A stretch of DNA of 64,000 nucleotides. Source: a bacterium. GTDB taxonomy: Bacteria > Bacillota > Clostridia > Oscillospirales > CAG-272. How positions within the stretch are numbered: the first letter of the stretch is position 1; the number at the start of each line of letters is the position of its first letter. Positions 1 through 64,000 of this stretch are shown here, in pieces. Below the pieces are notes generated by a model that made no database searches, was not told where the DNA came from, and saw only the letters and a list, made by a program, of their open reading frames with translations. The stretch spans positions 22,633 to 86,632 of the forward strand of contig CAVIJI010000004.1 in NCBI GenBank assembly GCA_963642885.1. The letters are read 5' to 3'. The translations under genes were made by a program, and so were the position numbers.

Positions 1-64
1 AAAAGAGAAGCGAGAAGATAAAAAATAAACTGAAGAGTAAATAAATTAAGAAAGGAAAAATACT

Positions 65-1879
65 ATGCAGGAAATAAAAAAGCCCAGAAAACCGATAATA
101 TTCTATTATGCCATTGTGATGGTAATTCTCTTGCTCATAAACATCTTTCTGATGCCTTTTGTTTCTCAGCGCAAGATCAAGGAAGTTGATTACGGTACAT
201 TCATGAAAATGACCGAAGAAAAGGAAATCGGCCAGGTTGAGGTACAGGATAATCAGATTCTTTTTACAGACAAAAGCGGAAGCAATATATACAAAACCGG
301 AAAAATGGACGATGACGGACTCGTGGAGCGTTTATATGATTCGGGAGCGGTGTTCACAAGCGAAATCATAGAAGAAACATCTCCGATAGTCAGCCTGATT
401 TTTTCATGGATAGTTCCCGTGCTTATTTTCTGGGGACTCGGACAATTGTTGACGAAGCAGCTGATGAAGCATGCGGGCGGTGACAATTCCATGATGTTCA
501 ACATCGGAAAGAGCAATGCCAAAATATATGTCAAGTCCTCCGACGGAATTAAATTTTCGGATGTCGCGGGTGAGGATGAAGCAAAGGAAAACCTAACGGA
601 AATTGTGGATTATTTACACAATCCTAAAAAATACGAGGAAATCGGTGCGTCGGTACCTAAGGGTATACTTTTGGTAGGCCCTCCCGGAACCGGTAAAACG
701 ATGCTTGCGAAGGCTGTTGCCGGAGAGGCAAATGTTCCGTTTTTCTCGATGTCCGGTTCCGAATTCGTTGAAATGTTTGTCGGTATGGGTGCGTCAAAGG
801 TACGTGATTTGTTCCGACAGGCAAAAGAAAAAGCACCTTGTATCGTCTTTATAGATGAAATCGATGCAATCGGCGGAAAGAGAGACGGAAGAATCGGCGG
901 AAACGACGAACGTGAACAGACATTAAATCAGCTTTTGACTGAGATGGACGGTTTCGAGGGAAATACGGGAGTAATTATTCTTGCGGCTACCAACAGACCG
1001 GAGAGCCTTGATGCCGCTTTGACAAGACCGGGAAGATTTGACCGAAGAGTACCCGTGGAGCTTCCCGATTTAAAGGGAAGGGAAGAAATACTCAGAGTAC
1101 ACGCGAAAAAAGTCAAGCTCGAAAATATGATTGATTTCACTCATATAGCACGGATGGCATCCGGTGCTTCGGGTGCGGAACTGGCTAATATTGTCAATGA
1201 GGCCGCACTTCGTGCGATACGAAACGGCAGAGACAGAGTTTCACAATCTGACCTTGAGGAAAGTATAGAGGTGGTTATAGCGGGATACCAGAAGAAGAAC
1301 GCTATACTTACGGACAACGAAAAGAAAATAGTCGCATATCATGAGATAGGTCATGCTCTTGTTGCCGCAATGCAGACAAACTCCGCTCCCGTACAGAAGA
1401 TTACAATCGTACCTCGTACATCGGGTGCACTCGGATACACAATGCAGGTAGAAGAAAACGACCATTATCTGATGAGCAAGGAAGAAATAGAAAACAAAAT
1501 CGCAACTCTGACAGGCGGACGTGCCGCTGAGGAGATTGCCATAGGTTCAGTCACTACGGGAGCCTCAAATGATATAGAACAGGCAACCAAGCTTGCAAGA
1601 GCGATGATAACACGCTACGGTATGAGTGATGAGTTCGGAATGGTGGCAATGGAAACCGTGACTAATCAATATCTCGGAGGGGACACATCACTTTCATGCT
1701 CGGCTGAAACACAGAGCGAAATCGACAGAAAAGTAGTTGAACTTGTTAAAAAGCAGCATGAAAAAGCTGTGAATATCTTAAAGAGCAACAGCAGAAAATT
1801 GGATGAGCTTGCCATGTATTTGTATGAGCATGAGACAATAACAGGTGAGGAATTCATGAATATTCTGAATGCCGCATAA
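65..1879 (+). CDS. ftsH: ATP-dependent zinc metalloprotease FtsH
   Basis: 604-aa ORF with N-terminal TM segments, Walker A GPPGTGKT, Walker B VFIDEIDA, SRH TNRPESLDAALTRPGRFDR and zinc site HEIGHA. Confidence 0.96.
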   Translation: MQEIKKPRKPIIFYYAIVMVILLLINIFLMPFVSQRKIKEVDYGTFMKMTEEKEIGQVEVQDNQILFTDKSGSNIYKTGKMDDDGLVERLYDSGAVFTSEIIEETSPIVSLIFSWIVPVLIFWGLGQLLTKQLMKHAGGDNSMMFNIGKSNAKIYVKSSDGIKFSDVAGEDEAKENLTEIVDYLHNPKKYEEIGASVPKGILLVGPPGTGKTMLAKAVAGEANVPFFSMSGSEFVEMFVGMGASKVRDLFRQAKEKAPCIVFIDEIDAIGGKRDGRIGGNDEREQTLNQLLTEMDGFEGNTGVIILAATNRPESLDAALTRPGRFDRRVPVELPDLKGREEILRVHAKKVKLENMIDFTHIARMASGASGAELANIVNEAALRAIRNGRDRVSQSDLEESIEVVIAGYQKKNAILTDNEKKIVAYHEIGHALVAAMQTNSAPVQKITIVPRTSGALGYTMQVEENDHYLMSKEEIENKIATLTGGRAAEEIAIGSVTTGASNDIEQATKLARAMITRYGMSDEFGMVAMETVTNQYLGGDTSLSCSAETQSEIDRKVVELVKKQHEKAVNILKSNSRKLDELAMYLYEHETITGEEFMNILNAA

Positions 1880-1892
1880 CGGAGGATTTAAT

Positions 1893-2990
1893 TTGGCAAA
1901 GCTGTTTAAAATAAATGAAAAAGATATCAAACAAGCCGATGATAAAGAAAAAGCTATAGAGACGGAAAAAGAGCTTCCTCCAGATTCGGCACTCGGTAAA
2001 ATGCTCGGCGAAAGCGAGAACACAGTTGAAGCTGCCGAAAAAGCGGAAATCGAAATGCACGAATATTACGAGAAAATGGTCGACGAAAAGTCGGATGTAG
2101 ATGACGCTGGTGTCGAATTAAGGATTGAAGCTTTACGAAAAATTTCATCTAATCTCACAAAAGCAAGCCTGATATCAATCAATCTCGAAGATGAAGTACG
2201 TGCAAGATGGCATGATGTTCAAAAGAGCAAAAAAGGTGTGTTTATACCGCGTGCTCCCGCAAATGCGGAGATTGACTATAAGGAAGTAAAAAAAGACAAC
2301 TTTGCACAGGGAACGAATTTTTACAAGTTGGCTTTGGTCTTTATCATAGGAAGCTTCGTCGGTGTAATAATCGAACTTATTTGGTGCTTCCTCAAGAACG
2401 GATATATAGAAAGCCGTTCGGGATTGGTGTACGGTACTTTTAATTTGCTGTACGGAGTCGGAGCTTTAGCTTTAACCGTGACATTGTATAATTTGCGTAA
2501 CCATTCACGTTGGCTGTCGTTTTTTGGCGGACTTGTGATAGGCAGTGCCGTGGAATACGCATGCTCGTTCGGTCAGGAATTATTGTTCGGCTCACGCTCG
2601 TGGGATTACAGCAACATGCCGTTCAACTTAAACGGAAGAATTTGCTTACTGTATTCCATATTCTGGGGAATTCTCGGCATGATGTGGATTAAGAATCTGT
2701 ATCCCAGATTGTCTGACATTATACTGAAAATACCGAATAAAATAGGTAAAGCGGTAACATGGGTACTTATAATATTTATCGTATTTGACGCTGCCGTGTC
2801 ATTGATTGCGGTGGAACGTTGGGTTCAGAGAAAAGACGGTATCGAAGCGAATAATGCGTTTTTCGAATTCATAGATGAACGATTTGATGATGAAAGAATG
2901 AAAAAAGTGTATGCTAATATGGTATTCGGAGACGAAGAAGAAGAGGATAAAAAAGAGGGAGAGGGAATTATTTCCGAATTATTCGAATAA
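1893..2990 (+). CDS. Multi-pass membrane protein with acidic N-terminal region (possibly PF06541 'putative ABC-transporter type IV' family)
   Basis: Track ORF is 1869..2990. A TTG at 1893 lies 7 nt after GGAGG and avoids overlap with the ftsH stop. The C-terminal half has 5-6 hydrophobic helices and a SWDYS...NGRI pattern. The family call is from memory only. Confidence 0.5.
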   Translation: MAKLFKINEKDIKQADDKEKAIETEKELPPDSALGKMLGESENTVEAAEKAEIEMHEYYEKMVDEKSDVDDAGVELRIEALRKISSNLTKASLISINLEDEVRARWHDVQKSKKGVFIPRAPANAEIDYKEVKKDNFAQGTNFYKLALVFIIGSFVGVIIELIWCFLKNGYIESRSGLVYGTFNLLYGVGALALTVTLYNLRNHSRWLSFFGGLVIGSAVEYACSFGQELLFGSRSWDYSNMPFNLNGRICLLYSIFWGILGMMWIKNLYPRLSDIILKIPNKIGKAVTWVLIIFIVFDAAVSLIAVERWVQRKDGIEANNAFFEFIDERFDDERMKKVYANMVFGDEEEEDKKEGEGIISELFE

Positions 2991-3016
2991 AGTATGATTC
3001 CATCCGATATTTAAAT

Positions 3017-3049
3017 AAAGGGAGATATTTTTTATCTCCCTTTATTTTT
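3017..3049 (+). terminator. Rho-independent terminator
   Basis: aaagggagat-attttt-atctcccttt hairpin followed by a T-run, 27 nt after the stop at 2990. Confidence 0.75.
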
Positions 3050-3064
3050 ATGGTTAGGATGGCA

Positions 3065-3424
3065 TTAAACAGTTACGGTATATTCTTCATAAATATCAAG
3101 TCTTTCAATGAGAGTGAAATCATCGTAAATGTTTATTCCCACATCCCCTACTTGTTTGCCGTTAAGTATTATTCCCCGTGATTGGAATGTTCCCTCAGGG
3201 TCAAGCGAAGTTTTTCTATTGATTCCATGGAAAGCTTACTGTCAAGCTCTTTGGAATAGCGGATGTCTTTGTTATCTTTATCGAACGTGCCGAGGTTGTC
3301 GGTCGCCGATTTGATTTGTTCGGGAGTGAATGCTACGTAATAGTCCGTGTTGTTGGTATTGTACGCAATGAATGAAATATTGTATTGTAAAGTCGGCACG
3401 GAAATGTTATAATTAAGCATACTT
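3065..3424 (-). pseudogene. Frameshifted, SD-less gene remnant (possible fragment of a phage/ICE polyvalent protein)
   Basis: The minus frame reads MLNYNIS...FTPEQIKSATDNLGTFDKDNKDIRYS...HSNHGE* (stop at 3169). It stays coding-like in the next frame, IILNGKQVGDVGINIYDDFTLIERLDIYEEYTVTV* (stop at 3065). There is no SD before the ATG at 3424. Confidence 0.3.
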
Positions 3425-3457
3425 TTATATAATAAAAATATCGGAAGGATAAAAGTC

Positions 3458-4435
3458 ATGTTAACTATACAAAAACAACCCGGCAAGGATTTTCTTATTC
3501 TCAACTTAAGTGACCCTCAGCTTAATGATGCCGAATGGGCACCCGAACATAAAAGCCGTGCGATATTGCAATATACAATGCGCACCTTGATTGAAAGCGA
3601 AAAACCTGACCTTATCACCGTTACCGGTGACATTGCGTGGGCGGGAGAAACAGCGGCGTATAAGGCGTTCGCAGATGAAATCGACGCATACGGTATTCCG
3701 TGGGCACCCGTGTGGGGCAATCACGACAACCAAGGCGGCACGGAAACTATAGACAAGGTAGCGGATTTATACATGACATATCCGCACTGTATCTACGAAA
3801 AGGGTGACGCGGCAATCGGCAACGGCAACTATGTTATTGCGATTTCCGAGGGTGATAAAATTGCGGAAGGTGTGATTATGATGGATTCACACGACAGAGA
3901 TCCGTACCCGAAAGAAGACGGAACCATGGATAAAGTGTGGGCTAAGCTGACCAAGTCTCAGCTTGTGTGGTACAAAGAACAGATTGAAATGCTGAAGAAG
4001 CTGGGCTGTAATGACACATCCGTCTTTTTGCATATTCCGATTTATGCTTATCGTGAAGCGTGGAAAGCGGCTCATAATACGGAATTCGCACCTGAATCTA
4101 TTACTCCGCAGGAATCGAGCGATCCCAAATACTGGAACGACGGTTATAAGAATTCCATAGGTGTTCAATATGAAGGAATTGCAAGCTATCCCGAGGACGA
4201 AGGTGCTTTTGATGCGATTCTTGAGGGCGGTACCACAAAGCTTGTTGTAGCGGGACATGATCATATCAATAACACCGTAATAAACTATCGCGGTGTAGAC
4301 CTTGTATATTCACTGAAAGCAGGCGCGGGATGCTATTGGAATCCGTGCTTGAACGGCGGCACGGTTATTCGCATCACGGAAAACGGAGTTGCCGAAGTTC
4401 GACATTCGTTTGTAAATGTGGATAAGCTTCTTTAA
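3458..4435 (+). CDS. Metallophosphoesterase (calcineurin-like)
   Basis: 325 aa with motifs LSDPQ, GDIAW, GNHD, HIPIY and GHDH in canonical order. Confidence 0.85.
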   Translation: MLTIQKQPGKDFLILNLSDPQLNDAEWAPEHKSRAILQYTMRTLIESEKPDLITVTGDIAWAGETAAYKAFADEIDAYGIPWAPVWGNHDNQGGTETIDKVADLYMTYPHCIYEKGDAAIGNGNYVIAISEGDKIAEGVIMMDSHDRDPYPKEDGTMDKVWAKLTKSQLVWYKEQIEMLKKLGCNDTSVFLHIPIYAYREAWKAAHNTEFAPESITPQESSDPKYWNDGYKNSIGVQYEGIASYPEDEGAFDAILEGGTTKLVVAGHDHINNTVINYRGVDLVYSLKAGAGCYWNPCLNGGTVIRITENGVAEVRHSFVNVDKLL

Positions 4436-4480
4436 TGACGATACACAGATATTTAAAATATTGAAATACAGTTCGGAACA

Positions 4481-4511
4481 AAAAGGGGATGACTTAAGTC
4501 ATCCCCTTTTT
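4481..4511. terminator. Bidirectional terminator between convergent genes
   Basis: aaaaggggatgac-ttaa-gtcatcccctttt is a perfect 13-bp stem flanked by A- and T-runs. Confidence 0.8.
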
Positions 4512-4530
4512 CGGAATAGCAGTATATGAA

Positions 4531-5862
4531 TTATACACCCTGTGCCAGCATAGCATTGACTACCTTGGAGAAGCCTGCGATGTTTGCACCGGCAACGTAG
4601 TTGCCTTCCATGCCGTATTCGCGTGCGGCTTCGTCAATGTTGTGATAAATTCCGGTCATTATACCCTTCAGCTTGTTGTCGACTTCGTCGAATGACCAGC
4701 TCAATCTTTCGCTGTTCTGAGACATTTCAAGTCCGCTTGTCGCAACGCCGCCCGCATTGGAAGCCTTGCCGCAAACAAAGAGAACACCGTTTTCCTGAAG
4801 ATACTTTGTGGCTTCGATGGATGTAGGCATATTCGCACCTTCGCAAACACACTTTACACCGTTCTTAACGAGTTCCTTTGCATCATCGATAAGAAGCTCA
4901 TTCTGTGTTGCACAGGGAAGAGCGATATCGCACTTTACAGACCAAACGCCCTTACCTTCATGGTATTCGGCAGAGCTCTTAGCATCCTTGTATTCGGAAA
5001 TTCTTCCGCGTTTAACCTCTTTGATTTCCTTAACGAGATCAAGGTCGATACCGTCCTTGTCGTAAATCCATCCTGTGGAATCGCTCATCGTAACAACCTT
5101 CGCGCCGAGCTGCTGAGCCTTTTCAACAGCGTAAATTGCAACGTTTCCGGCACCGGATACCGCTACTGTCTTGCCATCAAGACCGTCATTGTGGCACTTG
5201 AGAAGCTCGTCTGTGAGATAGAGAAGGCCGTATCCTGTAGCCTGTGTACGAACAAGAGAACCGCCGTATGAAAGACCTTTACCTGTGAGAACACCTTCGT
5301 AAAGACCTGTGAGACGCTTGTACTGGCCGAACATATAACCGATTTCACGTGCTCCCGTACCGATATCACCGGCGGGTACGTCTGTGTCGGCACCAATATA
5401 TTTGCTGAGTTCCGTCATGAAAGACTGGCAGAATGCCATAACTTCACGATCGCTCTTGCCCTTGGGATCGAAATCGGAACCGCCTTTGGCTCCGCCCATA
5501 GGCAGACCTGTGAGACTGTTCTTGAATACCTGCTCGAAGCCGAGGAACTTAATAACGGAAAGGTTTACAGACGGATGAAGTCTTATACCGCCTTTGTAAG
5601 GACCTATTGAGTTGTTGAACTGAACTCTGTAACCTGTGTTTACTCTGATTTTACCGGAATCATCTACCCACGGCACACGGAACATAACCTGACGATCGGG
5701 CTCGGTGATGCGTTCGAGTATTGCTTCCTGCTCGTATAATTTTTCATTTTTTGTGATAACTTTTTCAAGGGATTCGAAAACTTCGTGAACCGCCTGAAGG
5801 AACTCAGGCTGATAAGAATACTTTGCGTCTACTTGTGAAAGAACATTCTGTAAATAACTCAT
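4531..5862 (-). CDS. gdhA: NADP-specific glutamate dehydrogenase
   Basis: 443 aa with YKGGIRLHPSV, GGAKGGSDFDPKGKS (catalytic Lys region) and the dinucleotide motif GAGNVA. An SD GGAGGG lies upstream. Confidence 0.95.
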   Translation of the reverse strand: MSYLQNVLSQVDAKYSYQPEFLQAVHEVFESLEKVITKNEKLYEQEAILERITEPDRQVMFRVPWVDDSGKIRVNTGYRVQFNNSIGPYKGGIRLHPSVNLSVIKFLGFEQVFKNSLTGLPMGGAKGGSDFDPKGKSDREVMAFCQSFMTELSKYIGADTDVPAGDIGTGAREIGYMFGQYKRLTGLYEGVLTGKGLSYGGSLVRTQATGYGLLYLTDELLKCHNDGLDGKTVAVSGAGNVAIYAVEKAQQLGAKVVTMSDSTGWIYDKDGIDLDLVKEIKEVKRGRISEYKDAKSSAEYHEGKGVWSVKCDIALPCATQNELLIDDAKELVKNGVKCVCEGANMPTSIEATKYLQENGVLFVCGKASNAGGVATSGLEMSQNSERLSWSFDEVDNKLKGIMTGIYHNIDEAAREYGMEGNYVAGANIAGFSKVVNAMLAQGV

Positions 5863-6076
5863 TTTACCCTCCGAATAAATATACTATGTCTACGAGTTAA
5901 ATATTACCACATATTCGAGTAAAATGCAATATTTACGTTTAAATATTCATGCGAAAAATGCAATTTCTTCGTTTTGCCGAAAAATGGAGTGAATTTGCAT
6001 ACTTTGTTCCTACAGAGTGACGGATATAAAACGGCATCTTGCAAAAGCTCGCATTTTATGAAATAAAAATGAAATA

Positions 6077-7255
6077 TTATACGTTGTCGGCACTTTCAAC
6101 ATACACGGGAATCGGGAGAGCGGCACGTATCGCGGGAGAGATTTTGTTTCTGTACGGAGACGACAAAGCGAAGAAGAATGCCATCGCATCACGGTGCTCG
6201 AGTTCAAGCTCGCAATTTCCGTCGTATTCTTCGACTGAAGTGAATCTTCCGTTGATTTTCTCGGAATGCGTCGAGATTTTAAGCTTTTCGTCCTTGGCGT
6301 ATCCGTGAATAAGTACGGTTAATGTGCCGTCAAGCATCGGCTTATATGATGCTTCGAATTCGAGGAAAGCTCCGATGAATTTCCTGTAGTTGAAAATGTT
6401 GAACATATCGCAGTGACTTACCGAATAGCCGCCGCAAATGCGTATTGCTTTAGCAAGAAGCTCTTCACACCAATCGGGAATTCTTATGGTAACCGAATCG
6501 TATTTTTGTACGTAGTTGCGGATTACATCGTCAAAATCGTCTATATTCTTGAGTGTGAGCTCCTGAAGATCCGCTATGAAATAGCCTATGAATTCGTTAT
6601 TTTTGAAAATGGCACGGAGAGAATTACGCCATGAGAGACATATATCATAAAATCTGTCGCGAGGTCTTAATGTACGCATGGGTCTTGTATTGAATAATTC
6701 GTAGATTTTATCGATAAGCTCGGTCTCGTTTGACTGCACATCACGTATTTCGAGCTCGGTGAAGGGAACATCTCTGAAGCAGTGACGAAGGTTTCTGTGA
6801 CCGATGTCGATATTGTATACCATACCGATGTGATCAAAGCCGAAATAATTGTATCTTTGTCTCTGACCTCCGAGCACGGAATAGTCAACACCGTCTTTTA
6901 TCATATCGGAAAGAGCAAGATTCATGGAATCTATCATATATCCTTTGGAACGTGAGTACGGATGTACGGCAACATTTCCTATGCCGCGGCATTTGAGAAC
7001 TTCGCCGCCTACGGTTAATTCCGAATCGAATGCTCCTATAGCGGCTTTAAGCTTGCCGTTTTCCGTAACAACGTAATTGTTGTAGCAAGGGTCGTATTCG
7101 GGTTTGTACAGCTTCGGAAGAAGCTTTTTAAAATCTTGTTCGTTTCCGTTGAAGCCGAATACATAGTTTATGAAGTCTACGTATTCATCGTACATTTCGG
7201 CATTGCCTCTGCCTTTGTAAATAATCGGTTCGCTCATAGTATTTATACCTTTCAT
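6077..7255 (-). CDS. GNAT family N-acetyltransferase (Eis-like, with C-terminal SCP2-like part)
   Basis: 392 aa with an acetyl-CoA pocket region VAVHPYSRSKGYM. The alternative ATG at 7237 (MSEPIIY) has a better SD (GAAAGG). Confidence 0.65.
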   Translation of the reverse strand: MKGINTMSEPIIYKGRGNAEMYDEYVDFINYVFGFNGNEQDFKKLLPKLYKPEYDPCYNNYVVTENGKLKAAIGAFDSELTVGGEVLKCRGIGNVAVHPYSRSKGYMIDSMNLALSDMIKDGVDYSVLGGQRQRYNYFGFDHIGMVYNIDIGHRNLRHCFRDVPFTELEIRDVQSNETELIDKIYELFNTRPMRTLRPRDRFYDICLSWRNSLRAIFKNNEFIGYFIADLQELTLKNIDDFDDVIRNYVQKYDSVTIRIPDWCEELLAKAIRICGGYSVSHCDMFNIFNYRKFIGAFLEFEASYKPMLDGTLTVLIHGYAKDEKLKISTHSEKINGRFTSVEEYDGNCELELEHRDAMAFFFALSSPYRNKISPAIRAALPIPVYVESADNV

Positions 7256-7262
7256 ACTTAAT

Positions 7263-9527
7263 TTATTTTATTGCTTTAATTGTCGCTTTTCCGGAATTAA
7301 GTTTAGCACTGCCGACTGTTATTGTGACGTCTCCCGGGGTATTCGTCTTAATAACGGCAACCGCACGCCCCTCAAATGCGTGGCAAATGTCAGAGCCGTA
7401 TCTGTCTTCGTTTTTCGGGTCGCCGGAAAAAATACCAAGCAGCTCGCCTCCATCGACAATACAGCACAGCTCCGCTTTCGAGTCGGGGATTCTGTCACCG
7501 CTTGAATCTGTTACAAATATGTCGAAGTAGCACAAATCACGTCCGTCGGCTTTAATTTCGCATGATTCGGGTATTACCTTGATTGAACTCGGAATGCCCA
7601 CGGTATGAAGTGAAGAACGGCCGCATTCGCTTCCGTTTTTGTATGCGATAACGGATAGTTCACCTTTTTCGTACGGTATATCGAGTGTGGAAATCGCTTT
7701 TTCGGTTTTGCTTTTACCGACTAATTTGCCGTTTAAATACCATGCGATTTCATCGGCGTCTGTGTAAACCTCACATTTTACTGGCTTTCCGATATATTTG
7801 TCGTCAAACGTCCATGAATCGAGAACATCATACCAGTGCCATTCCGTTCCCGTAAAGCCTTCGCCGTAATGCTCGGGATGTGTGGTGAATATGCGGGGCT
7901 CTGTGTTATGAACCCAAATCGCTTCACGGAAATATGATTGCGGGCGGCGGAATCCGCATAGGTCAAAGTCTCCCTGATAACATGAACGCCAAGGGTATCC
8001 GGCTAAGCTGATACCGCGAATTATACCGTCACGTGCCCAACATGAACGTCCCGTTCCCGCTTCTCCGAGATTGTCATAAGCAGTCCATGTGAAATCGCCG
8101 ATTACATAGCTGTTGTTAAGCACAGTCTGCCATGAATCGTAGAAGTGGATCGCATGCGTTTCGGAACCCCATATTACCCGATTCGGAAATTGTTTGTGAT
8201 CTCTTTCATATCTTTGATAGAGATAGTTATAACCGCATATATCGAGAGGTGCGTAGTATCCTTTGGTGCGGTCTGCCCACGTTTCACCGTCTCCCATCTG
8301 GTATGTAGCCGATGTGACAAGACGTGTGTCATCGTATTTTTTAATTTCGGCTGTCAGACGTGCCGACCATTCATCGCCGTCACAGTTTCCGTAGCTTTCT
8401 GGAATTTCGTTTCCTATTGAATATGCTATGACACACGGGTGCTTTCTGTCGCGGCGAACCATCGATGCGATATCCTTATCCCACCATCCGTCAAACCACA
8501 TATGGTAGTTCAATTCACCGCCTTTATCGAGTCTCCAACAGTCGAATGCTTCGTCCATGACAATAATGCCCATTTCGTCACACATTTCCAACAGTGTCAG
8601 TGACGGCGGGTTGTGAGCGATTCTGAGAGCATTAAATCCCGCGTTCTTAAGCTTTGTCAGCTTGCGTCTGCATGCAGCAGGATAATCGGCTGCACCGAGT
8701 ACACCGTGATCATGATGAATGCATCCCCCGCGAAGCTTCAGCGGTTTTCCGTTAAACAACAGACCGTTTTCCGCATCGGCTGATACCGTACGGATACCGA
8801 ATTTTGTTTTGTCGGTTTCGACGATTTGGCCGTTATCGATTATTTTAGTACTTAATGTATACAGATACGGATCATCTGTACTCCATGCTCTTGCGTCTTT
8901 TATGTCGAAAGTCAATTTGACAGAGGTTTTGCTTCCCGCAACGAGATTTACCGAAATCGTTTTTGCGGTTATCGGCTTGCTTCCCGCCAGTATTTCGGCG
9001 GCGAGAGTAATATCGGCATCTTTATCCGAGCTGATTTCGTAAGACACGGCAACAGTGTCAAGTGTAGGCGTTGAGACAAAAACATCCCATGGTTCGATGC
9101 GTATGTCTCCGCCGTGCCAAAGGAATACATCGCGATATACACCCGCACCTGAATACCATCTGGTAGAGGGTTGATGAGCATGTGTGGTTATAGACAGCTT
9201 ATTCATGCCGTCCTTTTTGCGTCCCGTCAGGTCCACAAGAAAAGGAGTATATCCGTGAGGATGCATAACCAGCTGATAGTTATTTAACTTAACCGAGGCA
9301 CACATGTACGCACCGTCAATATCCAGAATATAGTGTCCTTTTCCGAGCTCAATATCCTTGACATAGGTACCGGTGCCGCCTTCGAAAAAGCCGTTTGAGG
9401 CACCGCCTAAAGCGTTGGGATTACGCGGCTGAGTCACTGCGTAATCATTGGGGAGGTCAACTTCACGCCATCCGTTTGTACCGGGGGCGTTCAAAAGCCA
9501 TCCTTTGGAGATGCAGATTTTTTTCAT
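7263..9527 (-). CDS. Glycoside hydrolase family 2 (beta-galactosidase/beta-glucuronidase-like)
   Basis: 754 aa with GH2 domain order. Motifs seen are LRIAHNPPS, SIGNEIPE (acid/base Glu) and WGSETH (nucleophile region). Confidence 0.85.
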   Translation of the reverse strand: MKKICISKGWLLNAPGTNGWREVDLPNDYAVTQPRNPNALGGASNGFFEGGTGTYVKDIELGKGHYILDIDGAYMCASVKLNNYQLVMHPHGYTPFLVDLTGRKKDGMNKLSITTHAHQPSTRWYSGAGVYRDVFLWHGGDIRIEPWDVFVSTPTLDTVAVSYEISSDKDADITLAAEILAGSKPITAKTISVNLVAGSKTSVKLTFDIKDARAWSTDDPYLYTLSTKIIDNGQIVETDKTKFGIRTVSADAENGLLFNGKPLKLRGGCIHHDHGVLGAADYPAACRRKLTKLKNAGFNALRIAHNPPSLTLLEMCDEMGIIVMDEAFDCWRLDKGGELNYHMWFDGWWDKDIASMVRRDRKHPCVIAYSIGNEIPESYGNCDGDEWSARLTAEIKKYDDTRLVTSATYQMGDGETWADRTKGYYAPLDICGYNYLYQRYERDHKQFPNRVIWGSETHAIHFYDSWQTVLNNSYVIGDFTWTAYDNLGEAGTGRSCWARDGIIRGISLAGYPWRSCYQGDFDLCGFRRPQSYFREAIWVHNTEPRIFTTHPEHYGEGFTGTEWHWYDVLDSWTFDDKYIGKPVKCEVYTDADEIAWYLNGKLVGKSKTEKAISTLDIPYEKGELSVIAYKNGSECGRSSLHTVGIPSSIKVIPESCEIKADGRDLCYFDIFVTDSSGDRIPDSKAELCCIVDGGELLGIFSGDPKNEDRYGSDICHAFEGRAVAVIKTNTPGDVTITVGSAKLNSGKATIKAIK

Positions 9528-9531
9528 TGTC

Positions 9532-10407
9532 CTATATCCTTTCCCGAATTACAGAATCGCAGGCATATGACGTAATTCCTGCGTTGTCGAGCTGTGTTTT
9601 TACATAATCAAGTTCGGTCGTATCATAAAACAGAGCAAATATAGTAGGGCCGCTTCCGCTCATCATAACTCCGTCCGCACCGAGCACCAAAAGTTTGTTT
9701 TTTATAGCGTCGGCAGCGGGTCTGACGGGCAGTATAACGGATTCAAAAGCATTATACAATATGTGCGGGATATTGCCTTCGACTACGTCATTTATAATGT
9801 CATCGCACTTACACATAGCGGAAGGCTTTACCTCGTCGAGCATTGCGTAAGCCGTAGGCGTTGATACACCATCTCCCGACGGAACTATGAGAATTCGGTA
9901 TTTGGGCTTTTCGGGGGAGAGTACTGTGATTTTTTCTCCTATACCGCGGCATATCGCACAGCCTCCCGTTAAGCAGAACGGTATGTCGGCACCCACACTC
10001 GCACCAATCGAACAAAGTGTATCGCTGTCGAGACGGGCATCGGTCATTTCGTTCAGAAGCTTAATGACGGCTGCACCGTCGGTCGAACCTCCCGCCAAGC
10101 CACCGCTTATCGGAATATGTTTTTCAATATGTATTTTAATATCAAAACCGTTTTTTCCTGTAATCTGCAGAAATTTAACCGCGCATTTATATGCTATATT
10201 ATTCTTGTCGAGCGGTATTTGCGGAGTGTCGGAGGTAATGGCTACGGTATTCATTCCCGTATTGTTTTTGTTAAGCTCAAGTGTGACATTATCGGCGAGA
10301 GAAATTTCCTGCATCAGCGTTTCTATTTCATGATATCCGTCTGTTCTCTTACTTCCGACGTTGAGATAAAGATTTATTTTAGCGTATGCCTTAACAGTTT
10401 TTTTCAT
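9532..10407 (-). CDS. ispE: 4-diphosphocytidyl-2-C-methyl-D-erythritol kinase
   Basis: 291 aa, N-terminus KAYAKINLYLNV, GHMP motif ISGGLAGGSTDGAA. Confidence 0.9.
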   Translation of the reverse strand: MKKTVKAYAKINLYLNVGSKRTDGYHEIETLMQEISLADNVTLELNKNNTGMNTVAITSDTPQIPLDKNNIAYKCAVKFLQITGKNGFDIKIHIEKHIPISGGLAGGSTDGAAVIKLLNEMTDARLDSDTLCSIGASVGADIPFCLTGGCAICRGIGEKITVLSPEKPKYRILIVPSGDGVSTPTAYAMLDEVKPSAMCKCDDIINDVVEGNIPHILYNAFESVILPVRPAADAIKNKLLVLGADGVMMSGSGPTIFALFYDTTELDYVKTQLDNAGITSYACDSVIRERI

Positions 10408-11556
10408 TTAATGTACTAATTTAATCAATGGATTTTGTTTTGCTTCAACTGCACCCTTGGGACACAATTCACTGCAGCAATAACATTTTATACATTCGTC
10501 TCTGTGGATATGAGCGATTTTATTATCAATGGTTATTGTGTGACGAGGACATGATCTGGCACAGACCCCGCATCCCACACATTTCTTTCTGTTAACATGA
10601 GGTTTGGCTTCGAAAAAAGCGGCAAATTTACCGCCGAACAAATTCGGTAAATTTTTCAGAAATTTTCCCGCATCCGTATCGGGCTTTTTAAAATCAAGAG
10701 TCGGACACTCTTCCATTCCGAGCAGCGGTATTTCACGTATATTCCGTGAAACAAGTCCGCGCGATGCGGCGGCGTTCAGATGGAGTATATTTCCGTCCGA
10801 GCCTATTATGTGTTCTGCCGCTACATCAAGCGAAAACGGAGAACGCGAGCACATCAGCAATCCCGTTTTTTTAGGTATACCGTATGAAGGGCCGTTTCCT
10901 TCCATCGAGATTACCGCATCACACAATGCGATAAATTCCTTGTTTCCGAGAACAAGCTCGTTTAAATCGACGAGCATTTCAGAGAAATCTTGAATGTGGG
11001 GAAAGCTCGAATGCATTTCGAATTTTTCGACACCGGGAATAAGACCGAAAAGGTTTTTCACCGCACAGCTCATCCCCGTCAGTGTATGAGTTTTCAGCTT
11101 GCAGATATCGACAATAACATCACATTCCGAAAAACAATTTAAAATGTGCAGAACCTTCAGCTTTTTACCGTCGGTGTGTACCGTATTAAATGAACAGTCG
11201 TAGTTTAATTTGAGATAATCGAGCTTGATATCGTTCAAGCCGCAGACACGATATACATTTGCCAGTGATGCCGCATTAAAAGGTCCTCCCGGCGAATCGG
11301 CGGCTGTTATTGACGATGCTCCGAATTCATGCAGTACGACCGCGGCGGCTTTAATAACATTGGGGTGGGTAGTCGCCGCATGGTCGGGGGATTTGGCAAG
11401 GACTAAATTCGGCTTTATAAGTACCTTTTTTCCGTTGATATTATCGGGTGTTATACCTATTCCGTGAAATGCTTTGCGTATTTCCGAAATCAGTTTTTCT
11501 TCAGCGTAATCCGTACATTCGGTTATATATACAGGTGAGTTTTTTTCCATTTCCAT
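10408..11556 (-). CDS. DUF362 domain protein with C-terminal 2x[4Fe-4S] ferredoxin domain
   Basis: 382 aa carrying CVGCGVCARSCP and CIKCYCCSELCP. Its stop codon directly abuts the ispE ATG. Confidence 0.8.
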   Translation of the reverse strand: MEMEKNSPVYITECTDYAEEKLISEIRKAFHGIGITPDNINGKKVLIKPNLVLAKSPDHAATTHPNVIKAAAVVLHEFGASSITAADSPGGPFNAASLANVYRVCGLNDIKLDYLKLNYDCSFNTVHTDGKKLKVLHILNCFSECDVIVDICKLKTHTLTGMSCAVKNLFGLIPGVEKFEMHSSFPHIQDFSEMLVDLNELVLGNKEFIALCDAVISMEGNGPSYGIPKKTGLLMCSRSPFSLDVAAEHIIGSDGNILHLNAAASRGLVSRNIREIPLLGMEECPTLDFKKPDTDAGKFLKNLPNLFGGKFAAFFEAKPHVNRKKCVGCGVCARSCPRHTITIDNKIAHIHRDECIKCYCCSELCPKGAVEAKQNPLIKLVH

Positions 11557-11644
11557 TCAGCTTATCATTAATTAATATCACAGATATTATATCATAATTA
11601 TTGTTCTATATCAACATTCAAGTAAACATCGGATTATTTATTGA

Positions 11645-11683
11645 AAAAGCTGCGAAAATCAAAATCGGTTTTACGCAGCTTTT
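11645..11683 (-). terminator. Terminator after the M20 amidohydrolase gene
   Basis: aaaagctgcg...cgcagctttt is a 10-bp stem with flanking A/T runs. Confidence 0.6.
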
Positions 11684-11709
11684 ATATATTTTTTGTTTTT
11701 CAGTGATAA

Positions 11710-12795
11710 TCACATATTCAGAACGGATTTATACATCTCAACGGCATAGGGGATAACTCTGTCATCGAATTCATAATCAGTTGTGTGAAGTGCGGGATGG
11801 TTTATACCGCATCCGATTCCCATGAATGCGCCGTCGGTTTTACGCAAATAATATCCGAAATCCTCAGACCATCTAAAAGGTTCGGAGGGATTTACTACAT
11901 TCGCATTCAGTTTTGCGGCAGCATCCCTCAGCTTATCTACACATCTTTCATTGTTTATTGTTGCGGGAAATTCTTCTATGCGTGACATTTTTATCGTTAA
12001 TCCGCTGTCTGAGGCGGCTTTTATTGCCGCATTTTCTATTTCCGATACAAAAGCATCGTACTCGTCCTGGTATTCAGCTCTGAGTGTGAGCCTGAGCGTT
12101 CCGTCACCTGCGGAAACACCGTATGAATGACTTCCCGCCTCTATTCCGATGACGGTTCCCAAAACTATTCCCTTGTGTTTTTCGCAAATGCTTTCATTCA
12201 TACATTGTATGGTTGCGGCTATGGCATTTGCGGGATTTGCTCCGTTTTCGGGATATGCCGCATGCGATTGTCTGCCTATAAAGTGAATTTCGAGTCCCGT
12301 GGATGCACAGGCAAATGTATGCTTCAGAAGTAGCACGTCTCCGATGCCATACCCAGGTATATTATGAAAACCGTAGATTTCACATATATTCTTTTCGTCA
12401 ATCAATGAAGAACATATCGCTCCGCCCATTCCGTTTTCTTCTCCGGGCTGAAAAACGAGATATACATCCTTATCCGTTTCTGCGGTATCAAGCCACAAAG
12501 CAAAGCATGCCAGAGAAGCACTGTGACCATCGTGTCCGCATAGGTGTCTCGGACATCCGTCGGCACATGTAACGGCATCGAAATCCGCTCTGAATGCAAT
12601 CGGTGCGGAACGGCCGATTCCTTTTTTCATGACATAGAACCACTGCCCTCTGTCTGTTATTTCCAAAGTTCGAGTGTGTTCGTGAATAAACCGCATAAGT
12701 ATTTGTTTTGTCTTTACTTCATGCATGGATATTTCCGGATTATCGTGTAATTCTTTTCTGAGCTGTATAATCAAATCAAGCTTTTCTTCATTCAT
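11710..12795 (-). CDS. M20 family amidohydrolase (aminoacylase/hippurate hydrolase-like)
   Basis: 361 aa with metal motif LCGHDGH and an M20D-like layout. Confidence 0.85.
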   Translation of the reverse strand: MNEEKLDLIIQLRKELHDNPEISMHEVKTKQILMRFIHEHTRTLEITDRGQWFYVMKKGIGRSAPIAFRADFDAVTCADGCPRHLCGHDGHSASLACFALWLDTAETDKDVYLVFQPGEENGMGGAICSSLIDEKNICEIYGFHNIPGYGIGDVLLLKHTFACASTGLEIHFIGRQSHAAYPENGANPANAIAATIQCMNESICEKHKGIVLGTVIGIEAGSHSYGVSAGDGTLRLTLRAEYQDEYDAFVSEIENAAIKAASDSGLTIKMSRIEEFPATINNERCVDKLRDAAAKLNANVVNPSEPFRWSEDFGYYLRKTDGAFMGIGCGINHPALHTTDYEFDDRVIPYAVEMYKSVLNM

Positions 12796-12887
12796 TTCCG
12801 CTTTACTCCTCGTCTAATGTTGCTCGGTGTAAATTATAACATAATGAAACAGTCATTGTCTACACTATTATTTGTGCTTACGTGACA

Positions 12888-12924
12888 ACGGCACCGTATT
12901 TTTCGCTTGAAAATACGGTGCCGT
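12888..12924 (-). terminator. 15-bp perfect hairpin just downstream of the lyxose isomerase stop
   Basis: acggcaccgtatttt-tcgcttg-aaaatacggtgccgt. The T-run is weak, so the terminator call is moderate. Confidence 0.5.
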
Positions 12925-12929
12925 GAGAT

Positions 12930-13682
12930 TTATTCGGCTTCGGGGTATTCGTTGCAGAGGAGGTACTTCGGCTCGGCATCTTCTTCGATTTCGGGAAAAC
13001 GTCCTACCGAATCAAAGAAACGTATATTATCGGATAAAGAAACATTTTTCATCTCACCCAAGTACGGCATGCGATCCACGGGTTCGTAGAATCGGTTGTC
13101 CTTTGAATCGTCGTTGCATTGGCTTACTTCTCCGACAAGAACCTTGCCGTGTCCTTCTTCGCCCCAGAATGCGTGATACAGCTTTCTGGTATTTGTCATG
13201 CTCATACCGGGAGTTAATCTGATAACACTGCCTGCGGGCACTTTATAGTGACGTCCGTCGACTTGTATTTCAACGTCATCAGATGAAAACTCGTCGTTTT
13301 CATCTGCCGCATAAACCTTAATCATAAGGTTGCCGCCCCCGCGATTGATAATGTCCTCCTGTTTATACCAGTGATAATGGTAGGGTGTAGTTTGATTTTC
13401 ATCGACTATCATTATTTTTTCGGCGTAAACCTTGTGGTCATCGGGATTATGTGCATTTCCGTTGCGCAGAGTGAATAAAAACAACCCGCATTTCTTATAA
13501 TCGCCGCTTCCGAAATCCGTTATATCCCAGCCGAGACAGTTGCGTCTGATTTCGTCATATTCTTGGTTGGCGTTCTTCCAGTCATTTACCGAGAAAAATG
13601 CGAACGGAGGAAGCAAAAATTTGTGTTCATCTAAAAATCCGACAGCGTCTTCGATAATCGAATTAATTTCCGATCTTTTCAT
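12930..13682 (-). CDS. D-lyxose/D-mannose family sugar isomerase (cupin)
   Basis: 250 aa, nearly colinear with remembered enterobacterial D-lyxose isomerase: FTLRNG, YAEKIM, HYHWYKQEDIINRGGGNL, LVGEVSQCNDD, LCNEY. Confidence 0.85.
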   Translation of the reverse strand: MKRSEINSIIEDAVGFLDEHKFLLPPFAFFSVNDWKNANQEYDEIRRNCLGWDITDFGSGDYKKCGLFLFTLRNGNAHNPDDHKVYAEKIMIVDENQTTPYHYHWYKQEDIINRGGGNLMIKVYAADENDEFSSDDVEIQVDGRHYKVPAGSVIRLTPGMSMTNTRKLYHAFWGEEGHGKVLVGEVSQCNDDSKDNRFYEPVDRMPYLGEMKNVSLSDNIRFFDSVGRFPEIEEDAEPKYLLCNEYPEAE

Positions 13683-13736
13683 TACATATCCTTCCTTAGT
13701 GTTGGATTGCGGATAAGCTGAATATTCAGCATCTCA

Positions 13737-15710
13737 TCAGTAATCGATAACTACCATGGCATGGCAATCGAGCTTGTCCACAGTATAAGATATTATTCCG
13801 TTTTCATATGAGTACGGAATGTCCTTTTTTTCGGGAGCCGTATACACTCTTTTAGGTATTATATCGGTATGCAGCTTAACGGAGATGTTATAAAGCGGAA
13901 TGACATCCTCGATGACTTCTACTCCGTTTCCGCGCTTTACGGGAGAAGCATAGAGCAGATGGTTTACGAGTCTGTGCTCCGAGGATTGATTCATTAATGT
14001 AATCACTCCTTGAGCGGGAAGATTTGTCGTAATGGTTTTATTTTCTCCGAGAAGTGTATCGATTATATGGTTTGTTATCAGCTTGGATACGATACTGCCC
14101 TTTACTGCGTATTCGCTGAATATCTTAGCCGAAATGTATGCGCCGTCTTTACCCATTACAGCTGCCGGATAACGTTTAGATTTATCATTCGGTGTGTGCT
14201 GGTGTGAGCAGAAAGCGAATGTGCTGCGGTTGAAGTATGGGTTTTCTCTTTCAACAACAACATTACCGTCGGTTTCTATGTCGTATGATTTCGAGTAAAT
14301 AACGAATGCGGTGTTTCCGAGTGCTCCGAGATCAAAATCAGGACGGAAATATATGGGTGAATAATTGCTCTCACCGACAAAACGGCATCCGAAATCGAGC
14401 TTGAATTCATTATCAAATCCGACGGCACTTTCACCTGTGGCGAGAACACGACCTCCGTTTGCTATGAATTCTTTAACAGCGGCGGTGAGTCGTTCGTCAA
14501 GTCGGACGTTGTCGGGAAGAATGAGCAGTTTATATTTTACGCATTCTCCGTTGAGGAGCGAATCGGTGTCTATAACATCGAACAGGAAATTACCTTCGAG
14601 AAGCATACGAACGACACCGGCATCGGAGCCTGCCTCGCCGTTATGCGGCAAATGATTTTGCTCGCAGTAATTAGCCGCAGCTTCCTCAGACAATACTGCG
14701 ATATCCGCAACCGATACAACATTGTCAAGCCATTCTTCACGTTCTTCAACTTCGGAATAAGCGGCACCGATGAGATCGTATGTAGCTTCATCCATATGTC
14801 CGTCGGGATGCATTTGGTCGCCTACAGAGCATTTCGCACCGTTAGCAACACAGAGAGCTTCTTCATATCTGAGAGCGTTGGGATGCTTGTATCCGCCGAA
14901 CTCACCCCATGTTGTATGGAATTTTCCGGTCATACCGAGGAAATTTTTGCCGAGTGTTCGTGAATATGCCGCCGAGAGAGGGAAGTGGTCGTATCCCCAT
15001 CCACCTGTCGGAAGTGACTCGAGCTCAAGATGTGTGTCTACATCCGCGAGATCACGTCTGCCGCGTCTGATGTGTCCGCTGTTGTGGAATACGGGGAGAC
15101 CTGGCTTGATTCTGTCTACCGCCTCACGAACACGACGGGTGTAGTTTGCGTATACTCTTTCGCCGAGTTCACGAGCGTTTTCGTCATTGTACGGGTCTTT
15201 TCCTTCATCGAGAAGCGTTTTTACACAATTCTGGCACCAGCAAGTACGTACTCCCACTATATCGAGGAAAATTCCGTCACAATCGTATTTTTTGACAACC
15301 TCTTCTATTTGAGCTATGAGGTAGTCAAGATACGGCGAGTTCATGCAAAGCTCATGGAAGCCGGGATGTTGCCAATCGATTCTGTCATCCTTGGAACGTC
15401 TCAGCCATTCGGGATGTCTGTGAGCTATTTTCTCATCAAAACCTGCCGATAAATATACGGGTGTTTTAACGCCGATTTCATGAGCGGCTTTGATTTCCGC
15501 ATCCAAAAGGTCGAATTTGAGTCCGGGGTGTATTTCGTTTGCTTCACTCGGATGATATGCCCATCCGTGGTGACACTTTGAGAAAACGGTGATGGAGTTT
15601 ACATGTCCGCGCTTGAGTGCATCTTGAAATTGTTCCTTTGAAAAAGCGGAACCTATATTATCGATTTTTTCGCTTGTATGAAAATCAAGGTGTATTTGTC
15701 TGAAATTCAT
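13737..15710 (-). CDS. GHL6/GH42-like glycoside hydrolase with beta-galactosidase-trimerisation-like C-terminal region
   Basis: 657 aa with an N-terminal TIM-barrel signature RQIHLDFHTS...CHHGWAYHPS. The family call is moderate. Confidence 0.6.
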   Translation of the reverse strand: MNFRQIHLDFHTSEKIDNIGSAFSKEQFQDALKRGHVNSITVFSKCHHGWAYHPSEANEIHPGLKFDLLDAEIKAAHEIGVKTPVYLSAGFDEKIAHRHPEWLRRSKDDRIDWQHPGFHELCMNSPYLDYLIAQIEEVVKKYDCDGIFLDIVGVRTCWCQNCVKTLLDEGKDPYNDENARELGERVYANYTRRVREAVDRIKPGLPVFHNSGHIRRGRRDLADVDTHLELESLPTGGWGYDHFPLSAAYSRTLGKNFLGMTGKFHTTWGEFGGYKHPNALRYEEALCVANGAKCSVGDQMHPDGHMDEATYDLIGAAYSEVEEREEWLDNVVSVADIAVLSEEAAANYCEQNHLPHNGEAGSDAGVVRMLLEGNFLFDVIDTDSLLNGECVKYKLLILPDNVRLDERLTAAVKEFIANGGRVLATGESAVGFDNEFKLDFGCRFVGESNYSPIYFRPDFDLGALGNTAFVIYSKSYDIETDGNVVVERENPYFNRSTFAFCSHQHTPNDKSKRYPAAVMGKDGAYISAKIFSEYAVKGSIVSKLITNHIIDTLLGENKTITTNLPAQGVITLMNQSSEHRLVNHLLYASPVKRGNGVEVIEDVIPLYNISVKLHTDIIPKRVYTAPEKKDIPYSYENGIISYTVDKLDCHAMVVIDY

Positions 15711-15795
15711 TATTTTATTCCTCCGAAGGTTGATTTGTTTCGATTAAATATCGCAAGTAGAGGGCTGTTATTGTTTGACGAAAGGTGTAACAAAA

Positions 15796-16266
15796 TTATC
15801 TTTCCGATTTTTCCGCATCAATGGCAAGAACGAGTAAAAGGACATTCAATGTATTGCAGTCGTCATCGACGTCAATGCAATACGTATCTGTCAGATGCAT
15901 TATTTCTTTTGATATATGTGCGATGCGTTCGTTATTCTCTTTGTTAACAACATCATAGTCCCATTCGAGATAGTTGCCCGTAACATCCCAACCCATGTAA
16001 TCAATATCAAAGTGCGGTTTGAAGAAGGATAACTCCTTACGTATCGTACCCACCTCATTACCGCCTATTTCTATGTCATACGTAGGAAGAAACGAGAAAA
16101 AACGTCGTGTAAGCTTGGCAGCTTCAATATCGTTAACATCATGCACGGACAACGTTTTCGTTAATGCGAATTGCCCTTTAATCGTATAATAGATATTTTC
16201 GTTTTCATCATATACATCGAATTCATCGAACAGTGTCAGAAATTGTTGTTTGATAATAAGCTTCAT
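15796..16266 (-). CDS. LURP-one-related / YxjI (tubby C-terminal-like) family protein
   Basis: 156 aa, soluble, with an N-terminus typical of YxjI-like proteins. Its ATG overlaps the stop of the upstream MATE gene (ATGA). Confidence 0.55.
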   Translation of the reverse strand: MKLIIKQQFLTLFDEFDVYDENENIYYTIKGQFALTKTLSVHDVNDIEAAKLTRRFFSFLPTYDIEIGGNEVGTIRKELSFFKPHFDIDYMGWDVTGNYLEWDYDVVNKENNERIAHISKEIMHLTDTYCIDVDDDCNTLNVLLLVLAIDAEKSER

Positions 16267-17690
16267 TGTGTCTTTCCTTTCTCGGAAATATCATTTACAA
16301 CACATTTAGCCCAGAAACCCGATTTAAGCATCGGTATTCCCGCGAATAATTTAATCGCGTCACAGAACTGTACGGCAAAGTATACCCATATAATGCTTAT
16401 GTCGGTAAAACGACACATGAACAGGGATATCATCGCGGGAACAACCCAGGTGAATACCGAGTCGAAAAGGAACGTGATTATTGTCTTTCCGCCCGAGCGT
16501 ATCGTAAAATAAATATTGTGAATTAGCGCGTGTATAGGCAGAGACAGACCCGCAATCGTCAGAAATGTAGATGCGAGCGATTGTACCTCCGGCTCGACTT
16601 TATACAGCAGTGGGATAAAGGGAGAAGATATTATAATCAATAAGCCGATAAAAATGTGAGAAACAACGGTTACAAACAGCAGTTTGTTGTCAACATCGAT
16701 TGCGCCGTCGACGTCACCCGCGCCGAGCTTCTGACCGACGAGAATAGAGACCGCGGAACCCATTGCAAACATTATAATGCAGAAAAGATTCCACGCTGTT
16801 GTAGCGATATTCACGGCGGCAACTACCGTAAGGCCGCGAACCGAGTAGTTCTGTGTGATAAACGTTGTTCCGAGCGACCACAGGACTTCGTTTACCAGCA
16901 GAGGTGTACCTGTTATCGCAATACGCTTGACAAGCTGCATGGGAACATGAAGACTTTTATATGCTCCTTTAATGAAAGCAAACTTATCGGGATTCCGATG
17001 AGCGGCAAAAACAACCACAAAAAGCTCCACGAAACGGGACATTACCGTTGCTATGGCGGCTCCTCTTACACCGAGAGCGGGAAAACCGCACAAACCGAAT
17101 ATGAGGAGCAGATTGAAAACAAAGTTAACCGCGATTGCGGATATACTCGCAATCATCGGTGCCACCGTTTCGCCTGTTTCACGCAGCGTTCCGGCATACG
17201 CCTGAACTATGGCAAACGGAACAAGACCGACAACGGCAATGTTCAGATACGCACGTGCTTCGGATAAAGTACGGGCAACATCCTCAGCGGAGTTGGCTTC
17301 GCTTTTCAGAAACAACATAATCAGATTTTCACCGAACATCACGAAAACCAGAATCGCTATAACGGATGTTATTACAGAAAAAATCATTTTAAAACGGAAG
17401 GTGTCACGCATTCCGCGTATATCATTACTTCCGAAAAACTGAGTTCCGAATATTGAGGCACCGGATATGCCGCCGAAAATCGTAAGATTGAATACGAAAA
17501 CGAGCTGGTTGGCGATGGAAACCGCACTCATGTAGATTGTTCCGAGTCGTCCGACCATCAGGTTATCGAGTAAGCTGACAAAATTGGTTATGCCCTGCTG
17601 AATTATCAGCGGCAGGACAAGAACCCAAAGTAACTTGTAAAACTCTTTGTCGCCGATGAACTTGTGTTTAAAGGATTTAAGAAAATTCAT
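16263..17690 (-). CDS. MATE family efflux transporter
   Basis: 475 aa, about 12 hydrophobic helices, MATE-like N-terminus (LPLIIQQGITNFVSLLDNLMVGRLG). Confidence 0.85.
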   Translation of the reverse strand: MNFLKSFKHKFIGDKEFYKLLWVLVLPLIIQQGITNFVSLLDNLMVGRLGTIYMSAVSIANQLVFVFNLTIFGGISGASIFGTQFFGSNDIRGMRDTFRFKMIFSVITSVIAILVFVMFGENLIMLFLKSEANSAEDVARTLSEARAYLNIAVVGLVPFAIVQAYAGTLRETGETVAPMIASISAIAVNFVFNLLLIFGLCGFPALGVRGAAIATVMSRFVELFVVVFAAHRNPDKFAFIKGAYKSLHVPMQLVKRIAITGTPLLVNEVLWSLGTTFITQNYSVRGLTVVAAVNIATTAWNLFCIIMFAMGSAVSILVGQKLGAGDVDGAIDVDNKLLFVTVVSHIFIGLLIIISSPFIPLLYKVEPEVQSLASTFLTIAGLSLPIHALIHNIYFTIRSGGKTIITFLFDSVFTWVVPAMISLFMCRFTDISIIWVYFAVQFCDAIKLFAGIPMLKSGFWAKCVVNDISEKGKTQ

Positions 17691-17712
17691 TTATAAAATT
17701 TTGGATTGTTGA

Positions 17713-19131
17713 TTAATCGATTTTAAAGCCGAAATAGTTCTTTGTGTTGTTGTAGCATATGTCGCATACCAATGTTGCCAAAGCCTCGGGCTCAAACGGA
17801 TATAAGCCGTCCTCAACCCATCCGCCTATAATGTTGCAGAGTATGCGTCTGAAGTATTCGTGTCTGGGATAAGATGTAAAGCTGCGTGAGTCGGTGAGCA
17901 TTCCGTTGAATTTGCCGAATGCGCTTACGTTGGCAAGCTGCCTCATTTGCGCTTCCATGCCGTCAATGGTGTCGTTGAACCACCATGCTGAGCCTTGCAT
18001 TACCTTCGGATATCCGTCTTCGGATGTTTGGAAGCATCCGAGCATCGAAGAAATGGCAGCGTTGCACGTAGGATCTACCGAGTATACGATAGTGCGGGGA
18101 AGGCTGCCGTGCTTTTCCATGAGAGCAAGCAAATCTATTATTCCCTGAACATTGGTGAAGCCTATTGTATCAAACCCTGTGTCGGGGCCGAGCTTTTTCA
18201 TCATGACAGGGTTTGCATTACGGCATACACCCGCGTGAAGCTGCATTACCCAACCGCGTTTAGCATATTCTCCCGCGAGGAAGGAAAGCATTTCACATTT
18301 CAGTACGCAAAGCATTTCGGGAGTTACTTCTTTTCCGTCGGAGTTAAGAGCGGTTTCAAACGCTTGGTCTGCCGCATACTCATTCGGTTTTATGTACATC
18401 GGAAATTCGTCGAGACCATGGTCGGCGGTACGGCATCCCATTTTATCGAAAAACTCAATTCGTTTAACAAGTGCTTCTTTGAGGGTGGCAATGTTTTTTA
18501 TACGAACGCCGCTTGCCTGACTCAGTTTTTCATAATAAGCCTCAAGTCCGGGCTTGTTGATGTTGAAGCATTTATCGGGACGGAACGCAGGCAAAACCTG
18601 AGTGCCGAAAGACTTATCATCGGCGAGCATTTTATGCCATTCGAGTGTGTCGACGGGATCATCGGTTGTACAGATGACTTTAACACGAGACATAGTGATG
18701 AGATTTCTGACACTCATTCCGGGATCGGCGAGTGCTTCCGAAGTGCTTTCCCAGATACGGTCGACTGTATCCGGACCTAAAATGAGTCCGCATCCGAAGA
18801 AACGCTTTAATTCGAGATGTGTCCAATGGAACAGAGGGTTTCCGATAAGATACGGCATGCATTCGGCATAGGCCTTGAATTTTTCGTAGTCGGACGCATC
18901 ACCTGTAATATATTTTTCGGCAACGCCGCAGCTTCTCATGGCTCTCCATTTGTAGTGGTCGCCGCCTAACCATAATTCCGTTATGTTTGAATACTGTTTG
19001 TCCTCCGCGATTTCACGAGGAGAAACATGGCAATGATAGTCGATAATCGGAAGATGCTCGGCATATTTGTGGAAGAGAACCTGCGCCGTTTCGTTTTTCA
19101 GAAGAAAGTTTCTGCCCATAAAATTTTTCAT
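17713..19131 (-). CDS. uxaC: Glucuronate isomerase
   Basis: 472 aa with FLLKNETAQVLFHKYAEHLPIIDYHCH and overall UxaC colinearity. Confidence 0.93.
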   Translation of the reverse strand: MKNFMGRNFLLKNETAQVLFHKYAEHLPIIDYHCHVSPREIAEDKQYSNITELWLGGDHYKWRAMRSCGVAEKYITGDASDYEKFKAYAECMPYLIGNPLFHWTHLELKRFFGCGLILGPDTVDRIWESTSEALADPGMSVRNLITMSRVKVICTTDDPVDTLEWHKMLADDKSFGTQVLPAFRPDKCFNINKPGLEAYYEKLSQASGVRIKNIATLKEALVKRIEFFDKMGCRTADHGLDEFPMYIKPNEYAADQAFETALNSDGKEVTPEMLCVLKCEMLSFLAGEYAKRGWVMQLHAGVCRNANPVMMKKLGPDTGFDTIGFTNVQGIIDLLALMEKHGSLPRTIVYSVDPTCNAAISSMLGCFQTSEDGYPKVMQGSAWWFNDTIDGMEAQMRQLANVSAFGKFNGMLTDSRSFTSYPRHEYFRRILCNIIGGWVEDGLYPFEPEALATLVCDICYNNTKNYFGFKID

Positions 19132-19148
19132 GTCGTACCTGTCTCCTT

Positions 19149-20024
19149 TTATTTTGTTTTGTATTTATGATTGAACAGTTCGTCGAGATAAACGAGCGTA
19201 CTTTCGATTTTCGGAATATCAAGGTCTTCTTCGACCATTACAGGCGATTCCAGAGTCAAAGTGCCGCTGTAGTTTATATCATATATGAGTGAGGCAACCT
19301 CATCGAAATCTATGACACCGTCACGCGGATGAAGTATCGGACGAAGAGCCTTGAAATTCTTATATCCTCCCGTGTAATCACTGACGTGAATATGCTCGAT
19401 ATTGTCTGTGATTACCTTATCGGTAAGAATTTCTCTGATTTGCTCATGAAGCTTGCCGAATCTGGTATCGAAAATAAGCTTTGCGTTTCCGATAACAGGG
19501 AGCAGTTTGTGCCAGTTCGAGAGAGGGTCATTTGTGTTCGAAGGGATGTTTTCGATAAGCAGCTGTACTCCGTGTTTTCCCGCAATCGAATTGAGCTCGG
19601 GCAGCTTGGAAATATTGTAATCTATATTTTTGTCAGAAGAAAAACCTCCCCACAGATGAAGAACCATACGTGGAATGGAGAGCTTTTCAGCGGTCTCGCA
19701 GTTGATTGTGAAAAATTTTACGGCGTCAAGATAGAGCTTTTGCGCGTCGTCTTTTTTACCCTCGGAAAAAAGCACACCGGCATCCGATATCATCGTTCCG
19801 ACTTCTTTTTCGCAATGGATCGTCACGGGGTTTACACCGTATTCGCGAATTGCGGAAACGACACTGTCAAGCTTATCATAGTAGCTTATCAGCATCATAA
19901 GCTCACATCCGACACAGAGCTTTTTGTCTTGAAGCTTTTTTATTTCAGAGAGGGCTCTGATGTAGTTATAGTTGTTGCTTCGACCAACCATAGTACCGGT
20001 AGATACAAGTAAATTTACTGACAT
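19149..20024 (-). CDS. Sugar phosphate isomerase/epimerase (xylose isomerase-like TIM barrel)
   Basis: 291 aa with a TIM-barrel AP-endonuclease-2-like pattern (HLWGG, IENIP, HVSDY). Confidence 0.7.
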   Translation of the reverse strand: MSVNLLVSTGTMVGRSNNYNYIRALSEIKKLQDKKLCVGCELMMLISYYDKLDSVVSAIREYGVNPVTIHCEKEVGTMISDAGVLFSEGKKDDAQKLYLDAVKFFTINCETAEKLSIPRMVLHLWGGFSSDKNIDYNISKLPELNSIAGKHGVQLLIENIPSNTNDPLSNWHKLLPVIGNAKLIFDTRFGKLHEQIREILTDKVITDNIEHIHVSDYTGGYKNFKALRPILHPRDGVIDFDEVASLIYDINYSGTLTLESPVMVEEDLDIPKIESTLVYLDELFNHKYKTK

Positions 20025-20217
20025 ATACGACCTGATTTCCGATGTATTCAGGCAGCGCCGTAATTCGGCACTGCTTTAGTGTTATAACATTATAATACTA
20101 TACCGCACAGCTTTTGTCAATAAGTACAGACTTGCTTTATCACAATTATAATTATATATAGTCATATACAAATTGATTTTATGTGTGATTCGCATGAATC
20201 GATATAATAAATTATTA

Positions 20218-21672
20218 TCAGGTTCCTTTTGCGGCCATTTCTTTCAGCACGGAAATACCGATCGGAAGTGAAATGAGAAAAGACAGCAAATCGGCAGCCG
20301 ATTGCGCTAACTGGAGTCCCGATACGGGATTCGAGCAAACCGCGTTTGTCAAAAGCGGAATCAGAAAAACCGCGGGGATAAACGCGATACCCTGTCTTGA
20401 CATTGCCACGATGGTTGCTTTTGCGGTCATGCCGATATTCTGCAGCATCATATTGCACATCGTAACCCATGACATTAGCGGAAAAACAACGAGCTGTGCC
20501 TTGAATGTAACGGCGGCGATTTCTCCCGCGAGTGCGGAACTTCCCGCAATAGCCGCAGTAATCGGTTCGGCGAAGATAAATCCGACACATGCGATAAGCA
20601 CAAGAGCAATCGACGCGACCTTTACACAGAACATATACGCGCGAATTACTCTCTTGTATTTGCCGGCTCCGTAATTAAAACCGCAAACCGGTTGGAAGCC
20701 TTGGCCGAATCCCGTGAGAGCGGAGCTGAGAAACATCATTATTTTGGACACGCCCGTCATTGCCGCCTGTACGGCGTCTATCATCACGTCCTCTTCAACG
20801 AAAATTCCGACTGCGTGGTTAAGACATGCGGATGATACGCTTGCGATACCTTGACGGGCAAGAGAGGGAAGTCCGCCGCGGATTATATTTTTTATGTAGT
20901 AAATCCTCGGAGAAAAGTTTTTCGGATGAATTTTAATATTGTCGCTTCTCATCACACCGACCGATAGAATTATAAAGCCGAGGATTTGGCTTATTGCCGT
21001 GGCAAGAGCCGCTCCTCCGACACCCATTCCCGCTCCGATAGGCATTTTGATTAATCCTCCGAATAATCCGTCGCCTGCGGAATATATTAAGAGCGGGTCA
21101 AGCACAAGATTCACTACGGCACCCGATGTGAGTCCGATCATCGCGAAAAACGCATTGCCTTGCATTCTGAGCTGATTGTTCATAACGATTGCACCGGTCA
21201 TAAACGGTGTGGCATAAAGAATGTACCGCATATATTCTTTGGTGGCATTAATCGTGGCCTCGGTTTTGGCTCCTAAAAGAACGGTGAGCGGGTCGATAAA
21301 TAACAGCCCGAAAATTTCTATAATCAATCCGAATAGGACCGCATAGCAGAAACCGGTCGCAGCCATCGTTTCTGCGTCCTTATAATCCTGCTTGCCGTAT
21401 GCACGTGAAATGTAGTTTCCGGAACCGTGACCGCAGAAAAAGCCGAATGCCTGTATTACCGTCATGAGCGGAAGTACAACCCCGACTGCCGCAACCATGC
21501 TGTCGTTTTCAAGCTGTCGAACGAAAAAAGTATCCGCGAGGTTATAAAAAGACGTGACAAGCATCGAAATTATTGTCGGTATCGCGAGCTTGCCGATGAG
21601 CTTTTCGACAGGCTCCGTAGTCATCTTGATGAATTTTTCGTTATTCTTCGTATGGGTATTGGTTTGATCCAT
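20218..21672 (-). CDS. MATE family efflux transporter
   Basis: 484 aa, about 12 TM. The ATG at 21672 is preceded by AGGAG at 6 nt and overlaps the 3' end of the LysR gene by 32 nt. Confidence 0.85.
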   Translation of the reverse strand: MDQTNTHTKNNEKFIKMTTEPVEKLIGKLAIPTIISMLVTSFYNLADTFFVRQLENDSMVAAVGVVLPLMTVIQAFGFFCGHGSGNYISRAYGKQDYKDAETMAATGFCYAVLFGLIIEIFGLLFIDPLTVLLGAKTEATINATKEYMRYILYATPFMTGAIVMNNQLRMQGNAFFAMIGLTSGAVVNLVLDPLLIYSAGDGLFGGLIKMPIGAGMGVGGAALATAISQILGFIILSVGVMRSDNIKIHPKNFSPRIYYIKNIIRGGLPSLARQGIASVSSACLNHAVGIFVEEDVMIDAVQAAMTGVSKIMMFLSSALTGFGQGFQPVCGFNYGAGKYKRVIRAYMFCVKVASIALVLIACVGFIFAEPITAAIAGSSALAGEIAAVTFKAQLVVFPLMSWVTMCNMMLQNIGMTAKATIVAMSRQGIAFIPAVFLIPLLTNAVCSNPVSGLQLAQSAADLLSFLISLPIGISVLKEMAAKGT

Positions 21673-22558
21673 TTTCCGCTCCTGCCTCGATGTTTCTGTA
21701 ATCCAAATATTTTAAAAATCTCTTTACCGCTACGGTAGAGGTCTTTATGTTCTTGAGTGTAATTGCCAATTTTCTGTATGCGGGCACATCCAAATCCTTA
21801 ATGACGAGCTTGTAGGGAATTCTTCTGAGTATAAGCTCGGGAAGAACCGCTATGCCCATGCCCGATTCGACCATTGACATTATACTGTAATCATCCCAAG
21901 TTGTAAAGTGTATCTTCGGATGAATATCATATGCCTTAAGCAATTGCGATATTTCACTTCGTTCGCTTTTTTCGAGCATAAGAAACGGCTCGTTTTCAAG
22001 CTCGTCGATGGGAAATTTTTCAACTGCGGCAAACGGATGATTTTCGGGCAGAATTACCTTTAATTTATCGTCACCGAGAAAAATCGTATCGAATTCGCTT
22101 CTCGTAGGCAGTATGAGAAAGCCGCAGTCTACTCTTCCGTCCGCAATCCATTCCTCGATTTCTCCGTAGTCTCCCTGTAAAAGTTCATAGTCGATACCCG
22201 GGTAGTCCTTTTGATATTGCTTGATGATGCGCGGTATCCAGTGTGTGGCTATACTGGATATTGTTCCGATACGTATTATTCCCGAGTGGAGACCGTTCAG
22301 TTCGCCGACTTGATTCTCGAGCTTTTCGTATTCAGTACACAGCGATTTTGCGTATGGTAGCAGAAGAGTGCCGTCACCTGTCAGCTTTACACCCGCACGA
22401 CTCCTTTCGAGCAGTGTTAAATTACATTCGCTTTCGAGTTCGTTAATCATACGGCTTATACCGGACTGTGTATAATGGAGCAGTTCGGCTGCTTTTGTAA
22501 AGCTTCCGTATTCCACTGTTTTTACGAAAGCAAGATATTTGATTATATTTTTATCCAA
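21641..22558 (-). CDS. LysR family transcriptional regulator
   Basis: 305 aa with N-terminal wHTH FVKTVEYGSFTKAAELLHYTQSGISRMINELE plus a LysR substrate-binding domain. Confidence 0.9.
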   Translation of the reverse strand: MDKNIIKYLAFVKTVEYGSFTKAAELLHYTQSGISRMINELESECNLTLLERSRAGVKLTGDGTLLLPYAKSLCTEYEKLENQVGELNGLHSGIIRIGTISSIATHWIPRIIKQYQKDYPGIDYELLQGDYGEIEEWIADGRVDCGFLILPTRSEFDTIFLGDDKLKVILPENHPFAAVEKFPIDELENEPFLMLEKSERSEISQLLKAYDIHPKIHFTTWDDYSIMSMVESGMGIAVLPELILRRIPYKLVIKDLDVPAYRKLAITLKNIKTSTVAVKRFLKYLDYRNIEAGAENGSNQYPYEE

Positions 22559-22608
22559 TGTATTTCTCCGTTTAAAATCGTTTCATGACAAATTGTAATC
22601 TAAAGCAT

Positions 22609-22631
22609 GATAAACATTCGCTTTTATTATC
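22609..22631. promoter_or_regulatory. Candidate LysR-type operator (interrupted palindrome) in the divergent intergenic region
   Basis: gATAAAcattcgctTTTATtatc (ATAAA-N8-TTTAT) lies between the divergent LysR and EamA genes. Confidence 0.3.
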
Positions 22632-22687
22632 TCGAATAATATGATATACTATGTATGCTGTTTTGGCAATAGGAGAAATAACAAAAA

Positions 22688-23584
22688 ATGAATAAATCTT
22701 TTATCAAATACTTTGCAGCTCTTTTAATATTCGGAACAAACGGACTTGTAGCCAGCCATATTTCACTGCCGAGTCATGAAATAGTCTTCTGGCGTTCGCT
22801 GATCGGCTCGATTAGCCTTATAGCAATATTCCTCTTGACGGGAAACAAGTTTACGTTTATGAAGCATAAGAAGGATTTTATGTTTCTCGCCTTGTCCGGC
22901 TTGGGAATGGGAATGAGCTGGGCTGCTCTTTATGAAGGTTATGGCAGAATAGGCGTCGGTGTAACAACACTTCTTTACTATGTGGGACCTATATTCGTTA
23001 TGGCCCTCGCACCGTTTATATTCAAGGAAAAGCTTACGGTAAAAAAGATAATGTGCTTTACGGTAGTTATCGCGGGAATGGTTCTCGTTAACGGCAGTGG
23101 CGAAGCACATGACATAATCGGCATTTTATGCGGTATTATGGCAGCGGTCGGATACACTATCATGGTAACAACCGGAAAGTTTTCGGGTGCTATCGAAGGA
23201 TTCGAAAACCCCACACTGCAGGTTGTGTTTGCGTTTATCTTCTGCGCATTTTACCATGTAGCGAAGAGCGGTTTCGCATTTGATATTCAGATTACGGATG
23301 TTCCCGCGACCGTTTTCCTCGGTATATTTAATACGGGTATTGCTTGTTATTGCTATTTTTCCGCACTCGGTAAGCTTAATGTTCAGACAATCGCGATATG
23401 CGGTTATCTGGAACCTCTTTCGGCTGTGATTTTTTCGGCACTCTTCCTCGGAGAGACAATGAACGCCGCTCAGGTAGTCGGTGCGATTTTCATAATCGGC
23501 GGAGCGGTGTGCGCGGAAATTAAGGTTAAACACGGATTCAGCCTTTCGGCACGGAAACTGCAAAAAGCTCAGACAAGAGTTTAA
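22688..23584 (+). CDS. EamA/DMT family transporter
   Basis: 298 aa, 10 hydrophobic helices arranged as two EamA-like halves. Confidence 0.85.
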   Translation: MNKSFIKYFAALLIFGTNGLVASHISLPSHEIVFWRSLIGSISLIAIFLLTGNKFTFMKHKKDFMFLALSGLGMGMSWAALYEGYGRIGVGVTTLLYYVGPIFVMALAPFIFKEKLTVKKIMCFTVVIAGMVLVNGSGEAHDIIGILCGIMAAVGYTIMVTTGKFSGAIEGFENPTLQVVFAFIFCAFYHVAKSGFAFDIQITDVPATVFLGIFNTGIACYCYFSALGKLNVQTIAICGYLEPLSAVIFSALFLGETMNAAQVVGAIFIIGGAVCAEIKVKHGFSLSARKLQKAQTRV

Positions 23585-23602
23585 TTAATTTTAAATTACA
23601 TC

Positions 23603-23631
23603 TTGCAAAACACTTTGATGTGTGGTATAAT
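23603..23631 (+). promoter_or_regulatory. Sigma-70-type promoter for the tRNA-Leu gene
   Basis: TTGCAA-17 nt-TATAAT, about 30 nt upstream of the tRNA 5' end. Confidence 0.55.
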
Positions 23632-23659
23632 TACATCGTTGTCGGGGAAATCCGACTAT

Positions 23660-23743
23660 GCCGGTGTGATGGAATTGGCAGACGTGCTGGACTCAAAATC
23701 CAGTGGTAGCGATACCGTACCGGTTCGACCCCGGTCACCGGCA
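23660..23743 (+). tRNA. tRNA-Leu (anticodon CAA)
   Basis: Hand-folded cloverleaf: acceptor GCCGGTG/CACCGGC, anticodon stem CTGGA/TCCAG with loop CTCAAAA, long variable arm GGTA-GCGA-TACC, T arm ACCGG-TTCGACC-CCGGT, discriminator A. CCA is not encoded. Confidence 0.93.
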
Positions 23744-23756
23744 TGATGATTTAAAG

Positions 23757-23796
23757 AAAATGCTGTGTCATCGATATGATTGACACAGCATTTTTT
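23757..23796. terminator. Bidirectional terminator (tRNA-Leu / GH51 gene)
   Basis: aaaatgctgtgtca-tcgatatgat-tgacacagcatttttt. Confidence 0.75.
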
Positions 23797-23818
23797 CATG
23801 TAATTTAAAGACCGCAAA

Positions 23819-25321
23819 TCAGCCTATTTCGAGAATATTAACCGAGTGAGGCGGCAATGTCAGTTCAACGGAATTTTCATCTGCCATGTTAATAGCGGAA
23901 TCATTTTCGTAGGGAATTACGTAATTTCGATCTATATCATTGTAATCGTCGGCGGTGCGGCCGGTCAGACTTATGAGGTGCACAGGCTGATTGTGTATCG
24001 GCACTTTCAGAGATACCGGTTGCGCCAGCTCATGGTGCTTGTTTATCAGTGATAACGCAAGCTTTCCGGTAATGCTGTCTCGAGTCGCGACAATATCAAT
24101 TGTTTCTACATTTACAGGGTATCCCGATTTATTTGTAATTCGGTAAATGGGGTTGTCGGTAACGTATAAATCTATGACCTCATCGTACATGTGATTGACA
24201 TACATATCGAATACATGATACGTACTGCGTAAAACTATGCCTTTGTCATATGTAAATATTCCTCCGCGTGTGTTAATCATCGGTGCGAAGTTTGCCATTC
24301 CGACAATGTCCGCGTTTCGGAGCAGCATATTTAAAAAGCATGCCGAAAATACCGCATCGGACATTGTGTATGTTTGGTTTATATCGTTTCTGTCACGAGG
24401 ATAAATGTACTCTTCTTTTGTAACACCCGGTCGGATGGTGTGTGCATTCGGATGATGCCATCCGCGCAGATTCCATTCGTCATATGCGATTCGAATACGT
24501 TTTTCCAAACCGAAAGCGGTCAGCAAGCCGCGTACCCGACGCACTGAGCTGTCTAAAGAGTCGGTGTAAGCCATGCATTGCTCATAATTTGCGGGATTAT
24601 CATCCTGCCATAAACCGTCCCAATAACCGTGAATCGATATCCAATCCAGACGATTACCGGCTTTTTCGAGAAGATGTGTATTCCATTCGATGTCAGATAG
24701 TGCTGCAGCACTAAGCTGACATGTCGGATCGACATGCCTCATCATTTTTGTCGATTCCAATACGAATCTGCCCCATTCGGAGGCGGCTTTTGCTCCGATT
24801 TCCCAGTCCCCGTAATTTTCGTTTCCGACAGACCAGTATTTGACATTATACGGCTCACGATGACCGTTTGCGATTCTTCGCTTTGCGTATTCGCCTTGAT
24901 CGTCGAGATTGCAGTATTCCATCCAGTTGCTCATTTCTTCCTCGGTGCCCGAGCCCGCGTTGGTGCAGATATAAGGCTCACAGCCTAACTTTTTGCACAG
25001 TAAAACGAATTCATCCGTGCCGAATGAGTTGTCGTCCTCTACACGCCATGCTTTGTCGAAGGATGGTACTCTTTTACCTACGCCTTTTTCCCAGTGATAT
25101 GACGAAACGTAGCATCCACCGGGCCATCTGATTATCGGAGTACGGATTTTCTTTAATGCATCGAGCACGTCGGTTCTGAATCCGTCTTCATCCGATAGTG
25201 GGTGACCCGGCATAAAGATACCCCCGTATACCTGACGGTGAAAATGTTCCAGAAAGTGGCCGTAAATCATATTATTACGACTGAAAAGTATTCGCTCAGG
25301 GGTTGCCGTTGCATGTAGCAT
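23819..25321 (-). CDS. Alpha-L-arabinofuranosidase, GH51
   Basis: Acid/base VGNENYGDWE and nucleophile IAYDEWN. The start is placed at ATG 25321 (MLHATAT), 8 nt after AGGAGG; the track ORF extends to 25396. Confidence 0.9.
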   Translation of the reverse strand: MLHATATPERILFSRNNMIYGHFLEHFHRQVYGGIFMPGHPLSDEDGFRTDVLDALKKIRTPIIRWPGGCYVSSYHWEKGVGKRVPSFDKAWRVEDDNSFGTDEFVLLCKKLGCEPYICTNAGSGTEEEMSNWMEYCNLDDQGEYAKRRIANGHREPYNVKYWSVGNENYGDWEIGAKAASEWGRFVLESTKMMRHVDPTCQLSAAALSDIEWNTHLLEKAGNRLDWISIHGYWDGLWQDDNPANYEQCMAYTDSLDSSVRRVRGLLTAFGLEKRIRIAYDEWNLRGWHHPNAHTIRPGVTKEEYIYPRDRNDINQTYTMSDAVFSACFLNMLLRNADIVGMANFAPMINTRGGIFTYDKGIVLRSTYHVFDMYVNHMYDEVIDLYVTDNPIYRITNKSGYPVNVETIDIVATRDSITGKLALSLINKHHELAQPVSLKVPIHNQPVHLISLTGRTADDYNDIDRNYVIPYENDSAINMADENSVELTLPPHSVNILEIG

Positions 25322-25441
25322 GTGTTGTGCCTCCTTTATATTTAAAATTATGCGGTATCTTTTGACAATTATATATGAATCGACTATTTGTGTCAAGTAA
25401 GATATTGTTTGTTGCCGATATACATTCGTGATTGATACGAG

Positions 25442-25468
25442 AAAAGCCGCCGTTAATCGGCGGCTTTT
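25442..25468 (-). terminator. Terminator after the secreted-protein gene
   Basis: aaaagccgccg-ttaat-cggcggctttt. Confidence 0.7.
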
Positions 25469-25529
25469 CCGTTACAGCCGAATTATGCGCACGGTGCTGT
25501 AACTGTAATTGAAAATGTTTTAATTAAAT

Positions 25530-26669
25530 TCAGCGGCGTTTGCGTAAAAGCAGAGCGGCGGCGGAAGAAATAATAAGGCAGAAAGGTGTAAAGTCAGAGG
25601 TCTGAGGAGCTGTTGTTACAACATCGTCTATTTTGGATGTATCTTCGGCAACGATTTCAACCGTTTCCTCTATAACTTCGGCTTCCGCTGTGACTTCCGG
25701 TTCTGCTGCGACTTCTTCCGTTTCGGCAACCGTTTCAGTCACTGCCGTAGGAGCTGTTGCTGCCGTATCAGCCGAAAGAATGTAGCGGTTGAAGTGTGCC
25801 CAACCGGGGCAGTCGAATCCTCTTGACCAGTCGTAAGGATCACCGTTTGCGTCAACTAAACCGTTACCGTCAAGGAATATCTGACCTATCTGAATAACAG
25901 CACCTGCTTCGGCGGTGAAGTCCACAATCTTGGAATCCGTATTGCCGTAGCAAAGACAGCCCCACGGGAGGAATACTTCCATTGAATACGGATATGCGCC
26001 GTTTTCATTGGCAATAGACGAACGCCATGTTGCCATTTCTATATCGAAGTCTGCGGGGACGGCTCCGCCTGCATAGTAGGTGGTTTCATCGTCATTCCAG
26101 AAGGGTTCGTCTGTTGTCGTCTCTACCCAGAATTCGAACCATTCGTAATCGGTGATTTCGTCATCCGCAGGTCTGATCATAGGAGTGAAACTGTCGACAC
26201 GACGAGTCTGACCGTCTGTTGATTCGCTGCTTACACCGTAAAATGCGGGGTTGAATGCACAGGGGGTCTTGTCTGTGTTGCATACAAGTGCGAAATAAAG
26301 TCCGTTGTCATCCCAGAGATAGTATACATCCCAGCGATTTTTCTGATCAACGGGGATATCTTCATATACGTCAACGATTGTCGAATAGCTGTTTCCCCAA
26401 ACGGAAGCATCCCAAAGACCGCCTTTGTCTGCGCTCTCTTCGTTTGTCAGGTCAACCGAGGAACATACCGCGCCGTACCACTCACCATCCAAATCGACAA
26501 TTCCGTCGAATTTTATGCGTGGGTTAGCAGAGTTGATTTTGGGAACGGTGAAGTCGATAACATCTTCCGCGTCAACGCCTGTGAAATGCGCGGATACATT
26601 GAGTGCGATTGTGCTCATCAGCACAGCTGCGACCATAATCCATACAAGGAACTTTTTCATGGTTTTCAT
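25530..26669 (-). CDS. Secreted carbohydrate-binding-like protein (CBM9/DOMON-like) with C-terminal sorting-signal-like anchor
   Basis: 379 aa with signal peptide MKTMKKFLVWIMVAAVLMSTIALNVSA, a T/E/A-rich linker and the tail APQTSDFTPFCLIISSAAALLLRKRR. The domain call is weak. Confidence 0.5.
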   Translation of the reverse strand: MKTMKKFLVWIMVAAVLMSTIALNVSAHFTGVDAEDVIDFTVPKINSANPRIKFDGIVDLDGEWYGAVCSSVDLTNEESADKGGLWDASVWGNSYSTIVDVYEDIPVDQKNRWDVYYLWDDNGLYFALVCNTDKTPCAFNPAFYGVSSESTDGQTRRVDSFTPMIRPADDEITDYEWFEFWVETTTDEPFWNDDETTYYAGGAVPADFDIEMATWRSSIANENGAYPYSMEVFLPWGCLCYGNTDSKIVDFTAEAGAVIQIGQIFLDGNGLVDANGDPYDWSRGFDCPGWAHFNRYILSADTAATAPTAVTETVAETEEVAAEPEVTAEAEVIEETVEIVAEDTSKIDDVVTTAPQTSDFTPFCLIISSAAALLLRKRR

Positions 26670-26747
26670 CTCCTTTTGAAATTATTTACAGATTCCGTTT
26701 TATAATGTGTTCATTGTACAAAACGCGAAACAAATTCTGTCAAAATC

Positions 26748-26776
26748 ATTATAACACGTGGAATAGAAAGATGCAA
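26748..26776 (-). promoter_or_regulatory. Promoter for the secreted-protein gene
   Basis: Minus strand reads TTGCAT-17 nt-TATAAT. Confidence 0.5.
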
Positions 26777-26882
26777 TATGGCCGAAACAATTAAAAATGT
26801 AAATAATAAGTGAACAAAAACCACTACAAAAGTAACTATTATGAAAAATATTTGATGGATACGGGTTGAAATAAGCGGAGAA

Positions 26883-27893
26883 TTATTCCGCAAGAAGCTT
26901 TTTCATTACGGGCCAAGCATCGTCGGCGTAGAAGCGATGCTCGCCGTTTCCGACAACAAGCTTGCAGTTATTCGGTACTCCCGCATATTGATAGCATTTT
27001 TCGATAATTTCATAAGTTTTCCGTACTCCGTTAATGGGGAAAATCGGGTCATCCTTACCGCAAACAACAACGAGCTTTCGCGGAGCTATCATGACAGCCA
27101 AATCTCCCATGTCGAAATAACGTATAATTCCCGGAACATAGTTGCATATACAATGATGAATCGAAATAATCGAATCGAAATATGTACATACGGCGCAGGA
27201 CGGCATATAAGCGCTGAATCTCGGTTCGAGGCATGCCGTGTAGTAAGTAGCGGTACCGCCGCCCGAGTTTCCCAGACAGACCGAACCGTCGAGAGTTAAA
27301 ATATCCGAGAAGTGCTTTTCCACGGCGTCAAGTACGCGGCTTGTATCCCATACACGTTCGGCAATAGTGCATCTTCCGAGAAGAAGAGCGGTAGAAGAAG
27401 GCCTGAGGCAGGCGGGGCCGTTTTCGGTTCCGCCGCACTGACCGAAACAACGCTGTTCGATTGCAAGCGCACCGAAGCCCTCCTTAACGGCGCGTACGGC
27501 AAAAGCACTGTCATGTCCGTGAATAAACTCATCGTCATTATTGTATTTCGCAATGCCGAGAGATATGTGTGCTCCCGTGGTATGACCTTGCAGACATACG
27601 CATAAAGGAAGCGGTGCGGTTTGTTCCGCGGGAACGAGAATATCGCAGTGTGTGAAATATCCCTCTTCCGTTTGCAGAGTAAAATGAATGTGTCTGATAC
27701 CGTTGTCGGTGGTGTCCTCGGTTATGTTGAAGAGAGGATCACACAGGCTGAATGTGTCCATTCCGAGAAGCTCGGAGAGCTTTTCAAGACATTTTTCACG
27801 GTGTTCGTTTAAATCTGTTTTGCCGTCATAGCGGTATTTTGGCGTAATCGAAGCCGATTGCCGTATGTGCAGTTCTGTAGGATCGAAGTTCAT
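26883..27893 (-). CDS. Alpha/beta hydrolase (esterase, possibly carbohydrate esterase)
   Basis: 336 aa with nucleophile elbow GNSGGG and a C-terminal GNGEHRF His region. Confidence 0.6.
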   Translation of the reverse strand: MNFDPTELHIRQSASITPKYRYDGKTDLNEHREKCLEKLSELLGMDTFSLCDPLFNITEDTTDNGIRHIHFTLQTEEGYFTHCDILVPAEQTAPLPLCVCLQGHTTGAHISLGIAKYNNDDEFIHGHDSAFAVRAVKEGFGALAIEQRCFGQCGGTENGPACLRPSSTALLLGRCTIAERVWDTSRVLDAVEKHFSDILTLDGSVCLGNSGGGTATYYTACLEPRFSAYMPSCAVCTYFDSIISIHHCICNYVPGIIRYFDMGDLAVMIAPRKLVVVCGKDDPIFPINGVRKTYEIIEKCYQYAGVPNNCKLVVGNGEHRFYADDAWPVMKKLLAE

Positions 27894-28087
27894 AAGCTGC
27901 TCCTTTATAATTTTTTATTGAGTATAGCAAATAATCGCAAGGATTACAAGTACTTATAGTAATAAATTGACAAAAAACAGCACACGGACAGAAGAAAAAT
28001 TTAAGCTATACAAAACCCTCTCGAACCATATATCGATGATTCGGGAGGGCTTGAAACAATACGGTATAAAAACTATTTTGCCACAGT

Positions 28088-28747
28088 TCAGTTTTCGAAT
28101 GTGGATGCGATAAACTTAGCAAGCATAGGATTACGGCTTGTGATATTGAGCGGTTTGAAGGCCGCAACGTGCCAAAGCTCTTCAGCGGATGTAGGTGTCC
28201 ATGCGGAAACGCCGATTCCGTTTTCGGCACAGCATGCCATGAATTCGGGCGTGCAAATACTGAAATGAACGTTTATGATAGAGCATCCTGTTTCAGCGCA
28301 GAGTTTAACGGCACGAAGGGAAGCGTCGAGTCTTTCCTGACCCTTTAAGTCGTATACATCGTGAACCAAAGCCTCAATGTTGAGATAGATCTGTTCGGGA
28401 CGAACAGGAGACGGCCACTCGCCTGCCTTGTGTGGAGTAACGGCACCTGAGAAGAGTATTCTGTCTGAGCTGATGCCCGCTGCCTCGGCGGTTGCGAGAA
28501 CAGGTTCTTCAAGGTTGAATTCCTTAACATCGCAGTTAACGCACAGTGTGCTGGGGGCGATGATGGCAAATGCATCCGCAAGAGAAACACCGTCATCTGC
28601 TTCGTCGTGGGTAAGAATAAGCTTGCCTGTTCTCGAACGTCTTATGTCGATTTCCAATGTGTCGACAGGAAGACGAACCGCGTGCTTTACGAATTCGAGA
28701 CTGTTCTGGGGAGTTTCGTCACAACCGGAATGAGCTGTTATTTTCAT
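28088..28747 (-). CDS. Glycerophosphodiester phosphodiesterase family protein
   Basis: 219 aa with HSGCDETPQNSLEF, LEIDIR and LTHDE motifs. Confidence 0.8.
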   Translation of the reverse strand: MKITAHSGCDETPQNSLEFVKHAVRLPVDTLEIDIRRSRTGKLILTHDEADDGVSLADAFAIIAPSTLCVNCDVKEFNLEEPVLATAEAAGISSDRILFSGAVTPHKAGEWPSPVRPEQIYLNIEALVHDVYDLKGQERLDASLRAVKLCAETGCSIINVHFSICTPEFMACCAENGIGVSAWTPTSAEELWHVAAFKPLNITSRNPMLAKFIASTFEN

Positions 28748-28855
28748 GATTAATACCTCTTAATTTTTTTTATTTTTTTATTATGATGGATAAACCGAAA
28801 TAATTGAGACATGAGGAGTAGAACCGTGTGGGAGTTTTACCTACAGTCGAAGCCT

Positions 28856-29737
28856 TTATTTGTAGAATTCGTTTATATAATCGAGTACATCACCGCGGGA
28901 ACCGCTGAACGGGCCGGGAGTTTCCATTTTAAGCGAAACAAGAGCCGTGCAGTAGAGCAGGGAATATTCGATATCGGCATGCTGTCTTTCGGTTATGTAG
29001 CCCGCAAAGGTGGTATCACCTCTGCCGGTACGTCCCGAGAGGTTTCTTGCTTTAATGGGGCAGGTGTAAATGCGCTTGCCGTCATAAGCCAAAACTTCGG
29101 TATTGTGAGTAATTAAAACTTCCTTCGCACCCCAACTGTAGAGAAGCTTTGCGGCTTCCGCACGGTCGGTCAATCCGGTAAGGATTTCCGCTTCCGCGGC
29201 ATCCGTCTTAAGATAATCAATGTAAGGAAGATATTTCATTTTTTCAGACCAATCATGGAAGGCCATCGTTTTATCATCTTCAACATGACGAAGCAGGCAC
29301 TGAACATCCACCGCTACCTTGCCGTGTTTGGATGCTTCTTCGAATAAAGCACCGTCAAAGTCACCGTAAACAAGTCCGGCAAAGTGGTAAATGGCGGTAT
29401 TTACATCGGGAAGCTCATCGAATGTGAATGGGTCGCATACTCCCATTGATGTACAGCTGCGTTTTTCTTTATCCGCGGTAAAATACTGATTGCGTATTGA
29501 GCATGTTGCCTCTGAAGGTTTCCAATAAACATCGGCTCCGCTGTCCTTAAAGCGCTGATCAATATCGGCATCCTTCGGATTTAATTTAGTGAAGAGTGCC
29601 GTCTTGGCTCCGCTGTGTGCGGCGGCAAAACCCGATGCCACAACAGCGCCTCCCACTTCCTTGCGGACATTGCCCAGGTAATCAATATTTTCGTCCAATG
29701 ATACAGGTCCGATTACGAGAACATCGTACTGTTTCAT
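28856..29737 (-). CDS. PfkB family carbohydrate kinase
   Basis: 293 aa, ribokinase-like fold pattern, C-terminal GRTGRGDTFAG motif. Confidence 0.8.
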   Translation of the reverse strand: MKQYDVLVIGPVSLDENIDYLGNVRKEVGGAVVASGFAAAHSGAKTALFTKLNPKDADIDQRFKDSGADVYWKPSEATCSIRNQYFTADKEKRSCTSMGVCDPFTFDELPDVNTAIYHFAGLVYGDFDGALFEEASKHGKVAVDVQCLLRHVEDDKTMAFHDWSEKMKYLPYIDYLKTDAAEAEILTGLTDRAEAAKLLYSWGAKEVLITHNTEVLAYDGKRIYTCPIKARNLSGRTGRGDTTFAGYITERQHADIEYSLLYCTALVSLKMETPGPFSGSRGDVLDYINEFYK

Positions 29738-29875
29738 AACAAAATCTCCTTTTTATAGCATGTAACATATTATACCGCTATAAAAGGTAAATGTCAAGAA
29801 AACCGCGATTAAGAAATATTTTATGATGAAAAGCCAATGACGGTGTTATTCGGTAATCGGGTGAAAACATGCTTA

Positions 29876-29904
29876 TTGACAAACGTAATTTTTTCGGATA
29901 TAAT
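29876..29904 (+). promoter_or_regulatory. Consensus sigma-70 promoter for the MFS gene
   Basis: TTGACA-17 nt-TATAAT, an exact match. Confidence 0.6.
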
Positions 29905-29950
29905 TTCAGACAATGCGAATTCTAATTCTATGCGGCTGTAAAGGAGAAAT

Positions 29951-31111
29951 ATGTATACATTATTGCTTGCACTGATTTACCTTGCTTTTATAAGCCTCGG
30001 GTTGCCTGACTCTCTTTTGGGCTCGGGATGGCCTGTTATGCACACAGAGATGAATGTCCCCGTTTCATGGATGGGAATTATTACCATGATTATATCGGGA
30101 GGTACAATTATCTCAAGCCTTCTTTCTGATAAGCTTACACATAAATTGGGTACAAGAATAGTAACCGTAAGCAGTGTCTTTCTTACGGTTATAGCTCTGT
30201 TCGGCTTTTCTTTTTCAAGTCGTTTCTGGATGCTGATAGTTTTTGCCGTTCCGTACGGACTCGGAGCGGGAGCAATCGATGCCGCACTGAATAACTATAT
30301 AGCGCTTCATTACAAAGCCAAGCACATGAGTTGGCTCCACTGCTTCTGGGGAGTCGGCACAATTGTCAGTCCGTTTGTTATGAGCTATGCATTGACTAAT
30401 CGAACATGGAACAGCGGATACCGCATTGTGGGATTTATGCAGCTGGCAATAGCACTGCTTTTGCTTGCAACGCTGCCGATATGGAAGGTCAACAAGAACA
30501 TAACAGAAGATAAAAATGAACGAGTGGGATTAATAGGAGCCTTAAAAATTAAGGGTGTTCCGTTTCTTCTCATAGGATTTTTTGCATATTGTGCCGCGGA
30601 ATCCACGACAATGAACTGGGCAAGCACGTATTTTGTCGAGGTAAAGGGTATATCGACGGAACAAGCCGCAAGCTTCGCATCGCTGTTCTACATAGGAATA
30701 ACCGTGGGAAGATTTATAAGCGGATTTATAACCGATAAGCTCGGTGACCGTAAAATGATTTTTATCGGTACAGGTATACTCATATGCGGAGTGTTGGCAT
30801 TATTCATTCCGACAAAATCGTACGCCGCGGCATTTGCGGCATTTCTTACGATAGGATTCGGCTGTGCTCCTATTTATCCATGTATAATTCATTCCACACC
30901 GTATAATTTCGGAGCGGAAAATTCCGGAGCGATTATCGGAATACAAATGGCCAGTGCGTATGTCGGCTCGACTTTCATGCCTCCGTTGTTCGGACTCATA
31001 GGTCACAGCCTTTCGTTTGAGATTATGCCGTTCTTTCTGCTGTTTTTCTTTGTGCTGATGATTGTAATGGTTGAAACAACATTCAGAATCACAAAAAATA
31101 ATGTACGCTGA
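29951..31111 (+). CDS. MFS transporter
   Basis: 386 aa, 12 hydrophobic helices. Confidence 0.85.
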   Translation: MYTLLLALIYLAFISLGLPDSLLGSGWPVMHTEMNVPVSWMGIITMIISGGTIISSLLSDKLTHKLGTRIVTVSSVFLTVIALFGFSFSSRFWMLIVFAVPYGLGAGAIDAALNNYIALHYKAKHMSWLHCFWGVGTIVSPFVMSYALTNRTWNSGYRIVGFMQLAIALLLLATLPIWKVNKNITEDKNERVGLIGALKIKGVPFLLIGFFAYCAAESTTMNWASTYFVEVKGISTEQAASFASLFYIGITVGRFISGFITDKLGDRKMIFIGTGILICGVLALFIPTKSYAAAFAAFLTIGFGCAPIYPCIIHSTPYNFGAENSGAIIGIQMASAYVGSTFMPPLFGLIGHSLSFEIMPFFLLFFFVLMIVMVETTFRITKNNVR

Positions 31112-31120
31112 ATACCGTTG

Positions 31121-31149
31121 TTGACAGAACGTGCTTATTCTGATATAAT
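31121..31149 (+). promoter_or_regulatory. Consensus sigma-70 promoter for the GH29 gene
   Basis: TTGACA-17 nt-TATAAT, an exact match. Confidence 0.6.
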
Positions 31150-31188
31150 TTTACATATAATAAGCTTAAAGCATTATAGGAGACAGAT

Positions 31189-32154
31189 ATGAGCAGCTTA
31201 CGGGAATTACAAAAAAACTTTATCAATGAGCGTCTCGGTACGTTTATACACTGGAACAGTGCGGCTGTACAGTTCCACAATTCAAAAGATATAATAGACT
31301 GGGAATACGATGTTGAAAACGGCGGTGCGGAAAGAATATACCCGTTTAATGAAGCAGACTGGAATCCCAAACACCTCGATTGCGGAAAGTGGGCTAAAAT
31401 AGCTAAAAGCGCGGGATGTCGTTTTGCTATTCTTACGGCTAAGCATCATGAAGGCTTCTGCCTTTGGAACAGCGCATATACCGAGCACTGTGTAAAAAAC
31501 GCAACCAATAAAACAGATGTTATAAAGGAATTTCTCGAAGCTTTCCGTGCGGAGGGAATCAAAGCAGGTTTATATTTTTCGATTTTGGATTTAACGTCTA
31601 AACTGGGCAGATACGAATTTACGGAAGAGCACAGAAAAATGGTACTCGGTCAGATATCGGAACTTCTGTCGAATTACGGAGAAATTCCGTACCTTGTTAT
31701 TGACGGTTGGAATGCTCCGTGGGGAGGTCCTTCATACGCTGTTCTTCCTTTCGAAGAGGTTGACGCACTTGTTAAAAAGCTCCAGCCGAATTGTCTTCTC
31801 ATGAACATAGGATGCACAGAAGGTATAAAGGGAACGGATATTGTATTCTTCGAAAACGGTGCGGGACAGAATGTCGAAGAAGGCTTTGAAGGCCCCGGAG
31901 CACTTTGCCAGAAGCTTACTAAAACGTGGTTCAATCGTGATGAGCACAAGGAACAGCCTGTTAAGGATACTGAATGGGCGATAAATCTCATGAACAGCTG
32001 CTTTACCATGAATGTTAACTTCATTATGAACCTCAGCCCCGATGAGGACGGAGTAATCGGAGATAACCTTGCACAGAGATTTGCCGAAATAGGCAAGGAA
32101 GTTAAGCTGCCCGCTCCGCTTGAAACAATTCCGTCAAGCTGGCAGGGAAGATAA
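31189..32154 (+). CDS. Alpha-L-fucosidase, GH29
   Basis: 321 aa with GTFIHWN and AKHHEGFCLWNS motifs. Confidence 0.8.
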   Translation: MSSLRELQKNFINERLGTFIHWNSAAVQFHNSKDIIDWEYDVENGGAERIYPFNEADWNPKHLDCGKWAKIAKSAGCRFAILTAKHHEGFCLWNSAYTEHCVKNATNKTDVIKEFLEAFRAEGIKAGLYFSILDLTSKLGRYEFTEEHRKMVLGQISELLSNYGEIPYLVIDGWNAPWGGPSYAVLPFEEVDALVKKLQPNCLLMNIGCTEGIKGTDIVFFENGAGQNVEEGFEGPGALCQKLTKTWFNRDEHKEQPVKDTEWAINLMNSCFTMNVNFIMNLSPDEDGVIGDNLAQRFAEIGKEVKLPAPLETIPSSWQGR

Positions 32155-32164
32155 AAGTTAAAAT

Positions 32165-32195
32165 AAAAAATGACTGCATGGTGCAGTCATTTTTT
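32165..32195. terminator. Bidirectional terminator (GH29 / GH43)
   Basis: aaaaaatgactgca-tgg-tgcagtcatttttt. Confidence 0.8.
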
Positions 32196-32203
32196 AGTAC
32201 TGT

Positions 32204-33157
32204 TTATTTCAGAAGAAGATCAAAATCCTCGTTTCTGTCGCAAACCAGCTTTCCGTCTTTAATGTGAAGCTCGGCAATGTGTACGGCAGTAGGTGCGTGT
32301 TCCTTGTTTATCGGGTTTTCGGCGTTCATAGTGTCATTATAATGGACAAAATAAACGATGTATGCTCTGTCTCCGCAGCAAAGTACATCCGCGTGTCTTC
32401 CTATTGCACCGTCAAGCTGTCGCTTGCTTTCGTCACACAGCAGATGTGCTCCTTCCTGACGAGTGAAATCGGTGAGGTTGTCCGATGAATATATTGCCTG
32501 TCCCCTCCACTCGTCGGCAATAAGCCAGTATTTTCCGCCGAACTCGAATACATTCGGTCCTTCCTGTGCATTATCGAATGTTGCCTGACCTACATCATTC
32601 CAGTTGTAAAGGTCATTGCTGTCTGCGTAGAACGTGTGTGCACCGCTCTTTTCATCTTTGTACCACATACGCCATACTCCACTCGGGAGTTTGAAGAGAC
32701 AAGGATCGATAATGCGCTTTGAGCCCACCTCGAGCTTTCCTATGTGATTCCAGCTGAACAAATCCTCTGATGTGTAATGATGTATGGAGGCGTCTCCGTC
32801 CCAACGGCTGTGAATTCCGCGGATGTAGGTGACATACATATGGTACAGTGATGATTTTTCATCCCAGACAATCTCCGGAGCCCAGAAGGTATTGTCTCCG
32901 AATTCGAATTCCAAATCGAGAGCACCGCGGTAATACCAATATGAGCCATCGGCGTATGCTTCGGCTACACCGATTTTCGAACCGTAGCAATAGGCAACAC
33001 TTCCTTCGGTGGCGGTGCTTGCTCTGCGCTGAGTGTAGAACATATAAAATTTACCGTTCTGAACATTTTTTATAACCATAGGGTCGGCGGGTCCGTTATA
33101 CACGGGATCGACAAATACGGGAGCAATGCTTTTACTCATTATATTACTCACTTTCAT
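32204..33157 (-). CDS. Glycoside hydrolase family 43-like (five-bladed beta-propeller)
   Basis: 317 aa with DPMVIKN, FYMFYT and WAPEIVWD. The alternative ATG at 33139 (MSKSIAP) is more likely. Confidence 0.7.
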   Translation of the reverse strand: MKVSNIMSKSIAPVFVDPVYNGPADPMVIKNVQNGKFYMFYTQRRASTATEGSVAYCYGSKIGVAEAYADGSYWYYRGALDLEFEFGDNTFWAPEIVWDEKSSLYHMYVTYIRGIHSRWDGDASIHHYTSEDLFSWNHIGKLEVGSKRIIDPCLFKLPSGVWRMWYKDEKSGAHTFYADSNDLYNWNDVGQATFDNAQEGPNVFEFGGKYWLIADEWRGQAIYSSDNLTDFTRQEGAHLLCDESKRQLDGAIGRHADVLCCGDRAYIVYFVHYNDTMNAENPINKEHAPTAVHIAELHIKDGKLVCDRNEDFDLLLK

Positions 33158-33392
33158 AAAAAATTTTAATATTGAAATTCATTCGGCGGCGGTGTGCAAA
33201 TACACCTTTCCTGCCGAAGTCTCATGCAATATGGGGATTTACTAATAAAAAATACCGTGACTTTAATATTTTACGACGATTATGATCTGACACATAAATA
33301 AGCAGACCGAAGAGCGCAAATTTAACCATCACGGTATTTTATTGTTTAGGTTTGTTCTTATATCAAGGAAAAATACGATTTATGCGGTAAAT

Positions 33393-34817
33393 TTATTTCT
33401 TTTGAAGAACGGATACAGCTTCCGTAATAGTTTTTTCATGTGCAAGCATACCATACTTGTCAACATCTGATTTGCTCTTTTCTCCGTGAGTGAGACATCC
33501 CGCACCGCCGATACAACCGCCGATACAAGCCATACCTTCTATGAAGTTTGCATCAAGGAGATTCTTGCTCTTTTTAAGAAGAGCGACACGGCAAGCCTCG
33601 ATACCGTCGCATGCGCACGCGTTAAGCTTAAAGTCATCAAGTCCCTGTTCCTTGAGTCCCTCCGCTACAGCGTCGGAAAGTCCGCCCGAACGTGCGAATA
33701 TTCTTCCGTAATAGGACGCATTGTCGAGAACATCTTCCTCGAGAGTCGTTATATCTATGTCGCGGCTGTCAAACAGTGCCTGAAGTTCCTCGAATGTCAA
33801 AACAACATCCACATACGGTTTTACCGTATCGAGCTGAGCCTCTGCCTTTTTAGCGGTACAAGGACCGATAAATATGATTTTCGCATTTTCTTCTGTTTCC
33901 TTAATGTATTTGGAAATAGCTCCCATAGGTGAGAGGTTATGCGATATGAAGGGAACGAGAGTCGGGAAGTTTTTCTTTACATATGCGACAAAAGCGGGAC
34001 AGCAGGAACTCGTTAAAAATCCCTTTTCGGCAAGCTCTTTGGATTCGGACTGAGCTACCATATCGGCACCGAGCGCGGCTTCGATTACCGTATGGAATCC
34101 GAGCTTTTTCATTCCCGTGATAACCTGACCGAGCTTAGCGTACGTAAACTGGCTCGAAATAGAAGGAGCGACAATAGCATATACCTTGTTCTGACCGTCG
34201 CGGTTTTTCAGCAGTTCGATAGCATCGATAATGTACGACTTATCCATAATCGCACCGAAAGGACATTGATATACACAAGCTCCGCATGATATGCACTTAT
34301 TGTTATCGATAGCGGCGGCTTTGTTCTCGTTCATTGAAATAGCTTTGACCTTACATGCGTTCTGGCAGGGACGTTTGCGGCTTACGATAGCGGTATACGG
34401 GCACACCTTAGCACAAGCTCCGCATTCAACACATTTGGTTTTGTCTATATGCGCAACATGATTTTCGTCGAACGAAATCGCACCTCTCTTACATACGTCC
34501 TCGCAGCGGTGAGCAAGACATCCGCGGCACGCATTCGTGACCTCGTAACCGCCAACGGGACATTCATCGCAGGCGATCTCGATAACCTCGATAACGTTCG
34601 GATTGGTTTTGTCACCGCCCATGGCGAGCTTTACTCTTTCACCGAGTATAGCTCTTTCTTTATATACACAACAGCGCATGGTCGGAGTGTTTCCGGGGAC
34701 GATAATCTTCGGAATATCGAGCAAATTATCGAGAAGCGTATCGGTCCATGCCTGACGTGCAACTTCACGAAGAACCTTATATTTTAAGTGCTGTACTTTA
34801 GTGTCGAATTTTCTCAT
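33393..34817 (-). CDS. [FeFe] hydrogenase, group B-like (ferredoxin domains + H-cluster domain)
   Basis: 474 aa with two CxxCxxCxxxCP motifs. H-cluster motifs are TSSCCPAF, GPCTAKKAE and MACIGGCIGG. Confidence 0.85.
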   Translation of the reverse strand: MRKFDTKVQHLKYKVLREVARQAWTDTLLDNLLDIPKIIVPGNTPTMRCCVYKERAILGERVKLAMGGDKTNPNVIEVIEIACDECPVGGYEVTNACRGCLAHRCEDVCKRGAISFDENHVAHIDKTKCVECGACAKVCPYTAIVSRKRPCQNACKVKAISMNENKAAAIDNNKCISCGACVYQCPFGAIMDKSYIIDAIELLKNRDGQNKVYAIVAPSISSQFTYAKLGQVITGMKKLGFHTVIEAALGADMVAQSESKELAEKGFLTSSCCPAFVAYVKKNFPTLVPFISHNLSPMGAISKYIKETEENAKIIFIGPCTAKKAEAQLDTVKPYVDVVLTFEELQALFDSRDIDITTLEEDVLDNASYYGRIFARSGGLSDAVAEGLKEQGLDDFKLNACACDGIEACRVALLKKSKNLLDANFIEGMACIGGCIGGAGCLTHGEKSKSDVDKYGMLAHEKTITEAVSVLQKK

Positions 34818-34835
34818 CTATCATTAACCTCTTAC

Positions 34836-36008
34836 TTAGAAATAAATAACTTTAATACGTTTGCCCATTTTCTTGAGACATCCTGACAGCTCTTCGACAA
34901 GATTCATTTTAATATTGAAATTAATGGGAAGATCGGGGTTCTGATGCGCAGGGTTGACAGCTCGTCCGACAAAGAAATTTATATCGGTCGCTTCTTCGAA
35001 CAGCATACGCGATATGAGTGAGGCGCCGTCTCTTTTATATCCCCATTGTTCATAGCTCTCGTTGTCTCGCAGGTAATCCTTTGCGTACTCCACAACTCTG
35101 TTGACTGTTATAACACCTTCCGTAACAAGGTCGACACCTTCTATTTCGGCAATCGGGGGAATATCGCTTCTTTCGAAATTGAGACTCGTTTTAAGCTCCT
35201 TACCGAGATATTTAGCCGCAATAGATGATGTTGTACCTCCGCAGACTATGTGCTTTCCTTCCTTTGAGAAGAACAGTGACATCATTCTGTCGCAGTCGTC
35301 GCGGTTTCGCGGCGGGCCGAACAGCATATTCATCGGAACACGTTTGCGTATACGGACAATGCACGCCGTTGCGTCATCGCCCGGCTTATTATCGTATAAT
35401 TTGTTGCACTCATCCACAAGAATCGTGGATAGTGTTTTCGCCGTATATCCGACATGTGAGATGGACTCCATGAAGGAGGTGATATCTTCTCTTTTCCAGC
35501 CGAAGTTGTATGCAAGTCCGATACCGGCATGCGGACATCCGTCACTCATGGCGATAAATATATCGTTTTCGGCAAGCTTAATCTGCGATTTGTATATTTT
35601 CTTACCGCCGATGTTCATTTCCGTCATGGGGTAGTCGTAATTTTTACAGTTTCTGATAAGTATAATCTGAGGGTTATCATATTGAATAAGCTCTGCGTAA
35701 GAATTATCAATAAGATGGATTATGGTAAAGGTAGAATATGCCACACCTCTTACGGAGCAAACGGGAAGTGTCGCCGCTATGGTTTCCACACAATCTTCGA
35801 GTGAAAGTCCTTCCGCCATCATAGTCGAGATAATCTTGGATGTCAGAGTGGAAAGAATGCTTGCTTTAACTCCGCTTCCCAAGCCGTCTGCAAGTACGAT
35901 AACCGTGGAGTTTTCGTTCTGTTCGATTATATCCACATGGTCTCCGCAGAGCTGTTCGCCGTAATGATTTATGCTTTTATATCCGATATCGGCACACAGA
36001 TCATTCAT
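34836..36008 (-). CDS. SpoIIE/PP2C-type serine/threonine protein phosphatase
   Basis: The start is placed at ATG 36008 (MNDLCADIGYKSINHYGEQLCGDHVD...ADGLGSGVKA). It overlaps the hydS stop by 8 nt (ATGAATGA). The track ORF extends further upstream. Confidence 0.85.
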   Translation of the reverse strand: MNDLCADIGYKSINHYGEQLCGDHVDIIEQNENSTVIVLADGLGSGVKASILSTLTSKIISTMMAEGLSLEDCVETIAATLPVCSVRGVAYSTFTIIHLIDNSYAELIQYDNPQIILIRNCKNYDYPMTEMNIGGKKIYKSQIKLAENDIFIAMSDGCPHAGIGLAYNFGWKREDITSFMESISHVGYTAKTLSTILVDECNKLYDNKPGDDATACIVRIRKRVPMNMLFGPPRNRDDCDRMMSLFFSKEGKHIVCGGTTSSIAAKYLGKELKTSLNFERSDIPPIAEIEGVDLVTEGVITVNRVVEYAKDYLRDNESYEQWGYKRDGASLISRMLFEEATDINFFVGRAVNPAHQNPDLPINFNIKMNLVEELSGCLKKMGKRIKVIYF

Positions 36009-37686
36009 CTGAAATCGACTCCTTAAGTTTAGTAAGAGCAATTTTGGTTTCCGCAGCGGTTTCACCGAGCAGCGAAGCAATTTCCTGTACGATACGCATT
36101 TGCTTGTCAACAACCTTGTCGGCAATTTCGACTGTCTGACGGCTGATGTTTTCCTTCTTTTCGCGTTCGTTTTCTTCGTCCGTTACATCACGCATTATGC
36201 AGATGAGCAAACGATATTCCTTGTCGTAAATGACGGTTTGTTCGACGTATTTACCGTATTCGGCAAGGTAAACGCGCTGATTGCGAACATCATGGCCGCT
36301 GTTGAGTACATCGAGGAATACCTTGGGATCGAGTATACGGACGACGAGGTCACCGAGAACATCTGACGCCGAACGGATATTCATAATTTTGCGAGCCGCG
36401 GTGTTGATTTGCTGAACCTCGAGCTTCTCGTTAAGAACGATAAGTCCGTTGGGTGTATTGTTGACGATACTGTCGGAGAAGCTTTCCGCTTTATCCTTAA
36501 GATAAGGCAGGCACATGGAGATTTCGGCTTTATTCTGATATATCGCAATTGCCTTTTCTCGGCAGGTGTTGTAACCGCACGAACCGCAGTTGAGCTCATC
36601 GGAAGGCTTCATCTTACCCATCTGACGAAGAATATCGCGGATTTCATCATCTGTAGGCATTTGCGAATGACGCTCGATGTATGTAAATGTCTTTCTGAGC
36701 TGAACCTCATCCGGCTGATTTACCGCGAAATCCTGTTTTCCCGCATAATTGGATACGGCTATATAATCCTTTACGGGAGAACGGTGGTATTTTTCCATTA
36801 CGGGGCCGCCTATACAGCTGCCGACACATGCCGACATTTCGATAAAGCACTTGTGAAGTCCGCCGTTTTCTATATCCTTTAATGCCGCTATGCAGTTTTC
36901 CACTCCGTCGACGGCAAGGTATGTGTATCCGGGCTCGTTTTGAGCCATGGTTTTCAATACACCGCCTGTGGTGGGGAAGAATCTCGCACGGCTGTTATCG
37001 TCGGAATCACTTTTTTTCTCAAGCACAATATGTTCGCTTTCGAACCATTTAGTGAGTTCTTCAAAGGTAAGAACCGCATCGACGATTCCTTCGTAATAAT
37101 CCCCTTCATCCTTTTTTGCGACACAGGGGCCGATGAATACCGTTTTTGCATCGGGTATTCTGTTTTTTATGTCACGGCAGTGTGCCTGCATGGGAGACAG
37201 TACATCAGCCAAATATTGGAGCTCTTTCGGAAAATATTTTTGAATAAGGAGGTTTACCGAATGACAGCACGAGGAAATTACGATGTCTCTGTGTTCTTCG
37301 TGAAGCATACGTTCATATTCCGTTTTAACCATTGTGGCACCGACAGCGGTTTCTTCCACACCGGCAAACCCCAGCTTACATAGTGCGTTCCGCATTGCTT
37401 CTATTCCGACGCCGTCATAGTTGGCGATAAACGACGGAGCGAGGCTGACGTAAACCGGACTGCCCGATTGAATTAAAACTTTGACCTTTTCGGTTTCGTT
37501 TACGATTTCCTTGGCATCCTGCGGACATACTACAAAGCATTGGCCGCAAAGTATGCATTCGTTTCCGATTATATGAGCCTGATTGCCCGAAAAGCGAATC
37601 GATTTTACGGGACAATGTCGAATACATTTGTAGCAGTTCTTGCAGTTGGATTTCTTCAATGTAAGATAATTTGCCACCCAAATCAT
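36001..37686 (-). CDS. hydS: Putative sensory [FeFe] hydrogenase with C-terminal PAS domain (HydS / HfsB-like, group C)
   Basis: 561 aa with N-terminal 4Fe-4S motifs. H-cluster motifs are variant: SSCCHS, GPCVAKKDE, MSACVGSCIGGP. There is an extra CGSCGYNTC cluster and a PAS-like C-terminus. Confidence 0.85.
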   Translation of the reverse strand: MIWVANYLTLKKSNCKNCYKCIRHCPVKSIRFSGNQAHIIGNECILCGQCFVVCPQDAKEIVNETEKVKVLIQSGSPVYVSLAPSFIANYDGVGIEAMRNALCKLGFAGVEETAVGATMVKTEYERMLHEEHRDIVISSCCHSVNLLIQKYFPKELQYLADVLSPMQAHCRDIKNRIPDAKTVFIGPCVAKKDEGDYYEGIVDAVLTFEELTKWFESEHIVLEKKSDSDDNSRARFFPTTGGVLKTMAQNEPGYTYLAVDGVENCIAALKDIENGGLHKCFIEMSACVGSCIGGPVMEKYHRSPVKDYIAVSNYAGKQDFAVNQPDEVQLRKTFTYIERHSQMPTDDEIRDILRQMGKMKPSDELNCGSCGYNTCREKAIAIYQNKAEISMCLPYLKDKAESFSDSIVNNTPNGLIVLNEKLEVQQINTAARKIMNIRSASDVLGDLVVRILDPKVFLDVLNSGHDVRNQRVYLAEYGKYVEQTVIYDKEYRLLICIMRDVTDEENEREKKENISRQTVEIADKVVDKQMRIVQEIASLLGETAAETKIALTKLKESISDE

Positions 37687-37698
37687 CCTTTCTGTGGA

Positions 37699-37947
37699 TT
37701 ACTTTAGTTTTGCAAGAATATTCTTTTCAAAGAATTCTTTGAAATTTTCTTTTGTTATACCGGTGAAGATTTCATCATCAACGGTTATCGTAACTCCTAT
37801 GCGGTTGCATTTACCTGTGCAAAAGCTTCCCGCGAGAGTAACATCTGCTTCCAGCTTATTGTCGGCTATAGCTTTCTGCATGAGTTCTATTATTTCCTGA
37901 GAACCTTTTAGATAGCATGAGCTTCCGACACATATTTCAATAACCAT
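37699..37947 (-). CDS. Thioredoxin-like [2Fe-2S] ferredoxin (NuoE/HndA-like, small)
   Basis: 82 aa with Cys pattern C6-x4-C11...C43-x3-C47. Confidence 0.75.
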   Translation of the reverse strand: MVIEICVGSSCYLKGSQEIIELMQKAIADNKLEADVTLAGSFCTGKCNRIGVTITVDDEIFTGITKENFKEFFEKNILAKLK

Positions 37948-37970
37948 AACAATATACCGCTCCGCGTGTA

Positions 37971-38213
37971 TCAGTTAAGTTTTGCGAGAACTTCGTTTTT
38001 GAAAAAGTCGTCGACTGTATCGGGAGAAACGGAATAGAAGGTATCATCTACGGTTACGCAAACACCTTCCTTGCATCTTCCCATGCAGAATGTTCCCGCG
38101 AGCTCTACCTTTCCGTCGAGGTTATTTTCGGCAACGAGCTTCTGTAATGCTTCTACAACATAACGGGAGCCTTTGAGATGACATGAGCTTCCTATACAAA
38201 CTGTGATTTTCAT
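37971..38213 (-). CDS. Thioredoxin-like [2Fe-2S] ferredoxin (tandem paralog)
   Basis: 80 aa with the same C-x4-C...C-x3-C pattern. It is colinear with the neighbouring 82-aa protein. Confidence 0.75.
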   Translation of the reverse strand: MKITVCIGSSCHLKGSRYVVEALQKLVAENNLDGKVELAGTFCMGRCKEGVCVTVDDTFYSVSPDTVDDFFKNEVLAKLN

Positions 38214-38286
38214 GATAATTCTCCTCTTTTATCTTTAAATAATATAAGTTTAAAAAAATGAAGACCAGCTTATATCAATCCAAAGC

Positions 38287-38315
38287 ATTATATCATACAT
38301 CATCATTTTATACAA
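38287..38315 (-). promoter_or_regulatory. Candidate promoter of the hydrogenase operon
   Basis: Minus strand reads TTGTAT-17 nt-TATAAT, between the LysR stop and the first ferredoxin gene. Confidence 0.45.
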
Positions 38316-38351
38316 TACTCTGTTTGACATAAAGGTATATCAAAAATGATA

Positions 38352-39290
38352 TTACTCCGAATCTTTTTTGACAAATCTCTCTTTTGCCGCCATCAGCTCA
38401 TCGATAAATTTCAAATCAAGCGGCGTGAGATTATAATCTTTTTTGTAAATAAGTACGTCTTTGTAGATTTTCGTGTTGTCCTCGCATACGCGCTGAACGA
38501 GATCGTATCTTTCTACCATATCATACGGGAGCGGTGAAACCCACATGAAGGTACGGCTGTTTGAGGAAAGAAGCTCGAACTGGCTGGCACGCTCGAATAT
38601 AAATATGCGCTTGTTTATATCGTCCGGCAATTCTTCTTTCTTTACCTCATAAAACGGCAATGACGGAACGTATGGATCCGCATGCGCTATTTCGATATAA
38701 TCTTTGAGGTCGGAGTATAGAATCTTCGGCTTGAGTGCCAGCTTATGCTCACAGCTCATAAGCAGAATATACGAAAAATCGGTTATCGTTTCATACGCGA
38801 ATCCCTTTTCATCAAGCATATTACGGAAATATTTGTCAAAGTGTTCCGCGTATCGTATTATTCCGAGCTTGTAGTCCGATTTCAGTATATTGTTGATAAC
38901 TCGCATGGAGTTTGTCTCTTTGTAAAAAATTTCGGCTGCCGCATCGGAACGTATGCTGTTTGTGAATTTCGAAAACGCATATGAAATATAACTTGCTCTC
39001 GGTACGGATATCGAAAAACGCTGCTTCGCACTGTTTTCCGATTTATATAGCTCTTCGATTTCGTCCACCTGACGGAGGATTTTTTGAGCATAGGCAATAA
39101 AGCCCTCTCCTTCGGGAGTCAATACCATTCCCTTTGAAGAACGCTGAAAAATCGTAATTCCGAGAGAGGTTTCAAGCTCTTTTATGGCGCGGCTGAGATT
39201 GGGCTGACCCATATACAGGTTATCGGCTGCTTTGTTAATCGAACCGCAGCGTGCAACTTCGACCGCGTATTTCAGATGGACCAAATTCAA
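38352..39290 (-). CDS. LysR family transcriptional regulator
   Basis: 312 aa with wHTH LKYAVEVARCGSINKAADNLYMGQPNLSRAIKELE. Confidence 0.9.
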   Translation of the reverse strand: MNLVHLKYAVEVARCGSINKAADNLYMGQPNLSRAIKELETSLGITIFQRSSKGMVLTPEGEGFIAYAQKILRQVDEIEELYKSENSAKQRFSISVPRASYISYAFSKFTNSIRSDAAAEIFYKETNSMRVINNILKSDYKLGIIRYAEHFDKYFRNMLDEKGFAYETITDFSYILLMSCEHKLALKPKILYSDLKDYIEIAHADPYVPSLPFYEVKKEELPDDINKRIFIFERASQFELLSSNSRTFMWVSPLPYDMVERYDLVQRVCEDNTKIYKDVLIYKKDYNLTPLDLKFIDELMAAKERFVKKDSE

Positions 39291-39358
39291 TTAATCGTAC
39301 CTCCGTACATGAAAAGATTGTATATCGAGAATATCACGCAGTAAATCTACGGATAAAC

Positions 39359-40003
39359 TTAAAGCGATTCCATTAATTTTCTGTCCTCATCGGTGATGCG
39401 TTTATCCTTATAGTAGAACTGTCTGTCGTGTTCGTTTATTTCACGAAGTACATGACAGGGATTGCCTACGGCTACGACATTCGCGGGTATATCTTTTGTG
39501 ACAATGCTTCCCGCACCGATAACGGTATTATCGCCGATTGTTACACCGGGAAGAATAACGGCACCTGCACCTATCCAGCAGTTGCGTCCGATATGTACGG
39601 GTATATTAAACTGAAAGACCTTTTCTCTGTACTCGGGGGCGATGGGGTGTCCCGCTGTCGCTATCGTTACATTGGGACCGATCATGGTATATTCTCCGAT
39701 GTAAATATGAGAATCGTCAACGAGAGTCAGATTGAAATTGGCGTATACATGTGCACCGAGATGAACGTGATGACCGCCCCAGTTTGCGTGAAGCGGAGGC
39801 TCGATATAACAGCCCTCGCCGAGTTCGGCAAACATTTTCGATAAGAGTTCCTGTCTTTTCTCTCCTTCGAAAGGTCTGGTCGCGTTATAATCGTACTGGA
39901 GCTCAAGACATTCGGCTTGCTTTTTCGCCATTTCCTCATCGGTGCAGGCATACAGCCTTTCAGATGTCATTTTTTCCATGGTGGTAAGCTCTTGCTTTTC
40001 CAT
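39359..40003 (-). CDS. maa: Maltose/galactoside O-acetyltransferase (hexapeptide-repeat)
   Basis: 214 aa with a Mac-type N-terminus and left-handed beta-helix repeats (IGRNCWIGAGAVILPGVTIGDNTVIGAGSIV). Confidence 0.85.
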   Translation of the reverse strand: MEKQELTTMEKMTSERLYACTDEEMAKKQAECLELQYDYNATRPFEGEKRQELLSKMFAELGEGCYIEPPLHANWGGHHVHLGAHVYANFNLTLVDDSHIYIGEYTMIGPNVTIATAGHPIAPEYREKVFQFNIPVHIGRNCWIGAGAVILPGVTIGDNTVIGAGSIVTKDIPANVVAVGNPCHVLREINEHDRQFYYKDKRITDEDRKLMESL

Positions 40004-40103
40004 AAAAATAATTATCCTTTCATAATATATGCTACTATATAATTATATCAATTCCGCATGGCGGTGTCAATCGTTTTATACAGGAGTTTTTTGTGTAAAT
40101 ATA

Positions 40104-40148
40104 AATATGCGGTACCGCATGGCCTTTAACCGCACGGTACCGCATATT
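40104..40148 (-). terminator. Structured inverted repeat downstream of the SBP gene (probable terminator)
   Basis: aatatgcggtaccg-N17-cggtaccgcatatt. Each arm contains the palindrome cggtaccg. Confidence 0.5.
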
Positions 40149-40178
40149 AAATTATTCGTTTTAATTGTCAGACGGGAA

Positions 40179-41645
40179 TCAACCCTGTACGTCCTTAAGC
40201 GCTTCAATCGATTCGGATGATTTCTTGTCGAATTTCTCCTGAAGGCTTTGTGTCATGGATACAAGCTGTTCCGCACCGCTCTTCTGTACACTTGACAGGT
40301 ATGAATTATATACATCCCATGAACCGTAGCACGTCGAGTAGTCGAATGTACGGTTTGCAGTTAAAATGTCAAGCATTTCGGTGGTATCTTCGTCACGTGC
40401 GATTTTACCCTTCAGTGTTGTGTCGTAATACGCTTCCGTCAGGTAAGCATCGGAGTAAATCGCCATTGCTTCGATAACATCGCCTATAACCTCGCGGTTT
40501 GCCGAGGCGGTCTGAGGTATGCACATTGCCTGCGCTGTTGCCTCCATTGAACAGGTGTAATATCCCTGATTTTCGTCACGCATCGGGAAGGGAAGTACGC
40601 CAAACGGGTTTTCCATATTATCACGGAGTTCTTCTATAGATCCGAGCTGCATAATAAAGAACAGACACATGTCTGTGTAGAAGCTGGTATAACCCCAGTT
40701 GTCGTTGTTGACGATTACAGACAGATTTTCATCGTTCAAAAGGGCTGCGACTTTCTCGGTAACTGCGATGACATCGTCGGATGCGGTGTTTAATACAAAC
40801 TTTGTTTCATCCGCGTCATCGCTGAGATATACAAGCTGTACACCGCCGCCGTCTACAAGAGACAGATATTGTCCTATGCCGGTTACCAGTCCGTACATAT
40901 CGCCTTCGTTTCGGATACCGTCACCGTTCGCATCGGAGGAGACGGCTTTCATCAGTTCGCCCATCTTGTCGAGAGTCCATTTCTGCTCACGCACAAGTGT
41001 GTACGGATTGTCCAGCGTATAACGATCTATAAGCGTCTTGTTGAAATACAGCGCGCTGCATCCTTCCATTGAGTGAATGTTTGTGTCGTTGCAGGCAAAG
41101 AACAGTCTTCCGTTGAATGTGAATGCGTCTACCGAGTTTTTATCCCACCATGCGGGTTCAAAGGATAATGCTTCGAAAGAGTTTAAATCCAATAGGTTGC
41201 CGGACTCTGCCGTAGGCAGTAAGCTGTTAATGCGCTCCCATACCTGGTCGTATTCGTCCGAACCCGAATTAACGGATTTCTTTATGTATTGCGGAGCAGC
41301 CTTCGTTTCCTCAAGTGAAAGCTTTACGTTGTAGAGTTCTTCGATAAATAATTTACGCTCGTATACCGTATCATTGATGACTTCACCGGTCATTTCTTCC
41401 GCGTCAAGGGAAATGACCCACCAGTTGGAGTTAATGTCGCCGAGCATTCTGAAAGCATAGCCGCCGTAATCTTTGCTTTGAAGTGCTTCGAGTGCGGATG
41501 TTTCCGCTTCGGTTTCACTTTCCGCAACGGTTTCGTTTGCTAAAGCGGACGAATTATCGGTTGTTTCGGCGGGGGTGTTTTCTCCGCATCCTACAGAGAA
41601 AACAAGTAATAATGCAGCGAGGATAAAGCTTAGAGTTCGTTTCAT
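40179..41645 (-). CDS. ABC transporter extracellular solute-binding lipoprotein (family 1, orphan)
   Basis: 488 aa with lipobox LLVFSVGC and an SBP-like body. No permease or ATPase gene is adjacent. Confidence 0.8.
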   Translation of the reverse strand: MKRTLSFILAALLLVFSVGCGENTPAETTDNSSALANETVAESETEAETSALEALQSKDYGGYAFRMLGDINSNWWVISLDAEEMTGEVINDTVYERKLFIEELYNVKLSLEETKAAPQYIKKSVNSGSDEYDQVWERINSLLPTAESGNLLDLNSFEALSFEPAWWDKNSVDAFTFNGRLFFACNDTNIHSMEGCSALYFNKTLIDRYTLDNPYTLVREQKWTLDKMGELMKAVSSDANGDGIRNEGDMYGLVTGIGQYLSLVDGGGVQLVYLSDDADETKFVLNTASDDVIAVTEKVAALLNDENLSVIVNNDNWGYTSFYTDMCLFFIMQLGSIEELRDNMENPFGVLPFPMRDENQGYYTCSMEATAQAMCIPQTASANREVIGDVIEAMAIYSDAYLTEAYYDTTLKGKIARDEDTTEMLDILTANRTFDYSTCYGSWDVYNSYLSSVQKSGAEQLVSMTQSLQEKFDKKSSESIEALKDVQG

Positions 41646-41942
41646 GATTCTGATTCTCCTTAAGAAATAGTGATAGAACGCTGATATAAGTTTGTTTTTC
41701 GTAAAAACAGCTTAACCGCAAATAATTGCCAATGATTTTTTTGCATGACTATGAAAAACGGTGAATAAAATTACGATCCCATTTTCTCGGTACCTCCGAT
41801 CGGAAAATTTATATCAATTCAATTCGTATTGTAACATGATAAAAATGTAATGTCAATAAAAAATTTAAATAATATAATAAAATTACAGTAATAAATATCC
41901 AATCCGAGATTGATTTATGCAAATAGTGAAATATCAAGCGGT

Positions 41943-42336
41943 AAAAAACATAGGAGCCATGCTTCATGAAATGAAGCATGGCTCGGGGAGGCGGTGTATT
42001 TGCCGACGTTTAAATTTAACATAATCCGCCGACGTAGAGTAAGGAAAAACATAGGAGCCATACTTCATGAAATGAAGCATGGCTCGGGGAGGCGGTGTAT
42101 TTGCCGACGTTTAAATTTAACATAATCCGCCGACGTAGAGTAAGGAAAAACATAGGAGCCATACTTCATGAAATGAAGCATGGCTCGGGGAGGCGGTGTA
42201 TTTGCCGACGTTTAAATTTAACATAATCCGCCGACGTAGAGTAAGGAAAAACATAGGAGCCATACTTCATGAAATGAAGCATGGCTCGGGGAGGCGGTGT
42301 ATTTGCCGACGTTTAAATTTAACATAATCCGCCGAC
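41943..42336 (-). repeat. Tandem array, 101-bp unit x ~3.9, each unit carrying a 14-bp-stem hairpin
   Basis: cataggagcc recurs at 41949, 42050, 42151 and 42252. The units are identical except for one G/A site. The array ends 1 nt from the methyltransferase stop codon. Confidence 0.95.
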
Positions 42337-42337
42337 A

Positions 42338-43156
42338 TTAGTCAAACATATCGTAATTGCGCTTTTTTCCTATTAAAATGCCGCGCATGCAATACTTTGC
42401 CACAAGAGGATCCTCGCAGGTGTCAATCTGAACCTTGACGAAATTGCGGTACTCATCCTCGCTCATCGCATCGATTTCATCTATCATGTTGTACAAAAGC
42501 GAGTATGTCGATGCAACGGTTATTATCTCGATTCCGTATTCGCGTGCTATGTCCGTCATTTCATCGAGCATCATTCCGTAGAAGTTTTCACATTTGTGGT
42601 TCTTCTCGACATCGGCAAGCTTACGGTAAGCTCTCATTTTGTCAAGAGCGTTTTCCGTACGCATGGCATTAAAATATTGGCCGAGAGTCATTGCCATAGG
42701 TGTCATGTATGTATATGCAATGTATCCGCCCGGTTTTAAGACACGCATGGATTCCTTTATTATAGTTTCACGTTCGGCTCTGGTACATGCATGATAAAGC
42801 GGACCCATGGATACTAATATATCGAAGCTTTCGGAATCGAATTTGGATAGGCTTCTCGGACTTGAACAGTATATATTTTCGAGTAGTGATGCCTTGGGGG
42901 ACGATTTGAGCAGTTCGTAATGTTCTTCGAGAAGGTCACCGGCCGTTACGGTATATCCTTTTTCTGCAAATTTAAATGCGAATGTACCTGTTCCGGCTGC
43001 TGTGTCGATAACTTTTCCCGATTCGGGTAAATACTTATCGAATAAATATTCGATAGTTTCTGTTTCTGCGGAGGTGAGTCGATCTGAATTGTGTTCTTCT
43101 CTGAACAGACCGTAATATTCAAACATGTCCATAAAATTTCTCCGTTGATTTGACAT
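42338..43156 (-). CDS. Class I SAM-dependent methyltransferase
   Basis: Motif I is VIDTAAGTGTFA. The likely true start is ATG 43132 (MDMFEYY), 8 nt after GGAG. Confidence 0.8.
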   Translation of the reverse strand: MSNQRRNFMDMFEYYGLFREEHNSDRLTSAETETIEYLFDKYLPESGKVIDTAAGTGTFAFKFAEKGYTVTAGDLLEEHYELLKSSPKASLLENIYCSSPRSLSKFDSESFDILVSMGPLYHACTRAERETIIKESMRVLKPGGYIAYTYMTPMAMTLGQYFNAMRTENALDKMRAYRKLADVEKNHKCENFYGMMLDEMTDIAREYGIEIITVASTYSLLYNMIDEIDAMSEDEYRNFVKVQIDTCEDPLVAKYCMRGILIGKKRNYDMFD

Positions 43157-43445
43157 AGTGTTGTTTTTTGTGAAAAGCAGGCATTACAAATAAAAACCAA
43201 GTGCGAACCTTCTCCAAATACATCTTAGCATAAAAATACGTAATTGTCAATAACTTTTCATGAAGATGAAAGAAAGAAACATTTTTTACTTGTATTTGTG
43301 TTACGTATATGTTATAATTAATATAGGGTGAGTTTACATATACGAGCCTTATAAAACCAAACCGAGTAATCGGATACATATGTCGATTAAAGTGATTTAT
43401 TAAAAGACGGCTGTACTCGGTATAATCGCGGAAAGGAAGTTCAAA

Positions 43446-44888
43446 TTGGAACCGAACGATAAAGAATATTTGCCGGAAGACGATGTACATTCCGAGGACG
43501 ATACTCAGTCTCATGATGAAAATCAGGATGAAACACCCGAAGCGGAAGAAACGCAAGTAAAAGAAAACGATAATGATACCGAAATAACGGAAACCACTGA
43601 TAATGATACGGCGGATGATTCCGCGGAGTCGAATTATACTACGGATGAGGACGATATTGCTTACGTAGCTGAAAGAATTACCGGAGCAAGACACAGTATG
43701 GTTACAACGGCGGCCCCTCTCAGAGTACGTACGAACAACGAAACCATGCGTATGAATTCGCTCAGCAGAATAGTAAACGAGAGCACTGAAAAAGCCGAAA
43801 CAAACAAAGAGAAAAACGAAAAAAAATCCAAACGATTTGTGCTGACTACTGCAGTCGTTGCCGTATTTGTCGCGGTAATTCTTTCGACGATCATTGTGGG
43901 TGTTAATATTGTCGCTGACAAAAATAAGCCTGCCGACATAAACATAGGTGATGTCGCAGAGGATTATATCAGCCTTGTAAACACCGAGACCGAGGTCGAA
44001 ACCGAAAAAGCCGCGGAGACGGCATGGATAAAAAACAATACCGAAACAACCGAAACACAGGAAACAAAAATCGATGAGACAGAGGTTGATACGGATGAAA
44101 CCGAGGAAGAGAGCGAGCCCGAAACACAGCCCGAGACCGAGGTGAACACTCCGGTATATAACGTTATTCTCGACTTTTACGACAGAGACGATATAGAAAT
44201 TTCAACGGAGCAGATGACGTTAAACAGTCTGTTGGAGCTGTGCGGTATCACCCTTAACGACAATGAAGTACCGTCGTTATCGCTTGACTCGGTAATTGCC
44301 GCCGATACGACAATTACTATAAACAAATACGAGTATAAATCGGAAACCGTGTCCGAAACGATTCCGTACGGTACAAAGGCAACCGAAACCGATTTTATAC
44401 CGAGAGGTGAGAAAAAATACTCACAATACGGTGAAAACGGACAGATGAACAAGTACTACACTGTTGAATATATAAACGGAAAAGAAAACTCACGTACTCT
44501 CGATTATGAGGAAACGGTTAAATATCCCGTCGATGAGGTTTACGAGGAGGGTGTCGGAGGTTCGTTTGTCGGTTCGGACGGTGTGACATACACATATTCA
44601 TACAGAAGGGTAGTTCCTGCGACATATTACAATATAGAAGGACTTACATATCTCGGTACAATGGCGGATGAGAGTGTCATTGCCGTTGACATGGACAATA
44701 TCCCGCTCGGAACACGTCTGTATGTGAAAAACGATACATATGATTTCGGTGTCAGAATAGCATCCGACATAGGCGGTGCGGTTGACGATTGGGAAATAGA
44801 TATTTGGCTCTCAAGCAGCAATCCGCAGTTTGCTTCGTTTTCTCAGGTCGGATACATATATGATATGGAGATATACTATATTGACTGA
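43446..44888 (+). CDS. Cell-wall-associated G5 + 3D domain protein (YabE/RpfB-like) with acidic N-terminal region
   Basis: 480 aa from a TTG start after AAGGAAG. It has one TM (FVLTTAVVAVFVAVILSTIIVGV), a G5-like segment (ETIPYGT...YTVEYINGKE) and a C-terminal 3D-like segment (GTRLYV...DIGGAV...IDIW). Confidence 0.65.
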   Translation: MEPNDKEYLPEDDVHSEDDTQSHDENQDETPEAEETQVKENDNDTEITETTDNDTADDSAESNYTTDEDDIAYVAERITGARHSMVTTAAPLRVRTNNETMRMNSLSRIVNESTEKAETNKEKNEKKSKRFVLTTAVVAVFVAVILSTIIVGVNIVADKNKPADINIGDVAEDYISLVNTETEVETEKAAETAWIKNNTETTETQETKIDETEVDTDETEEESEPETQPETEVNTPVYNVILDFYDRDDIEISTEQMTLNSLLELCGITLNDNEVPSLSLDSVIAADTTITINKYEYKSETVSETIPYGTKATETDFIPRGEKKYSQYGENGQMNKYYTVEYINGKENSRTLDYEETVKYPVDEVYEEGVGGSFVGSDGVTYTYSYRRVVPATYYNIEGLTYLGTMADESVIAVDMDNIPLGTRLYVKNDTYDFGVRIASDIGGAVDDWEIDIWLSSSNPQFASFSQVGYIYDMEIYYID

Positions 44889-44904
44889 ATAAAGGAGATT
44901 TGTT

Positions 44905-46041
44905 ATGGATTTTACGCCGCTTCGTAAATATCAGGATTACCTGACAAGCTGGAGAATTCCGGGAAACGATTGCATGGTTGTCAAAGACGGAAAAGAAATA
45001 TACCGTTATATGTCAGGCTATGCGGATTGTGAAAAAGGAAGAAAAATGTCAGGCGATGAGCTTTACTATTTCTGGTCGGCATCGAAGGTGATAACCTGTT
45101 CTCTCGCACTTAAGCTTCATGAGGAAGGCAAGTATGTGATGAACGATCGCCTGTCCGATTATATGCCCGAATTTTCCGAAATGATGATAAGCAAGGTCAT
45201 CGACGGAAAGGAAGAACTTGTAAAGGCCGAAAAGCCGATTCTTATCAAGCATCTGTTCAATATGACCGCAGGCTTCGATTATAATTTCTCGACACCGTAT
45301 GTTGACGAAGTTAAAAAGAAAACAAACGGATTGTGTCCTACGAGAGAGGTAGCTGCGGCTATCGCAAAAAATCCGCTTCGTTTCGAACCCGGTGAGCACT
45401 GGAATTACAGCCTGTGTCACGATGTTCTCGGTGCGTTCATAGAGGTAGTTTCGGGAAAAAAGCTGCGTGATTACGCAAAAGAGGTTTTATTCGACCCTCT
45501 CGGAATGACGGATACCACGTACAATATGCCGTCCGCCGACAAGATAAGCAGATTCGCTATACAGTACAGCTACAGAGATGACCTTAACAAATACCTGCCG
45601 ACGAACAATACTTGCGGACACTTTTTGGGAAGTGAATACGATTCGGGCGGCGCCGGAATCGTTTCAAGCTGTGCGGATTATATGAAGTTCGCATCTACCT
45701 TGGCAAACGGCGGTACATCATCAAACGGATACAGATACCTTTCTCCCGCGACAATTGAGCTTATGAGTACCAATACCCTCGGAGAAACACAGATGAAAGA
45801 CTACGGTTGGGGACATCTTATAGGCTACGGTTACGGATACGGTGTCAGAACCATGATTGACAAAGCTGTCTCGGGTTCGCTTTCGCCTATAGGTGAATTC
45901 GGCTGGGGCGGTGCAGCGGGTGTTTGGGTAATAATCGATCCGAAAAACAATCTTTCGCTTGTTTATACCCAGCATATGCTGAATAATCAGGAAAACATCA
46001 ATGCTCCGAGACTCAGAAACGTTCTTTATTCCTGTTTGTAA
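44905..46041 (+). CDS. Serine hydrolase, class C beta-lactamase/PBP family
   Basis: 378 aa with SxxK = SASK and a YSL motif. An SD AAAGGAG lies upstream. Confidence 0.85.
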   Translation: MDFTPLRKYQDYLTSWRIPGNDCMVVKDGKEIYRYMSGYADCEKGRKMSGDELYYFWSASKVITCSLALKLHEEGKYVMNDRLSDYMPEFSEMMISKVIDGKEELVKAEKPILIKHLFNMTAGFDYNFSTPYVDEVKKKTNGLCPTREVAAAIAKNPLRFEPGEHWNYSLCHDVLGAFIEVVSGKKLRDYAKEVLFDPLGMTDTTYNMPSADKISRFAIQYSYRDDLNKYLPTNNTCGHFLGSEYDSGGAGIVSSCADYMKFASTLANGGTSSNGYRYLSPATIELMSTNTLGETQMKDYGWGHLIGYGYGYGVRTMIDKAVSGSLSPIGEFGWGGAAGVWVIIDPKNNLSLVYTQHMLNNQENINAPRLRNVLYSCL

Positions 46042-46196
46042 AATTACGCAGCTACAATAGTAGTTGTATTGTTGATAATGTGTAAACAATGCCGAATCAG
46101 ATGCGACAAAAACGCGAATATTGTTGCAAAACGACGAACAATGTGGTAACATTAATGATAGTGTACAAATTCTTGATCGAAAGAAAGGAAAATGTT

Positions 46197-47699
46197 ATGA
46201 AAAGATTTTTATCTCTTATTTTAGCTGCACTTATCCTTTCCGCTTCATTCACGGCATGTTCGGAAACAACAACAAATGAGAATGATGAGAGCGCGGAAAC
46301 GGAAACGGCTCAATCGGCATCCGAGACGGTAGTGGAAACGGAAGAGGAAACCGAAAAGTATCTTGACGATCTTCCCGAGACAATGGATTTCGGCGGAGAA
46401 ACCGTAAGCTTTTACGTAGAGGACGACGCATCAAACGGATTGGGTGAGCTGTCTATTCTTGCGGAAGAGGATACAGGCGACGTTGTCGATTCTGCCGTAG
46501 TACAGAGAAACAACACCATAACCGAGAGATTGAATATCAACTTGGCTATAACCGAGGTTGTAGGCGGTAACAGTATCAGCTCTGCCCTCAAGACCGGAGT
46601 AGCAGCGGGCGGATGCGACTTTGATATAATGAGCGTATACCAGTACTACGGAGTCGGTACCGCGGCATCGGGCAATGTGTATAACATCGCAAACCTTCCC
46701 TATGTGGACTTCAGCCGCGAATACTGGGGCACAGATTATATCGATAACTTGTCGTACAAGGGCGCGATTTATTGGGCAACAGGCGACATAGCTCTGAAGT
46801 ATATAGGCGGTGCATACTGTACGTATGTTAACGACACAGTATGGAACAACAATTATCCCGACCAGAACGTATACGACATTGTTAACGAAGGTCAATGGAC
46901 TCTTGACAAGTTTACCGAGTTTGCCGAAAAAGTATATTCCGATGCAAACGGTAACGGAGAGAAGGATGTAGATGATATATACGGATTCAACATCTGCTAC
47001 GAAGACCCGGTTGACGGTATGGCTGCAGCTTGCGGAGTAGAATATTCCAAGAAGGACGAAAACGGAGTTCCGGTTATCACTATTGAGAGCGAACACACGA
47101 TAAATGTTTATGATAAGCTTTATAAACTTATCGGTGCAAATCCCAATGTTTACGTAAGTGCCAGCGATGGCGGCGGACAGCAGATGATGAAGCTGTTTGC
47201 AACAGGCAATGCAATGCTTGCCGTAAACAAGCTTTTCCAGGCAGCTGCTTTCTTGCGTGATATGGAAGACACATACAAAATCGTTCCCGCTCCGAAGTAT
47301 GATGAGAACCAGGAATACTATATGACAATGCTTCACGACAGTGTAAACTGCTATGGTATACCTGTTACAAACACGAAATACGAGCTTATGGGTGCAACTC
47401 TCGAAGCTATGGCTTCTGAAAGCTATAAGGTTGTTTCTCCCGCTTACTACGAAAAAGCACTTAAATTCAAGTACGTTCGTGACTCCGAGTCAGGTCAGAT
47501 GATCGAGCTTATTCGTGAGCATGTAACAGCTGACTTTGCAGCACTTTACTCAAACAGCATTTCGAATATTGTACACTTCTTCAGACAACAGCTTGATGCG
47601 GGTACAGAGAACATTACTTCCGTATTCGCAAAGAAGGAAAAGGTTTGGAACAAGGCACTCGAAAAGCTGCTCACCGGACTTGAGGAGAGCGCGGGCTAA
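46197..47699 (+). CDS. ABC transporter extracellular solute-binding lipoprotein (family 1, orphan)
   Basis: The start is placed at ATG 46197 (MKRFLSLILAALILSASFTAC lipobox). It is a paralog of the 40179..41645 protein. No permease gene is adjacent. Confidence 0.8.
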   Translation: MKRFLSLILAALILSASFTACSETTTNENDESAETETAQSASETVVETEEETEKYLDDLPETMDFGGETVSFYVEDDASNGLGELSILAEEDTGDVVDSAVVQRNNTITERLNINLAITEVVGGNSISSALKTGVAAGGCDFDIMSVYQYYGVGTAASGNVYNIANLPYVDFSREYWGTDYIDNLSYKGAIYWATGDIALKYIGGAYCTYVNDTVWNNNYPDQNVYDIVNEGQWTLDKFTEFAEKVYSDANGNGEKDVDDIYGFNICYEDPVDGMAAACGVEYSKKDENGVPVITIESEHTINVYDKLYKLIGANPNVYVSASDGGGQQMMKLFATGNAMLAVNKLFQAAAFLRDMEDTYKIVPAPKYDENQEYYMTMLHDSVNCYGIPVTNTKYELMGATLEAMASESYKVVSPAYYEKALKFKYVRDSESGQMIELIREHVTADFAALYSNSISNIVHFFRQQLDAGTENITSVFAKKEKVWNKALEKLLTGLEESAG

Positions 47700-47700
47700 T

Positions 47701-47847
47701 GAATGGGGATACACCTCATCTTAAGGGTTGAGAAATCCACCCCATTCCCGAGAATTTCCGTAAACGGAAATTCTCCGAAGTGAGGCTTATATGTACGTGG
47801 GATATACCTCATCTTAGGGGTTGAGTAATCCACCCCATTCCCGAATT
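47701..47847 (+). repeat. Mosaic structured repeat: module A - hairpin B - module A
   Basis: Module A1 is GAATGGGG-N31-CCCCATTC (47701-47747). Hairpin B is gagaatttccg-taaa-cggaaattctc (47750-47775). Module A2 is a 5'-truncated copy (47797-47840). Confidence 0.85.
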
Positions 47848-47856
47848 TTAAACAGT

Positions 47857-47904
47857 AAAAAAGGATGTATCCCGAGCGAGTATGCTCGGAGATACATCCT
47901 TTTT
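47857..47904. terminator. Bidirectional terminator
   Basis: aaaaaggatgtatc[ccgagc-gagtat-gctcgg]agatacatccttttt, a nested stem flanked by A/T runs. Confidence 0.75.
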
Positions 47905-47923
47905 ATGTGGGTCCGCAAAATAC

Positions 47924-48241
47924 TTATTTGTTTTTCTTGTCTTCTGCTTCTTTTTTCTTGTCGTAGCCGCGGTTGATGATGTAGATAACAATGTTGATGG
48001 ATACGACGATGAGGTTGAAGAAGTAAACCACCAAAACATAGGGAGCCACGTGTCCACCTATGCTCAATTTTACGAATTTAGCAATGATGCCGCAGATGTA
48101 ACCGGTAATTATGAGAAGAATGAAGGGAAGACTCATAGCTTTTGCGGATTTTGCTTTATAGTTTTTGATAACCGAAAGAGGCCATGAAGCTCCGAAGCAA
48201 ATGAGCATGCAAGCTTCAAGTACTGATGAAAGTGTCTCCAT
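47924..48241 (-). CDS. Small 3-TM membrane protein, PQ-loop/SemiSWEET-like
   Basis: 105 aa with three hydrophobic helices. SWPLSVIKNYKAKSAKAMSLPF resembles a PQ-loop motif with Q replaced by L. Confidence 0.4.
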   Translation of the reverse strand: METLSSVLEACMLICFGASWPLSVIKNYKAKSAKAMSLPFILLIITGYICGIIAKFVKLSIGGHVAPYVLVVYFFNLIVVSINIVIYIINRGYDKKKEAEDKKNK

Positions 48242-48284
48242 GATAAGTCATCTCCGAAAGAATGTTATTTGAAAATTTCCAAAA

Positions 48285-48320
48285 AAAAGCGGTTCGCGGA
48301 GTAAATCCGAAACCGCTTTT
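48285..48320 (-). terminator. Terminator after rplA
   Basis: aaaagcggtt...aaccgctttt, with a long T-run on the minus strand. Confidence 0.7.
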
Positions 48321-48332
48321 AGTATACATTTA

Positions 48333-49025
48333 TTAGCCGAGCTTAGCGGTATTTACCTTAATGCCGGGGCCCATTGTGGAAGCAACAACACAGCTCTTGA
48401 TATACTGGCCTTTAGCTGCAGCGGGACGAGCCTTAACAACAGCGCCAACGAGAGTGTTAAAGTTTTCAGCGAGCTTTTCGGCACCGAAGGAAGCCTTACC
48501 GATGGGGCAGTGAATGATGTTGGTCTTGTCGAGACGGTACTCGATCTTACCTGCTTTAGCTTCGTTAACAGCCTTAGCAACATCCATTGTAACTGTACCT
48601 GCTTTGGGGTTCGGCATGAGTCCCTTAGGACCGAGTACACGACCGAGACGACCGATAGTACCCATCATGTCGGGAGTAGCGATAACTACGTCGAAATCGA
48701 ACCAGTTTTCTTTCTGAATCTTTTCAACGAGATCCATATCGCCTACATATTCCGCGCCTGCTTCTTTAGCGGCTGTAGCCTTGTCGCCCTTTGCGAAAAC
48801 AAGAACGCGAACCTTTTTACCTGTACCGTGAGGAAGAACGATAGCACCGCGAACCTGCTGATCGGCGTGACGTGAGTCAACACCCAGACGAAGGTGAACT
48901 TCGATTGTTTCGTCGAACTTAGCCTTAGATGTCTGGCAAACAAGGTTCATTGCTTCTGCGCTGTCGTAGAGCTTGGATTTTTCGAGCAGCTTCTGGCTGT
49001 CTACGTACTTTTTACCTTTAAACAT
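48333..49025 (-). CDS. rplA: 50S ribosomal protein L1
   Basis: 230 aa with a typical L1 sequence ([12 protein letters not shown]...GPRGLMPNPK-like). Confidence 0.96.
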
Positions 49026-49039
49026 TATTATAGCCCTCC

Positions 49040-49465
49040 TCAGTCTTCAACGGTAACACCCATGGAACGGGCAGTACCTGCGATCATGCTCATAGCCGCT
49101 TCGATGGAACCTGCGTTGAGGTCCTTCATCTTTGTTTCGGCGATCTGGCGAACCTGATCCTTTGTTATCTTAGCAACCTTTGTCTTGTTCGGAACGGGAG
49201 AAGCTGTTTCGATACCGCATGCCTTCTTGATAAGAACGGGAGCCGGCGGGGTCTTTGTAATAAATGTGAAAGAACGGTCAGCGTAGATAGTGATAACTAC
49301 GGGGATGATGAGACCGATATCGTTCTTTGTACGTTCGTTGAACTCTTTAACAAAGTTCATACCGTTAACACCGTAAGGGCCGAGTGCAGGACCTACAGGC
49401 GGCTGCATTGTGGCTTTACCGGCGTTGAGCTGAAGCTTTACATAGCCAACTATTTTCTTTGCCAT
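49040..49465 (-). CDS. rplK: 50S ribosomal protein L11
   Basis: 141 aa with [29 protein letters not shown]. Confidence 0.96.
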
Positions 49466-49610
49466 TGCAAATAATCCTCCATATGTGGTTTATGACGGGA
49501 GACTGAATAGTATTTTCTCCCTCCCACTTTATTTGCCGTTTTATCGGAAAACGACGAACCTTTTTGCGCTCAACTGCACGCTTTTAATGCGGCATACGAG
49601 CGTGGCGGAG

Positions 49611-50162
49611 TTATTCCTTAGCCTTTTCGACATATTTCTTGTCGAGCTTAACCGGAATATCTCTTCCGACGGTGGACACGATTACCGTAGCCTCACCGGT
49701 TTCCTCATTATATTCGGACAGCGTGCCCGTATAGCCGCGGAATACTCCGTCGATTATATTGACACTGTCGCCTACGGTATACGCAAGATGTTCGGTAGGC
49801 GATGCATCCTCTTTAATGATGGCTGCGGCTTCTTCTTCGGTGAGCGGAACCGGTTTGGAGCCCGGTCCGACAAATCCCGTGACGCCGCGGATATTTCTGA
49901 CAATATGCCAGGTTTCGTCGGTCATGACCATTTTAACAAGAACGTATGCGGGGAATATTTTCGATTCCACCTCATGCGGTGCTTTGTTTCCGTCGGTTTC
50001 TATGATTGTTTCCGTCGGAATTCTAATATCTGTGATAAGATCTCCGAGACCTCTGTTCTCGACTATCTTTTCAAGATTGGCTTTGACTTTGTTTTCGTAG
50101 CCCGAATAAGTATGCGCAACATACCAACGCAGACCTTCGTTCATCTCATTAATATCGCTCAT
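49611..50162 (-). CDS. nusG: Transcription termination/antitermination factor NusG
   Basis: 183 aa with WYVAHTYSGYENKV and a KOW region GDSVNIIDGVFRGYTGTL. Confidence 0.95.
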   Translation of the reverse strand: MSDINEMNEGLRWYVAHTYSGYENKVKANLEKIVENRGLGDLITDIRIPTETIIETDGNKAPHEVESKIFPAYVLVKMVMTDETWHIVRNIRGVTGFVGPGSKPVPLTEEEAAAIIKEDASPTEHLAYTVGDSVNIIDGVFRGYTGTLSEYNEETGEATVIVSTVGRDIPVKLDKKYVEKAKE

Positions 50163-50220
50163 AAAATCATTATCCTCCCTGACTCAGGTTTGCGGGGAAT
50201 GACATCGATGCTTCGACTTC

Positions 50221-50493
50221 TCAGAACAGAAGGCTGAGACCGTTAATTGCCTGTGAGAAACAGTAGTCAAGTATTGCGAGAGCTGCGGAGAAAATAACTA
50301 CACACACAATCACAACTATGCTGTTGGAGCGTACGCTCTTCCAGCTTGCCCAGTTGATTTTTTTGCATTCGGATTTAACGGATTTAAACCAAGCTTTGAT
50401 GCGCTCCCAGGTCGACGGCTTGTCCGATTTTGCTTTCTCGGGCTTCTGTGCGTCGTTCTTTTTTACCTCGGTATTTTTTTCGTTTTCAGCCAT
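50221..50493 (-). CDS. secE: Preprotein translocase subunit SecE
   Basis: 90 aa with a Lys-rich N-terminal extension, then SECKKINWASWKSV and a single TM. Confidence 0.85.
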   Translation of the reverse strand: MAENEKNTEVKKNDAQKPEKAKSDKPSTWERIKAWFKSVKSECKKINWASWKSVRSNSIVVIVCVVIFSAALAILDYCFSQAINGLSLLF

Positions 50494-50513
50494 ATCAAAT
50501 ACTCCTTAAGTGG

Positions 50514-50663
50514 TTACTTGGTTTCTCTGTGAAGAGTGTGCTTGCGGCAGAAACGGCAGTACTTTTTGAGTTCAAGTCTGTCAGGGTCGTTCTTCTTGTT
50601 TTTCTTTGTGTCGTAATTACGCTGTTTGCATTCACTGCAAGCAAGAGTGATCTTAACTCTCAT
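50514..50663 (-). CDS. rpmG: 50S ribosomal protein L33
   Basis: Not in the ORF track because it is 49 aa. Hand translation gives [49 protein letters not shown]. An SD AAGGAGG lies upstream. Confidence 0.93.
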
Positions 50664-50801
50664 TCTATCGGCACCTCCTTGAAAATTTTGACCGGGATAA
50701 CTCGGCCAGATAATGTACCTCCCTCGCCGGGGGCAGTCGATGCGTGCGTCATGACCGTGTTACACGCATACGAAAAAAGACCCTCTGCACGAGGTAAATA
50801 C

Positions 50802-50830
50802 ATTATACCATTTTTTTGCTAAACCGTCAA
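50802..50830 (-). promoter_or_regulatory. Promoter of the rpmG-secE-nusG unit
   Basis: Minus strand reads TTGACG-17 nt-TATAAT, leaving a leader of about 140 nt. Confidence 0.55.
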
Positions 50831-50918
50831 TATTTTTTTCGAGATATTCGGAAAGATTAATGTCAAAAAATATTACTATCAGAAGAAAAAAACTGTATAA
50901 AAACTTTATATTATCTTA

Positions 50919-50947
50919 TTTACAATCAAGAACGATTATGCTATAAT
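50919..50947 (+). promoter_or_regulatory. Promoter of rpsO
   Basis: TTTACA-17 nt-TATAAT, leaving a leader of about 115 nt. Confidence 0.55.
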
Positions 50948-51069
50948 ATATTTTGGATTGCCCATGTCACGGTTTTCGGATTAATGGTTGCGTCAGCGAC
51001 ATTTTCACCCGCCGAATGCTGAGACTCGGGAATCACAAAAAACATTTAAGGTGAAAGGAAAACACAGCC

Positions 51070-51336
51070 ATGATGACAAAGGAAAAGAAGCAGGAAATTA
51101 TCGACGCTTATAAGATTCACGAAGGTGACACAGGTTCTCCCGAAGTACAGATCGCTATTCTCACAAGCAGAATAGAAACTCTCACAGAGCATCTTAAGAC
51201 CAACAAGAAGGACCACCACAGCCGCCGCGGACTTAACAAGATGGTCGGACACAGACGTAACCTTCTCGGTTACCTCAAGGATAACGATATCGAAAGATAC
51301 CGTGCCATCGTTGAAAAGCTCGGTCTCAGAAGATAA
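51070..51336 (+). CDS. rpsO: 30S ribosomal protein S15
   Basis: 88 aa with [30 protein letters not shown]. Confidence 0.96.
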
Positions 51337-51674
51337 GTTCCGCCCTCCCGTAAATAAGTCAACATCGACTGACGGCATTGTATTCCAGTGCCCGTAACAA
51401 ATGTGAATAAGCTGTCTGCGGCGCGGATGAGATATTCTTACGCCGCAGTACGGTTTTATTTACGATATTTTGCTGTCGTACCGTGTCGGCAATTAAATAA
51501 TTGTCGAAAGAGAAATACTTTCGGCCGTTCTTTAAGTGCTGAAACGTACGGCGGTAACATTGAATAAGACTACACCGGGTAAGCAACATACCGCTTTGTT
51601 TTGCGGTGCGGTCTTATCGTTAACAATTTACGCATTACAAAAGTATTAAAGTATTTCAGAAAGGCTCAAGACAA

Positions 51675-53771
51675 ATGTTTGAGAATTATAAAACCTTTTC
51701 CTATGACTTTGCCGGACGTCCTCTGGTTATAGAGACGGGTAAAATGGCAGGTCTCGCAAACGGTTCTGTACTTGTGAGATACGGGGATACCGCCGTTCTT
51801 TGCTGTGCTACGGCTTCCGAGAGACCTCGCGACGGTATTGATTTTCTTCCGTTATCCATCGATTTCGAAGAGAGACTTTACGCTGTAGGCAGAATTCCCG
51901 GTTCTTATCTCAAGAGAGAAGGAAGACCGAGCGAAAAAGCCATCCTCACATCGAGAGTTATCGACAGACCTATACGTCCTCTTTTCCCGAAGGACCTCAG
52001 AAACGATGTAGTGCTTTCACTTCTCGTACTTGCGGTTGACCATGACGCTTCACCCGAAATTGCCGCAATGGTAGGTGCGTCCATAGCTTTGTCTATTTCC
52101 GATATTCCGTGGAACGGACCTATCGGCGGAGTTTTTGTCGGCCTGACAGAAGAAGAAGGGCTGATTATCAATCCCACGGCCGAGCAGAGAGAACGTTCTT
52201 CACTCGAACTTACCGTAGCGGGTACAAAGAAAAAAGTCGTTATGATCGAAGCAGGTGCCGCGGAAGTTTCGGATGACAAGATGTTTGAAGCAATCATGCT
52301 CGCTCATGAGGAAATCAAGAAGCTTTGTGCGTTTATCGAGGATATTCAGAGCCAGATCGGTAAGCCGAAGTTCGAGTATCCGTCCGCTGAAGTTCCGCAG
52401 GATTTGTTTGATTCCGTATATGCGTTCTGCGCGGAAGACGTAAAGGTTGCTCTCGACACGGACGACAAGAATGTTCGTGACGCGAGAATGGCACCGATTT
52501 ACGATGCGGTATACACAGAATTCGATAAAGAAAACTCCGAAGAATACCGCAAGGTACTCGACGAGGTTCTCTATAAGGTACAGAAGAAGATTGTAAGACG
52601 TTGGCTTCTTGACGAACAGAAGCGTGTCGACGGCAGAAGAATGGATCAGATTCGTCCTCTTGCAGCCGAGGTACATCTCTTCAACCGTGACCACGGTTCG
52701 GGTATGTTTACCCGTGGCCAGACGCAGGTATTGACAGTTGCGACTCTCGGTTCTATCTCCGATGTACAGATGCTCGACGGTATATCCGAAGAGGAAACAA
52801 AGCGTTACATGCACCATTACAATATGCCCGGTTATTCCACAGGTGAAGCAAAGGCAGTAAGAAGTCCCGGCAGACGTGAAATCGGACACGGTGCTCTTGC
52901 GGAGCGTTCGCTTGTTCCGGTGCTTCCTTCCGTCGAGGAATTCCCGTATGCGATTCGCTGCGTATCGGAAGTAATAAGCTCGAACGGATCGACATCACAG
53001 GCATCCGTGTGCGGTTCCACACTTGCGCTTATGGATGCGGGTGTGCCGATTAAAGCTCCCGTAGCGGGTATTTCCTGCGGACTTATTACCGAGGGTGACA
53101 GATGGATGACCATGGTTGATATTCAAGGTCTCGAAGACTTCTACGGAGACATGGATTTCAAGGTTGCGGGTACACATAAGGGTATTACATCCATTCAGAT
53201 GGACCTTAAGATAGACGGTCTTACTCCCGAGATAATCAAGGAAGCTCTTGCTGTTACTCACAAGGGACGTGACTATATCATTGATGAAGTAATTCTCAAG
53301 GCTATTCCCGCGCCCAGAGCCGAGGTTTCCGAGTACGCTCCCAAGATGATTACCATGAAGATTCCCGTTGACAAGATTGCGGAAGTTATCGGTAAACAGG
53401 GAAGTGTTATCAAGCAGATTGTTGCCGATACCGGAGCAAAGGTTGATATAGAGGAAGACGGTTCCGTATTTATTTCCGGAATCGAGAAGTCATCTCTTGA
53501 TGCTGCCAAGGCAATGATAGATGCGATAATATTCGAGCCTGTTGTCGGCGACATATATGAAGGTGTAGTAACGAGAATCATACCGATTGGTGCGTTCGTT
53601 GAGTTTGCTCCCAAGAAGGAGGGAATGGTTCACATTTCCAAGCTCGACAAAAAGCGTACCGAAAAGGTAGAGGATGTATGCAATATCGGCGACAAGATTA
53701 AGGTTAAGTTCCTCGGTGTCGACGAAAAGGGAAGATTCAATCTTTCGAGAAAAGATGCTTTGGATGACTGA
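51675..53771 (+). CDS. pnp: Polyribonucleotide nucleotidyltransferase (PNPase)
   Basis: 698 aa with two RNase PH domains, KH (GKQGSVIKQI) and S1 (GDIYEGVVTRIIPIGAFVEF). Confidence 0.96.
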   Translation: MFENYKTFSYDFAGRPLVIETGKMAGLANGSVLVRYGDTAVLCCATASERPRDGIDFLPLSIDFEERLYAVGRIPGSYLKREGRPSEKAILTSRVIDRPIRPLFPKDLRNDVVLSLLVLAVDHDASPEIAAMVGASIALSISDIPWNGPIGGVFVGLTEEEGLIINPTAEQRERSSLELTVAGTKKKVVMIEAGAAEVSDDKMFEAIMLAHEEIKKLCAFIEDIQSQIGKPKFEYPSAEVPQDLFDSVYAFCAEDVKVALDTDDKNVRDARMAPIYDAVYTEFDKENSEEYRKVLDEVLYKVQKKIVRRWLLDEQKRVDGRRMDQIRPLAAEVHLFNRDHGSGMFTRGQTQVLTVATLGSISDVQMLDGISEEETKRYMHHYNMPGYSTGEAKAVRSPGRREIGHGALAERSLVPVLPSVEEFPYAIRCVSEVISSNGSTSQASVCGSTLALMDAGVPIKAPVAGISCGLITEGDRWMTMVDIQGLEDFYGDMDFKVAGTHKGITSIQMDLKIDGLTPEIIKEALAVTHKGRDYIIDEVILKAIPAPRAEVSEYAPKMITMKIPVDKIAEVIGKQGSVIKQIVADTGAKVDIEEDGSVFISGIEKSSLDAAKAMIDAIIFEPVVGDIYEGVVTRIIPIGAFVEFAPKKEGMVHISKLDKKRTEKVEDVCNIGDKIKVKFLGVDEKGRFNLSRKDALDD

Positions 53772-53816
53772 GCGGGGATACTCTAAAGCTGAATAGTTAA
53801 GGAAACCACCCCGCTC
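53770..53816 (+). repeat. Solo repeat module A (stem-N31-stem) overlapping the pnp stop codon
   Basis: GAGCGGGG-N31-CCCCGCTC. The 5' arm starts inside the TGA at 53769-53771. Confidence 0.8.
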
Positions 53817-53818
53817 TC

Positions 53819-53864
53819 GAGCTTGCACGTTTGCCTACGGCAAACGTGCAAGCTCCTTTATTTT
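53819..53864 (+). terminator. pnp rho-independent terminator
   Basis: gagcttgcacgtttgcc-tac-ggcaaacgtgcaagctc is a perfect 17-bp stem followed by ctttatttt. Confidence 0.85.
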
Positions 53865-53875
53865 GGCTTAGATTT

Positions 53876-53922
53876 GAGCGGGGATACTCCGAAGCTGAAT
53901 AGCAGAGAAAACCACCCCGCTC
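53876..53922 (+). repeat. Solo repeat module A, second copy
   Basis: GAGCGGGG-N31-CCCCGCTC. The loop is about 70% identical to the copy at 53770. Confidence 0.8.
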
Positions 53923-53928
53923 CCGTGT

Positions 53929-54440
53929 CGGCGGAATCAGTTCGGTTTTGAGGTGGAGCAATAAACCGCCTCCATGAGAATTTTCTCAAAGAAAATTCTC
54001 CGATGTACTGCTTAGGTTTAAGCGGCGGAATCAGTTCGGTTTTGAGGTGGAGCAATAAACCGCCTCCATGAGAATTTTCTCAAAGAAAATTCTCCGATGT
54101 ACTGCTTAGGTTTAAGCGGCGGAATCAGTTCGGTTTTGAGGTGGAGCAATAAACCGCCTCCATGAGAATTTTCTCAAAGAAAATTCTCCGATGTACTGCT
54201 TAGGTTTAAGCGGCGGAATCAGTTCGGTTTTGAGGTGGAGCAATAAACCGCCTCCATGAGAATTTTCTCAAAGAAAATTCTCCGATGTACTGCTTAGGTT
54301 TAAGCGGCGGAATCAGTTCGGTTTTGAGGTGGAGCAATAAACCGCCTCCATGAGAATTTTCTCAAAGAAAATTCTCCGAGGTACTGCTTAGGTTTAAGCG
54401 GTGGATTCAGTTCGGTTTTGAGGTGGAGCAATAGAACGCC
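53929..54440 (+). repeat. Tandem array, 94-bp unit x ~5.4, two hairpins per unit
   Basis: gcggaatcag recurs at 53931, 54025, 54119, 54213 and 54307, with a degenerate copy at 54401. Each unit contains gagaattttc-tcaaa-gaaaattctc. Confidence 0.95.
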
Positions 54441-54457
54441 CACGGTATGGTAATTGA

Positions 54458-54493
54458 ATAAATAAAACCCGACGGACTTTAATCTGTCGGGTT
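54458..54493 (-). terminator. glnN terminator
   Basis: The minus strand has aacccgac-N12-gtcgggtt followed by ttatttatt, 22 nt after the stop. Confidence 0.7.
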
Positions 54494-54514
54494 CTGTTTT
54501 TATGAGAGCGGATA

Positions 54515-56614
54515 TTATGAAATACCGAACAGGAGCTTTGAGTAAGTGGGGTATCTCCAGTACTTCATATCGGTTATGCTTTCGGCTTCGTCGCATGCTT
54601 CGCGCAGCTTCTCCATAGTGACGATAATCTTTCCTTTAACCGCGAATGATGCTTCCGTCATATCGGAAATTTCATCGACCGTTTTTACTTCACTGTCAAG
54701 CTTTTCGGTAAGTGATGCAATAGACGAAGAGAGGACTGAGAGCTTTTCGACGAGCTTTTGCTCATAATCTGTGGAAATTGAAGGAGAAAGAGTACGCTTC
54801 ATCACGCCGGTTTCGCTGATTGCTTTCGTATATTCGCTGACAGCGGGAAGTATTTGCTTGTAAATCATGTCAATCATAACATTGGCTTCGATTTTGATGG
54901 TTTTAACATAATTTTCAAGCATTATTTCATATCTCGAGCGCATTTCCGTCTCGGTATAGACATGGTGTGTTTTAAACAGCTCTATATTCTTCTCGGTGAG
55001 GTACATTGTGAGAGCTTCGGGTGTCGAACGAAGGTTAAGCAGACCGCGCACGTCGGTTGCCTCTTCTATCCACTCATTATCGTAACCGTTGCCGTTGAAT
55101 ATGATTCTCTTGTGCTTTTTAATTGTATCTCTGATTAAATTATTGAGTTCTTCCTGGAAGTTGTCGGATGCTTCGAGGATGTCGGCGAACTGTCTCAATG
55201 ATTCAGCTACCGCTGTGTTGAGTACCGTGTTGCAGTCTGCGATAGAGCTTGAAGAACCTACCATACGGAATTCGAATTTATTTCCCGTGAACGCGAACGG
55301 CGAGGTGCGGTTTCTGTCCGTTGTGTCCTTCGGAAGCTTGGGAAGAATAACCGTTCCGAGATGAAGTCTTGAGGTTTCTTTCGGGTCGTAGTGTTTATCG
55401 GATTCAAGCGCATTCAATATATCCGTGAGTTCATCTCCGAGGAATATAGATATAACGGCGGGAGGCGCTTCGTTTGCACCGAGACGATGGTCGTTTCCCG
55501 CTGTAGCGGCACTGATTCTAAGTAATGCCTGATATTCGTCAACGGCTTTGATAACGGCACAGAGGAAAAGAAGAAATTGAGCATTATCATGCGGCGTATC
55601 ACCCGGGGTAAGAAGATTTACGCCTGTATTGGTACCTATAGACCAGTTATTGTGTTTGCCGGAGCCGTTTACACCGTTAAACGGTTTTTCGTGGAGAAGA
55701 CAAACGAGGCCATGACGCTTTGCTACCTTTTTCATGATTTCCATTGTAAGCTGGTTGTGGTCGGTAGCTATATTGGCTTGCGTGAATATAGGAGCGAGCT
55801 CGTGCTGTGCGGGAGCGGCTTCGTTGTGTTCGGTTTTTGCAAAAATACCGAGCTTCCACAATTCCACATCAAGCTCTCTCATGAAAGCTTCCACTTTAGG
55901 TTTAATAACTCCGAAATAATGGTCGTCAAGCTCCTGACCCTTGAGTGAGCGCGCTCCGAAAAGAGTTCTGCCGGTGAAGATAAGGTCCTCGCGCTTGTTG
56001 TACATTTCTTCGGGAACGAGGAAGTATTCCTGCTCGGGGCCTACACTTGTTCTGACACATGTGACATCGGTATTGGGGTCGAAAAGCTTCAGAATACGGA
56101 GCGATTGCTTGTTTATCGCTTCCATTGAGCGTAAGAGAGGGGTTTTTGTGTCAAGAGCTTCACCACCGTATGAACAGAACGCGGTGGGAATACATAATGT
56201 GTCGTCTTTGATGAAGGCATATGATGTGGGGTCCCATGCCGTATAGCCTCTTGCTTCGAATGTGGCTCTTAAGCCGCCCGAGGGGAACGATGATGCATCA
56301 GGCTCACCTCGTACAAGTTCTTTACCGGAGAATTCCATTATTACCTTACCGTCACCGATCGGCGAAATAAAGCTGTCGTGTTTTTCGGCGGTAAAGCCGG
56401 TTAAAGGCTGAAACCAATGCGTATAGTGAGTGCAGCCATGTTCCACAGCCCAGTCCTTCATTGCGTTTGCTACAATATTAGCCACACCGAGATCAAGCTG
56501 TCTGTTTTCGTCGATTGTTTTTTTAAGAGACTTATACGTTTCCTTCGGAAGTCTTTCCTTCATGGTTGTGTCATCAAAGGAAAGACAGCCGAAATATTCG
56601 CTGACTGTAGACAT
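54515..56614 (-). CDS. glnN: Glutamine synthetase type III
   Basis: 699 aa with a typical GSIII N-terminus ([26 protein letters not shown]) and length. Confidence 0.9.
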
Positions 56615-56919
56615 CGGATAAACTCCTTTAAATATAATTAAGAATCAAGAAAAAAAGACAATGACAGCAATGGTGAAACCCGCGAATGTCTTTGTCGTTA
56701 CAATTAAATTATACTCATGTTTTAATACACTGTCAAGCTTTTTTCGAGAATGAAAAACGAATCGTAGGAATGCACAACTAAGTATTCCATTTTGAAAATC
56801 GGTTGTGAAAAATGAGAATATAATAATGTTGTGAACGAATTCGGAGGTGTTTTTTTGGGAGAACGGTAAAAAATTATATTGCACGATGTACAGAAAACAA
56901 AAAAATATAAAAATAATGT

Positions 56920-56948
56920 TTGACAAAACGGAAATAATGCGGTATAAT
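56920..56948 (+). promoter_or_regulatory. Consensus sigma-70 promoter for rsmE
   Basis: TTGACA-17 nt-TATAAT, an exact match. Confidence 0.6.
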
Positions 56949-57010
56949 TATATGGTATCTGAATATTGTGTGTTTTTATGCCGATAAATGATTTTCGCGA
57001 GGATGGTGTT

Positions 57011-57760
57011 ATGCCGAGATTTTTTATTTCAGAAGCCGACGTAATTGAAGTCGGCGGACAAACGAAAATCGCAATCGGCGGAGATGACGCGCTTCACATT
57101 ACCAGATCGCTGAGAATGCGTCCTGGAGAAAGACTTACTTTGTGCGATGACATGGGTGTGGAGTACACAACGGAAATATGTGAAATTCCGAGTGCGGAAA
57201 CCGTATTTGTTCGTGTACTGTCATCCGAAAAATCGGGCAACGAGCCGCCGTATCGGTGTACGGTTTATCAGGCTCTTGTCAAGGGAGACAGATTCGATAC
57301 GGTTTTACAGAAGTCTACGGAACTCGGGGCATCTGCCATAGTTCCCGTGGTGACATCAAGATGCATGGTTAAAATCGATTCCGGAGATGTCGGGAGAAAG
57401 ACGGAAAGATGGCGAAAAATCGTGGCGGAGGCATCCAAGCAATGCGGACGTGCGGTTATCCCGACGGTTTATGAGCCCGTGACATTTAAAGAAGCAGTGA
57501 AGGAAGCGGCCTGTGCCGATTTACCGCTGTTTTGCTATGAGGGGGACGGAACGTTGCCTATCTCGAAACACCTTTCAAGCACGGTGAATCCGAGAACGGC
57601 ATCGATTATGATCGGCCCCGAGGGAGGGTATGCTCCCGAAGAAGCCTCACTTGCGGTAGAATCCGGTATGCTCATGACGGGACTCGGAAAACGAATATTG
57701 AGAACGGAGACGGCTTCTCTGTATGTGCTTTCGTGCTTATCTTTGAAGTACGAACTTTGA
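57011..57760 (+). CDS. rsmE: 16S rRNA (uracil1498-N3)-methyltransferase
   Basis: The start is placed at ATG 57011 (MPRFFISEADV). The C-terminal motif is IGPEGGYAPEE. The track ORF starts at 56966. Confidence 0.88.
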   Translation: MPRFFISEADVIEVGGQTKIAIGGDDALHITRSLRMRPGERLTLCDDMGVEYTTEICEIPSAETVFVRVLSSEKSGNEPPYRCTVYQALVKGDRFDTVLQKSTELGASAIVPVVTSRCMVKIDSGDVGRKTERWRKIVAEASKQCGRAVIPTVYEPVTFKEAVKEAACADLPLFCYEGDGTLPISKHLSSTVNPRTASIMIGPEGGYAPEEASLAVESGMLMTGLGKRILRTETASLYVLSCLSLKYEL

Positions 57761-57887
57761 TCGGAATAATGCCGAGGTGGGAATGCGGTCCGTCGCGAAA
57801 ATCTGTATTTCGCGGGACGGCTGATTGTAAATTATGATAATCTGAAAGGAGAGGACTTATCCCGGATAAGGATAGGTTTACCGCTTA

Positions 57888-58340
57888 ATGGATATGGCTA
57901 AATCAAGAGAAATCATCAATGCGAAAAATAACATGATGTCTATGAACAAGGGAAAAGCGGCAAGAATAGTGTTTGTTCGCCTTCTTATTATAGCGCTCGT
58001 GGACATAATAGTTTCATCGTTATTCGATTTTGTAGGCGGTGAGGCAATGCGTGAGTATAAATTCCATTGCAATGTTCACACACCCCTCAAGTATGTGTTC
58101 GGTGTTCTGCTTGTCATTGCCGCAGCGTTTTTAGTTTACACCATAGTGAAGAAAATCGACACATCAGCATGGTTGATGACTCCCGTGATGATTTCGGCAG
58201 TTGCTCTTTATCTTTTTGTTACGGCAATGCTCTATGACAGATTCAGAACCACTCCGTACCTCTTTTACACTATGACGGTTGTTGTGAGCGTGCTCTTTGC
58301 GGTGTATTATATCTACACTGTTCTGATGTATAAAAAATAA
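57888..58340 (+). CDS. Hypothetical 4-TM membrane protein
   Basis: 150 aa with four hydrophobic segments. No family was recognised. Confidence 0.5.
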   Translation: MDMAKSREIINAKNNMMSMNKGKAARIVFVRLLIIALVDIIVSSLFDFVGGEAMREYKFHCNVHTPLKYVFGVLLVIAAAFLVYTIVKKIDTSAWLMTPVMISAVALYLFVTAMLYDRFRTTPYLFYTMTVVVSVLFAVYYIYTVLMYKK

Positions 58341-58730
58341 AATCATCGTTTGAATCATTAAGAAGTCTGATGTACGAATAGGAGCATCGTGTGATGATAC
58401 CTTATCGTATATCAGACTTTTACTTTAATAATTTCATTTATTTCGATATTTGTTCGAATAAATAGCATGCTGCGGAAAATAAAGGTGCATATGATTTTTG
58501 AATAATCGGCTGTTCGATTGACTCGAATTTCGCTTTTTTTGCGTTGATATGCCGTTGATAAGAGCAGTTTGACTGCGGAATTCGACTAAACAGCATATCA
58601 TTAACAAAAAAAACGGCAAATTTCTATGAAAAATCCTTATTTTCCTATTGAAAAAATACAAAATATGATGTAAAATATAGTGTAGTATATACAATGAATA
58701 ATAAAATATAACTTATGGAAGGGGCATCAT

Positions 58731-59816
58731 ATGTCAAATCGTTTATTTCAGGGAATAATTCATCAGATGAGGGACGCCGTTGACAGAATTATCGGTGTTA
58801 TTGACGATAACGGTGTGATAATTGCTTGCAGTGAGCTTGTGAAGATAGGCGAAATGCGACAGGGAGTTCGCGATGAGCTTGCATATACTTCCGATGCGAT
58901 TACCTCCGGCGGCTACACGTATAAGCCGATAGGGACAAGTTCGAAATGGGAGTACATAGTATTCATAGAAGGCGAAGATAAATATGCCGAAAAGATAGCT
59001 ACTATTTTAGCTGTCTCACTCTCGAATATTAAGAACTTGTACGATGAAAAATACGACAAGAATTCGTTCATCAAGAATATTATCTTAGATAATATTCTCC
59101 CGAGTGATATTTACATCAAATCCAAGGAGCTTCGTTTTAACGCTGAGGAATCGCGTGTCGTATTCCTTATTAAGTTCCATTCGAAGTCCGATGTTCTTTC
59201 CTTCGATATGGTGCAGAATATTTTCCCGGATAAAAACAAGGATTATGTTATCTCGACAGGCGAGACCGATATAGTACTTGTCAAAGAGGTTAAGCCCGGA
59301 ACGGATATTAAGGAAATCGAAAAGATAGCAAAGAACATAGCCGATACTCTTAACTCCGAGTTCTATGTAAAGGTTTCCGTCGGTATAGGTACCGTAGTCG
59401 ATAATATCAAGGATCTCGCACGTTCTTACAAGGAAGCTCAGGTTGCGTTTGAAGTAGGTAAAGTATTCGATACGGAAAAGAATATAATCAGCTATGAAAA
59501 TCTCGGCATAGGTCGACTTATTTACCAGCTTCCTACCACACTCTGTGAGATGTTCCTTCAGGAAGTATTCAAGAACGGTTCGCTCGATTCTCTTGACAGA
59601 GAGACGCTCATGACGATTCAGGCGTTCTTCGAAAATAACCTTAATGTATCCGAGACATCGCGTAAGCTGTTTGTACACAGAAACACACTGGTTTACAGAC
59701 TCGAGAAAATCCGTAAGCTCACAGGACTCGACCTCAGAGAATTCGATCACGCAATTACATTTAAGGTTGCACTGATGGTTAAGAGATACCTTACCACAAA
59801 GCCCGTTAAATATTAA
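58731..59816 (+). CDS. PucR/CdaR family transcriptional regulator
   Basis: 361 aa with C-terminal HTH LNVSETSRKLFVHRNTLVYRLEKIRKLTGLDL. Confidence 0.8.
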   Translation: MSNRLFQGIIHQMRDAVDRIIGVIDDNGVIIACSELVKIGEMRQGVRDELAYTSDAITSGGYTYKPIGTSSKWEYIVFIEGEDKYAEKIATILAVSLSNIKNLYDEKYDKNSFIKNIILDNILPSDIYIKSKELRFNAEESRVVFLIKFHSKSDVLSFDMVQNIFPDKNKDYVISTGETDIVLVKEVKPGTDIKEIEKIAKNIADTLNSEFYVKVSVGIGTVVDNIKDLARSYKEAQVAFEVGKVFDTEKNIISYENLGIGRLIYQLPTTLCEMFLQEVFKNGSLDSLDRETLMTIQAFFENNLNVSETSRKLFVHRNTLVYRLEKIRKLTGLDLREFDHAITFKVALMVKRYLTTKPVKY

Positions 59817-59883
59817 TATTTATCGAAGCTTAAACAGAGATAAAGCCAAAATAATACGAAAGGCAACACTGCTCGGCACACCG

Positions 59884-59913
59884 AAGGCAATACTGTGCGG
59901 GCGGTATTGCCTT
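59884..59913 (+). terminator. Hairpin after the PucR-family gene
   Basis: aaggcaatac-N10-gtattgcctt followed by aaatcttt. Confidence 0.45.
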
Positions 59914-60101
59914 AAATCTTTATAATACGTTATTTTAAAAGAAATTACATAAAAATACTGTAAAGTATATACAAAGAACGTCGTATTAGACTTATTGACA
60001 TTAATGCTGTTGTGTTTTGATTGTGCAATGAGTATGGCTATGATAAAATACCCTAAGCGGAAAGGAGAGAGGGCGAAAACGCTCTCGCACATCCTACAGT
60101 A

Positions 60102-60788
60102 ATGATAGATTTTGTTAACGTGAAAAAAGCATATCCAAACGGAACAATGGCTTTGCGCGGAATCAATCTTCACATTGACGACGGTGAGTTTGTTTTTGTG
60201 GTCGGTCATTCGGGAGCCGGCAAAACCACACTGATGAAGCTGCTGCTGAGAGAAGAAAAAATCAGTTCGGGAAAGCTTACCGTAGGTGACTATGACCTCA
60301 CCAAAATGTCCGATTTTAAGGTCCCGTATTACAGAAGGGAATTGGGTGTTGTTTTCCAGGATTTCAGACTGTTTCCGAAGAAAACAGTCTACGAGAATGT
60401 TTCATTTGCAATGGAGGTCGTGGGAACACCGCGCAAGAAAATCTCCAGAAGAGTACCGGCAATATTAAATACCGTTAACCTTACGGGAAAACAGGATTCA
60501 TTCCCGAATGAGATCTCCGGCGGCGAGCAGCAGAGAGTCGCACTTGCACGTGCGCTTGCCAACAATCCCAAGGTTATAATCGCGGACGAGCCGACGGGAA
60601 ACATCGATCCGAAGATGTCGCTCGAAATAATGTCGCTTCTCGTTAAAATAAACAGACTCGGTAAAACCGTTATCGTTGTAACACACGAAAAAAATCTTGT
60701 TGACTATTATAAACAGCGCGTCGTAATGCTTAAGGACGGACTTATAGTTGAAGACAGAGTCGGGGGTATGTTCGATGCGAAGATATAA
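60102..60788 (+). CDS. ftsE: Cell division ATP-binding protein FtsE
   Basis: 228 aa with Walker A GHSGAGKTT, signature SGGEQQR and Walker B VIIADEPTG. Confidence 0.93.
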   Translation: MIDFVNVKKAYPNGTMALRGINLHIDDGEFVFVVGHSGAGKTTLMKLLLREEKISSGKLTVGDYDLTKMSDFKVPYYRRELGVVFQDFRLFPKKTVYENVSFAMEVVGTPRKKISRRVPAILNTVNLTGKQDSFPNEISGGEQQRVALARALANNPKVIIADEPTGNIDPKMSLEIMSLLVKINRLGKTVIVVTHEKNLVDYYKQRVVMLKDGLIVEDRVGGMFDAKI

Positions 60789-61653
60789 TATATTCTATTT
60801 CATAGGACAGGCGTTATCGGGGCTCTGGAGAAACGGTGTCATGACTTTTGCGTCGATAGCGGTGCTCATGAGCTGTCTCGTGGTTTTAGGCGGTTTTACG
60901 CTTTTGGTTGAGACAATCAATCTTAATCTCGAACAGTTCGGAGTTTTAAAGGAAATTGTCGTTTTTTGCGATCAGAATTTAACCGAAGATGAAATAGTCG
61001 AGATCGGTAATAAAATCGAAAAGCTTGACAATATAGAAAAGATCGAACGCGTCACTAAGGAAGAGGGACTCGAGTACATGAAGACAAAATACGATGTGTA
61101 CTCGGATGTAACAGATGATGTAAACCCGCTTCCCGACAGATATGATATAACCTATATAGATAACGACAAGGTGTCCGAGCTTGATTATCAGCTCAGACAG
61201 ATCGAGGGAATAACAAAGGTAAACAACCGTTTCGAGCTCGCCACAACACTCGAAAACTTCAAGGGCGGAATTAAGCTTGTTTTTGCGTGGTTCTTGATAA
61301 TTCTCGCTGTTGTCAGCGTTTTCATAATTATCAATACGATTAAGCTGTCTGTTTTTTCGAGAAAAAACGAAATCAGTATTATGCGCTACGTAGGAGCTAC
61401 GGGATGGTTCATATCGCTTCCGTTTATATTCGAAGGTATATTTATCGGTTTGTTTGCTTCGATTTGTGCATACTTTATCGAATGGTATATTTACTCCTAC
61501 ATAGAAACACTCGTTGTGACCGATCTGCAGATGTTAACTATAATGCAGTTCTCGGATATCGGTAATTATGTACTGTGGGGCTTTATCGGAGTCGGTGTTT
61601 TGGCAGGTATATTCGGCTCGTCGCTTTCACTGAAAAAATACCTTAGACAGTAA
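60775..61653 (+). CDS. ftsX: Cell division permease FtsX
   Basis: The start is placed at ATG 60775 (MRRYNIFYF), overlapping the end of ftsE. It has 4 TM and a large first extracellular loop. Confidence 0.88.
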   Translation: MRRYNIFYFIGQALSGLWRNGVMTFASIAVLMSCLVVLGGFTLLVETINLNLEQFGVLKEIVVFCDQNLTEDEIVEIGNKIEKLDNIEKIERVTKEEGLEYMKTKYDVYSDVTDDVNPLPDRYDITYIDNDKVSELDYQLRQIEGITKVNNRFELATTLENFKGGIKLVFAWFLIILAVVSVFIIINTIKLSVFSRKNEISIMRYVGATGWFISLPFIFEGIFIGLFASICAYFIEWYIYSYIETLVVTDLQMLTIMQFSDIGNYVLWGFIGVGVLAGIFGSSLSLKKYLRQ

Positions 61654-61703
61654 CCGAGAAAACGATTTCGGCAGAGCGTTTTTTGGAATTAAAGGGCAGG
61701 AAC

Positions 61704-62891
61704 ATGAGAAAAATAAAGCTGAAAATCATGTCGGCGATTTTAATCGGCAGCGCGGTTGTCGCTATATGCTATCCCATGCAAATTGCGGTAGCGGCTGACG
61801 GTGAGCTTACCGATGCAACGGTACAGTCCTACGAGGATCAGATTGCCGACATACAAAGAAAAAAGGATCAAGCACTCGATGAGCTTGCGAGTATACAGAC
61901 GGACAAGAGCAATACGTGGAACACAATCACCGAGCTTGATAAGGTAATCGAGTACAACAACCAGATGAAAACCCTCGCCGAGGGACAGATGGATGAGCTT
62001 GATAAGTCGATTACACAGAAAACGGCGGACATCGAGGATAAGGAAACGAGAATAGAGAATCAGGAAGAAGCATTTCTTGAGAGAATGGTTGACGTGTATA
62101 TGGACGAAAATTCCGATTACATCGAAATTCTTCTCGGTTCGGAAAGCCTTGTTGACTTTTTAACGAAGCTTGATTATGTAAACGCTGTTTTCGATTTTGA
62201 TGCCGATGTAATTACAGAATTAAAAGCCACAAAAGAGGCACTTGAGGCCGATAAGGCTACCCTTGATGATCAATTGGAGATACAGCAGCTGAGAGTTGCG
62301 GATTACGAAAACGCGATTCAGGAGAATCAGGCGGCATATGAGGATAAACTCGACTACATGTCGAACCTTGAGGATAATGAAGCGGATTGGATGGAGACAT
62401 ACAATTACAACAAGCAGCTTGAGGAACAGCTCAACTCGGAGCTCGAAAATTATTTGGCGGAGCTTCAAAAGAAGAGCCAGTCCGTGTATATCGGCGGTGA
62501 TGTCGGATGGCCTCTTGACGCAAATGCTTCATACTATGTATCTTCAGAGCAGGGCTGGCGCGATCTTTACGGAGTACAGGATTATCACCTCGGAATAGAC
62601 TTGGCTTGCGCAAACGGTACCGATGTGTTTGCGGCCAACGGAGGAACCGTTCTTAAGAGCGAAATGCACTGGAGTTACGGAAACTATGTCCTGATAGACC
62701 ACGGTGGCGGCATATCGACATTATATGCGCATATGTCGGACAGATTGGTTTCGGCGGGGGATACGGTAAGTGCGGGACAGATAATCGGACATGTAGGCCT
62801 TACAGGCAATACGTTCGGATATCATTTGCATTTCGAAGTCCGTGAAAACGGTTCGGTAGTTAACCCGCGCAACTATTTGGTATTTCCGTAA
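61704..62891 (+). CDS. Coiled-coil M23 (LytM) peptidase, EnvC/PcsB-like FtsEX partner
   Basis: The start is placed at ATG 61704 (MRKIKLK). It has a signal/TM, long coiled-coil, and a C-terminal M23 domain with HLGIDLA (HxxxD) and HLHFEV (HxH) intact. Confidence 0.85.
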   Translation: MRKIKLKIMSAILIGSAVVAICYPMQIAVAADGELTDATVQSYEDQIADIQRKKDQALDELASIQTDKSNTWNTITELDKVIEYNNQMKTLAEGQMDELDKSITQKTADIEDKETRIENQEEAFLERMVDVYMDENSDYIEILLGSESLVDFLTKLDYVNAVFDFDADVITELKATKEALEADKATLDDQLEIQQLRVADYENAIQENQAAYEDKLDYMSNLEDNEADWMETYNYNKQLEEQLNSELENYLAELQKKSQSVYIGGDVGWPLDANASYYVSSEQGWRDLYGVQDYHLGIDLACANGTDVFAANGGTVLKSEMHWSYGNYVLIDHGGGISTLYAHMSDRLVSAGDTVSAGQIIGHVGLTGNTFGYHLHFEVRENGSVVNPRNYLVFP

Positions 62892-62976
62892 TCACGTGAT
62901 TTTAATCGAGAATCGACTGTGATGTAAGACAGGTATTGATTCTAAAAAATATTTACCAGAGAAAGGTTTGCAGATA

Positions 62977-64000
62977 ATGCGCAAAAAGATATCCGTAGGT
63001 GCATGTATTGTGACGGTTCTGATATGCTGCATCGCTACATTTCAGGCAACCTACATCGGTCTTTACAACAAATTCGAGAGCAGATATCTCGGGGAGGCCG
63101 TAAGTACACTTAATAATTCGGGCACATTCTCCGATACATCCGTAACAACGGGAAGCGAAACATCCTCATCTGAATTTCTGGAAAAGGCAACCGCGAAGCT
63201 TGCGGAGGTTGACAGTATATACCGCAATTATTATATTGATGAGCTTGATGACGACACACTTATCGACGGAATGCTTGCGGGATACATTGCCGGCACAGGC
63301 GACCGGTACGGTGCTTATTACAATGCGGAAGCATTCGATTCATTTGTAAGCGACCTTGAGGGCGAGGTCGCGGGAATAGGTGTTACGGTAATCTACAATG
63401 TTGACTATAAAGCAATAGAGGTAATAAGTGTTGTAGACGATTCTCCCGCACTTGAGGCGGGTATCCTGCCGGGAGATCTTATTGTGTATGTCGGCGAAGA
63501 TAAAGAGTCGGTCAGCGAAATCGGATACTATCCCGCCATTAACAAGTTGAAGGGAACAGTCGGAACTCATGCATTATTCACGGTATTGAGAGGGGAAAAC
63601 TATTCGGAAGTACTCGAGTTCGATATCGAAAGACGTATTGTCGAAGCCCAGTCCGTACTTTACAGAGTATACGCACTCGATGATAAGATCGGAGTAATCA
63701 AGATTTCCGAGTTTGACGGAAACACACCGACACAGTTTGTTTCGGCAGTAGAAGAATTGCAGTCAAAAGGCTGTGAAAAGCTGATTATAGACCTCAGATA
63801 CAATCCGGGCGGGGAATTGTCGTCCATCGTTACCACGCTTGATTATATACTTCCCGAAGGCCCGATTGTAAGAATTTTCGATGCCGACGGCAATGAGGTT
63901 AAAGCATATTATTCCGAAGCAGGAGAGTTGGATATGCCGATGGCGGTTTTGGTAAACGGCAGTACCGCAAGTGCGGCGGAGCTGTTTACTTCCGCGGTGC
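62977..64000 (+). CDS. S41 family C-terminal processing peptidase (partial, runs off the window)
   Basis: Hand-translated from ATG 62977: MRKKISVGACIVTVLICC..., a PDZ-like GILPGDLIV, DLRYNPGG and GSTASAAE (catalytic Ser). There is no stop before 64000. Confidence 0.85.
   Translation, partial: MRKKISVGACIVTVLICCIATFQATYIGLYNKFESRYLGEAVSTLNNSGTFSDTSVTTGSETSSSEFLEKATAKLAEVDSIYRNYYIDELDDDTLIDGMLAGYIAGTGDRYGAYYNAEAFDSFVSDLEGEVAGIGVTVIYNVDYKAIEVISVVDDSPALEAGILPGDLIVYVGEDKESVSEIGYYPAINKLKGTVGTHALFTVLRGENYSEVLEFDIERRIVEAQSVLYRVYALDDKIGVIKISEFDGNTPTQFVSAVEELQSKGCEKLIIDLRYNPGGELSSIVTTLDYILPEGPIVRIFDADGNEVKAYYSEAGELDMPMAVLVNGSTASAAELFTSAV

Follow-up and report, generated by a model that had tools for sequence, protein, structure and literature searches.

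Repeat loci in the window

The window (the whole stretch of 64,000 nucleotides that was analyzed) comes from an Oscillospiraceae-like Clostridia lineage and carries structured repeats at three loci, which follow a methyltransferase gene, a gene of unknown function (the 47700 locus) and pnp. The first domain of the repeat, D1 (47-49 nt), consists of a G+C-rich outer stem of 5-8 bp around an interior of ~31 nt. A second hairpin, D2, long and perfect, comes after most D1 copies, and together with a linker of ~20 nt this gives a unit of ~94-150 nt; the general arrangement is (D1-D2-linker)n-D1', the array ending in a decayed D1. A covariance model, R1, run over the whole window detected 14 D1 copies, in agreement with the roughly 14 units counted in an earlier note on this DNA; all of them lie within the three loci and none in the rest of the window. 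The genes downstream of the repeats are convergent at two of the three loci.

At the methyltransferase locus, four 101-bp units, each composed of D1, D2 and linker, form a tandem array on the minus strand at 41944-42337 (Tandem Repeats Finder: 41944-42336, period 101, 3.9 copies, 99% matches). The array begins at the base after the TAA stop codon (42338-42340) of the methyltransferase ORF (42338-43156, minus) and ends upstream of a promoter-like site (41856-41828) of the next gene (40179-41645, minus), a co-directional gene of 488 aa without a Pfam match. D1 of the first unit (TGTC-GGCGG-N31-CCGCC-TCC) occupies 42289-42337 and the other three copies 42188-42236, 42087-42135 and 41986-42034, all scoring 52.7-54.2 bits with R1. 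D2 of the first unit (42257-42287) is a 14-bp hairpin followed by CTATGTTTTT, and the remaining D2 copies are found at 42156-42186, 42055-42085 and 41954-41984; on the sense strand, three of the four contain a G-U pair.

At the 47700 locus, on the plus strand, a solo-type D1 (TGAATGGGG-N31-CCCCATTC; 47700-47748, 56.9 bits) begins at the base after the TAA stop codon (47697-47699) of ORF 46197-47699 (hyp500), for which no Pfam match was obtained. It is followed by a D2 hairpin, GAGAATTTCCG-TAAA-CGGAAATTCTC (47750-47775), which is as the earlier note described it, lacks a U-run and has an identical counterpart in the sister-species contig L093. The linker (47776-47793; CGAAGTGAGGCTTATATG..., family D3) is related to the array linkers (..GCTTAGGTTT..) and leads to a terminal D1 with a decayed 5' arm (47794-47841, 34.2 bits). 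This is a fourth solo copy, missed earlier, when the modules at 47701, 53770 and 53876 were correctly listed. An ordinary terminator at ~47857-47905, 3' of the terminal D1, faces the convergent rplA operon.

Downstream of pnp, also on the plus strand, the stop codon TGA (53769-53771) forms the first three bases of a D1 (TGAGCGGGG-N31-CCCCGCTC; 53769-53817, 56.7 bits). Its D2, a 17-bp hairpin (GAGCTTGCACGTTTGCC-TAC-GGCAAACGTGCAAGCTC followed by CTTTATTTTG) at 53819-53855, was left out with its U-run when this copy was first described as solo; it is probably the pnp terminator. The sister-species ortholog of this D2 folds into a three-way junction with the same TTGCC..GGCAAACG core. A second solo D1 of the same stem type (53875-53923, 57.3 bits) has no D2 of its own and continues straight into a tandem array of five full 94-bp units and a degenerate terminal D1 (53926-54444), defined by the covariance model and Tandem Repeats Finder (53929-54440, period 94, 5.4 copies, 98% matches). 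Its D1 copies start at 53926, 54020, 54114, 54208, 54302 and 54396, the last of these being the degenerate one (54396-54444), and its D2 (GAGAATTTTC-TCAAA-GAAAATTCTC), without a U-run, lies at 53976-54000 and then every 94 bp. The hairpin terminator at 54466-54503 is an ordinary one outside the repeat; it separates the array from the convergent glutamine synthetase III gene (54515-56614, minus) and marks the end of the old 3' region.

One family with two hairpins

Read in the sense of the upstream gene, the units of both arrays share the layout CGGCGGA-N29-ACCGCCTCC-NN-GAG[hairpin]CTC-C(G/T)ATGT, as previously proposed. The two array types and the solo modules, taken earlier as three guises of one repeat, do belong to one family, since they have in common the D1 geometry, conserved bases outside the stems, the hairpin GAG...CTC and a related linker, and since one covariance model recovers all of them. 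R1 scores the 14 window copies and ~20 further ones in contigs L092, L093, L100, L101, L107, L130, L147 and L149 at 34-64 bits, and unrelated pattern matches at no more than 21 bits. The solo pattern has four matches in the window vs. none in 100 shuffles, and GGCGGA-N29-ACCGCC has 22 matches vs. 3.0 expected.

The earlier claim that the D1 stems enclose exactly 31 nt holds for GGCGG/CCGCC in both arrays, for GAATGGGG/CCCCATTC at 47701 and for GAGCGGGG/CCCCGCTC at 53770 and 53876, but the spacing is not universal: in the sister species, GGGG and CCCC of the orthologous copy are 32 nt apart, and counting one additional U-A pair reduces this to 30 nt. The sister species adds two stem versions, GAGTGGGA/TCCCACTC and GGCGGG/CCCGTC. 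The compensatory stem changes reported earlier are real, became more numerous as copies were added and hold in the larger alignment: both sides have changed at four of the five core pairs of the outer stem, columns 5/45 and 7/43 show GC/CG/UA alternatives, and none of 500 shuffles reached the observed covariation score. The selected fold may act in RNA or in single-stranded DNA, both of which the earlier note allowed for.

The 5' end of D2 is GAG and its 3' end CTC; some copies fold into a three-way junction. At least seven different stem sequences occur, all perfectly paired, with stems of 10-17 bp. Fold z-scores of the repeat hairpins range from -2.1 to -7.8. On the sense strand, terminator-like calls were obtained for D2 of pnp and for each of the four in the 101-bp array, all being G+C-containing hairpins with a U-rich tract within 2 nt, and D2 is also followed by a U-run in L092, L093b, L107 and at pnp in L149. 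In these many copies the U-run makes D2 a predicted intrinsic terminator; the D2 copies of the 94-bp array and the 47700 locus, which have no U-run, are not canonical ones. D2 with its U-run fits the consensus of intrinsic (Rho-independent) terminators at pnp, in the 101-bp array and in several sister-species copies, but it differs from them in being iterated and coupled to D1, and in the missing U-run of some copies. At the methyltransferase locus of the sister species, D1 occurs without D2.

Within D1, the interior folds into a short inner hairpin whose 9-nt loop (G-Y-U-K-A-A-U-A-G) is conserved, as are unpaired bases beside the stem. A terminator or stabilizer role alone leaves these bases and the loop unexplained. 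D1, with or without D2, might be a structured RNA with a function of its own, either a protein- or ribosome-binding 3'-UTR element or a source of 3'-UTR-derived small RNAs whose C-rich 3' side (CCGCCUCCCC, CCACCCCGCUCC) would pair with Shine-Dalgarno sequences and for which D2 would be the terminator, but we consider this quite improbable. The unpaired positions (GGAU after the stem, the loop, and AG..A.A..ACC before the 3' arm) are indeed conserved across subfamilies whose stems have changed, the stem geometry of ~31 nt is nearly fixed, the inner helix contains 16 G-U pairs vs. seven A-C mismatches, the layout of a hairpin and then a terminator is that of many small RNAs, and the family has been kept at three orthologous sites. 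However, the inner helix is weak (67-72% paired), the D1 interiors at orthologous loci differ at ~12 of 31 positions, and no promoter-like site was found inside the units. The near-identical units of each array are typical of concerted evolution rather than of selection on each copy, and with the family limited to two sister species its conservation may reflect mere recent common descent. As to known RNAs, only a tRNA passes its Rfam 15 gathering threshold across the whole window, and the repeat regions of the window, L092, L093, L100, L101, L107 and L149 gave no credible sub-threshold match; the earlier note had not recognized the sequence as a named family either.

Anchoring to stop codons and distribution in two sister species

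In five of six first units (the window methyltransferase and hyp500, yajC in L092, lplA in L100 and the DUF1292 gene in L093), the base that follows the stop codon is the first of the 49-nt model; in the sixth, that of pnp, the model begins on the stop codon itself. The D1 start lies between -2 and +4 nt from the stop codon at six loci, and at a seventh D1 overlaps the ORF end; the barstar ORF of L101 runs into D1. An ordinary gene's stop codon is fused to the first unit, which sometimes provides that codon itself. The repeats are in sense orientation to the upstream gene at seven of the eight loci where that gene is known, including loci on opposite strands within 12 kb of the window, the exception being an element on the minus strand of L093 (~1600-1720) that is antisense to its upstream gene.

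Searches with the covariance model located the family in only two places, the window species (three assemblies and one SRA run) and the sister-species MAG CAZWLL01. In CAZWLL01 it occupies all three orthologous sites and at least five other gene ends; contig L149 of this MAG, whose proteins are 74-98% identical to those of the window, has it after the stop codons of the methyltransferase gene, hyp500 and pnp. No copy was found in ~1.5 Mb from ~130 more distant relatives, R1 had no match in 735 kb of pnp loci from 80 related genomes, and in 800 kb around homologs of a beta-lactamase-like gene it matched L149 only. In the more distant relatives, a plain terminator immediately follows the corresponding stop codons. 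Plasmids and phages yielded no family match, and pattern matches elsewhere, including those in the metagenome and viral scans, scored no more than 21 bits.

The number of units at the 47700 locus is one in the window, two in strain L130, which is 99.2-99.7% identical to the window, and at least three in L149. Three gene ends already carried the family in the common ancestor of the two sister species. Later changes in unit number, both gains and losses, probably arose by recombination or slippage between units, and compensatory changes preserved both hairpins. It could be argued that there is no family at all, and that each array is a local minisatellite expanded from its own terminator or an assembly artifact, as the 98-99% identity of units within each array and the breaks or N-runs of short-read assemblies at repeat loci might suggest. 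This is very improbable and is refuted by the single covariance model that recovers all loci in two species, by the orthologous sites, by the D1, D2 and linker common to loci beside unrelated genes, and by the recurrence of the same arrays in independent assemblies (L130 and L147 from GCA_963620065.1; L131 from SRR13434646, with no difference from the window over the solo copies and the beginning of the 94-bp array). The earlier note had not remarked that the repeats are anchored to stop codons, that D2 has terminator character, that the family is limited to two sister species or that unit number varies among strains.

A primarily DNA-level mobile element, similar to a REP or a MITE, is a possible but doubtful source of this distribution. 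Hairpins in single-stranded DNA would be recognized by a transposase, e.g., a RAYT or an IS200/IS605-type HUH enzyme, insertion would occur beside a short target that coincides with stop codons, and any effect at the RNA level would be secondary. Two species with the family and relatives without it would be expected of a selfish burst; the antisense copy, the different combinations of D1 and D2 subtypes among loci, and the TAA or TGA that internal units often carry at the stop offset of the first unit, as if it were the element's own, can be read in the same way. A head motif of CGTC, with TGTC as its common variant, characterizes CGTC-tagged REPs (PMC3733652), and one or the other directly precedes the GGCGG-type D1 in at least seven copies, being found in a101, L092a, L093a, L100a, L100b and L107a; the a94 units and every GGGG-type copy lack it. 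Pfam scans of a few flanking ORFs detected neither a RAYT nor another transposase near any copy. The sister species has the repeat at the orthologs of all three window loci, so that no recent insertion is documented, and the 3' ends of the arrays are ragged. All arrays run head-to-tail and not as the inverted pairs typical of REP/BIME or REPINs. Since orientation tracks the upstream gene on both strands within 12 kb and the GC skew is not inverted, insertion tied to the replication strand does not fit.

Relation to known repeats and proposed role

The family resembles REP/BIME elements, non-coding hairpin repeats whose stems vary by compensation and which lie <20 bp from the 3' ends of ORFs, where they can supply the stop codon (PMC3733652); its own location, 3' extragenic and close to stop codons, is of this type. 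REPs are thought to be transcribed and to act in termination and mRNA stabilization, and those no more than 15 nt from the stop codon are described as stalling ribosomes (Liang et al. 2015, cited in PMC12306157). The differences are structural as well as taxonomic. REPs are short imperfect palindromes of 20-40 nt with stems of 8-9 bp and loops of 4-5 nt, mostly clustered as inverted pairs, and tagged REPs belong to Proteobacteria; D1, at 41-47 nt, encloses a structured interior of ~31 nt, is coupled to a second long hairpin, forms strictly head-to-tail arrays and occurs in a Clostridia lineage.

BOX elements, boxA-(boxB)n-boxC, are likewise modular and highly structured intergenic repeats of a Firmicute with one module in variable number; they are co-transcribed with their neighbors, restricted to one species and its closest relative, and slow to transpose, if they do so at all (PMC3049150). 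BOX, RUP and SPRITE are confined to Streptococcus pneumoniae and S. mitis (PMC3049150), and BOX has been reported only from these two species and S. suis. However, BOX consists of three distinct modules, has defined ends (A and C) and is not anchored to stop codons, whereas the present family iterates a two-hairpin unit, ends in a decayed D1 and is so anchored. In architecture and host it is not a pneumococcal BOX, no relation in sequence between the two is known or came to light, and the comparison with BOX and BIME drawn in the earlier note is apt as an analogy.

The MIRU/VNTR minisatellites of Mycobacterium (Supply et al. 1997) are reportedly intergenic repeats with units of 40-100 bp, arranged head-to-tail and present in strain-dependent numbers, and their ends touch or overlap the upstream gene's stop codon. 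They contain small ORFs through which the translation of operon genes is coupled, and hairpins are not what defines them. The 47700 locus shows the same strain-variable number of tandem intergenic units; the units here, however, consist of two hairpins, neither of their lengths (94 and 101 nt) is divisible by three, and no sense-strand ORF persists through the arrays. Type III toxin-antitoxin arrays (repeats of ~34-45 nt with a toxin gene) do not match units of 94-150 nt that precede convergent genes at two window loci and, at the third, the co-directional gene of 488 aa lacking a Pfam match, and the absence of unique spacers sets the arrays apart from CRISPR.

The repeats constitute a previously undescribed two-hairpin DNA repeat family from two closely related uncultured gut or rumen Clostridia. 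We favor, with a probability of about 0.6, its assignment to the REP/BOX-like class of structured intergenic repeats as a new, genus-restricted member, i.e., to the lineage-restricted, non-coding, hairpin-forming interspersed repeats such as REP/BIME, BOX or MIRU. Judging from its sequence, the family most likely serves as a transcribed terminator and 3'-end module. Transcripts of the units would form the 3' end of the mRNA from the upstream gene; D2 copies would terminate transcription, and D2 together with D1 would protect the 3' end against exonucleases. From its position within -2 to +4 nt of the stop codon, D1 may also slow terminating ribosomes, by analogy with E. coli REPs no more than 15 nt from the stop, and ribosome stalling would then possibly be a further function.

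A more specific version appears unlikely to us, namely that D1 is a stop-codon-anchored cis-acting RNA device, a hairpin with a sequence-specific loop in the mRNA channel of the terminating ribosome, which would couple translation termination to ribosome rescue, mRNA decay or downstream transcription termination. If so, the family would spread by a mechanism that targets sense-strand stop codons, and we know of no such mechanism for any bacterial repeat.

To our knowledge, structured repeats have hardly been catalogued in uncultured gut and rumen Clostridia, and the present family adds a well-defined one. Two of its features stand out: at nearly every locus the start keeps a fixed register with the stop codon, and the family has been kept at three orthologous gene ends despite compensatory changes in its stems. 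The arrays break short-read assemblies, contigs ending or carrying N-runs exactly there, and since the unit number varies between strains, they could serve as strain markers. With its stop-codon register and its conserved gene ends, the family offers a natural test case for the possible regulation of termination, ribosome stalling or mRNA stability by stop-adjacent hairpins in Firmicutes, as has been proposed for the REPs of E. coli.

Unit layout and structure of the repeat

The repeat family is present in the window as two tandem arrays and as copies outside them. Based on Tandem Repeats Finder, the first array (41944-42336, minus in the unit sense) has a period of 101 bp, 3.9 copies and 99% matches, and the second (53929-54440, plus) a period of 94 bp, 5.4 copies and 98% matches. 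The unit layout proposed in the earlier note, namely a stem-N31-stem hairpin domain (D1), a GAG...CTC hairpin (D2) and a linker, fits both arrays when they are read in these orientations. Outside the arrays, four D1 copies were found, at 47700, 47794, 53769 and 53875. Downstream of the D1 at 47700 come a D2 hairpin (47750-47775), a linker and another D1 (47794), the 5' arm of which is decayed. The D1 at 53769 has a 17-bp D2 hairpin (53819-53855) with a U-run behind it; a linker then leads to the D1 at 53875, which continues directly into the 94-bp array. Linker sequences are akin among loci (..GCTTAGGTTTAAG, ..GCTTAGATTTGAG, ..GGCTTATATGTACG). Degenerate D1 patterns were enriched over shuffled sequence (4 vs 0, and 22 vs 3), and a 49-nt covariance model of D1 (R1), built from an alignment of 16 distinct D1 sequences, detected 14 copies and no other match in the 64-kb window. 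A search for further fragments in the window gave only one 15-mer, a chance match inside a coding region (22024-22038). A 29-nt direct repeat of 83% identity (GCTTTTTTCGAG.AT.A.AAACG..TCGT) was also observed, with one copy within an ORF (21965-21993) and the other intergenic, 5' of the glutamine synthetase III gene (56737-56765); this repeat bears no relation to D1 or D2 and may be due to chance.

The compensatory stem changes described in the earlier note proved to be real: four of the five core pairs of the D1 outer stem changed on both sides, column pair 5/45 occurring as GC, CG or UA and column pair 7/43 as CG or GC. The covariation score of this stem, 0.317, was reached by 0 of 500 column shuffles, a control that ignores kinship among rows, compared with ~0.06-0.12 when the 3' partner was slid by 1-3 columns; the outcome was unchanged with 30 distinct D1 rows. 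The stem versions in the two carrier species, that of the window and a sister species, are GGCGG/CCGCC, GAGCGGGG/CCCCGCTC, GAATGGGG/CCCCATTC, GAGTGGGA/TCCCACTC and GGCGGG/CCCGTC. Loop positions 6-10 and 20-24 make up an inner 5-bp helix, which is paired in just 67-72%, with 16 G-U pairs vs 7 A-C mismatches. Several unpaired elements are kept across stem versions, including GGAU at the 5' junction, a 9-nt loop of approximately G-Y-U-K-A-A-U-A-G, and AG..A.A..ACC ahead of the 3' arm, and since the carriers are two species only, conservation of the loop may partly reflect recent common descent. Compared with shuffled sequence, units fold far better (z-scores, -2.1 to -7.8). In the 94-bp unit (window 53935-53975), the 3' arm CCGCCUC can instead form 7 bp with an internal GAGGUGG, a fold favored by RNAfold; as an alternative pairing for the family it was dropped, because other copies do not conserve it.

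D2 exists in at least seven stem versions, every one perfectly paired. Its sister-species form is often a three-way junction, in which GAGTTTATCC is followed by a hairpin, TTGCC-N3-4-GGCAA and ACGGATAAACTC, and the D2 behind pnp in the window retains the TTGCCTACGGCAAACG core of this junction. A terminator scan was positive, on the sense strand only, for the D2 behind pnp and for the D2 of each of the four units in the 101-bp array. U-runs also lie 3' of several sister-species D2 copies; none follows the D2 of the 94-bp array or of the 47700 locus.

Anchoring at the ends of genes

All three loci are set in ordinary chromosome. The 101-bp array occupies the gap between a methyltransferase gene (42338-43156, minus) and the promoter of the gene that follows on that strand. 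The 47700 element separates a gene lacking any Pfam match from the convergent rplA-rplK-nusG-secE operon, and the 94-bp array separates pnp from the convergent glutamine synthetase III gene. The gene downstream of the 101-bp array, of 488 aa and likewise lacking a Pfam match, carries a 5' leader of ~180 nt (window 41646-41830, minus; sister-species counterpart at L149 ~7018-7200) behind a near-consensus promoter, TTGACA-17-TACAAT, at 41856-41828. In the sister species, this promoter and the first part of the leader (..ACGAATTGAA..GATATAAA..GGAGGTACCGA..) are retained; the region gave no Rfam match and may be a regulatory or leader RNA.

At five independent genes, the R1 start is the first base after the stop codon, and at pnp it falls on the stop codon itself (TGA-GCGGGG). 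The stop triplet looks like a part of the unit, since a TAA or TGA often stands at the equivalent offset in internal units (TGA-CGTC-GGCGG, TAA-GCGGGG, TGA-GCGGGG). A barstar-family ORF of the sister species (Pfam PF01337, L101:7201-7494) runs without a stop up to D1 and on into it (..ELDVGGYTSA); therefore, the repeat appears to have replaced the gene end and would supply the stop, although the contig ends upstream of any visible barstar stop codon. A 7-nt duplication, TGAATGG TGAATGG, was seen at the joint of stop codon and first D1 in the sister-species counterpart of the 47700 locus (L149:12803-12816).

The sense orientation was found in seven of the eight loci with a known upstream gene. 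Within the window this rule holds on both strands within 12 kb, and the GC skew shows no inversion between loci. The sole exception (L093:1600-1720, minus) is antisense to a YgjV-like gene (1010-1588, plus). The terminal D1 of this element is truncated and ends 5 nt away from the YgjV-like stop codon, and its D2 is identical to window 47750-47775.

Several other readings were rejected. A riboswitch or attenuator for the downstream gene is contradicted by the convergent genes at two of the three loci, and D1 and D2 have no common alternative pairing. A SECIS or read-through signal does not agree with the end of pnp, which coincides with the ends of its homologues. Three-frame back-up stops inside D1 hold for the pnp copy and fail for the methyltransferase copy. 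A type III antitoxin array, CRISPR and integron attC were dismissed because the unit size is wrong and unique spacers are absent; moreover, the flanking housekeeping genes are syntenic in relatives without the repeat.

Distribution among genomes and turnover of the arrays

The host belongs to an uncultured gut or rumen Clostridia lineage, and the closest pnp homologues are in 'Ruminococcus sp.' and Oscillospiraceae MAGs. Exact-protein look-up identified the same species in GCA_963620065.1 (contigs L130 and L147), GCA_963645495.1 (L148) and the Logan assembly of SRR13434646 (L131), whose DNA is 99.2-100% identical to the window. The look-up with the methyltransferase gave no match, probably because contigs break at the array. 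Among 185,579 species-representative genomes, a pattern scan matched four contigs of one MAG, CAZWLL01, and a 2.2-kb contig from a co-assembly shared with it; the L093 contig, binned as Prevotella, comes from the same co-assembly and is probably misbinned. CAZWLL01 represents a sister species, with proteins 74-98% identical to those of the window. Copies beyond the window, on which the earlier reading depended, do exist there: the family occupies all three orthologous sites (L149), sites after yajC, a lipoate-protein ligase gene and a DUF1292 gene, the end of the barstar gene, and two additional arrays at contig ends.

Searches farther afield were negative. R1 had 0 matches in 735 kb around pnp from 80 genomes, blastn-short of the units found none in the same 80 loci, and in 800 kb around a beta-lactamase-like gene from 50 genomes R1 matched L149 alone. 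In distant relatives, plain terminators stand directly 3' of the pnp and methyltransferase stop codons. A first genome scan with a GGGG-type pattern gave 11 matches by chance only, a metagenome scan 22, every one of which lies in high-GC coding DNA and scores <=19 bits with R1, and a viral scan 15, all <=21 bits; plasmids and phages yielded no BLAST match to the pnp-locus repeats. The collection scans used exact degenerate patterns, which may miss copies with other stems, and R1 was trained on the two carrier species alone, so distant relatives could escape it. No recent insertion or transposase was seen at the loci examined in these incomplete genomes.

The arrays vary in unit number and order. 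The 47700 locus has one unit in the window, two in strain L130 and at least three in the sister species, and the order of D1 variants 3' of pnp varies between strains. Units within an array are near-identical, yet orthologous arrays diverge, with ~12 of 31 interior D1 positions differing between the methyltransferase arrays, which is the pattern of concerted evolution. The terminal D1 of arrays is decayed or truncated. The old 3' region after the 94-bp array showed some likeness by eye to locus L012 and a weak alignment, and was not relied on.

Short-read assemblies are broken by the repeat family. Runs of ~100 N lie inside the arrays of the sister-species MAG (L149:12850-12960 and L101:166-265), contigs L130, L131 and L147 of the same species end inside or at arrays, and L148 stops ~100 bp before it would reach the 101-bp array. 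The glutamine synthetase III contig L147 (GCA_963620065.1) is just 2282 bp and ends 53 nt upstream of the gene start; the matching window region (56615-56667) contains no D1 and no obvious repeat.

Class assignment and proposed role

The earlier note did not recognize the sequence as a named family, and for RNA families this stands: Rfam gave nothing credible at the repeats with gathering thresholds over the whole window, at E<=10 over 41600-54700, or at E<=1 over six sister-species loci. ARAGORN found only tRNA-Leu (23659-23744) in the window. By analogy, the anatomy and behavior of the family are those of small structured interspersed repeats of other bacteria. REPs lie <20 bp from ORF 3' ends, their terminus can supply the stop codon, and CGTC or TGTC head motifs are reported for them (PMC3733652). 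CGTC or TGTC precedes GGCGG-type D1 in at least seven copies. Restriction to a single species and its nearest relative is reported for BOX, RUP and SPRITE (PMC3049150) and was likewise observed here. Unlike in REPs, D1 is larger and structured internally, its arrays run head-to-tail, and a tag is missing from one subtype. The family is therefore filed as a new family of a known class; it is not REP by definition, and neither BOX nor MIRU.

According to Liang, Rudd and Deutscher (2015), as cited in PMC12306157, ribosomes stall and translation drops where a REP lies <=15 nt from a stop codon. For the present family, we propose that the units would be transcribed together with the upstream gene, that D2 copies would end transcription and shield the 3' end, and that D1, which would stand in the way of the ribosome as it terminates, may influence either termination or the fate of the mRNA.

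Follow-up and report, generated by a model that had tools for sequence, protein, structure and literature searches.

We think it probable that the tandem array abutting a methyltransferase gene in this uncultured gut Clostridia bacterium (Oscillospiraceae, "Ruminococcus"-like) is a local amplification of one unit of a lineage-specific mosaic repeat family, with its copies acting as stacked leaky terminators and exonuclease barriers. The first-pass annotation of the window, by which we mean the whole 64-kb stretch of DNA that was analysed, treated the array as a one-off. Its unit instead belongs to a mosaic repeat family with dispersed copies, which occupies four sites in the window, including a second array, and these fall in three independent intergenic regions. 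The family is new, and it belongs to a well-known kind of bacterial element rather than representing a new mechanism. The window itself is ordinary chromosome that carries FtsH, glutamate dehydrogenase, sugar catabolism genes, [FeFe]-hydrogenases, rplKA, pnp and type III glutamine synthetase (GS-III). Its scanned ORFs include neither a transposase nor a phage gene. A search of positions 41000-55000 on both strands with all Rfam 15 families (E <= 1) returned nothing relevant, and ARAGORN finds no tRNA or tmRNA in this interval, with a tRNA-Leu at 23659 as its only prediction.

The features of the methyltransferase (MT) locus are all on the minus strand.
42338..43132, minus strand: class I SAM-dependent MT gene, 264 aa (Pfam Methyltransf_25/_11), with array 1 as its putative 3' UTR
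41944..42336, minus strand: array 1, four head-to-tail units (TRF; in-register listing)
42336-42236, 42235-42135, 42134-42034 and 42033-41944, minus strand: bounds of the four array 1 units in minus-strand order
42288..42337, minus strand: module of unit 1 (GTCGGCGG, 31 nt, CCGCCTCC), beginning on the base after the TAA stop
42187-42236, 42086-42135 and 41985-42034, minus strand: identical modules of the other three units
42257-42287, 42156-42186 and 42055-42085, minus strand: three proximal hairpins, one G:U pair each, -20.6 kcal/mol, tail CTATGTTTTTCC
41954..41984, minus strand: distal hairpin, perfect 14-bp stem with a 3-nt loop, -22.6 kcal/mol
41828..41856, minus strand: promoter-like site TTGACA-17-TACAAT, 11/12 matches, TG-extended
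40179-41645, minus strand: 488-aa lipoprotein gene, the next gene downstream of MT, co-oriented with it and predicted to be served by the promoter-like site at 41856-41828

TRF places array 1 at 41944-42336 with a period of 101, 3.9 copies, 99% matches and a score of 779, in agreement with the 101-bp, 3.9-copy array of near-identical repeats that had originally been described. The decamer CATAGGAGCC starts at 41949, 42050, 42151 and 42252, the same four positions as in that description. When the units are placed in register they are identical apart from one site, C/T on the minus strand, which reproduces the reported split of G in one copy and A in three: G41961 is found in the copy nearest 41944 and A in the others. 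The array also adjoins the MT stop as claimed, since it ends at 42336, 1 nt from the TAA at 42338-42340. The last unit (42033-41944) stops after CTATGTTTTT and is missing the 11-nt tail CCTTACTCTAC. A copy number of four is the value from one assembly, and the derived T common to three of these four units implies at least two rounds of amplification. Open reading frames in the array span 43-48 aa, shift frame with each unit and have no ribosome-binding site. Because of these frame shifts, and because 101 is not divisible by 3, we rule out coding potential. The 44 homologs of the MT protein are nearly all 264 aa long, which indicates that the true start of the gene is 43132 and not 43156.

Every unit contains the hairpin with a 14-bp stem and 3-nt loop that was noticed in the first pass. 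In the distal copy it is a 31-nt element, GAGCCATGCTTCAT-GAA-ATGAAGCATGGCTC, at 41954-41984 (chance expectation, 0 matches), and it recurs at 42055, 42156 and 42257, each time with the G41961-to-A change. Six or seven of the 14 base pairs are G-C, and each stem is followed by the tail CTATGTTTTT on the minus strand, the sense strand of MT; the distal hairpin is followed by CTATGTTTTTT (41953-41943). All four 14-bp stems are kept on this strand in both MFE and centroid folds (z = -8.6), whereas the plus strand has an internal A:C mismatch in three of them (z = -4.8). The earlier observation that a G:U wobble preserves the stems on the minus strand is thus borne out for array 1, but the strand inference drawn from it is not reinforced family-wide, where G:U and A:C occur three versus seven times on the element strand and two versus two times at well-supported inner pairs. 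Any single transition always favours one strand and this family-wide count is uninformative, and we have discarded the wobble as a means of strand assignment. The wobble asymmetry gives no strand signal, so the structural constraint could be on DNA and not on RNA. We assign the strand from the finding that every first unit is co-oriented with its upstream gene.

Array 1 also occurs outside the assembly of the window. Four contigs of independent assemblies match the window at 99.4-100% identity and are therefore considered to be the same species. One of these, L002 (GCA_963622785.1, 99.4% identical), extends 157 nt beyond the MT stop: it covers all of unit 1, where it has the T variant, continues 56 nt into unit 2, and breaks off there inside the repeat. 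This sequence establishes at least 1.5 copies independently. A second contig, L003, is 100% identical and stops after 30 nt of the array.

The remaining family sites in the window are on the plus strand.
47700..47844, plus strand: site 2, its first base directly behind the stop of ORF 46089-47699
53769..53926, plus strand: site 3, whose first module (GAGCGGGG, 31 nt, CCCCGCTC) opens with the TGA stop of pnp
53929..54440, plus strand: array 2, 94 bp x 5.4 (TRF), between pnp and GS-III

A family unit is ~93-106 nt long and consists of a G-rich arm, a C-rich arm that is predicted to pair with it across exactly 31 nt, a hairpin, and a tail of ~20 nt. The hairpin is a perfect GAG...CTC stem that begins 2-3 nt after the C-arm, is flanked by CC, AT, CCC or TC on its 5' side and by C-N-A on its 3' side, and leads into a tail of the form ...CTTA..TA(A/C)G. 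Array 1 fits this layout. All four of its units have GGCGG, 31 nt and CCGCC, and past the C-arm they continue with CC, GAGCC...GGCTC and CTATGT...CCTTAC, which matches the hairpin-tail arrangement CnAnGT...CTTA... of the family. Its modules are matched by covariance model R1 and by the pattern CGGCGGA-N30-CCGCCTCC, for which no chance occurrence is expected. Array 2 lies 12 kb from array 1, and its unit is composed of the frame CGGCGGA-N30-CCGCCTCC, the hairpin GAGAATTTTCT-CAA-AGAAAATTCTC with no U-tail, and a tail that ends in ...GCTTAGGTTTAAG.

Sites 2 and 3 have GGGG/CCCC-type arms in what is otherwise the same architecture as the arrays. The order at site 2 is a module (GAATGGGG, 31 nt, CCCCATTC), the hairpin GAGAATTTCCG-TAAA-CGGAAATTCTC, the tail, and a degenerate second module. 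A separate canonical terminator lies downstream at ~47857-47905. At site 3, a 17-bp GAG...CTC hairpin with CTTTATTTT (53819-53865) comes after the first module, then a tail and a second module, and we predict that the hairpin and tail at 53819-53865 are the pnp terminator. A degenerate search of metagenome contigs with the site 2/array 2 hairpin recovers one more true member, L025, which starts in the TAG stop of an F1-ATPase gamma gene with AGCTGGGG, 31 nt and CCCCAGCT and continues with a hairpin, a degenerate second module and then atpD. Its placement between the gamma gene and atpD makes this element internal to the atp operon. The other four of the five metagenome matches to the degenerate hairpin pattern (L021-L024) are GC-rich chance palindromes that the covariance model (CM) rejects.

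The connection between the two arrays comes from several features. They have an identical 45-nt frame, CGGCGGA-N30-CCGCCTCC, with nine matches versus 0.00 expected. Their modules are identical at 34 of 50 positions in an ungapped comparison, and the score of their local alignment is reached by one of 300 shuffles. In both arrays a GAG...CTC hairpin begins 2 nt after the frame and is followed by a CnATGT tail (tail similarity z = 3.4). Array 2 in turn resembles site 2 and its ortholog in the relative L004 over the hairpin plus tail (z = 9-12, 0 of 300 shuffles), L025 (z = 5) and the tail of pnp1 (z = 4.3). Array 1 is the most divergent family member, and the relationships as a whole are mosaic. 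Model R2, which was trained on A-type modules only, finds the array 1 modules in exact register and on the correct strand with 9.8-11.6 bits (E ~1-3) and misses array 2, and there is no significant similarity between array 1 and the A-type members over the hairpin plus tail. Because these A-type comparisons are weak or non-significant, it is array 2 and the common architecture that place array 1 in the family. The family is known from five or six independent loci, with genome coverage that corresponds to the 64-kb window.

Pairing between the arms is supported by covariation. The G-arm/C-arm spacing is 31 nt in all three intergenic regions, and other spacings are found only in chance intragenic matches. 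Between loci the arms change together (GGCGG/CCGCC, GAGCGGGG/CCCCGCTC, GAATGGGG/CCCCATTC and AGCTGGGG/CCCCAGCT). Over 12 modules, 77.9% of cells are paired versus 45-55% when the partner is slid, and the covariation score of 0.318 (slid, <=0.14) is reached by none of 500 shuffles. RNAalifold independently recovers the inner five pairs of the same stem and predicts no conserved structure in the 31-nt interior of the module. Two compensatory pairs separate the site 2 hairpin from that of array 2. At site 2 the C-arm could alternatively pair with the tail (I3); we rejected this as a general fold, since it is not maintained across loci.

Family members are anchored to stop codons. In the frame of the covariance model, the distance between the first base of the stop and the start of the first module is 0 or 3 nt at the MT locus, site 2, pnp, site 1 of L004/L007, and L025. 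The stop codons of pnp and of the gamma gene in L025 are the element's own TGA and TAG, respectively. All loci are intergenic and all of their first units are co-oriented with the upstream gene, so that the first unit would be transcribed as part of its 3' UTR. The boundary is precise at an empty pnp site in L052, which has the closest PNPase (98% identical): this sequence matches through ...GATGAC TGA and diverges from the next base. This exact start at stop codons could raise the value of the family.

The first-pass annotation had proposed a comparison of copy number among strains or metagenomes; a congener differs from the window in copy number at two loci. Among 13 species-level relatives and several metagenome contigs, almost all MT orthologs have a single canonical terminator within ~30-130 nt downstream of the gene. 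The congener represented by L004, L005 and L007 has an MT that is 92% identical (DNA, ~82-85%) in a region of conserved synteny, with an MT-lipoprotein spacer of 410 nt versus 692 in the window. Past its MT stop there is a homolog of the first 45-50 nt of the unit (in L007, CGGCGGA-N30-CCGCCTCC), then a second, degenerate copy, and then a separate canonical terminator. There are thus ~1.5 diverged modules at the MT locus of L004/L007 versus four units in the window. The difference is reversed at site 2, where L004 has 2.5 units (period 94, same hairpin) versus 1.5 in the window and the module interior is strongly diverged; the L007 assembly has a gap within its site 2 array. Identity between the copies of one array is 99-100%, while divergence between the window and L007 is clear in the orthologous modules, which implies that the amplifications are recent or have been homogenised. 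We also considered derivation of the array 1 hairpin from the L004 MT terminator and set it aside as not demonstrable, since the two have only CATGCTT in common.

The family has a lineage-specific and patchy distribution. It is present in the species of the window and in that of L004/L007, and it is absent from this region in a sister species, where 27 loci from the same syntenic region (~480 kb) contain no CM match and no long-period repeat. The sister species is abundant and has PNPases 96-97% identical to that of the window. Its pnp gene has a plain terminator, and its MT gene is convergent with the neighbouring gene across 61 nt. The more distant relatives L008-L019 likewise contain no CM match. 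An exact scan for the array 1 hairpin finds 0 matches in 185,579 species-representative genomes and 0 in JGI metagenome contigs, which argues that the array 1 unit is not a widespread mobile element, and the family hairpin has 0 matches in viral contigs.

Array 1 had been interpreted as four stacked terminator-like modules. The part of this proposal that concerns the hairpins stands. They are strong on the sense strand (-20.6 and -22.6 kcal/mol), pass a simple terminator scan, and are the only terminator-like structures that the scan detects between the MT stop and the lipoprotein promoter. This strong promoter-like site is located ~90 nt beyond the array and is conserved in the relative L004. 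The U-tails, on the other hand, are weak. CUAUG directly follows the stem, and five of the first 8 nt of the tail, CUAUGUUUUU(C/U), are U. Its TransTermHP-style tail score of -2.8 is between that of random tails (-2.1 +/- 0.6) and the range of -3.9 to -5.2 for bona fide terminators of this genome and L004. With so poor a U-tract next to the stem, each array 1 unit might terminate little or not at all.

Tails elsewhere in the family vary. The pnp1 hairpin (-30.5 kcal/mol) has a tail score of -3.4, and those of the array 2, site 2 and L025 hairpins are at random level (-1.6 to -2.1). T-rich tails therefore occur only at array 1 and pnp1, which are the two family loci that have no separate terminator for the upstream gene. 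A canonical terminator is kept after the repeats at site 2 and at the MT locus of L004, and the L025 element is operon-internal. We infer that the hairpin belongs to the structure of the repeat itself and may have been recruited for termination at MT and pnp. Termination would then be a local and probably co-opted property, and not one that defines the family, because three other loci have no U-tails and one of these is inside an operon.

In the scenario that we favour, recent local amplification of one family unit would have produced the four copies behind MT, and the array could gain and lose copies through slipped-strand mispairing or through unequal recombination of one unit with another. 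If the family hairpin at MT gained a T-rich tail, then each unit would combine a strong hairpin with a sub-optimal U-tract, and four such units in series would multiply their modest individual efficiencies as leaky terminators. The hairpins may additionally form barriers to 3' exonucleases that protect the MT mRNA, and the array might insulate the downstream lipoprotein promoter from MT read-through. Precedents are the E. coli REP325 cluster, for which partial termination together with stabilisation of upstream mRNA was measured (bioRxiv 10.64898/2026.03.23.713779), and pneumococcal SPRITE, for which such a role was proposed (PMC3049150).

Given the patchy distribution among congeners, an argument also used for BOX, RUP and SPRITE, the main rival is a purely selfish or neutral minisatellite in 3' UTRs. 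The four copies would then be an accident of slippage with no role in termination or stability, and MT transcripts would end elsewhere or read through. The presence of the family in the window and L004/L007 species and its absence from the same region of the sister species are compatible with this explanation, as are the hairpins with no U-tail at three loci (one of them operon-internal) and the weak U-tail of array 1 itself. Near-identical copies also imply a recent array on which selection has had little time to act. Chance slippage does not account well for other observations, however. The array 1 hairpins are the sole terminator candidates between MT and the next promoter, in a position where nearly all orthologs keep one terminator, T-rich tails are found at exactly the two loci with no separate terminator, and where loci differ in their stems, compensatory changes preserve perfect pairing. 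We consider a selfish or neutral array unlikely, though deserving of serious attention. A different emphasis would make the family a stop-codon-anchored class that has its own T-R-R triplet at the 5' end and lands on or replaces stops. All five independent loci have the element on or in place of the stop, and at one of them the empty site shows an exact boundary. Such a class could be a stop-targeting repeat that spread by a mechanism aimed at stop codons, or it could be a termination-coupled RNA switch. The terminating ribosome would necessarily melt the G-arm/C-arm stem, and a switch in the 3' UTR might in this way free a C-rich, anti-Shine-Dalgarno-like strand or modulate the hairpin just downstream. 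We regard this broader interpretation as quite improbable.

The element might also function as DNA, by forming cruciforms or single-stranded hairpins for a transposase or recombinase or by providing gyrase or nucleoid-protein sites as proposed for BIMEs, with any effects on RNA being incidental. Its stems are almost entirely Watson-Crick (151 WC pairs and 3 G:U) and have no wobble strand bias, its boundaries are exactly at stop codons, and its spread over several loci implies some mobilisation. A DNA function that is blind to strand would not require all first units to be co-oriented with the upstream gene, however, and we see no transposase or recombinase in the 64-kb window, no target-site duplication, and no terminal inverted repeat beyond the arms. 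This possibility is accordingly a very doubtful one. Tandem small RNA genes, such as the LhrC sRNAs of Listeria and the streptococcal csRNAs, suggest a further reading in which each unit has its own promoter (TATGtTAAATT, an extended -10) and expresses an sRNA of ~65 nt with a single-stranded, C-rich, anti-Shine-Dalgarno-like seed CACCGCCUCCCC and a terminator hairpin. Every unit does have a TG-extended, -10-like TAAATT ~35 nt ahead of its C-rich tract, a promoter scan flags TTGACT-18-TAAATT at the MT-proximal unit, and the succession of C-rich tract, hairpin and U-tail is the classic sRNA layout. The only usable -35 element is in the first unit, though, and it is borrowed from the MT coding sequence. 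Promoter-like matches in the region are at chance level (10 versus 7.3 +/- 3.0 expected), the -10-like motif is missing from array 2 and from the orthologous L004/L007 module, a terminator tail is lacking at array 2 and at site 2, and the predicted partner of the C-tract is the G-arm. With a promoter-like motif that is neither conserved nor above chance, an array of sRNA genes is extremely unlikely. We also rejected a type III toxin-antitoxin RNA array of the ToxI kind. ToxI-like arrays are short RNA repeats directly upstream of a ToxN/AbiQ-type endoribonuclease gene, whereas the gene downstream of array 1 encodes the 488-aa lipoprotein and has its own predicted promoter, and a search near the array found no ToxN-like or defence gene and no relevant PADLOC matches.

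The family works like REP/BIME, BOX and SPRITE elements and resembles MIRU-VNTRs, and it is a member of none of these groups. REPs are 20-40-bp palindromes tagged with an unpaired GTAG/CGTC at one end that are extragenic, mostly located downstream of genes, and may supply a stop codon, and they are present in many copies per genome in association with a RAYT (Y1) transposase; the survey that describes them did not include Firmicutes (Di Nocera et al. 2013, PMC3733652). The 12 hairpins of E. coli REP325, between the co-oriented genes yjdM and yjdN, cause partial termination, stabilise the upstream mRNA and give rise to a ladder of transcripts (bioRxiv 10.64898/2026.03.23.713779). As with REPs and BIMEs, our elements are extragenic, contain hairpins, are dispersed, are tandemly reiterated with flanking DNA, and have ends that can supply a stop. 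Unlike REPs, they occur in a Firmicute host, have no sequence similarity to them, and have no GTAG/CGTC next to the palindromes. The unit junction of array 1, CTAC|GTC, adjoins the G-arm and not the palindrome, and the other loci do not have it. We know of no RAYT for the family. BIMEs are built from alternating palindromic units with conserved linkers, whereas the units here are three-part mosaics that are all in direct, head-to-tail orientation. The missing tags at the palindromes and this uniform orientation exclude membership in REP/BIME.

Among Firmicute elements, SPRITEs have a long duplex followed by a U-rich tract, are terminator-like and enriched at the 3' ends of coding sequences, and have possibly been co-opted (Croucher et al. 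2011, PMC3049150). BOX elements have the organisation boxA-boxB(n)-boxC, in which the number of tandem boxB units varies by unequal crossover (PMC3049150). Patchy distribution is the basis on which BOX, RUP and SPRITE are regarded as parasitic (Croucher et al., PMC3049150). The new family is like SPRITE and BOX in being a group of small interspersed Firmicute repeats that are limited to a species and its nearest relative and are, by prediction here, co-transcribed with their neighbours. It differs from BOX, whose boxA and boxC form terminal inverted repeats, and from SPRITE, for which no tandem arrays have been reported; here the whole unit including the hairpin is amplified and the first copy is flush with the stop. 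These distinctions are drawn from the published descriptions of BOX and SPRITE, with which no similarity is evident.

MIRU elements contain a short in-register ORF that overlaps the stop or start codon of a neighbouring gene and is translationally coupled to it, and they are placed precisely at the bounding codons of their neighbours. MIRU-VNTRs are dispersed intergenic units of 40-100 bp in tandem arrays of variable number (as summarised in PMC12548453). The family described here similarly has a dispersed intergenic unit in this size class, variable tandem arrays and a precise position at gene-bounding codons. A period of 101, which is not a multiple of 3, and the lack of an in-register ORF across the array 1 units led us to reject assignment to the MIRU type of VNTR. 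Array 1 is also like an intrinsic terminator in that it has a sense-strand stem-loop with a U-containing tail between a stop codon and the next promoter. It departs from single or tandem intrinsic terminators in that CUAUG separates the U-tract from the stem, and the four copies are spaced at 101 nt, each behind a 45-nt module.

REP/BIME, BOX and SPRITE elements tune termination and mRNA stability, and they have been described almost entirely from cultured Proteobacteria and streptococci. The present family comes from an uncultured gut lineage, is compact and under structural constraint, and has apparently been co-opted as terminators at two loci. It offers a natural series of one to five copies for studying stacked weak terminators, read-through and mRNA half-life in Clostridia.

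Short-read assemblies of the window species that reach one of these arrays all end inside it, and a scaffold of the congener is gapped within one. Because assemblies end or gap at them, such arrays fragment MAGs and have too low a representation in genome catalogues.

A further array of the mosaic repeat family (array 2, window 53929-54440) lies between the convergent pnp and type III glutamine synthetase (GS-III) genes. It is a near-perfect tandem repeat of long period (94 bp x 5.4) that shares a 45-nt module frame with array 1, the array adjoining the methyltransferase stop codon. The hairpin of array 2 is A/T-rich and has no U-tail, and its terminal copy is degenerate, with four positions different in another strain (L020). 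Short family elements of 1.5 to 2 modules are found at window 47700-47844 and 53769-53926. The first of these starts at the stop codon of ORF 46089-47699, and the first triplet of the second is the TGA stop codon of pnp itself. A T-R-R triplet located 2-3 nt 5' of the G-run is also kept in most of the internal copies.

In the sister species (loci L026-L051), pnp and GS-III are separated by a gene for an M23 peptidase, at about 12166-13285. The same interval of the window (53772-54514) holds repeat elements only, without this gene. Among the sister-species strains, the M23-GS-III spacer occurs in two sizes, 354 versus ~179 nt, which differ by an indel of ~175 nt. On a metagenome contig (L025, 1.7x coverage), a family element is positioned between atpG and atpD. 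The atpG frame of this contig is broken into two overlapping ORFs (526-1492), which is probably a sequencing frameshift.

All short-read contigs of the window species that reach an array (L002, L003 and L020) terminate within it. In the congener, the site-2 array of the GTDB representative contains a stretch of N (L007 1245-1361). The family arrays act as assembly breakpoints, and they will therefore be systematically under-represented in MAG catalogues.

An imperfect A/T-rich palindrome with divergent promoter-like hexamers is present near array 1 (window 41846-41887). Its minus-strand hexamers are assigned to the lipoprotein gene, and its plus strand contains a promoter-like site, ATGTCA-17-TATAAT, at 41850-41878. 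If this predicted plus-strand promoter is used, then its transcript would pass through array 1 and continue antisense into the methyltransferase gene. The 488-aa lipoprotein gene has a long leader of ~180 nt (window 41646-41827, minus strand) with a counterpart in the congener (L004 7040-7205). Blocks of this leader are conserved in both congeners, for example ACGAATTGAA...GGAGGTACCGA, and it has no Rfam match. It could be an unrecognised cis-regulatory leader.

Two short tandem repeats in the window are located inside genes:
25675-25715, 18 bp x 2.3, inside ORF 25530-26669
33504-33528, 12 bp x 2.1, inside the [FeFe]-hydrogenase-like ORF 33393-34817

The G5/3D-domain gene (43446-44888, plus strand) is overlapped in its 5' part by a 191-aa minus-strand ORF (43119-43694) from the mechanical ORF list. 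This ORF is probably spurious, because relatives are annotated here with a G5 gene of 465-484 aa and a small plus-strand ORF of 70-77 aa between the methyltransferase and G5 genes.

Follow-up and report, generated by a model that had tools for sequence, protein, structure and literature searches.

A 94-bp tandem array between pnp and glnN of an uncultured gut clostridium: probable recent amplification within a lineage-restricted, mosaic family of intergenic repeats

Introduction

Structured extragenic repeats are known from E. coli and other gamma-proteobacteria as REP/BIME elements (e.g. REP325, with 12 palindromic units): these are species-specific, lie mostly in 3' UTRs and between convergent genes, combine a few hairpin types and linkers into a mosaic and form clusters of variable unit number, with location and number differing between strains, and in each of these respects the repeats reported here are like them. 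For REP clusters in E. coli, including clusters between convergent genes, a combined role as terminator and mRNA stabiliser has been reported, and some REP copies coincide with intrinsic terminators (bioRxiv 10.64898/2026.03.23.713779). The REP itself is a near-perfect palindrome with a bulge, mostly without a T-run terminator; REP/BIME elements are made of conserved, imperfectly palindromic units of 30–50 bp (Y, Z1 and Z2) in alternating inverted orientation and go together with RAYT, a Y1 transposase.

The MIRU-VNTR loci of mycobacteria, which are attributed to Supply et al. (1997, 2000), are said to consist of intergenic units of 46–101 bp arranged head-to-tail with polymorphic copy number, and were reportedly described without dyad symmetry, within operons and with small coupled ORFs. 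Like the units described below, they share the orientation of the flanking genes and in many cases overlap a stop codon. The pneumococcal BOX element is a composite interspersed repeat of the form boxA-boxB(n)-boxC, in which the internal tandem module varies in copy number; the likeness to the present case extends to a Firmicute host, a high degree of base pairing, restriction to one species group and a supposed effect on co-transcribed genes (PMC3049150). Tandem repeats are also found in type III toxin-antitoxin systems, where a promoter, the repeats and a terminator precede a toxN, cptN or tenpN gene on the same strand (PMC3401426).

Here we analyse a tandem array of 94-bp units that lies within a 64-kb stretch of DNA, the whole of which is referred to as the window. 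The host is an uncultured Oscillospiraceae / 'Ruminococcus sp.' lineage of herbivore guts. The units belong to a family that is best filed with the structured interspersed or tandem intergenic repeats and that is a member of neither REP/BIME, BOX nor MIRU. We consider it likely that the array arose as a recent tandem amplification of one unit type of this lineage-restricted, mosaic family.

Anatomy of the array

The array occupies positions 53929–54440, with the polynucleotide phosphorylase gene upstream (pnp, 51675–53771, plus strand; its product scores 938 bits against the NCBIfam equivalog) and the gene of a type III glutamine synthetase downstream (glnN, 54515–56614, minus strand; GSIII_N, Gln-synt_C and Gln-synt_C-ter domains). 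Its reality, claimed in a preliminary description made from the sequence alone, is clear from Tandem Repeats Finder (period 94, 5.4 copies, 98% matches, score 989, in one assembly) and from a 24-mer of the unit that occurs 5 times, compared to 0 times in 100 shuffles. The 94-bp units, termed type B, comprise five full copies and one degenerate copy:

53929–54398, plus strand: five full B units, each with stem-loop 1, hairpin 2 without a T-run and then the linker CGATGTACTGCTTAGGTTTAAG
Within each B unit: stem-loop 1, with the outer stem GGCGG/CCGCC and the alternative inner stem GAGGTGG/CCGCCTC
53976–54000, 54070–54094, 54164–54188, 54258–54282 and 54352–54376, plus strand: copies of B hairpin 2
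54399–54448, plus strand: degenerate sixth B unit, stem-loop 1 only, matched by the covariance model R1 (see below) with 44.5 bits
54466–54493, bidirectional: intrinsic terminator, a hairpin with T-runs on both strands that ends glnN on the minus strand

The full units start at 53929, 54023, 54117, 54211 and 54305 and the partial copy at 54399; the phase given previously was 2 nt off (53931 for the first unit), which is arbitrary, whilst the period and the array stand. Unit-by-unit comparison shows units 1–4 to be identical and unit 5 to differ by a single T>G, so that the single substitution described among the full copies is real, its position being 54380 rather than "near 54370". The sixth copy is further diverged than the interior units, with 4 differences within its first ~38 nt and divergent sequence thereafter. 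Every full unit contains the perfect 10-bp hairpin that had been pointed out (GAGAATTTTC-TCAAA-GAAAATTCTC; fold energy –11 kcal/mol). The copies are identical over whole 94-bp units, with nothing unique separating them, which is unlike a CRISPR array with its repeats of ~23–55 bp and unique spacers. A protein-coding reading was likewise rejected: the period leaves the frame unphased (94 = 3x31+1) and all six frames are closed, with a longest open stretch of ≤51 codons. Integron attC sites were dismissed as well, there being no GTTRRRY/RYYYAAC pair in the unit, no ORFs between the 94-bp units and no integrase in the window.

For plus-strand transcription the array is flanked by the pnp terminator (53819–53855 plus T-run; 17-bp stem, about –31 kcal/mol (–31.3)) and the terminator at 54466–54493, and in the minus-strand direction the glnN terminator comes before it; both hairpins were found with their T-runs, in agreement with the placement between two terminators given in the preliminary description. 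The terminator at 54466–54493 would be expected to stop any plus-strand read-through of the array. Within the array there are no sigma-70-like sites, and no promoter-like site was detected in or before it, which matches the earlier impression that a convincing internal promoter is absent. Since the array is boxed in by the pnp terminator and the bidirectional terminator, it is probably transcribed only by rare read-through.

These observations bear on the possibility of a small RNA gene array, for example of repeat RNAs like type III antitoxins or of other processed non-coding RNAs, which we regard as highly improbable. Tandem near-identical structured units followed by a terminator form a layout that is superficially toxI-like (PMC3401426), but a promoter-like site is absent, no plus-strand gene lies past the terminator (glnN being convergent) and the neighbouring proteins show no match to defence or toxin models. 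Furthermore, the 94-nt units are homologous to terminator cassettes at ordinary gene ends (see below), and no Rfam family matches even at E≤10, where both long arrays of the window returned sub-threshold chance matches only; at the gathering threshold only a tRNA passes in the whole window. A type III toxin-antitoxin system proper was rejected given the convergent glnN as next gene, the absence of a promoter-like site and the lack of any neighbour matching PADLOC toxin models. The genes of the window are ordinary housekeeping and carbohydrate-utilisation genes, and no transposase, integrase or defence genes were found in its 64 kb.

A family of related units

The preliminary description treated the array as a singular feature in need of its own explanation. 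This does not hold: homologous units form three loci in the window and five more in two further contigs. Tandem Repeats Finder also reported a 101-bp array whose minus-strand sequence can be aligned both to the 94-bp unit and to the sequence holding the pnp terminator, and a third locus emerged on listing the 110 nt 3' of every gene. The unit types in the window are A (106 bp, including the pnp terminator; 1.5 copies, 53770–53925), B (94 bp), C (101 bp) and E (93 bp). The pnp terminator, previously taken as separate from the array, is thus part of the family, forming hairpin 2 of a homologous unit of 106 bp whose start lies at the stop codon of pnp:

53770–53816, plus strand: stem-loop 1 of unit A, with an 8-bp closing stem (GAGCGGGG/CCCCGCTC); R1 match 53770–53821, 57 bits
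53819–53865, plus strand: hairpin 2 of unit A, which is also the intrinsic terminator of pnp; perfect stem of 17 bp, GAG...CTC, then CTTTATTTTG
53866–53875, plus strand: linker GCTTAGATTT of unit A, a homologue of the 94-bp unit's linker GCTTAGGTTTAAG
53876–53922, plus strand: second copy of unit A, stem-loop 1 only (45.8 bits), directly joined to the 94-bp array
41944–42336, minus strand: sister array C, 101 bp x 3.9, each unit with a terminator-like hairpin plus T-run
47700–47845, plus strand: sister locus E, 93-bp unit x 1.5, directly after the TAA of a 500-aa gene
47857–47895, bidirectional: terminator closing locus E (–31.3 kcal/mol), with the same layout as the end of the 94-bp array

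All types follow a common plan: stem-loop 1 is followed, after two bases, by a perfect hairpin beginning with GAG and ending in CTC-C (hairpin 2), and last by a GCTTA-containing linker. Stem-loop 1 has a fixed frame of 52 nt, with a 5' arm GAGCGGGG, GAATGGGG or xxCGGCGG, a loop of ~30 nt and a 3' arm CCCCGCTC, CCCCATTC or CCGCCTCC, and 12 stem-loop 1 sequences could be aligned without any gap. The further members lie in two contigs from a rumen co-assembly, L146 (binned as 'Prevotella') and L232 (binned as 'Ruminococcus sp.'), which hold five loci; types A, B, C and E of the window, D and F of L146 and F, G and H of L232 give a (near-)gap-free alignment over a stem-loop 1 frame of 52–54 nt. 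A covariance model of this frame (R1) detects 14 modules in the window with 44–68 bits, all confined to the three loci, compared to 12.6 bits for the next best match.

Conserved structure of stem-loop 1 and hairpin 2

The pairing of stem-loop 1 was evaluated on 20 distinct sequences from four sources. Pairing holds in 83% of the closing-stem cells, as against 43–53% when the 3' partner is slid by 1–3 columns, and the observed value was reached by 0 of 500 shuffles. For five of the eight closing-stem pairs both sides are changed in some sequence, with the clearest compensatory pairs being 4-46 (GC, UA, CG), 6-44 (GC, CG, UG), 8-42 (GC, AU) and 3-47 (GC, AU, GU). RNAalifold independently predicts the inner five of the eight closing-stem pairs; it predicts the closing stem only, and no inner structure within the loop is supported. 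Several loop positions are conserved at a fixed spacing of 29–31 nt. The stem that is conserved family-wide is the outer GGCGG/CCGCC, with GAGGTGG/CCGCCTC being specific to type B. The latter, proposed in the preliminary description together with an argument that its G:U pair works on the plus strand only, is indeed the minimum-energy pairing predicted for a single B unit; the strand argument fails, since G.U pairs (3) and A.C mismatches (2) are balanced across the family and thus show no asymmetry from which a strand could be inferred.

Hairpin 2 is a perfect GAG...CTC palindrome in all types, with stems of 17 bp (A), 14 bp (C), 11 bp (E) and 10 bp (B). Types A, C and E/B have hairpin sequences that bear no relation to one another, whilst the B hairpin differs from the E hairpin by one compensatory change of C-G to T-A. 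Thus, the form of the hairpin is conserved and its sequence is not, which argues against a sequence-specific DNA-binding site. An array of DNA-level sites (for nucleoid, partition or replication proteins, or a replication-terminus or recombination site) would suit regularly spaced palindromes in apparently untranscribed DNA; we consider it very unlikely, as the palindrome sequence is wholly different between unit types with only the form kept, the hairpin arm is not over-represented outside the modules, and arrays occur at many unrelated loci. As for a replication feature, the GC skew keeps its sign across 52–64 kb and does not switch at 54 kb, so that a replication terminus was rejected. An uptake-sequence-like motif was also discarded, given that the hairpin arm is not enriched outside the modules. 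A hammerhead-like CUGA...GAAA in unit A lacks the essential G8 and has no Rfam match.

In its ancestral form hairpin 2 appears to be an intrinsic terminator. Unit A and all four C units have hairpins that score as intrinsic terminators, and in A, C, F and H a T-run follows the perfect, GC-containing stem of hairpin 2; in L232, hairpin 2 typically continues into CGTTTTTAAGGCTTAAC (linker consensus). The tails of B (CGATGTACTGCTTAGG) and E (CGAAGTGAGGCTTAT) have no T-run, the B stem is AT-rich (10–11 bp) with the tail CGATGTACTG in place of the T-run, and the intrinsic-terminator scan did not report the B hairpin. Judged from these forms, the ancestral unit would have carried an intrinsic terminator whose T-run the 94-bp unit has lost. 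Since this T-run has decayed, the B hairpin is not expected to terminate transcription. Loci B and E end alike: their last copy consists of stem-loop 1 only and is followed by an unrelated strong bidirectional terminator.

Position of the units relative to genes

All three loci of the window are sense to their upstream gene and start at its stop codon or 2 nt from it. At pnp the junction reads ...GAC-TGA-GCGGGG, with the GAG of the unit overlapping the TGA: the first two bases of the unit A stem are the GA of this stop codon (53769–53771). The junction at the 500-aa gene is TAA-TGAATGGGG and that at the methyltransferase gene (42338–43132, minus strand) TAA-TG-TCGGCGGA, array C starting 2 nt past the stop codon. 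In L146, a D-type unit lies two bases past the stop of a DUF1292 gene, at a contig break, and an F-type unit is antisense to the upstream YgjV-like gene. Three F-type units are fused to guaA in L232, where the 5' arm of stem-loop 1 falls on the native C-terminal codons GAG-TGG-GAA-TAA (EWE-stop); in the same contig one unit is fused to the TGA of a CBM9-domain gene, and a G-type array of at least four units (period 95, with an N-run inside) lies between the divergently transcribed guaA and mnmG. This census covers 8 loci from 3 sources, two of which derive from one co-assembly (binchicken_co323). All 8 loci are intergenic: at six the units adjoin a co-oriented stop codon, at one they are antisense, and the eighth is the array between the divergent guaA and mnmG, in a promoter region. 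The family is therefore a general intergenic repeat with a strong, though not absolute, preference for gene ends, and in lying outside of genes (8/8) and mostly directly past a co-oriented stop (6/8) it shows the extragenic and 3' UTR placement of REP/BIME.

This placement raises the question of a functional 3'-end device, in which the array would be retained for the action of its hairpins on RNA: they would trap or stall read-through from pnp (or antisense read-through from glnN), form a barrier to 3'-to-5' exonucleases and insulate the two convergent genes. By analogy, the reported terminator and stabiliser role of REP clusters between convergent genes (bioRxiv 10.64898/2026.03.23.713779) speaks in its favour, as do the fusion and co-orientation of modules with an upstream stop codon at 6/8 loci, the ancestral hairpin 2 as an intrinsic terminator in the same orientation, and array C, which gives four tandem terminators to a gene without another terminator. 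Against this, the B hairpin is weak (–11 kcal/mol) and without a T-run, the array lies downstream of a –31 kcal/mol terminator so that little RNA should arrive, the copy number varies between strains, such a device would be senseless for the array between divergent genes and for the one that is antisense, and close relatives have only a plain terminator after pnp. In the closest relative of the PNPase (90% identity), this plain terminator is followed by a different downstream gene; the last residue of the protein is the same and its stop codon is TAA where the window has TGA. Overall, we judge a 3'-end device to be rather unlikely as the explanation of the array.

Copy number, homogenisation and mosaicism

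Sequence identity is 46–73% between unit types as opposed to 98–100% among the copies of one array. The terminal B unit is the most diverged, and in another strain (L003) it carries 3 further SNPs despite an identical GlnN. Whole-unit differences in copy number exist at two loci: compared to 1.5 copies each in the window, MAG GCA_963620065.1, with an identical PNPase, has 2.5 copies at locus E and at least two full units at locus A, the variants there being in opposite order. Arrays end in truncated copies of stem-loop 1 of variable length (13–52 nt). Mosaicism is apparent from the 28-nt E hairpin 2, which is also found beside F-type stem-loops, and from a disrupted A-type hairpin amid an F array in L232.

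The start (L002) and the end (L003) of the 94-bp array recur in independent short-read assemblies, and array C is also present in MAG GCA_963622785.1. The preliminary description had named absence or collapse of the array in independent assemblies as an argument against it; both of its ends are present there, with the contigs breaking inside the array. The contigs of 3 MAGs and of one Logan run end inside arrays A/B or C, as is to be expected of short-read assemblers at such repeats. The arrays are present in independent samples, and contig ends do not give their copy number.

The near-identity within arrays, the diverged edges, the copy-number differences in whole units and the truncated ends all fit unequal recombination or slippage. 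The unit of 93–106 bp resembles a 'gene-end cassette' of three parts: a stem-loop beginning at a stop codon or a few bases from it, a perfect hairpin GAG[stem]CTC that in its ancestral form, with T-run, would be an intrinsic terminator, and a short linker (GGCTTA...). New head-to-tail copies would arise when neighbouring units undergo unequal homologous recombination or replication slippage, which could also keep the copies of one array near-identical. The array at pnp/glnN may have incidental effects, such as spacing and insulating the two convergent genes and adding hairpins to read-through RNA.

A second possible origin is mobility in trans: the family could be a non-autonomous MITE- or REP-like element, moved for example by a hairpin-recognising Y1/HUH transposase, with stop codons and terminators as preferred targets and with arrays arising through repeated insertion beside an existing copy. 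The family is dispersed at unrelated housekeeping loci in mosaic combinations of stem-loop 1 and hairpin 2, its 5' boundary (TGAG.GGG or GTCGGCGGA) is conserved and falls precisely on stop codons, pnp ends in TGA here as against TAA after the same last residue in the closest relative, and its distribution is lineage-restricted, like that of BOX, RUP and SPRITE. However, no transposase or integrase was found in the 64-kb window or adjoining any of the 8 family loci, the whole unit has no terminal inverted repeats, the variable truncated array ends fit recombination or slippage better than defined transposon ends, and the identity within arrays is far above that between loci. Regarding MITE features, the arms of stem-loop 1 could be read as inverted repeats of 5–8 bp, and no target-site duplication is recognisable at the filled sites; for an empty-site comparison at locus E, the adjoining gene proved not to be conserved in the relatives. 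We see mobilisation in trans as a possibility that is on balance improbable. Of the four options offered in the preliminary description (a read-through trap, a binding array, a recombination or replication feature, or a recently expanded mobile module) the last comes closest to the evidence.

A more specific form of mobility, in which the family would be a non-autonomous mobile 'gene-end cassette' docking precisely on stop codons, appears doubtful to us. If true, the cassette would either carry a TGA with it or, as at guaA, take the place of the last codons; it would provide a structured 3' UTR together with an intrinsic terminator and be spread by a hairpin-recognising enzyme, with the conserved loop of stem-loop 1 as recognition site and the arrays as a trace of repeated self-targeted insertion.

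Distribution of the family

The distribution of the family is narrow. In 750 kb around pnp, the R1 search gave no members beyond contigs of the same species and L146, and in 735 kb around pnp from 80 related species neither family members (R1) nor comparable long-period arrays (Tandem Repeats Finder) were detected. A comparison of copy number among related genomes, as proposed in the preliminary description, reveals variation between strains at loci E and A, with the 80 related species being without members in these 735 kb. Pattern scans of genome contigs yielded real members only in L146 and L232: a first family pattern with a variable gap produced abundant chance matches in high-GC genomes, L146 being the only real one, and a tighter fixed-gap pattern again returned L146 as the only real match. 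In JGI metagenomes and viral contigs the pattern scans found no real members, all matches being chance matches in GC-rich coding DNA. An exact 24-mer of the B unit had no match in genome contigs, and neither did BLAST give any match in phage and plasmid collections.

Comparison with described repeats

The family has no sequence similarity to REP/BIME and its host is a Firmicute, an Oscillospiraceae-like Clostridium. Instead of alternating inverted units of 30–50 bp it consists of direct two-hairpin units of 93–106 bp, the loop of stem-loop 1 measures 29–31 nt where a REP is a near-perfect palindrome, and the ancestral unit appears to have a canonical T-run terminator that most REPs lack. No RAYT was seen in the 64 kb and the few contigs. 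Sequence similarity to BOX is equally absent: BOX has boxA and boxC end modules with IS-like terminal inverted repeats, whereas the arrays here lack distinct end modules, starting with a normal unit at or next to a stop codon and finishing with a truncated stem-loop 1. It is also the whole unit that is repeated, its 5' end being docked on stop codons. In format the family matches MIRU-type VNTRs, with periods of 93, 94, 101 and 106 and copy-number variation at loci E and A, but two hairpins make up most of each unit here, terminators are included and, with 94 = 3x31+1, no phased ORF is possible. Sister units A and C carry intrinsic terminators and the AT-rich 94-bp unit without T-run does not; unlike ordinary terminators, those of the family are embedded in a larger repeated cassette.

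Taken together, recent tandem amplification or homogenisation of the B unit within this family is the reading that we favour. With less firmness, we infer that the array is largely neutral or selfish repeat DNA without a dedicated function. The bias of the loci in orientation and towards stop codons, together with the conserved loop positions of stem-loop 1, is left unexplained by a purely neutral reading: the six of eight loci joined to a co-oriented stop codon and the conserved loop positions are a hint of selection for a function at the RNA level or in recognition. It is because of these two features that a functional 3'-end role and mobilisation in trans are kept alive, and both are compatible with, rather than exclusive of, amplification within a repeat family.

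To the few bacterial mosaic intergenic repeats the present analysis adds a previously undescribed structured-repeat family from uncultured rumen and gut Clostridia, and the joining of units to stop codons, with a terminator reused as a repeat module, makes it a case of gene 3' end remodelling; a new biological question would follow only if mobility or an RNA function were demonstrated. On the practical side, the arrays break short-read assemblies, with several MAG contigs of the species ending inside them, and their copy number could serve as a strain marker in the manner of VNTR typing.

Array C and locus E

Array C follows its upstream gene almost without a gap: the stop codon of the SAM-methyltransferase gene is separated by only 2 nt from the array, in which every unit carries a terminator-like hairpin with a T-run, giving four terminators in tandem. 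Read in sense orientation, three of the four hairpins include a G.U pair. MAG GCA_963622785.1 has this array too, on a contig that ends after 1.5 units.

Window 41944-42336, minus strand: array C, tandem, 101 bp x 3.9
Window 47700-47895: locus E (93-bp unit) with closing terminator; counterpart at L001 1914-2200

Comparison of locus E with its counterpart on L001, a contig of a MAG whose PNPase is identical to that of the window, revealed 1.5 copies of the unit in the window vs 2.5 in the MAG: the two differ by a clean polymorphism in whole-unit copy number. A bidirectional terminator with a 20-bp stem follows the locus E units. Two convergent gene pairs of the window other than pnp and glnN show the normal convergent junction of this genome, each exhibiting one common bidirectional terminator and no repeat module.

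Window 4470-4500: bidirectional terminator of a convergent pair (aaaaaggggatgacttaagtcatcccctttttc)
Window 32165-32195: bidirectional terminator of a convergent pair (aaaaaatgactgcatggtgcagtcatttttt)
Window 23659-23744: tRNA-Leu (CAA), the sole RNA gene found by Rfam and ARAGORN across the window

Neighbouring paralogues and the origin of contig L146

Array C and locus E each lie beside a gene for a protein of ~490-500 aa; these proteins are paralogues, and a third is encoded near a repeat on the contig L146.

Window 40179-41645, minus strand: paralogue beside array C
Window 46197-47699, plus strand: paralogue beside locus E
L146 6-974: third paralogue

The neighbours of array C and locus E gave no match in Pfam or PADLOC, and weak tblastn matches of the paralogues in several relatives suggest a solute-binding-like family; their closeness to the repeats may be coincidence. 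L146 (CAZDOH010000147.1, whole contig, 2.2 kb) is binned as 'uncultured Prevotella', with genes of Firmicute type (DUF1292, YgjV-like) and two repeat-family members aboard. It was probably mis-binned, since the co-assembly from which it derives also gave the 'Ruminococcus sp.' contig L232.

Family loci around guaA

L232 416-427, minus strand: guaA 3' end overlapping an F-type stem-loop
L232 2025-2440, plus strand: G-type array, period 95, at least 4 units, with a run of N inside

On L232, the last native codons of the GMP synthase gene guaA, GAG-TGG-GAA-TAA (EWE-stop), are at the same time, base for base, the 5' arm of an F-type stem-loop. The GAGTGGGAATAA seen at the guaA end recurs at other loci as well as in the internal units. 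Either docking by microhomology brought the repeat here, or the F-type unit arose from the guaA 3' end. The G-type array lies between guaA and mnmG (gidA), which are transcribed divergently, making it the only family locus away from a gene 3' end; its 5' edge touches a promoter-like site for guaA (TTGCAT-17-TATAAT).

A GC-rich ~88-bp repeat (gccttcccccgggtggggaaggtggcgcgccagcgacggatgagggcgaa..., 2.2 copies) at the end of contig L053 (1-200), from another Clostridia MAG, is unrelated to the family of the 94-bp array and belongs to a different repeat family.
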